Shown here one piece after another: positions 1 to 20,000 of a stretch of 20,000 bases of DNA. Within the stretch, counting starts at the first letter, position 1, and each line of letters begins with the position of its first letter. Both the position numbers and the translations under genes were made by a program. The stretch comes from an uncultured virus (IMG/VR IMGVR_UViG_3300032255_000165). Its lineage: Duplodnaviria; Heunggongvirae; Uroviricota; Caudoviricetes. The notes beneath the pieces were generated by a model. That model saw only the letters and a list, made by a program, of their open reading frames with translations. It did not search any database and was not told where the DNA came from. Location: IMG/VR virus record IMGVR_UViG_3300032255_000165; one strand, 5' to 3'.

Positions 1-473
1 AGGATTGCCCACACCGGTTTATCCAGACCGACGGCATAAATATCGTCGGCTAATTCAAAACAGCCGTGGACTTCCCCGCCCGGGGAATTGATGTGAAGAG
101 CGACGCCTTTAATGGATGTGTCTTCGTGAGCGGCAATCAGTTTTTCACGGATGCCGTCATAGCCGGTCATGCCGGATGACGGGTGCAGGCCATTTCTGGC
201 AACAAGGGTGCCTTCGACCGGGATGACGGCAATGCCGTCAATGACATCACAGATTTCAGCGACGCCACCCGCAGACATGTCGGACAGAACATGCCCAGAT
301 TGGGCATGACCAGACCCCGCCGCGAGGTCAATGTTTTCAAAATCAACAGCGCCCGTCATGTCAACGGTTACGCCCTGGCGCGCCGTCAGCACAGATAACA
401 GCGTGTGCGCTTTTTCAGGGGTGATCATCAGCGGACAACCGACCAGGCGGTTCCACAGGTTTTGATAACGCAT
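1..473 (-). CDS. S49 family prohead protease (lambda gpC-like), runs off the window edge
   Basis: Manual translation from ATG 473: MRYQNLWNRLVGCPLMITPEKA...GIAVIPVEGTLV...GMTGYDGI...LHINSPGGEVHGCFELAD...KPVWA; directly after portal; absent from the ORF track. Confidence 0.9.
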   Translation of the reverse strand, partial: MRYQNLWNRLVGCPLMITPEKAHTLLSVLTARQGVTVDMTGAVDFENIDLAAGSGHAQSGHVLSDMSAGGVAEICDVIDGIAVIPVEGTLVARNGLHPSSGMTGYDGIREKLIAAHEDTSIKGVALHINSPGGEVHGCFELADDIYAVGLDKPVWAI

Positions 474-513
474 GATTGGTTCCATTTTTAAATTATCGGT
501 GCAGATAGACAGA

Positions 514-2139
514 TTATTCGCCGGGGGCCGGTTGATCCGCCGGGGTTGTTTTTGTATCAGACCCGCTTTGACGGCTGGGGCTGGTGCGGCCCATGGCGGC
601 AAAATCCGGTTCTTTCAGTCCCAGTTCACGGCGACGGTCCTGTTCATAGCGTTGTTGTTCAAGGATATCTTCGAAATCCTGACCTTGTTCGTCTGCTTCC
701 TGTTGCAGGGTGGAAAGTCCGGCACCAATGCGTAAAAGTGCGGCTTGGGCTTCTTTGGTGGGATCAACCCACCCACGGGCCGGGCCGCGCCAACGGCATT
801 TGCTCCACGCGGCAGGTGCATCCCAAAATCCGGGTACACCGGAAGGCAATTCAATTTCACCGTTGTCGATGGCTTCTTCTAACCACAGGGTATAAATCGG
901 GGTGGCAAAACCGGTTGTGAAATGTAACCGCCGGGCGGTTAAAAATTTCCAGCTTTCGAGCAAGGAAGCCCGGGCGCTGGAATAATTTGTTTGTGACCAG
1001 TCTTGGGCAACCTGTTCGTAACTTTGGCCCAGACCGGCGGCAATATTGCGTAAAACAGCGCGTTCAAAATCGGCGAACCCGGCATTTGGACGACTGGCAG
1101 TTTGAAAATTCAGTTTTTCGCCGGGGAACAAAAACGGCAATTTCATACCGTCCAGCGTAAGATTTGAGGCTTCGTGATATTTCGAGCGCTGATCCTGATA
1201 ACTGTCACCCATCACCCCCAAGGCATCCGCGGTGACGTCATGGTCAAACGGGCTTTCGATAAAGGCGGCAAACACCGCGTTGGTCAGAGCAGCCTGTAAT
1301 TCCGTGCGTTCGTATTGATCGAGCATCTTGAATTTTTCAAGCACCGACGCCATCAAAGGTTTGCCGCGGGTTTGCCCGGCGCGGGCGGCTTCGAAGTGAT
1401 GCAAAACACGCAACCGGTTTTGTCCCGGCACGCGTTTTGGCACCCGGGTCCAGCGGTATTGTTCACGTCCGGCGAAGATTACATCAGAGGGATGACCATT
1501 GCGGATGTGAAAAGCCTGTGGTGCGCCGAAGCGGTTAATTTCAACACCGCCACGCAGGCGGTCGGTATCCGGTTTGCGGTTGGGGTTTGATAAACGGTCA
1601 GGATCGATGATTTGAATCGCGGTGGCGAATTTCGATCCACGATTTGGCAACCAGTGGGCAATACCCAGGCTTTCGCCTTCGACCATGTGGTGGCGGAAAG
1701 CAACACCCAACAAGCCCGATAAATTATTGCGTTCCGCCGCATCGATCAGATGGCGGGGATCATTGGCCCACGACCGAAATGACGCCTCTGTTTGTTTGGC
1801 CCAATCGGCGGATTCGGTGAAATTCCATCCCAATGCCCGCCAGTCAGGTCGGGCGGAAAGTTTAAAATCTCCGCCGATGGCTTGATCCACATGGCGCTGG
1901 ATCGCCCCCGCAGCCCAGCCATTATTGATGGTCATGTCGCGGGTACGGGCAACTAAATCATTGCGTTCCGGCAAAAAATCACGGTCCGCGGAATTCATGG
2001 ACGGTGACCAGCGCGCTAATTCTTGGGAATAGCGATCGGCACCACGGTGACTGGACGTGGCCGCCGCACGCATGGCGCCGCCCCGGTGATCAAACACCAT
2101 CGGCAGATTTGTTGTGGTCTGTGCGCGGGAACGGGTCAT
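514..2139 (-). CDS. Phage portal protein, lambda family
   Basis: 541 aa; RDMTINNGWAAGAI, GQTRGKP, NYSSARASLLE and WVDPTKE motifs. Confidence 0.95.
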   Translation of the reverse strand: MTRSRAQTTTNLPMVFDHRGGAMRAAATSSHRGADRYSQELARWSPSMNSADRDFLPERNDLVARTRDMTINNGWAAGAIQRHVDQAIGGDFKLSARPDWRALGWNFTESADWAKQTEASFRSWANDPRHLIDAAERNNLSGLLGVAFRHHMVEGESLGIAHWLPNRGSKFATAIQIIDPDRLSNPNRKPDTDRLRGGVEINRFGAPQAFHIRNGHPSDVIFAGREQYRWTRVPKRVPGQNRLRVLHHFEAARAGQTRGKPLMASVLEKFKMLDQYERTELQAALTNAVFAAFIESPFDHDVTADALGVMGDSYQDQRSKYHEASNLTLDGMKLPFLFPGEKLNFQTASRPNAGFADFERAVLRNIAAGLGQSYEQVAQDWSQTNYSSARASLLESWKFLTARRLHFTTGFATPIYTLWLEEAIDNGEIELPSGVPGFWDAPAAWSKCRWRGPARGWVDPTKEAQAALLRIGAGLSTLQQEADEQGQDFEDILEQQRYEQDRRRELGLKEPDFAAMGRTSPSRQSGSDTKTTPADQPAPGE

Positions 2140-2148
2140 GGAAAACCT

Positions 2149-2394
2149 TTAAAAAAATGGACGGCGGGCCTGGCGACGGGTGCCGGATACGTTTAATGAT
2201 TTTTGCAGTTCGGCGATGTAAGCGCGCAATTTAGGTTCGTCCGCGGGCGTAAACGCCACCGATTTTCCATCATGACCAGTCGCCGTTGCCGATTGGCCGA
2301 TCATCAATTTATGCAACGCCAACTGGGCATCGGATAACCGGGTCGTAAGCAAAGCGGTATCGACCGCCGCCGATGGCGTGGAAAAAGCAGACAT
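2149..2394 (-). CDS. gpW-like head-tail joining protein
   Basis: 81 aa between terminase and portal; ALHKLMIG...SVAFTPAD..LRAYIAEL. Confidence 0.85.
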   Translation of the reverse strand: MSAFSTPSAAVDTALLTTRLSDAQLALHKLMIGQSATATGHDGKSVAFTPADEPKLRAYIAELQKSLNVSGTRRQARRPFF

Positions 2395-2412
2395 TGAAAA
2401 TGGTCCTAAAAA

Positions 2413-4401
2413 TCAGGTGTTGTTAAGCCGGGCCAACCGTTCAAGAGCGGTTTCCGGTGTATTGCTGTCAGCGGTTCTGGTTTTGGATTTTTCAGGTTCT
2501 ATAACCGGATGATCATCCGTCAACACAGGTTGCCCCAACCACAACCGCGCCAGCCCGCCATCGATGTCATCAAAATCAAGACCGCGGTCGCGGGCTAGTT
2601 TTTCCCATGCCGCGTCGTCAAAAAAATCAAGTCCCCATTTGGCCGCGAGACCCATGTTGTATATCCGGCAATCGTGCCAATGGTTATGGCCGCGGGCAAC
2701 CCAGGTCTTGAGAATTTTGCCTTTTTTAGTCGGGGTTTCTTTAATGTATTCCGATGTTAATTGTTGGAAGTATTCCTTGGAATGTTGCGATGAAAAATGA
2801 CAAAAGCCCGGCGGATCCATTTCGGCGCCATCGCGAATGCCATCTTTGCGCAAATTTGAATATAATTCGCCTTTTAATGAATAGGTGCCAACACCGAATA
2901 TTTCGACGCCAAGTTTATCAGCCAGTGTTTTCTTGTGCCCGCGTCCGCGTTTTTTAGGCGCGATAATCGCCGGGGTGTTCCAGCCATCACGCCCATCAAT
3001 GGCGACGGCGCGCGGTTGGCGTGGACGGATCCAGTTATAAACCTGGTTCGATAAATAGCCTGTATCGACACCGAACAGATCAACCGGGCGGGTGTTGCCG
3101 TAAGCGTCTTGATAATGTTTTGAAAACAAATCGTCCAGTATAGCCCAGACTTGGTTTTTTTCGTCGGCTGGATCGCCTTCGATAAAATCGGCATCGATCG
3201 ACCATGTGCGTTTGCCAGGTCCGTAAGCTACAGTTTCGTAATAAATTCCGGTTTTTTGCACATCACACGCAGTGAACAAAACCAGACCACCGGGCGGAAT
3301 TTGACCGGATGTGTAGCTGGACCGGCGCGCGTAAAGGCGTTTCCATTCCGGTGCTTCGCCGCGTTCTTCCCAGGTTTCGCCAAGCCAGAGATTGACGAAA
3401 GCTTTCAGTTTTTGCGGGTCACCGTCAGCATTTATAAATTTTTCGGCAACTTTATCCCAGGTCGTCAGTAACGAAGTCAAGCTGTCGAGATGAAAGCTGG
3501 GGTGGCGACCGGGGCCGGGGTTAGTTGCGACCCAACGCCCGGCGCGGACCATCGCGGATTGTTCGTTGGGTGCGATTAAAACGCCACATTCAAAACAGGC
3601 ATAGCGGGCCTCATGCGGCCAGATTTTATTGAATTTTAAATTCTTAAATTCAAGGCGTTGTTCAAACCCGCAATGGGGGCACGGGCATTGCCAGTAACGT
3701 TGGTCACCTGCTTCGAAGGCATCATCAATGGCCGATGCGCCTTTGATAGTCGGTGTTGAACATTCGAATTTTTTATAGCCACCAGAACGATGAAACGCCA
3801 TTTGCCGGGCGTCAGCCATTTCCATGGGATCGCCTTGGCCGTCAAGGTCTTTGGGCCATTCGTCGATTTCATCACAGAACAGGTTTTTAACTGTTTTTGA
3901 ACGCAGGTCCGCGGCGGAATTGGCTCCGGTTAAAATCAACGAGCCGCCGCCGAAACGTTTATTCAAAGACGTCGAGCCACGGGTTGAGCGGCTAATCTGT
4001 TTAAAAACACTACGGCGCAGCGCCGGTGTCTGATCAATAGTCGGTTGCAGTTTTTCCCGGTTGAAGTCCTGAACCGCGTTGATGGTCGGAAAAACCACCA
4101 AAGACGTTGCCGGGTTAACGGCGATGATGGAACCGAGCCAGGCCACGCCCGCGCCTGTCATGCCCGTTTGTGCAGATTTTTTAACAGACACCCGGTTTGC
4201 TGGATGTTCGGGGTCGAGGCAATCGAGTATTTCAACCAGTTGCGGTGTCAGATCGGCGGACCATTTTTCACCAGCACGGGGACCGTCGGATACAATCAAA
4301 TCATTACTGGCCCACGCCGACGGGGTCACCATTGGTGGTGGCGCGATTGTGGCCGCCATCGTTGACAGCACCAGGGTTATGGTTGATTTTATGTTGTTCA
4401 T
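2413..4401 (-). CDS. Terminase large subunit, GpA family
   Basis: KSAQTGMT Walker A, LFCDEID Walker B, STPT, CPCPHC, CDVQ, HWHDC. Confidence 0.96.
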   Translation of the reverse strand: MNNIKSTITLVLSTMAATIAPPPMVTPSAWASNDLIVSDGPRAGEKWSADLTPQLVEILDCLDPEHPANRVSVKKSAQTGMTGAGVAWLGSIIAVNPATSLVVFPTINAVQDFNREKLQPTIDQTPALRRSVFKQISRSTRGSTSLNKRFGGGSLILTGANSAADLRSKTVKNLFCDEIDEWPKDLDGQGDPMEMADARQMAFHRSGGYKKFECSTPTIKGASAIDDAFEAGDQRYWQCPCPHCGFEQRLEFKNLKFNKIWPHEARYACFECGVLIAPNEQSAMVRAGRWVATNPGPGRHPSFHLDSLTSLLTTWDKVAEKFINADGDPQKLKAFVNLWLGETWEERGEAPEWKRLYARRSSYTSGQIPPGGLVLFTACDVQKTGIYYETVAYGPGKRTWSIDADFIEGDPADEKNQVWAILDDLFSKHYQDAYGNTRPVDLFGVDTGYLSNQVYNWIRPRQPRAVAIDGRDGWNTPAIIAPKKRGRGHKKTLADKLGVEIFGVGTYSLKGELYSNLRKDGIRDGAEMDPPGFCHFSSQHSKEYFQQLTSEYIKETPTKKGKILKTWVARGHNHWHDCRIYNMGLAAKWGLDFFDDAAWEKLARDRGLDFDDIDGGLARLWLGQPVLTDDHPVIEPEKSKTRTADSNTPETALERLARLNNT

Positions 4402-5000
4402 TCTGGTTTTGTTCCCAAATTATCAACAGCACCGGCAAGAACGTTTGAAATGTTTTCACGCAATGTCCGGGTTTTTTGACGCAGAATTTTTGGCGTTTTA
4501 GCAGGATCGGATCCGATGGAAATCAAATCATCACTCCAATTTGTGATGGCTTCCAAGGCTTGAACAATTTTTGTGGCACCATCGATCAGTCCTTCTTCGA
4601 CGCCGCGACGATCAAGCAGCTTGCCCTCTTTGACAGCCAGATCAATTTCAAGCAACCGGGCCTGGGCTAAATCTTTTTTGGCTTTGCCCGTAAGAACCGG
4701 CTGGGACATACCAGAATGATCACGGACGGTGATTGGTGAAACGTACAAAGCGGCATGTTGGTTTTTCTCATTTTCAAGGGCTTGTTTGTATTCGCTCATA
4801 CGAACGCGAACAAAGTTGCCATCACGAACCGGAAACAAAAGATTGTTTTCAGAAAGCCTTTTGACTTTTTTGGAAATTGTATTTCGGGAACAGCCCAGCT
4901 TGCGGGCAATATCAGAGAGTTTTAAAAACTCATCCTCACTGGGCGCACTGCCGCTGACACCAACACTTTCAAATGTGTTCATGTCACCTGCGAATGTCAC
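4398..5000 (-). CDS. Terminase small subunit (Nu1-like)
   Basis: N-terminal HTH; ARLLEIDLAVKEGKLL motif; ATGA overlap with large subunit; alternative start at ATG 4982. Confidence 0.8.
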   Translation of the reverse strand: MTFAGDMNTFESVGVSGSAPSEDEFLKLSDIARKLGCSRNTISKKVKRLSENNLLFPVRDGNFVRVRMSEYKQALENEKNQHAALYVSPITVRDHSGMSQPVLTGKAKKDLAQARLLEIDLAVKEGKLLDRRGVEEGLIDGATKIVQALEAITNWSDDLISIGSDPAKTPKILRQKTRTLRENISNVLAGAVDNLGTKPE

Positions 5001-5020
5001 CTGCGTAACTCCTTGTCACC
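4981..5020. repeat. ATGTCACCTGCG twice plus a third TGTCACC; candidate cosB-like sites
   Basis: Copies at 4981-4992, 4994-5005 and 5014-5020, next to the predicted cos; function is inferred. Confidence 0.55.
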
Positions 5021-5052
5021 CGGGTTTGAAAATCTAAAAAACTGGCGAACTA

Positions 5053-5097
5053 TCACGCCTCACAAAACCCGTAAGCAACGAACGCTGGGAAGGACCC
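5053..5097 (-). other. Predicted cos site (cosQ plus cosN)
   Basis: Minus strand GGGTCCT-N16-TTACG-GGTTTTGTGAGG-CGTGA parallels lambda GGGTCCT...TTACG-GGGCGGCGACCT-CGCGG; lies upstream of the small terminase. Confidence 0.7.
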
Positions 5098-5149
5098 TTT
5101 GCGCGTAACCAAGTCACCGAGGATGAGGATGATACAGAAAATTGCCAAT

Positions 5150-5184
5150 AAAAAACCCGCCAGCCGAATGCTCGGTGGCAGGTT
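5150..5184 (-). terminator. Intrinsic terminator after the late promoter
   Basis: AACCTGCCA-CCGA-GCAT-TCGG-C-TGGCGGGTT followed by a T run. Confidence 0.75.
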
Positions 5185-5210
5185 GTCGTACGCTTCCGTC
5201 ACTATAGCAA

Positions 5211-5252
5211 TTAATACCCTTAAACGTTTCCCGATGTCAACAAGCGTTTCCC
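5211..5252 (-). promoter_or_regulatory. Putative late promoter
   Basis: TTGACA at 5240-5235, TATTAA at 5216-5211; GGGAAACG direct repeat on both sides of the -35. Confidence 0.6.
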
Positions 5253-5269
5253 ATATTTTTTGCATTCCA

Positions 5270-5938
5270 TCATTTTATGTTTATTTTCATATAATTAAGT
5301 TTTTTATCATCAAATGTTTTAAAACAATCAAGCGCGAATCTAAGAGCCATTATTACATTTTCATAACGGCAACCATGTTTTTTTATTTGCCGCCGCAATG
5401 CGACACGTTCAACAATCAGATCCGTTAACACAACTGCTACTGATGTAAAATTATTATTCTGCTTACATGGTTTTAATGTCAGCAAATCAATTTTGTTTAT
5501 AGCTTTCAGCCATGGCTCCAAATATTCATGAATTAATCGGCCAACTGGTTCATCCGCCGCAAAAACTTGACGTTCATCACCAGACAAACGGACTAATCCA
5601 CCGCCGGAATTTTCCAAATCAACACACCCAGCCGATTCACGTCTGATTTTTTCATGCCAAAGAATGTCAATTTGTTCCAGCATCGTTTTTTGAGAATGAT
5701 CCAACGATGTTCCAGTGGTTAAGGCTTTGACCGGGTCGCGCCGCAACGAGCGTTGTTTTACAGTTTCCGGTGTTAAAACACTTTCAACCGCTTCAGCGGC
5801 TTTATCCATTCCTTCAAGGATTAAAACATTATGCAACCGCCGCACCACCGATTTTCCATGCGGAGTTTTTGCAGCTTCCGTTGCAATATCAGCAAAACAC
5901 TTAGCCGTTTTGGCCGTTGATCCTTGAACTTTTCGCAT
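5270..5938 (-). CDS. Probable late transcription regulator or antiterminator (DUF6456-like)
   Basis: AAGGA RBS; occupies the lambda Q position; C-terminal helical segment VLTDLIVERVAL...MALRFALD; family call tentative. Confidence 0.5.
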   Translation of the reverse strand: MRKVQGSTAKTAKCFADIATEAAKTPHGKSVVRRLHNVLILEGMDKAAEAVESVLTPETVKQRSLRRDPVKALTTGTSLDHSQKTMLEQIDILWHEKIRRESAGCVDLENSGGGLVRLSGDERQVFAADEPVGRLIHEYLEPWLKAINKIDLLTLKPCKQNNNFTSVAVVLTDLIVERVALRRQIKKHGCRYENVIMALRFALDCFKTFDDKKLNYMKINIK

Positions 5939-5952
5939 CAATATTTCCTTTC

Positions 5953-6183
5953 AGGATATTTAGGATATTCAGGACATTTCAAAACAGAGAATGTCCTGCC
6001 ATTTTTTCACTTATTATCAATCACTTATCTTGTTACAGGACCTTTAGGACATTAATGTTATCTATTCTTATATGTACTTGCGCGCACATGAGCCGGGTCA
6101 AACAAAGGTCCTAAATGTCCTATTGTCCTAAGTCATTGAAAAACAATGCTTATATTTAGGACCTTTCAGGACATTCAGGACAT
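5953..6183. repeat. Iteron cluster (AGGACAT-like, 12 copies); putative replication origin
   Basis: AT-rich region right after the helicase; copies in both orientations with 8-10 bp spacing within groups. Confidence 0.75.
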
Positions 6184-6193
6184 TTAAACGGAT

Positions 6194-7720
6194 TTATGAA
6201 CTTTGATCGGCCATATCGGCCCCCACCGGCACATCGTGAAGCTGAATATTTGTGTAATAAACCAACCCGCCAATTTTACCTTTTTCGACGCCCCGTTCCG
6301 GCAACACCCGCCCGAAAATATGCTTTGTCCATGGCTTTTCAGCATTTGCTGAACACCAATCCACATAAGCCGAATACATCGACGCCGCCTGAACATCGAC
6401 ACCATCGCATTTGCGAATGCAATCCGTGATAAATCGCCCGACCGGGTCTGAATCCGTACGATATTCATCCGTCGCCGCGCGCACGATATCCGGCACGATC
6501 AAGCCTTTTTCAAGCCATATCCGCACCCCGTCGAGCATCCAGTTCAAAACCCCGGATCGTTCCCGCCATAACTTTTCTGGCAAATCTCTGTCCTGTTGAT
6601 GGTCAGGTATATTTATTTCCCATGGTACCAGCAAAAACCGTCGCCAAATCCCCAAATCCTGCCCCCGGATGGATGGCTTGTGATTGCCGGATAACGTTAG
6701 TTTGAATTGCGGTACAAAATCAAAAAAACCATGGTTTAAATGGCGAACGGTAATTTCTTCACCACCGGTAATCGCCTTGATAGTTGCTTCGGCAAACCTT
6801 GACCCTTTTTCCGGTTCGCTGGCCCGCACCATCCGCGCCCCGGGCAACCGCGCCAGATCAGGCGTCGCTTCGGCTCCGCGTTTGCGATCATCGCGCAACA
6901 ATGATGCAAATGGCAACGTCACCGCGTACGGCCCCATCATCTTCGCAATAAGGTCTATGAAAACCGACTTTCCATTACCGCCTTCGCCATAATGAAAAAC
7001 CAGTTTTTGTTCATTGGTCACCCCGGTCAGGCAATACCCCGTCCACACCTGTAAAAATGCACGGATTTTTTCATCTGGCTGGACTTCTTTTAAAAACCTT
7101 AAAAACGTCGGACAATCCGCGTTGGCTTCAAAATCAACATCCAGTATTTTTGCCAGCCGATCTTCCCGTGCCTGTTTTAACAGTTGATCACAAGGCCCTT
7201 CCATCCGTAGCGTGCCGTTTGCCACATTTAACAATAACGGATTTTCATCCATCATTTCCGGCCCGACAGAAATATACGGCGCTGCCTCGGTCACCATCGC
7301 ATCCAGCTTTGATCTGTTGCCCGACGCCGTTGACCACTTGAATAAATCTTCCAGTTTTTTTTCCCAATCCGGGCGCGGGATATCGTCCGGACGGCCATTT
7401 TTTTGCAACGCCGCCACTTCTTCCAATATAGACCGCGCCGTTTCATGGGCGCGTTTTTTAACGATTTCATCGCCGCCAATCGGACTCCACCGCCGCCCGG
7501 ACCAATGATGCCATCCGACTTCACGCACATGTAATAAATCTTGGCCGTGGCGCGCTAAAAACCGTTCTGCATTGCCGATGTCGTTGCGTTCTTTATAAGC
7601 CAAATTGACATTTATTTCCCCGCCGCCACCGCCGGGCCAGCGAACCATTTCCGCGCCACCAATAGCCTGTTGAATGGCATTTTCACCAATTTCAGCCTGA
7701 TTTTCGTTGATACCATTCAT
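6194..7720 (-). CDS. P4-family primase/helicase (D5-like SF3 helicase part)
   Basis: NDIGNAERF, LLNVANG, GEGGNGKS Walker A, IKAITGG, GIWRR. Confidence 0.93.
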   Translation of the reverse strand: MNGINENQAEIGENAIQQAIGGAEMVRWPGGGGGEINVNLAYKERNDIGNAERFLARHGQDLLHVREVGWHHWSGRRWSPIGGDEIVKKRAHETARSILEEVAALQKNGRPDDIPRPDWEKKLEDLFKWSTASGNRSKLDAMVTEAAPYISVGPEMMDENPLLLNVANGTLRMEGPCDQLLKQAREDRLAKILDVDFEANADCPTFLRFLKEVQPDEKIRAFLQVWTGYCLTGVTNEQKLVFHYGEGGNGKSVFIDLIAKMMGPYAVTLPFASLLRDDRKRGAEATPDLARLPGARMVRASEPEKGSRFAEATIKAITGGEEITVRHLNHGFFDFVPQFKLTLSGNHKPSIRGQDLGIWRRFLLVPWEINIPDHQQDRDLPEKLWRERSGVLNWMLDGVRIWLEKGLIVPDIVRAATDEYRTDSDPVGRFITDCIRKCDGVDVQAASMYSAYVDWCSANAEKPWTKHIFGRVLPERGVEKGKIGGLVYYTNIQLHDVPVGADMADQSS

Positions 7721-8718
7721 GCCACTTTCCCAACCTGATTATCTAACATGTCATTAAAATCCATCCCCGTCGGGGGCCGTGCCACCCGCACCTGACAACC
7801 CCGCGCCGCATGAAAAGAAAATGCCTTTTCAAGATTTTTTTCGAGCGCTGCCTGATCGCCATCGCCGTCAACGCACAGGATTAAATCCTTGACTACCGGC
7901 GGCAATTCGATAGCCGCCATGTTGCCAAGGCTTCCCGCCACCCAAACCGGCAAGCCTGTAACCATCCGCACCGACAACGCCGTTTCTATCCCTTCGGCGA
8001 CACCTAACGTCGATGCCGCATGACAAAGCCGAACGCCACCGCCCCACACCACCCCGGCCATTTTTTTGGCGCTGGCGACCAAAGCCTTGCCCGATCCATC
8101 ATGCTGTAAAAATGTCCGGTGAATACCACACATCTTTCGTTTGCCGTCTTGCACGGCGGCCACCATCGCCGGGAACATCAACCCGGTATCTGCATGGCGC
8201 AACCCTGGATGAAAACGGATTGATGGCGGGATGCCACCCGGCAACCGCGCAACATCGATGCCGCGGCTTGATAAATATTTATCGATCAGCGTCCCGGATG
8301 CGGGGCGGCACTCACTCCAAACCCGCCGCGCCCATTGAATGCGATTTTGTTTTTCCTGTTTCAGGTCCTGTTGCAAAGGCCGCGCAATCGGTTTGGCCTT
8401 TGGCCGAACCCGGCCTGCATGATCAGGCTGCAAACCGGCACGGACGGCCAATTCTTCAACGGCCTCGACAAACGTTAAACCGCCTCGGTCTTTGATCCAG
8501 TCAATGGCGTCACCATGCCAGCTACAACCAAAACAATGGGCAAATCCCTTTTCTTCCGATACTGAAAAACTAGGCGTTTTTTCCGCGTGAAACGGACAAC
8601 ACCCCCAAAACTCACGGCCTTTGCGTTTTAAGGCAACGTCCCCGCCGATCAACTCCACCAAAGACGTACGGGCGCGCACATCATCCAGAAACCGGGCATC
8701 AAACTGCATTTTTGTCAT
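7717..8718 (-). CDS. DNA primase: CHC2 zinc finger plus Toprim domain
   Basis: CCPFHAEKTPSF...HCFGC; VAEGIETALS; DGD; DFND; start placed at ATG 8718. Confidence 0.9.
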   Translation of the reverse strand: MTKMQFDARFLDDVRARTSLVELIGGDVALKRKGREFWGCCPFHAEKTPSFSVSEEKGFAHCFGCSWHGDAIDWIKDRGGLTFVEAVEELAVRAGLQPDHAGRVRPKAKPIARPLQQDLKQEKQNRIQWARRVWSECRPASGTLIDKYLSSRGIDVARLPGGIPPSIRFHPGLRHADTGLMFPAMVAAVQDGKRKMCGIHRTFLQHDGSGKALVASAKKMAGVVWGGGVRLCHAASTLGVAEGIETALSVRMVTGLPVWVAGSLGNMAAIELPPVVKDLILCVDGDGDQAALEKNLEKAFSFHAARGCQVRVARPPTGMDFNDMLDNQVGKVA

Positions 8719-9338
8719 GCTGCCACCGCCCCACCAAAGCAAGAATTTATGTGCAAATTACTATTTTTGAGTCTATAATCCTTTGCTTTCAGAAATTTTC
8801 CATAAATACAAAGGAACTTCACATGCAAATTCCATCCGAAGCCACCATTACTAATTTTACCGAAGCCGAACCGGGCGACTTGCTTGTTTACAAACCGAAT
8901 GATCAAGGCCCCTTGATGTATGGAATCCGCGCAATTCTTCAAAGGGAAAAACCGCAATCGCCATCGCCATATATTATCCAATTGAACAACTTGGCCCAAA
9001 ATGGTCACAGCAAACCGTGTGTTTTTGATAATTTGCAAAATCCACTTACAGTTTTCAGCCTTGGGAAAAACTGGTTTTTTGACGTGAATATTAACGACAC
9101 CGAACCCGGTTTTGTTTCCGGAAATAACGACGTCTTGATTCGCAGAGACAATATTTATTTCATTCATCTGGTTGGGGAGAGGTATTTCAATACCAATAAT
9201 GGTGATCTTGTTGATTCTCTTAATAATAATGCTGGAAAACTGTTTTGGTGCACTTTCACCATCAAACTTCGCCAACCCGATGGGGCCGACCCGGTTGTTA
9301 TTTTTACCTACCCTGAAACGGTCTGATTTTTCCATCAT
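8715..9338 (-). other. Antisense bridge ORF (207 aa) linking methyltransferase and primase
   Basis: ATGA overlaps at both ends; in register with the plus-strand moron; translation unproven. Confidence 0.35.
8823..9326 (+). CDS. AT-rich hypothetical protein, counter-oriented moron (167 aa)
   Basis: AAGGA RBS before ATG 8823; TATAAT at 8774-8779; globular-looking sequence. Confidence 0.7.
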   Translation: MQIPSEATITNFTEAEPGDLLVYKPNDQGPLMYGIRAILQREKPQSPSPYIIQLNNLAQNGHSKPCVFDNLQNPLTVFSLGKNWFFDVNINDTEPGFVSGNNDVLIRRDNIYFIHLVGERYFNTNNGDLVDSLNNNAGKLFWCTFTIKLRQPDGADPVVIFTYPETV

Positions 9339-10363
9339 GCCACCTCTACAACCGAAAACATCCCGGCGTTTTCATCAATGCGCTGCCGGGCAATTTCCAC
9401 ATATTCCAGATTCAGTTCGATCAAAATGGCTGACCGTTGTAACTGATCAGCGACCAGCCCGGTTGTACCGGCACCGCCGAACGGATCCAGTACTGTGCCA
9501 CCAACCGGGCAACCGGCTTTGATACAGCGCGCCGCTAATTCTGGTGGGAAGGTCGCAAAATGCGCTGCCGAAAACGGTTTGGTCGCTATCGTCCAGACAT
9601 TGCGGCAATTGCGGCCATTTTCTTGCTGCTCAGCGCGGGTCATACCATCCCACCGATTGTTAAACCCGGTGTGTGGGCGACTTGCTCCGCGCGGGCGCTG
9701 TTTTTGAACCGCTTTCATCGGCCTATTTTTACGAGTGCCGCCATTGGCGCGCTCACTGCCTTTTTGCTGACCTACGTTCTGTTGTAATCGCGTCACCGTT
9801 GACTGTGTGGCTGGCTCCCGCACCGCTTCGACGTCATAAAAATATTTTGCCGATTTCGATAACAAAAATATTTTTTCATGGGCCGTGGCCGGGCGATCGG
9901 TGATGCTTTCCGGCATCGGGTTGGGTTTCGCCCAAATGATTTCCGACCTGACCCACCAACCGTCTTCTTGCAGGGCAATCGCCAACCGGTTCGGCACCAT
10001 GCATAAATCTTTTGCCTTGAGGACACCCTGAATTGTTGAAAACGGCTTATCCCGAAAAGTGCGATCATCACCACCAGCGGCTTTTGTCGCCGCAGCGCTT
10101 CGACCGTTCGGGCTGGTGGCGTAACAATCGCCGTAATTGAGCCATAAAGTCGCCGTCGGTTTCATCACCCGCCGGACGCCACGGAAAACTTTAACCATTT
10201 TTTTAATGTGTTCGCCAATTGTCGGTTCCAGCCCAATCTGTCCAGCAACCCCGTAATCGCGAAGCCCCCAATAGGGCGGGCTTGTGACTACGCAATCAAT
10301 GGAATTTTCGGGCAAATCAGCCAGCCGTTCACAGACATCGCCCGGAATGATTTGCACGCTCAT
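9335..10363 (-). CDS. Orphan DNA methyltransferase, N4/N6 beta class
   Basis: VTSPPY before LDPFGGAGTT; HFATFP; no adjacent endonuclease. Confidence 0.93.
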   Translation of the reverse strand: MSVQIIPGDVCERLADLPENSIDCVVTSPPYWGLRDYGVAGQIGLEPTIGEHIKKMVKVFRGVRRVMKPTATLWLNYGDCYATSPNGRSAAATKAAGGDDRTFRDKPFSTIQGVLKAKDLCMVPNRLAIALQEDGWWVRSEIIWAKPNPMPESITDRPATAHEKIFLLSKSAKYFYDVEAVREPATQSTVTRLQQNVGQQKGSERANGGTRKNRPMKAVQKQRPRGASRPHTGFNNRWDGMTRAEQQENGRNCRNVWTIATKPFSAAHFATFPPELAARCIKAGCPVGGTVLDPFGGAGTTGLVADQLQRSAILIELNLEYVEIARQRIDENAGMFSVVEVA

Positions 10364-10812
10364 ATCACCATCCGGTAATCATCACCGTCATCGCCGGATT
10401 TCCATTCCGCCGTGTTCTGACACGGCCCGCAAATCCGGTTTCCGGTCCAGGTTGATTTAAACGTGTTTTGACAGCGCAAACAGACCCGGTCTTGCCCGCT
10501 GGTTTTTTTATGACTGACCCCGAATGGATCGCGTGTTGTTCTTTGCCCGGTTGCCGTGATGGTAACAATGCGCCGTTTGTGTCCACCATAATGTTCAACG
10601 GAAATCAAACCGGCAGAAATCAGTTCATCAAACAGTTTTTTGACGTTGCTGGGGCTGACGGCCAAATGCTTTTCAAGCAATATTTCCGCACCCGGGCAAA
10701 TTTCATTGTTTTTTGCCGCCTCAGAAACGATTTTATACAACCGTTCCGCAGCCGCCGAAATTCCGTTGTTGATTTTTGCTTTATCCTGCACTTTTCCGTC
10801 CTTTCGTTTCAT
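10360..10812 (-). CDS. Hypothetical protein, winged-HTH-like region plus C4 zinc ribbon
   Basis: CLRC...NRICGPC; ATGA overlaps at both ends. Confidence 0.7.
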   Translation of the reverse strand: MKRKDGKVQDKAKINNGISAAAERLYKIVSEAAKNNEICPGAEILLEKHLAVSPSNVKKLFDELISAGLISVEHYGGHKRRIVTITATGQRTTRDPFGVSHKKTSGQDRVCLRCQNTFKSTWTGNRICGPCQNTAEWKSGDDGDDYRMVI

Positions 10813-11219
10813 GCCGCACCTTTAATTTCGATCAATGGATAATCAATTTCCGCTTCCCCGATCATGGCTAAAACCGTGTTTGCGGCATTGATCACATCGA
10901 CCGCGCGCACCGCCCGGCCATCCAGCACAAACCCGCCCGGGGATCCGACATCTACCGCCGCCCGGCTGCCAAGGGCATAAATTGCCCGTTGCATGGGATC
11001 GACCCGGCCAATGATGGCCGCTTCCCGGCTGATTAAAAAACCGACCCGGCGCGCCACATCGGTAAACGGCCGTTTGAATTCCGACGCCAGATTGTGAAAT
11101 TCGGCGACAACATCCGGAAATGACCGCCCCGAACACCACACCGACATGATCGCCCGGTCTTGTCCGAGGCTGAAATATGTAAACCCGGCCCATTTCCGGG
11201 CTGTCGGACATCGGGTCAT
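10809..11219 (-). CDS. Phage hypothetical protein
   Basis: 4-nt start/stop overlaps with both neighbours. Confidence 0.7.
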   Translation of the reverse strand: MTRCPTARKWAGFTYFSLGQDRAIMSVWCSGRSFPDVVAEFHNLASEFKRPFTDVARRVGFLISREAAIIGRVDPMQRAIYALGSRAAVDVGSPGGFVLDGRAVRAVDVINAANTVLAMIGEAEIDYPLIEIKGAA

Positions 11220-11404
11220 TTTTCACCTGTCCTGACTTTTTTGAATTCGCGGGCATAACGGATTTCAATGCCGCGGCCTAAAACCCGGCCACCGATCCGG
11301 GACAATGCGCAACCGGCATCGATCATCTTGCCGCCCGCAAACCAGAAAATAATCCAGAAAAATTCCCGCCATTTCGGCACATAATATTTGTGTCGGATTT
11401 TCAC
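11216..11404 (-). CDS. Small hypothetical protein
   Basis: GTGA and ATGA overlaps with neighbours. Confidence 0.55.
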   Translation of the reverse strand: MKIRHKYYVPKWREFFWIIFWFAGGKMIDAGCALSRIGGRVLGRGIEIRYAREFKKVRTGEK

Positions 11405-11697
11405 GCCATTGATCCATTGTTCCAGTAATAATTTGCCCGCCCCGGTTGCCGGTCCCGTATCGGCACCCGAACCACATCATCCGGGGTGCGCGTCGATGCC
11501 TTGAACACGGCAAAATAATCCTGCCACCGTGCCGCCGCCCGGCCCGTAAACGGACAATCACCGATCACGCCGCCGGTCTTGGCAACATCCAGCGCGTGCC
11601 AGATAATTTCGATCGCGCCCGGGTTTGTTTTGCCGATGGTCACCATTTTTGCCCGCTCGCTTTCAGACATCGGATAAAATTCAGTTGTGATTTTCAT
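11401..11697 (-). CDS. Hypothetical protein (98 aa)
   Basis: AAGGTG RBS before ATG 11697; overlaps both neighbours. Confidence 0.6.
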   Translation of the reverse strand: MKITTEFYPMSESERAKMVTIGKTNPGAIEIIWHALDVAKTGGVIGDCPFTGRAAARWQDYFAVFKASTRTPDDVVRVPIRDRQPGRANYYWNNGSMA

Positions 11698-12103
11698 GAT
11701 TTTCACCTTTTTCCATGATCGCCGCGGCCTGTAAAATGGCGACAATCGGGGTTTGACCGACGAACAACGGCGGCCCGCCCGGCCGGGACGGACCCGGTAA
11801 ACCGGCACCGGATATCCCGGACACACATTTTAAAATTTCCTGAAAATTCAGACCGGCCTGTCGCAACATCGACGCCTGGATACAGCCGACATGAATGATA
11901 TCCTGCATCAATGACCCCTCTTTCGGGCCGGTGGCGAACACTTCGCACATCGTGAACGGCTCCGGATCGTCAGGACCGTAATATCCGAAACCGATTTCGA
12001 ACGGTTGTGGCTGATCGCCCGGCAACTTGATCCATTCGATGCGCATTAATTCCGCCGCCCGTCTTGGGGCCGGGCTGTGACGCTGGAACCGGGGCGCTGT
12101 CAT
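11681..12103 (-). CDS. Stand-alone TSCPD-like domain protein (resembles class II RNR C-terminus)
   Basis: PRR...GYY...EVFATGPKEGSLM...ASMLRQAG pattern; start at ATG 12103 by ATGA overlap. Confidence 0.55.
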   Translation of the reverse strand: MTAPRFQRHSPAPRRAAELMRIEWIKLPGDQPQPFEIGFGYYGPDDPEPFTMCEVFATGPKEGSLMQDIIHVGCIQASMLRQAGLNFQEILKCVSGISGAGLPGPSRPGGPPLFVGQTPIVAILQAAAIMEKGENHENHN

Positions 12104-12381
12104 GACAACCCCCTTTTGATAAAAATGACCGCGTGCATAATCATGGATGACCCCAAAGACAGCGACAGCCACAGCCCGATAATCGCCACCGGCACCCACC
12201 ATTCCCAATCATCCCGGTTTGGCCCCGGCATCCGGTCCAGCCAAAAATCAAACCGTAAAACCTGAGAAAAAAAGCGGCGCACAGATTGACAGCGACTTTC
12301 ACCACCACCAACCCGCGCGCCAGTTTCACCCAGGGAGGGATTTGAATTGAAAAAATAAAAAAATTTGCCGATCATATCCAT
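12100..12381 (-). CDS. Hypothetical protein with a C-terminal hydrophobic helix
   Basis: WWVPVAIIGLWLSLSLGSSMIMHAVIFI; fills the operon gap. Confidence 0.55.
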   Translation of the reverse strand: MDMIGKFFYFFNSNPSLGETGARVGGGESRCQSVRRFFSQVLRFDFWLDRMPGPNRDDWEWWVPVAIIGLWLSLSLGSSMIMHAVIFIKRGLS

Positions 12382-12384
12382 CGC

Positions 12385-12936
12385 CTAAGCCCCCTGCCGC
12401 CCGGTGCGCAACACCCGCGCCGCCACCGTGCGCCCGCCCGCGGGCGGACGAACCCGGCGCATGTCGTCGCGGTCTAAAATCAACGATGATATGATCGCCA
12501 CAAACGACAACATCAGTCCGGTTTGTCGTATTGTCCGCGCCACCATTTTGCCGCGGCCAGATGCCGGATGGCCCAATTGGCGTGAAGCCGCGCCAGAATT
12601 CGCGCCACAATTTTCTTCAATTTCCATCTCCTGTTTCAGCCGCCGGGCATCCGCTTCGATGCGTTCCAGACGGCGTGACAAACTGACCTCGGTTTCCGAT
12701 AATACCGGCTCGAATATATCTTCCAGAAAAGCCACGCCCCAGCGTTCGGCCATCAAAATCAGGTGCCGCATTTGCGGGTATTGCCCGCCGCGCCAGTTTT
12801 TTGCCGTGCGTGCCTCGACCCCGAACATGCGCGCCAGTTCCTTGGCCGGATACGGCCTCAACCAGTTTGCCAGCCGTTCACCGATGGGGTTTTCAAATCC
12901 CGCCGCTTCAAACAATTTCTGGGCTGCAAAGGTCAT
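12385..12936 (-). CDS. HTH regulator in the CII position
   Basis: AKELARMFGVEARTAKNW HTH, coiled coil, hydrophobic C-terminal segment; start at ATG 12936. Confidence 0.7.
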   Translation of the reverse strand: MTFAAQKLFEAAGFENPIGERLANWLRPYPAKELARMFGVEARTAKNWRGGQYPQMRHLILMAERWGVAFLEDIFEPVLSETEVSLSRRLERIEADARRLKQEMEIEENCGANSGAASRQLGHPASGRGKMVARTIRQTGLMLSFVAIISSLILDRDDMRRVRPPAGGRTVAARVLRTGRQGA

Positions 12937-13175
12937 GGTTTTACCCCCGCAAACCGGGCACATTCAACATCAGACAACAATAGGCAAAGGAAACCGCCAC
13001 CATGAACGAACAATTGAAACAACAACTGGCGAACCACGCCGCCGAAATCCGCGCGCTGGCCTTGCCCCACCCCGATCATGCCACCTTGCTGGTGACGCTG
13101 GGCGATTTGATCGACGCCGTTGCCGATGCGCCGGGTCACGCCGATGAAAGCAAGAATGATCAGAATAATAATCAT
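12933..13175 (-). other. Bridge ORF (80 aa) linking cro-like and cII-like genes
   Basis: ATGA overlaps at both ends; in register with plus ORF 13002-13253. Confidence 0.4.
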
Positions 13176-13253
13176 GCCGCCTCATCAGGAATGTTAAAGA
13201 AATCTATGGGCAACACTGGAGGGGTCAATCTTGTGCCCGCTTGCAAAATATGA
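13002..13253 (+). CDS. Small counter-oriented hypothetical protein (83 aa)
   Basis: AAAGGAAA RBS; helical N-terminus MNEQLKQQLANHAAEIRAL; 3' end overlaps the cro-like gene. Confidence 0.5.
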   Translation: MNEQLKQQLANHAAEIRALALPHPDHATLLVTLGDLIDAVADAPGHADESKNDQNNNHAASSGMLKKSMGNTGGVNLVPACKI

Positions 13254-13399
13254 TTATGATATTTTGACGGAATATACCCAGAATCATGCCACCCTTGGAC
13301 TGTGGTTTTGGGAATTCGCCGACCAATAATGTCTGTCAAAATATCAGCCATAACTTGGTAGCTAACAAACCGGCTTATAATATTCTGATGTGGGGTCAA
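13172..13399 (-). CDS. Cro-like HTH protein (75 aa)
   Basis: Divergent from CI; GGAG RBS then TTG 13399; TTVQGWHDSGYIPSKYH motif. Confidence 0.8.
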   Translation of the reverse strand: MTPHQNIISRFVSYQVMADILTDIIGRRIPKTTVQGWHDSGYIPSKYHNHILQAGTRLTPPVLPIDFFNIPDEAA

Positions 13400-13427
13400 C
13401 TTGATTCTCCATTCCAATATTTTATAT

Positions 13428-13475
13428 TTCGTACGGTAATTTCGTACGAATGTCAATATCTTTCCGTACGCGTAC
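13428..13475 (-). promoter_or_regulatory. pR-like promoter with operator
   Basis: TTGACA 13456-13451; CGTACG-N7-CGTACG 13430-13448; further CGTACG at 13465-13470. Confidence 0.8.
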
Positions 13476-13514
13476 AAAAAAAATAATTGGTTTTCACTAA
13501 AAAGGAACGGCAGA

Positions 13515-14246
13515 ATGCAATTTATGACTGGAAAAGCTGCCAAACGACTAAAAGCAATCAGAGAGCAAACACCTTTATCAATAGGCGACGTTGCGAAGTT
13601 AATTGGTATGCAAAAATCCAGCTATCAATATTATGAAGACAAATATAAAAAAGTTTTTCTTCCACTTTCATTAATGCAGAGATTGGCGCCTATTTTCAAA
13701 GAATATGGTGTTCCAGAAGAAGATACACTTGAACTAGGTGGCATCATCACTCGCAATAATTCTGATAAACCCACAAAAAAACCTACCCAAATTTCGCCCG
13801 ATTCCCCGCCTATGTTGCCACCAAGGCATGAAATGCCGCTGGATGTGCCCGTTTACGGCACCGCCGCAGGGTCACTGGGACAGGGAAGTTTTCAAATGGC
13901 ATCAGGCGAAATAATCGACCGCGTTCGCAGAACCCCCGGCATCGCCAACGCCAAAGATGTGTACGCGCTTTACATCGAAGGCGAAAGCATGTCGCCCCGC
14001 TACGATCCGGGTGAACTGGTTTATGTGTCCGAAAAAAGGCCCGTCCGCGTTGGCGATTATGTGATAGTGCAGGTCCAGAACGGCGAACACGAAGGCATTC
14101 AGGCATATATTAAAAAACTGATCCGGCGCAAACCGGATTGGCTCGTTCTGGAACAGTTGAATCCGCCCGCGACTATCGAGATCGAAACCAAGAGCGTTAA
14201 AGCCGTGCACCGGATTTTAACGATGAATGAACTTGCAGGTGTGTAA
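13515..14246 (+). CDS. cI: CI-like repressor (HTH plus S24 peptidase)
   Basis: N-terminal HTH; VPVYGTAAG cleavage region; GESMSP Ser; YIKKL Lys. Confidence 0.93.
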   Translation: MQFMTGKAAKRLKAIREQTPLSIGDVAKLIGMQKSSYQYYEDKYKKVFLPLSLMQRLAPIFKEYGVPEEDTLELGGIITRNNSDKPTKKPTQISPDSPPMLPPRHEMPLDVPVYGTAAGSLGQGSFQMASGEIIDRVRRTPGIANAKDVYALYIEGESMSPRYDPGELVYVSEKRPVRVGDYVIVQVQNGEHEGIQAYIKKLIRRKPDWLVLEQLNPPATIEIETKSVKAVHRILTMNELAGV

Positions 14247-14287
14247 TCGAAAAACCCCGTAACGCGTTACGTAAAATACCGGATAGG

Positions 14288-14321
14288 CGGGGTTTTTTGT
14301 TGCCTGATTGGTGCGCCTGAA
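14288..14321 (+). repeat. 34-bp direct repeat, copy 1
   Basis: CGGGGTTTTTTGTTGCCTGATTGGTGCGCCTGAA, identical to 15173-15206. Confidence 0.95.
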
Positions 14322-14352
14322 ATGAAAAATGACCAACAATTTTTCTGTTTAT

Positions 14353-14404
14353 TACGCCATTGGCGCACTTTTGCATTGACACACCTGCGCCAATGGCGTA
14401 TATA
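14353..14404 (+). promoter_or_regulatory. TA operon promoter with 15-bp inverted-repeat operator
   Basis: TACGCCATTGGCGCA 14353-14367 and TGCGCCAATGGCGTA 14386-14400; TTGACA 14376-14381, 17 nt, TATATA. Confidence 0.8.
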
Positions 14405-14410
14405 CATTTC

Positions 14411-14830
14411 ATGTTCAAGGCAAAGCAATATCCAATTACGGTTTCAGAGATGCCGCTTTTTCGAAAGCAAGCACTCGCAATGATGACGGAAACGGAAATT
14501 GCCGAACTTATTGGACATTTGGCTTTCACCCCAACTGAGGGTGCCATAATGCAAGGCACCGGCGGGATAAGAAAGTTGCGATGGGCGCTTGAAGGTAGAG
14601 GGAAAAGCGGTGGAGCGCGGATCATCTATTTTTACTATGATCTGAATATGCCGTTGTACCTTTTGGCGTGTTATCCAAAAAATAAAAAAATATCACTCAC
14701 TGACGCAGAAAAAGCGCAACTCAAAAACGTTGTCAAAGAGTTGGTAAAAACCAGACATGGGCAGAATGTCCAGTCGAGTGTTAAAGGAGAAAATAACCAT
14801 GAAAAAATCAGTAGGAGAAGAGATACTTGA
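14411..14830 (+). CDS. higB: RelE/HigB-family toxin
   Basis: GTGGIRKLRW..GRGKSGGARIIYFY...LLACYPKN; toxin-first order. Confidence 0.9.
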   Translation: MFKAKQYPITVSEMPLFRKQALAMMTETEIAELIGHLAFTPTEGAIMQGTGGIRKLRWALEGRGKSGGARIIYFYYDLNMPLYLLACYPKNKKISLTDAEKAQLKNVVKELVKTRHGQNVQSSVKGENNHEKISRRRDT

Positions 14831-15101
14831 AAGCCTTGAAGGCGCTCTTGCACATGCTACAGGAAAAGACGTGCCTGTTCGGGAAACGACAATTTATGTT
14901 CCCGCCGATATTGACGTAAAATCCATCCGGGAACGGTTGGGTCTGAGTCAATCCGAATTTGCCGTTCGGTTTGGTTTCAGTATCGGTGCCGTCAGGCATT
15001 GGGAACAAGGGCGAAGACAGCCGGATGGCCCTGCCAGGGCATATTTGAAAGTGATCGGATGTGATCATGTGGCCGTTGAAAAAGCCCTTGCCGCCTTGTA
15101 G
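14799..15101 (+). CDS. higA: HigA-like XRE antitoxin
   Basis: AAGGAG RBS; DVKSIRERLGLSQSEFA...WEQGRRQPDGPA. Confidence 0.9.
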   Translation: MKKSVGEEILESLEGALAHATGKDVPVRETTIYVPADIDVKSIRERLGLSQSEFAVRFGFSIGAVRHWEQGRRQPDGPARAYLKVIGCDHVAVEKALAAL

Positions 15102-15120
15102 GTATAGCTAAATCAAGTTG

Positions 15121-15147
15121 AAAGCCCCGCTTCGGCGGGGTTTTCTT
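15121..15147 (+). terminator. Intrinsic terminator after the TA pair
   Basis: AAAGCCCCGC-TTCG-GCGGGGTTTTCTT. Confidence 0.85.
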
Positions 15148-15172
15148 TGGCCTTTTTCAAAATGCCATCTAA

Positions 15173-15206
15173 CGGGGTTTTTTGTTGCCTGATTGGTGCG
15201 CCTGAA
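15173..15206 (+). repeat. 34-bp direct repeat, copy 2
   Basis: Identical to 14288-14321. Confidence 0.95.
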
Positions 15207-15257
15207 CCGCCACCATCCTGCGGTTTGCCGCATCCGACAAAATAAAAACGCCAATAC

Positions 15258-15302
15258 TGTACGAATTTTTCGTTTGACATTCGTACGAACATTCCGTACG
15301 TT
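15258..15302 (+). promoter_or_regulatory. pL-like promoter with operator
   Basis: TTGACA 15274-15279, 17 nt, TACGTT; CGTACG-N7-CGTACG 15282-15300. Confidence 0.8.
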
Positions 15303-15329
15303 ATTTCAAACAATAACGTCGAGGATGCC

Positions 15330-15533
15330 ATGACCCCACACAACAACCCGTTAAACAGCCAATGCAAAATCACCGCCGTCGACAATAATCGCAAGCTGGC
15401 GATGGATGTCATCACCGGACGTGTTGCCAGCACCGCCACGTATCGCGGTTTGGCTTGGCGGTTTCTGAAACGCTGGGGCGTCACCGACGACCCCCGGACG
15501 CACACACCACCCCACCACCCGGACGCGGCGTGA
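15330..15533 (+). CDS. First gene of the early operon, hypothetical (67 aa)
   Basis: GAGG RBS, directly after the pL-like promoter. Confidence 0.65.
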   Translation: MTPHNNPLNSQCKITAVDNNRKLAMDVITGRVASTATYRGLAWRFLKRWGVTDDPRTHTPPHHPDAA

Positions 15534-15568
15534 TGTTTATTCAACAATTTAATTTATTGGAATATTAT

Positions 15569-16384
15569 TTAATCTGTTGCCGGACGCAAAATCAGCACTT
15601 TTTTAATTTCGCCTTCGACAATCGAAAATTCTGCTTCCACGTTAATGTACTGGCCCTCGCTAAGGGCCGCCCCATAAACATTCCCGTTAACACGAATAGC
15701 AGGGTCAAGAACGGCCCCTCTAAACCGTTTATTTTCACCTTCAAACGATACCTTGCATCCGCCAGTTACCCGGTCAAGTTCTGTAATCTTAACTCTTGCT
15801 GTGTGAGGTTCAATTTCAGCTTCGGGACCAAGTTCAATAATTGTTCGGTCACGGGCATTGAGGACAAGTTCATTTCGTGTACCGGCATTAATGACCATTT
15901 CATCACAACCGGAACTAATCGCCGCAACGCTTCGAATGGCTGCAGGACGTTTTGGTTCCAGTTTTTCAAGAAACATTTTTATCAGTTTTTGCGTATGCTC
16001 ATTATTATGCCCAATTTGCTGCATAAGATCATGAATAATTTGTTCCAAAATTTTCTGTTTATTTTTATTCGCGTAGGTGGCAAATACAAGCCCTACCAAA
16101 ACACCAAACAACCCATTGCTTGCACTGATTACAAGAGGGCTTTGACTAACCGCTTCGATCAGTGGGATGAATTCAAAGCTACCAGGAACCGGTGCTTGTG
16201 TAACAAGTCTAACCGTCCGCGAAGTCCGACGCAGAATAACTCGTTGCGTAATCGCAAATTCTGCACAAAACCCCAAAATATCATCAAGCCCATCAGCGGA
16301 CCTTGCAAATTCCCTGAGCGGCAATCGGTGTTCATCGGCCCAACCACCGACATATTTAATCGTTATTGGTTCCAAAAGCGACAT
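15569..16384 (-). CDS. Counter-oriented hypothetical moron (271 aa)
   Basis: G-rich RBS and ATG; natural composition; central hydrophobic segment GLFGVLVGLVFATYA. Confidence 0.85.
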   Translation of the reverse strand: MSLLEPITIKYVGGWADEHRLPLREFARSADGLDDILGFCAEFAITQRVILRRTSRTVRLVTQAPVPGSFEFIPLIEAVSQSPLVISASNGLFGVLVGLVFATYANKNKQKILEQIIHDLMQQIGHNNEHTQKLIKMFLEKLEPKRPAAIRSVAAISSGCDEMVINAGTRNELVLNARDRTIIELGPEAEIEPHTARVKITELDRVTGGCKVSFEGENKRFRGAVLDPAIRVNGNVYGAALSEGQYINVEAEFSIVEGEIKKVLILRPATD

Positions 16385-16464
16385 CCGCCCCCCCTTTAAA
16401 CGGTTATTCCATAAAAAACACTACCGCATAATTATAAAACACGCCAGACGTGAAAGGTTTTAAA

Positions 16465-16758
16465 ATGACAAACAAGCCGACTATTCAAACCAAGGACCTT
16501 AACAACATACAAAAAAAACTAATTTGCTGGCTGGCCAATGGCGGGTTCACCCGAGGTGTTTGGTCAAACGACGACACGTCTTTCACCCTTTATCGGTTTA
16601 CAACCCGGCGAACAATTAAACAGCATTTATGGCTGCCCCTTGTAAAAGCCGATTTGATCCGGGGTTTTGAATTAACAAAAAAAGGCCATGCCATGTCAAA
16701 AGTCATTCAAGAGGACGCCGATCTGGACAATATTCCCGACACCGGGGAAAAGGAATAA
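16465..16758 (+). CDS. Hypothetical protein
   Basis: AAAGG RBS before ATG 16465. Confidence 0.6.
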   Translation: MTNKPTIQTKDLNNIQKKLICWLANGGFTRGVWSNDDTSFTLYRFTTRRTIKQHLWLPLVKADLIRGFELTKKGHAMSKVIQEDADLDNIPDTGEKE

Positions 16759-16762
16759 CGAT

Positions 16763-16972
16763 ATGAATAATTTTAAATTAGGCCAGCCTGTAACGTGCAG
16801 ATTCCGTCTGTACCGGTATAAAAGTTACAGAAGCGACACCCGGACATGGGAGGAAACAGGACCAACGTTCATTTCAAAAGGGCCACGAATTAAAATTGCT
16901 TTAGTCGTTCCATCCGACAGGACAAACCCTATTCCTGTGCCATTTGAAAGGATGAAAAATGCCCAACCTTAA
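16763..16972 (+). CDS. Hypothetical protein
   Basis: AAGGA RBS before ATG 16763. Confidence 0.55.
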   Translation: MNNFKLGQPVTCRFRLYRYKSYRSDTRTWEETGPTFISKGPRIKIALVVPSDRTNPIPVPFERMKNAQP

Positions 16973-17186
16973 ACCCATAGAAGACGCATTGATCGATCGT
17001 GTAGCGTTAGCCTTGTGTGAAAGTTTTTACGCGAATGGTTCGATTTATGAAGAACCAATGAAAGTGGTTATTGAAAGCCGATGGAGCGAATGGAGGCCGC
17101 AAGCGGAAGCGGCGATTAGATCAATGCAAATGGATATTTCGCCTAACAAGCCCGACACCGGGGAAAAGGGGGCAGACCATGACTGA
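16959..17186 (+). CDS. Hypothetical protein
   Basis: AAGGA RBS; IDRVALALC...W..QAEAAI pattern seen in small phage early proteins. Confidence 0.65.
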   Translation: MPNLKPIEDALIDRVALALCESFYANGSIYEEPMKVVIESRWSEWRPQAEAAIRSMQMDISPNKPDTGEKGADHD

Positions 17187-17280
17187 AAATTCAAAAATAC
17201 TTATGCCCGGCAATGCCCGCAAGGGCGTGATCGAAACGCCGAAACTGGACGGCAAGCGCTGGACGGATTTTCCGGCATGA
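17179..17280 (+). pseudogene. Internally deleted Gp37Gp68/DUF5131-like remnant
   Basis: 33 aa joining MTENSKI (family-like N-terminus) to LDGKRWTDFPA (family-like C-terminus). Confidence 0.55.
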
Positions 17281-17339
17281 GATATTTATCCGTCTGCTCC
17301 GGCATCGAAGCCGCAACCTTGGCTTGGCGAAAGAATTGA
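17277..17339 (+). pseudogene. N-terminal stub of a C5 cytosine DNA methyltransferase
   Basis: MRYLSVCSGIEAATLAWRKN then stop; matches motif I start of phage C5 methyltransferases; ATGA-coupled. Confidence 0.75.
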
Positions 17340-17389
17340 CGCCGTAAACAATTTAATAACAACCCGCAAAGTCGCGTGAGGAGAGTAGA

Positions 17390-17905
17390 GTGAATAAAGG
17401 TGCTTCAATTTCAACCTGTAAGAAATATCGCCGTTCATTATATAGAAGTTGGGGCGTAGGGAAAAAAGTTTGTTTTATTATGCTCAATCCGTCTACGGCG
17501 GATGGGATGGAAGACGACCCAACAATACGTCGGTGCATTAATTTTGCTAAATTGTGGGGGTATGACGGGATAGTCGTTAAAAACTTATTTGCCTACAGAG
17601 CCACCTCACCAAATGATATGAAGATTGCTTCCGACCCTATTGGCCCGGAAAATATGAATGACCTCCAAAATATTACAAGGTCCGTCGATATAGGTATGGT
17701 TGTCTGTGCGTGGGGTACTCACGGTGGGTATATGGGGCAAGACAAGGTTGTTATAAAAATGTTGTCCGATTTTGGGGTAAAACTCAACGCCATAAAAATA
17801 ACCAAAAGCGGGCATCCGTCACATCCCTTATATTTAAAAAACGATTTAATACCTTTTAGCTTTCCTAAACCAAAGGCAGCAGACCTGAACATGGAAGGGA
17901 TTTAA
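17390..17905 (+). CDS. DUF1643 family protein
   Basis: FIMLNPSTAD...DDPTIRRC, NLFAYRAT, CAWG, HPSHPLY. Confidence 0.88.
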   Translation: MNKGASISTCKKYRRSLYRSWGVGKKVCFIMLNPSTADGMEDDPTIRRCINFAKLWGYDGIVVKNLFAYRATSPNDMKIASDPIGPENMNDLQNITRSVDIGMVVCAWGTHGGYMGQDKVVIKMLSDFGVKLNAIKITKSGHPSHPLYLKNDLIPFSFPKPKAADLNMEGI

Positions 17906-17906
17906 A

Positions 17907-18668
17907 GTGACAAATTTAGGCCCAAAACCACGAATAGAATTTCATTCGCCGGACAAATTAATTATCGATGCCCGTTATCAAAGATCTATTTCAAGAACAG
18001 CAGGAAAAAAATTAATTGCAACAATTGTGAATGAATTTTATTGGCCGTTTTTTGGTGTTTTATCAGCAACAGACAACGGTGACGGCACATATTGCCTGAT
18101 TGACGGGCAACATCGAGCCGAAGCCGCACGTCAGCATCCAAACGTTCATTCGGTACCGGTTATGGTGATTGATGAAATGACGTTATCAGAACAAGCAAAA
18201 GCATTTGTGACTATGAACAAAAACAGGGTCCGACTCAGTGCGCTGCAAATCCACAAAGCCGCCGTTTTAGCCGGCGATAGAGATGCAGTGACCATAAACG
18301 AAATTACAAAAAAATTTGGCATTAAAATTCTTACCGGAAACAAATCATCCGTAAACATGAAGCCCGGACAAACATTAGCCGTCAGATCGCTTTATTCTAT
18401 CTTAAAAAAATACGGACCGCCCGGCCTTAATAGAACCATCAAAACCGTGATGATGGCATATGGTGAAACAATTGGTGATTTGCGGTCTTTTATATTTACA
18501 GCCACGGCACAGGCTGTGAACAGCCACCCAGATCACACCGATCAAATTGCTGAAGTTTTGGCGAATGATGATGCTGTATCTTGGCAAGAAAAAGCCAAAG
18601 TTAAAGCAAAATTTAACGGCACAAACGCGCGAAACCAACTAGCCATTATGTTGACGAAAAAAATTTAA
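17907..18668 (+). CDS. ParB N-terminal-like domain protein (DUF6551-like)
   Basis: IDARYQR and LIDGQHRAEAA motifs. Confidence 0.75.
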   Translation: MTNLGPKPRIEFHSPDKLIIDARYQRSISRTAGKKLIATIVNEFYWPFFGVLSATDNGDGTYCLIDGQHRAEAARQHPNVHSVPVMVIDEMTLSEQAKAFVTMNKNRVRLSALQIHKAAVLAGDRDAVTINEITKKFGIKILTGNKSSVNMKPGQTLAVRSLYSILKKYGPPGLNRTIKTVMMAYGETIGDLRSFIFTATAQAVNSHPDHTDQIAEVLANDDAVSWQEKAKVKAKFNGTNARNQLAIMLTKKI

Positions 18669-18712
18669 CTCTGCCGCCTGATTAGTCGATGAAATAACTT
18701 TGTGAATAAAAA

Positions 18713-19102
18713 ATGCCTCTGATTTTACCAGAACTATACACACTTGACGAAGTGATGACCGCGATCAACGCAAAAGAAAAGGTTGTTTCTAAGCGCACTC
18801 TTGAGTCTATCATACAAGAACTGGGTTTGACTGCCGGGCGTGGTCGATGCCGGGTGTTCAATATAAAACAGGCTAATCAGATATTGGAGCAAATCACATG
18901 CCGACATTCTATGAGCCAGGAAAACGTAAAAACAACAAAACCTGGGTGGCAAGAGGCCGCATCATCGGCAAACAATACGAGATTGTTACAGACGCGAAAA
19001 ACAAAAGCGCTGCGCGCCACGAATGGCGCGAATTCGAAACGGCCGTCCGCAACCGTGACGGACATCGGGCGCAAAAAGAGCCGACATTCACCGACGCCAT
19101 AA
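18713..19102 (+). CDS. Probable excisionase
   Basis: LYTLDEV HTH-like N-terminus; immediately upstream of and overlapping the integrase. Confidence 0.6.
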   Translation: MPLILPELYTLDEVMTAINAKEKVVSKRTLESIIQELGLTAGRGRCRVFNIKQANQILEQITCRHSMSQENVKTTKPGWQEAASSANNTRLLQTRKTKALRATNGANSKRPSATVTDIGRKKSRHSPTP

Positions 19103-19932
19103 CCGAATATCGGCAATTCGCCAACCCACGCCCCGCTGAAATGGCGTTCATCGAAAAACTTGAAAAATATTTCAAAGGTTGGCCGGTGGCCGGGGTCACC
19201 CATGCCGACATTGCTCGCGCCGCCAATGACCTATACCCGGGCCGCGCCAACGCCACAAAAAACAGACAGGTCTATACCCCGATGGGCGCTATCCTGCACT
19301 ATGCATCCGAAATTGGGATGCGTGATTATTTGGTGGTCAGAAAATTACCACAGACCAAGCCCGCCCGACGACGACCCGCAACCGGTACCATCGATAAATT
19401 ATTAAAAAATACAGACGGATATCAGCACCTGTTTTTATCGTTCATCTATTATCAAGGATGGCGCATTAGTGAAACACTTCATTTGCGATGGAATGAAACC
19501 GGTCATGATTCTTTCATCGATTTATCCAGCAAGGTTTTTGTTTTTTATATCCCCAAAGCCGACGCATGGAAGGTCCTGCCCATCCACGACCGAGTTTTTA
19601 TATTGCTTGTTTCCTTACCGGCCAATGAACGCCGCGGCAAAGTTTTTCCGTGGGCTTGTCGGTCCAGTGTTTATTCGTGGCTAAACCCACTGTGCGACAA
19701 ATTAAAAGTCAAATTCACACCCCATCAGGCGCGTCATGAATGGGCCACAGTCCGCAACGAAGACCAGTGCACAGCGGCCGATATGGTCAGCGCGAACACA
19801 TGGACATCCGAACGATCTGTGGCCGGATATACAGAGGTCACAATCGATCATGCACGGTCCGTTTTGAACCGTGGAAAAAGTCAAAAAATCGTATATTCGC
19901 GGGGAAAATCGAGGGGACGCCAATCTAAATGA
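18898..19932 (+). CDS. int: Tyrosine integrase
   Basis: GWRISE (R), IPK (K), HQARH (HxxR), W and VAGYT (Y); adjacent to tRNA fragment. Confidence 0.92.
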   Translation: MPTFYEPGKRKNNKTWVARGRIIGKQYEIVTDAKNKSAARHEWREFETAVRNRDGHRAQKEPTFTDAITEYRQFANPRPAEMAFIEKLEKYFKGWPVAGVTHADIARAANDLYPGRANATKNRQVYTPMGAILHYASEIGMRDYLVVRKLPQTKPARRRPATGTIDKLLKNTDGYQHLFLSFIYYQGWRISETLHLRWNETGHDSFIDLSSKVFVFYIPKADAWKVLPIHDRVFILLVSLPANERRGKVFPWACRSSVYSWLNPLCDKLKVKFTPHQARHEWATVRNEDQCTAADMVSANTWTSERSVAGYTEVTIDHARSVLNRGKSQKIVYSRGKSRGRQSK

Positions 19933-19956
19933 TTGTTTTAATTCAACATTCGATTA

Positions 19957-19997
19957 CCTTAGCAGGGGAGCGCCTTCAGCCACTCGGCCACCTCTCC
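19957..19997 (-). tRNA. 5' half of tRNA-Ser(GCT), truncated; att site
   Basis: GGAGAGGTGGCCGAGTGGCTGAAGGCGCTCCCCTGCTAAGG then diverges; anticodon stem cannot close; no T-arm or 3' acceptor strand. Confidence 0.85.
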
Positions 19998-20000
19998 GTT

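Follow-up and report, generated by a model that had tools for sequence, protein, structure and literature searches.

Reverse-oriented cargo genes in the coupled early operons of a prophage carry codon-aligned open frames on the operon strand

In a 20,000-nt stretch of DNA from an uncultured virus (IMG/VR IMGVR_UViG_3300032255_000165; hereafter the window), we found that three cargo genes oriented against their operon each carry a long open frame on the operon strand (hereafter the bridge), which starts on the stop codon of the upstream operon gene. All three ORF pairs share triplet boundaries by coordinate arithmetic and are thus codon-aligned. We think it somewhat probable that these frames are kept free of stops to let ribosomes cross the inverted cargo, which would preserve translational coupling and perhaps avoid Rho-dependent polarity. 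A first-pass annotation of this DNA had described three counter-oriented genes with stop-free frames coupled to the upstream stop, two of them also ending on the ATG of the next gene, an operon that is almost continuously translatable from cro to helicase, and a CI gene that uses the codons forbidden by such frames. Each of these observations held up on closer analysis, and two of the three genes are supported as real by homologues or by known domains.

The window is a temperate prophage in which two divergent early operons share an operator-like 16-mer (TTGACATTCGTACGAA), present in exactly two copies in the window vs 0.04 expected. One copy lies upstream of cro (13441..13456, minus strand) together with CGTACG palindromes at 13430, 13443 and 13465, a cluster that likely represents the promoter and CI operators; the other (15274..15289, plus strand), with CGTACG at 15282 and 15295, likely marks another early promoter under CI control, directed rightwards. 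The leftward operon opens with a cro-like gene (13172..13399, minus strand; TTG start behind GGAGA; NCBIfam carph-isopro domain, E 4e-8) and, according to the junction list, its ORFs overlap or abut almost without a break from 13399 to 6194, the last of them encoding a D5-type primase/helicase (6194..7720, minus strand). The first ORF past the second promoter is orf67 (15330..15533, plus strand; GAGGA Shine-Dalgarno), and the rightward operon continues through its next co-oriented gene (16465..16758, plus strand) to the integrase (18898..19932). A terminator-like hairpin followed by a U-run (15120..15148, plus strand; MFE -21.2 kcal/mol, z -3.3) lies 3' of the CI/RelE-like/HTH operon and is absent from the output of a separate scan of the window. 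Stop and start codons overlap by 1-17 nt at nearly every gene junction of both early operons, so translation would be chained from gene to gene, and the ATGA and TGATG junctions of the bridges match this general style.

The first cassette (8715..9338) lies between an N6/N4 DNA methyltransferase gene upstream (MTase; 9335..10363, minus strand; PF01555, E 4e-48) and a primase gene downstream (7717..8718, minus strand; CHC2 zinc finger, DUF7146 and Toprim). Its cargo gene (8823..9326, plus strand, within an ORF open from 8712) encodes a 167-aa all-beta protein with 25 full-length distant homologues, five of them at E<=1e-10, and its AF2 model with alignment A2 reaches a pLDDT of 92.4. The bridge (8715..9338, minus strand; 207 codons, starting MMEKS) shares ATGA at 9335-9338 with the MTase stop and ATGA at 8715-8718 with the primase ATG. 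It is this bridge, not the real cargo gene, that public gene callers annotated; in an exact look-up, its 206-aa form was present in the protein collection and the cargo gene was absent. Read by eye, a TATAAT (8774..8779, plus strand) lies 44 nt upstream of the cargo ATG and is followed by an AGGA 7 nt before that ATG; these could possibly serve as promoter and ribosome-binding site of the cargo, and a consensus promoter scan listed no promoter at the TATAAT. In the mosaic relative L059, whose MTase is 81% identical, MTase runs directly into primase with an ATGA overlap and without the cassette, and we therefore regard cassette 1 as an insertion.

The cargo of the third cassette (15533..16399) combines DUF7946 and DUF7947 (15569..16384, minus strand; 271 codons; Pfam E 1.9e-25 and 5.8e-11; phrog_5147). 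Its bridge (15533..16399, plus strand; 288 codons, from an in-frame ATG at 15533 within a frame open over 15455..16399) overlaps the orf67 stop as TGATG (15531-15535) and ends 65 nt short of the next ATG at 16465, with no stop/start overlap there. The orf67 frame and the junction are kept in three alleles: the window, L059 (94%) and L002 (73%). Homologues of the cargo with 57-60% identity in other contexts contain 10/272, 18/270 and 12/164 TTA, CTA or TCA codons, and the copy in L001 is co-oriented with its upstream neighbours.

The second cassette (12933..13253) follows cro directly. Its cargo gene (13002..13253, plus strand) encodes 83 aa behind an AGGAAA Shine-Dalgarno, and its tail overlaps the 3' end of cro. 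The bridge (12933..13175, minus strand; 80 codons) shares ATGA at 13172-13175 with the cro stop, and its own stop overlaps, again as ATGA, the ATG at 12936 of the next operon gene, g12385 (12385..12936, minus strand; 79% amino acid identity in L059). The cargo contains three antisense-stop codons (TCA, TCA and TTA at 0-based codons 60, 61 and 64), and the bridge is open despite them because all lie beyond its start and only cargo codons 1-57 are overlapped. The codon count of this case is not significant by itself. In L059 the same module sits behind a cro non-homologous to that of the window, with its bridge open at 1621..1869 and both ATGA overlaps kept, even after 52 nucleotide differences in 55 codons. 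These differences fall on cargo codon positions 1, 2 and 3 in the ratio 17/10/25; codon changes synonymous for the cargo only number 11, vs two synonymous for the bridge only; and amino acid identity is 52% for the cargo and 40% for the bridging frame. The substitutions follow the cargo frame.

In a codon-aligned antisense frame, stops correspond to the sense codons TTA, CTA and TCA, and this is the frame most easily kept open. The cargo genes of cases 1 and 3 contain none of these codons (0/167 and 0/271), and the operon-strand frame is accordingly left open, whereas 26 co-oriented genes of the window contain 170 in 5406 codons and every one of the 26 has at least one; the two lowest rates among 28 window genes are those of the two large counter-oriented genes. 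AT-rich co-oriented genes elsewhere in the rightward operon carry 10-13 such codons each, and the CI gene uses CTA, TTA and TCA at 0-based codons 11, 20 and 21. The avoidance is frame-specific: out of frame these trinucleotides are common, with counts of 14 and 7 in the two other frames of case 1 and of 24 and 6 in those of case 3. It also runs against the taste of these genes for A-ending codons, since TTA:TTG is 0:6 in case 1 and 0:7 in case 3, vs A-ending to other codons at 20:1 and 39:7 among the remaining purine-ending two-fold codons. GC3 is 0.44 (case 1) and 0.35 (case 3), and of background ORFs with at least 150 codons, 0/267 at GC3<0.47 and 11/587 at all GC3 have no such codon. Synonymous resampling with window usage gave an open frame with P = 2.2e-3 (case 1) and 1.6e-5 (case 3), and a negative-binomial fit to the 267 low-GC3 ORFs gave P = 1.7e-3 and 9.6e-5.

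The same layout was observed over other cargo in relatives. In L059, counter-oriented hicA and hicB genes lie between g10360 and MTase, which the window joins directly; their 210 codons hold no antisense stop (P = 9.4e-5, synonymous resampling), and across them runs a 246-codon ORF bounded by ATGA on both sides. In L076, a counter-oriented DUF4145 gene directly after MTase has no TTA, CTA or TCA in 224 codons (P = 1.3e-2) and is spanned by a 254-codon ORF that overlaps each neighbour by 11 nt. All six cargo genes, in the window and in relatives, are codon-aligned with their bridge. The design recurs but is not universal, since antisense stops are present in further counter-oriented genes embedded in the operons of relatives: among 80 MTase-bearing loci, in which embedded genes were called with a crude gene caller, 8/9 with GC3<0.56 contain them, including an HNH gene in L112 (eight) and the gene just upstream of the L076 MTase (seven).

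We propose the following explanation. Three cargo cassettes sit reversed in coupled operons with almost no spacer. On finishing the upstream gene, a ribosome would restart on the overlapping bridge ATG and cross the cargo in antisense; in cases 1 and 2 it would terminate where the following operon gene has its ATG. Such transit would demand cargo without TTA, CTA and TCA, as is seen here against local codon usage; the open frame would be under selection either because only already-open cargo survived insertion or because later synonymous changes opened it. What is selected would be the transit of ribosomes and not the bridge product; with such transit, the replication or integration genes further down would stay translationally coupled, and Rho or nucleases would meet no long stretch of RNA without translation. 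Two computational checks suggested with the first-pass annotation favour this interpretation: local codon usage rarely yields an open frame, and the case-2 module is open in the same context in L059, whereas case-3 homologues outside such a context have antisense stops. That the bridging frames are translated, and that the benefit lies in coupling or in avoidance of Rho, is what we infer from the sequence. Only the case-3 bridge is rich in C over G on the operon strand (C/G 1.39, vs 0.74-1.06 for five other bridges), so the Rho part of the argument finds thin support in base composition.

The first-pass annotation had offered as an alternative that both strands encode functional proteins, the bridges being genuine antisense overlapping genes. 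We consider this unlikely, although it fares best among the alternatives. The starts of the bridges are good ones, with ATGA overlaps, and the bridge ATGs of cases 1 and 2 are preceded by GAGG-like motifs. A sense-vs-antisense codon discriminant is ambiguous (+0.047 per codon for case 1 and +0.09 for case 2, with 19 known genes at +0.135 to +0.40), first-position differences in the case-2 cargo are fairly frequent next to the third-position ones, and the case-2 pair stands directly after cro, as does a phage pair described as having two phage-excluding products (PMC9936078). However, the bridging ORFs gave no match in Pfam, PHROG, PADLOC or NCBIfam, and the case-1 bridge gave no homologue among 5.8 billion proteins in a search limited by its word index; its ESM model has a pLDDT of 0.30 and a pTM of 0.16. 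The case-3 bridge, absent from the protein collection by exact look-up, has a low atlas recognition score (883) and contains 14 Cys, 35 Phe and 32 Asn in 288 residues. The best feature matches score 0.80-0.81, which shuffled proteins also attain in one case out of three. The five bridges have no sequence in common, apart from five initial codons that two of them share. Judged by these models and searches, the predicted bridge products do not look like natural proteins. We favour ribosome transit over a selected product because the case-2 changes side with the cargo, whose protein is also the better conserved of the two, and because the bridges are without homologue, family or confident fold.

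It is less probable still that chance, a codon dialect and the selection of cases by the observer together produced the pattern, with the ATGA junctions being ordinary operon style. Some observations do point this way. In the RelE-like and HTH genes, themselves cargo but co-oriented, only three of 231 codons are of this kind, the RelE-like gene uses neither TTA nor CTA in 14 Leu codons, and TTG and CTT are favoured for Leu in every cargo gene; a dialect common to the cargo may therefore inflate the odds against chance. At the RelE-like/HTH rate of about 0.013 per codon, we estimate the joint chance for three large cassettes at about 2e-4, not about 1e-11. ORFs without antisense stops are found in 11/320 cases at GC3>0.5, a range in which the hicAB and DUF4145 cases fall; eight chance double-open stretches (>=140 codons, GC<0.53) occur in ordinary co-oriented genes of the same 80 loci; the finding came from a scan over very many windows; and the start of the case-1 bridge resembles the L059 primase start and so may be inherited rather than evolved. 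Against this stand the absence of open background ORFs in the GC3 range of cases 1 and 3, the two lowest rates in the window falling on its two large counter-oriented genes, the abundance of such codons in the AT-rich genes of the rightward operon, and the persistence of the case-2 frame in L059. A codon dialect also leaves unexplained the stop-free non-coding flanks of 39, 16, 34 and 29 codons and the bridge ends that fall exactly on the next ATG.

Least probable among the alternatives is that the bridges are translated for a benefit other than coupling or Rho avoidance: ribosomes on the operon transcript would block its pairing with convergent cargo mRNA, and hence duplex cleavage, or would stabilise the long early mRNA against endonucleases. 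Each cargo apparently has start signals of its own that face the operon, and possibly a promoter as well, so that sense and antisense RNAs would coexist after induction, and on 5/6 bridges the C/G ratios hardly speak for strong Rho loading, but the two bridges that end exactly on the ATG of the next gene are left unexplained.

Ribosome transit across inverted cargo would share features with several known systems. Overlapping stop and start codons couple translation, and untranslated mRNA is subject to Rho-dependent polarity. A review on this subject is available (PMC12360218). As in classical coupling, ATGA and TGATG overlaps chain the operon genes here, and an insert without translation would interrupt that chain and leave RNA exposed; unlike in classical coupling, the element is a frame through the antisense of another gene, which must therefore be recoded. 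Morons of lambdoid phages are self-contained cargo with their own expression signals between conserved genes, flanked by promoter and terminator. Like morons, the cargo here is missing from the equivalent junction of a relative, differs in GC from the backbone (0.42-0.44 vs about 0.5-0.55) and includes typical cargo (a toxin-antitoxin pair, DUF4145). Unlike morons, it has almost no spacer (the cargo stop lies 1-11 nt from the stop of the upstream gene), no terminator was seen, and an operon-strand frame runs across each cassette. Shadow ORFs occur mostly in GC-rich genes, where codon bias produces them, and have been considered as candidates for protein-coding genes. Long antisense ORFs of this kind and embedded overlapping genes are described in E. 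coli and Pseudomonas (bioRxiv 10.1101/2021.02.09.430400, PMC9927249, PMC3454372), and the bridges resemble them in being long ORFs antisense to genes. The bridges differ in lying in AT-rich cargo, against local codon usage, and in following the orientation of the host operon, whose coupling junctions delimit them. In Pseudomonas phage Fc02, olg1 and gene 10 are described as overlapping in antisense next to ner, and each of the two products, expressed from a plasmid, excluded phages (PMC9936078). There, as in case 2, an early lytic gene directly after a cro/ner-type gene overlaps a lysogenic-side gene in antisense. Whereas both Fc02 products are described as active, the operon-strand products here look non-functional; and, in contrast to the Fc02 arrangement as described, the frames here run exactly from stop to start, and the layout recurs over unrelated cargo and at other operon positions.

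The 20 kb window is a temperate prophage. Its minus-strand early operon is headed by a cro-like gene with a carph-isopro domain (13399..13172) and passes through about nine small genes to an N6/N4 DNA methyltransferase (MTase) gene (10363..9335), a primase gene (8718..7717) and a D5-type helicase gene (7720..6194). The plus strand carries a CI-type S24 repressor gene (13515..14246), a RelE-like/HTH pair (14360-15101) and a strong, terminator-like hairpin followed by a U-run (15120-15148, -21.2 kcal/mol). The pair, directly 3' of CI and before the hairpin, combines a toxin-like gene of the RelE family with an HTH partner that is NadS/MqsA-like. A rightward operon begins with orf67 (15330..15533, plus) and extends to the integrase gene (18898..19932, plus), just upstream of which lies a weak DGQHR-domain match (17907-18668; NCBIfam E 8e-8, under the cut-off). 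Exactly two copies of the 16-mer TTGACATTCGTACGAA occur in the window, upstream of cro (13441-13456, minus) and at 15274-15289 (plus), and CGTACG palindromes cluster at both; these sites putatively form a pair of divergent, CI-controlled early promoters. The first-pass annotation described the cro-to-helicase operon as almost continuously translatable, and we agree, because nearly every leftward junction is a stop/start overlap of 1-17 nt, mostly ATGA. A GGTGGC(R)GCATGA motif, considered as a special shared site at the right ends of the inserted cassettes, was rejected as such: junctions of this operon are stereotyped, and the motif simply reflects that style. Relatives of the primase, helicase and MTase (in loci L005, L006 and most of L066-L145) are mostly in much GC-richer sequence (median locus GC of 0.62 vs 0.49 in the window), and the backbone may have shifted into a lower-GC host or may combine modules of differing origin.

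Three cargo genes lie counter to these operons, and each had been reported to face an open antisense frame on the operon strand, which we call a bridge. Coordinate arithmetic located all three pairs and gave their members common triplet boundaries: cargo 8823-9326 (plus) with bridge 9338..8715 (minus) in case 1, cargo 13002..13253 (plus) with bridge 13175..12933 (minus) in case 2, and cargo 15569..16384 (minus) with bridge 15533..16399 (plus) in case 3. The reported junctions also held: bridge ATGs overlap the upstream stops (ATGA in cases 1 and 2, TGATG in case 3), and two bridges end over the next gene's ATG (ATGA). Case 1 runs in this way from the MTase stop to the primase ATG, and case 2 from the cro stop to the next gene's ATG at 12936. 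Of the 83 codons of the case-2 plus-strand gene, the bridge covers only the first 57; TCA, TCA and TTA codons follow just past the overlapped region. In case 3, the ATG at 15533 overlaps the orf67 stop, and the bridge ends at 16399 without overlapping a downstream start, 65 nt before the next gene. A shadow ORF would be unrelated to the stops and starts of its neighbours; here, stop/start overlaps are found at five of the six bridge junctions in the window.

The gene 5' of the case-3 bridge is itself variable. On either side of a sharply bounded patch in orf67, the metagenome contig L002 matches the window exactly, promoter, operators and case-3 gene included; within the patch (L002 2639-2839, window 15355-15530) there are about 40 substitutions and no indel, leaving 73% amino acid identity. 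L059, an IMG/VR contig and mosaic relative, carries a third allele (125-325, 94%), and all three alleles keep the frame and the TGATG junction. As the gene that opens the rightward early operon, orf67 looks hypervariable or mosaic. A diversity-generating retroelement was rejected as the source of the patch since the substitutions are not restricted to adenines.

Which strand holds the gene was settled separately for each case. The case-3 minus-strand protein matches DUF7946 (E 1.9e-25, 90.4 bits) and DUF7947 (E 5.8e-11, 42.7 bits; Pfam cut-offs 27) and has homologues at 57-60% identity. For case 1, the codon discriminant is ambiguous (+0.047 per codon, against +0.135 to +0.40 for 19/19 known genes), and neither strand's product has close relatives. 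An exhaustive HMMER search with the case-1 cargo protein returned 25 relatives (E<=1e-3; E<=1e-10 for five), which are 26-37% identical, of equal length and aligned from residue 1. With the homologue alignment, AlphaFold gave a confident all-beta model (pLDDT 92.4), for which a PDB fold search returned no match at E<=0.001. These relatives, their alignment and the model lead us to reject a case-1 gene on the operon strand with the plus-strand ORF as its shadow. Gene callers picked the wrong strand at 8715-9338: in the public protein collection, the bridge product is present (206 aa, 5 contigs) and the 167-aa cargo protein is absent, and such cargo genes are therefore missed in annotation. Viral contigs yielded no close relatives of either the case-1 or the case-3 protein. 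DNA encoding case-1 homologues was likewise not found with a closer sub-alignment, among 401 genomes of one phylum (0 matched) or by tblastn in phage and plasmid collections, and blastn of the case-1 region against phages gave no match.

A codon-aligned antisense frame is open only when the sense gene lacks TTA, CTA and TCA codons. The case-1 and case-3 genes have none (0/167 and 0/271), whereas all 26 co-oriented genes of the window have at least one (rates 0.007-0.058; pooled 170/5406). Across the window, TTA/CTA make up 25.5% of leucine codons and TCA 21.4% of serine codons. The first-pass annotation proposed that selection keeps ribosomes on the transcript across inverted cargo, or else that both strands encode proteins. 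The synonymous-codon test that it suggested, with local usage, gives open frames a probability of only 2.2e-3 for case 1 and 1.6e-5 for case 3, a result that favors selection. As an outside control, we used 587 ORFs (150 codons or more, chosen greedily by length) in stretches from some 20 genomes of one phylum. Eleven lacked all three codons, but none of the 267 with GC3 below 0.47, the range of the two cargo genes (0.44 in case 1 and 0.35 in case 3); a negative-binomial fit to these 267 gave 1.7e-3 and 9.6e-5, respectively. The frequency predicted by local usage and GC3, which a shadow ORF due to codon bias would follow, does not account for cases 1 and 3. The depletion is also specific to the frame: counts of the same triplets in the other two frames are 14 and 7 for case 1 and 24 and 6 for case 3. 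TTG:TTA stands at 6:0 and 7:0, while the other purine-ending two-fold codons favor A (20:1 in case 1 and 39:7 in case 3). Three case-3 homologues of similar GC3 found elsewhere carry the antisense stops freely (10/272, 18/270 and 12/164 codons), again in keeping with the earlier proposal. In L001, the locus with the closest genomic homologue of the DUF7946/7947 gene (3995-4819, in a Rhodospirillaceae MAG), that gene is co-oriented with its upstream neighbors, and a large serine recombinase gene (5317-6948) lies downstream on the opposite strand. This adjoining recombinase suggests that the DUF7946/7947 gene is mobile cargo there too.

Comparison with L059 extends the pattern. This contig shares orf67 and the end of the case-3 gene with the window (94-100% identity) and has a differing immunity region with a non-homologous, P22-Cro-like cro, and the same set of leftward genes at 47-83% identity. 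Its case-2 bridge is open, where a shadow ORF would not be kept in diverged homologues, and runs from an ATGA on the stop of the different cro to an ATGA on the next gene's ATG. The plus-type frame of this module is 52% identical between the two phages and the bridging frame 40%. Over 55 aligned codons, differences at cargo positions 1/2/3 number 17/10/25, and 11 codon changes are silent in the cargo alone and 2 in the bridge alone, a small sample that indicates that the constrained frame in case 2 is the plus-strand one. In L059, MTase and primase are joined directly via ATGA, and cassette 1 is therefore an insertion. The junction between g10360, a leftward-operon gene, and the MTase gene is direct in the window; the same site in L059 holds a counter-oriented, putative hicA-hicB pair (HicB_lk 27.8 bits, just over the cut-off of 27; HicA 26.3 bits, just under its cut-off of 27), with the two genes adjacent and 3 nt apart. 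These two cassettes are absent from the relative's junction in the manner of a moron, cassette 1 being missing in L059 and hicAB in the window. No empty site was found for case 3, and a search for relatives of the gene 3' of its cassette gave none.

The hicAB bridge of L059 is codon-aligned, 246 codons long and has ATGA at either end. We scanned 80 fetched loci with the MTase for stretches open in both aligned frames and found one further bridged cassette, in L076. Its cargo is a DUF4145 gene (33 bits) that converges with the MTase gene, their stops 1 nt apart, and its 254-codon bridge has an 11-nt overlap with the end of the MTase gene and another of 11 nt with the start of the following gene. 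The codon-bias test is weaker for these cargoes, whose GC3 is 0.53-0.61, with 0/210 TTA/CTA/TCA codons in hicAB (P = 9.4e-5 under L059 usage) and 0/224 in the DUF4145 gene (P = 1.3e-2). In total, five cassettes with six cargo genes in three related phages are all codon-aligned with their bridges. A start on the upstream stop, as translational coupling requires, is present in cases 1-3, L059 (ATGA) and L076 (11-nt overlap), and a stop over the downstream start in cases 1 and 2, L059 hicAB and L076, but not in case 3. On inspection by eye, TATAAT hexamers precede the case-1, case-3 and hicA cargo genes, although consensus scans did not list them, and a terminator scan found no terminators after the cargo genes.

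Two of the bridges also begin alike. The case-1 bridge and the hicAB bridge of L059 share their first 15 nt, ATGATGGAAAAATCA (at 9324-9338, minus, in the window and 4409-4426 in L059), which encode MMEKS and include the stop codon of the opposite-strand cargo. An 18-nt copy (17/18 identical) lies 362 nt upstream inside the g10360-like gene of L059 (4047-4064), and the L059 primase start resembles this bridge start. The shared stretch may be a recombination footprint or a common cassette end. A scan of viral contigs for the cassette start ATGATGGAAAAATCARRCC gave four matches, namely the L059 contig and three unrelated chance matches.

Codon statistics and the comparison with relatives together give good support to selection for open bridging frames. 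Such selection could act on functional antisense proteins encoded by the bridges. Two functional proteins would show purifying selection on both frames, and the second product would have relatives or a recognizable fold. The contrast between the two case-2 frames speaks against the former, in the one case compared. As for the latter, the bridging products had no match in any family library searched, and the case-1 bridge had no relative in a word-indexed search. The ESM model of the case-1 bridge has a pLDDT of 0.30; the case-1 cargo itself folds poorly from its single sequence (pLDDT 35), so a single-sequence bridge fold would be uninformative. The best feature scores (0.80-0.81) are reached by shuffled sequences one-third of the time, and the case-3 bridge has a low recognition score (883); its 288 residues include 14 Cys, 35 Phe and 32 Asn. 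Because the bridge products look family-less and the case-2 substitutions fall as they do, the data favor the reading that translation itself, rather than a protein product, is under selection, and we regard functional antisense proteins as unlikely.

Alternatively, chance combined with a codon dialect of the cargo might account for the open frames. A common cargo dialect is a real concern: TTG and CTT are favored in all cargo genes, the co-oriented RelE-like gene has no TTA/CTA among its 14 leucine codons, and at the RelE/HTH rate of 3/231 codons we estimate a joint probability of about 2e-4 for the three large cassettes, far above the naive product. Chance cases do exist: in the 80 MTase loci, ordinary co-oriented genes contain eight stretches of 140 codons or more (GC below 0.53) that are open in both aligned frames. 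In these loci, an in-house gene caller picked out 80 counter-oriented genes as 'embedded', a count that is noisy in GC-rich phages, gives an unreliable denominator and shows only that counter-examples exist. Among the nine embedded genes with GC3 below 0.56, only hicA (1/9) lacks antisense stops. In L112, an HNH endonuclease gene has eight, and a counter-oriented gene just upstream of the MTase gene in L076 (6477-6902, minus; signal-peptide-like N-terminus) has seven, with spacers of 34 and 93 nt, in the same phage as the bridged DUF4145 cassette. Another of the nine, L104 3573-4178, matches HTH families and may be a repressor in a separate transcription unit; four others had no Pfam match. 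The bridging design is therefore recurrent, not universal, and seems limited to cargo with almost no spacer between chained genes. A dialect leaves unexplained the stop-free non-coding flanks within the bridges (39, 16, 34 and 29 codons), the exact stop-on-ATG endings and the conservation of case 2, and we consider chance combined with a dialect distinctly improbable.

That translation of the bridges brings some benefit other than coupling or the avoidance of polarity is a still more doubtful prospect. Translational coupling, and the action of Rho on untranslated RNA, are established, and we think it somewhat probable that the bridging frames are kept open to preserve coupling or to avoid polarity. 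Coupling seems the more general benefit, because a composition rich in C relative to G is confined to the case-3 bridge (C/G 1.39, against 0.74-1.06 in the other five bridges). We tentatively propose, with rather less assurance, that 'translational bridges' could be an undescribed class of element in this group of temperate phages: non-functional, obligatorily open frames antisense to inverted cargo, for which the cargo forgoes TTA, CTA and TCA and by which backward cargo can sit within translationally chained operons free of polarity.

If transit is selected, it would explain how head-on cargo expressed in the lysogen, such as toxin-antitoxin pairs and candidate defence genes, can sit in essential early operons without spacers, promoters or terminators. 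It would also be a new route by which genome context molds synonymous codon choice, with the missing TTA, CTA and TCA as a readable mark of antisense translation. If the pattern is general, operon context would place a measurable codon-level constraint on horizontally acquired genes, and standard gene callers would systematically annotate the wrong strand at bridges, as they did at 8715-9338. Our full-text literature search found no paper on operon-strand frames that cross inverted cargo from one coupled gene to the next. In E. coli and Pseudomonas, overlapping genes and long antisense 'shadow' ORFs have been described. The closest published case we found to bridged cargo is in phage Fc02, where gene 10 lies beside ner in the lytic operon and overlaps olg1 on the opposite strand, and both gene 10 and olg1 excluded phages when expressed from plasmids (PMC9936078).
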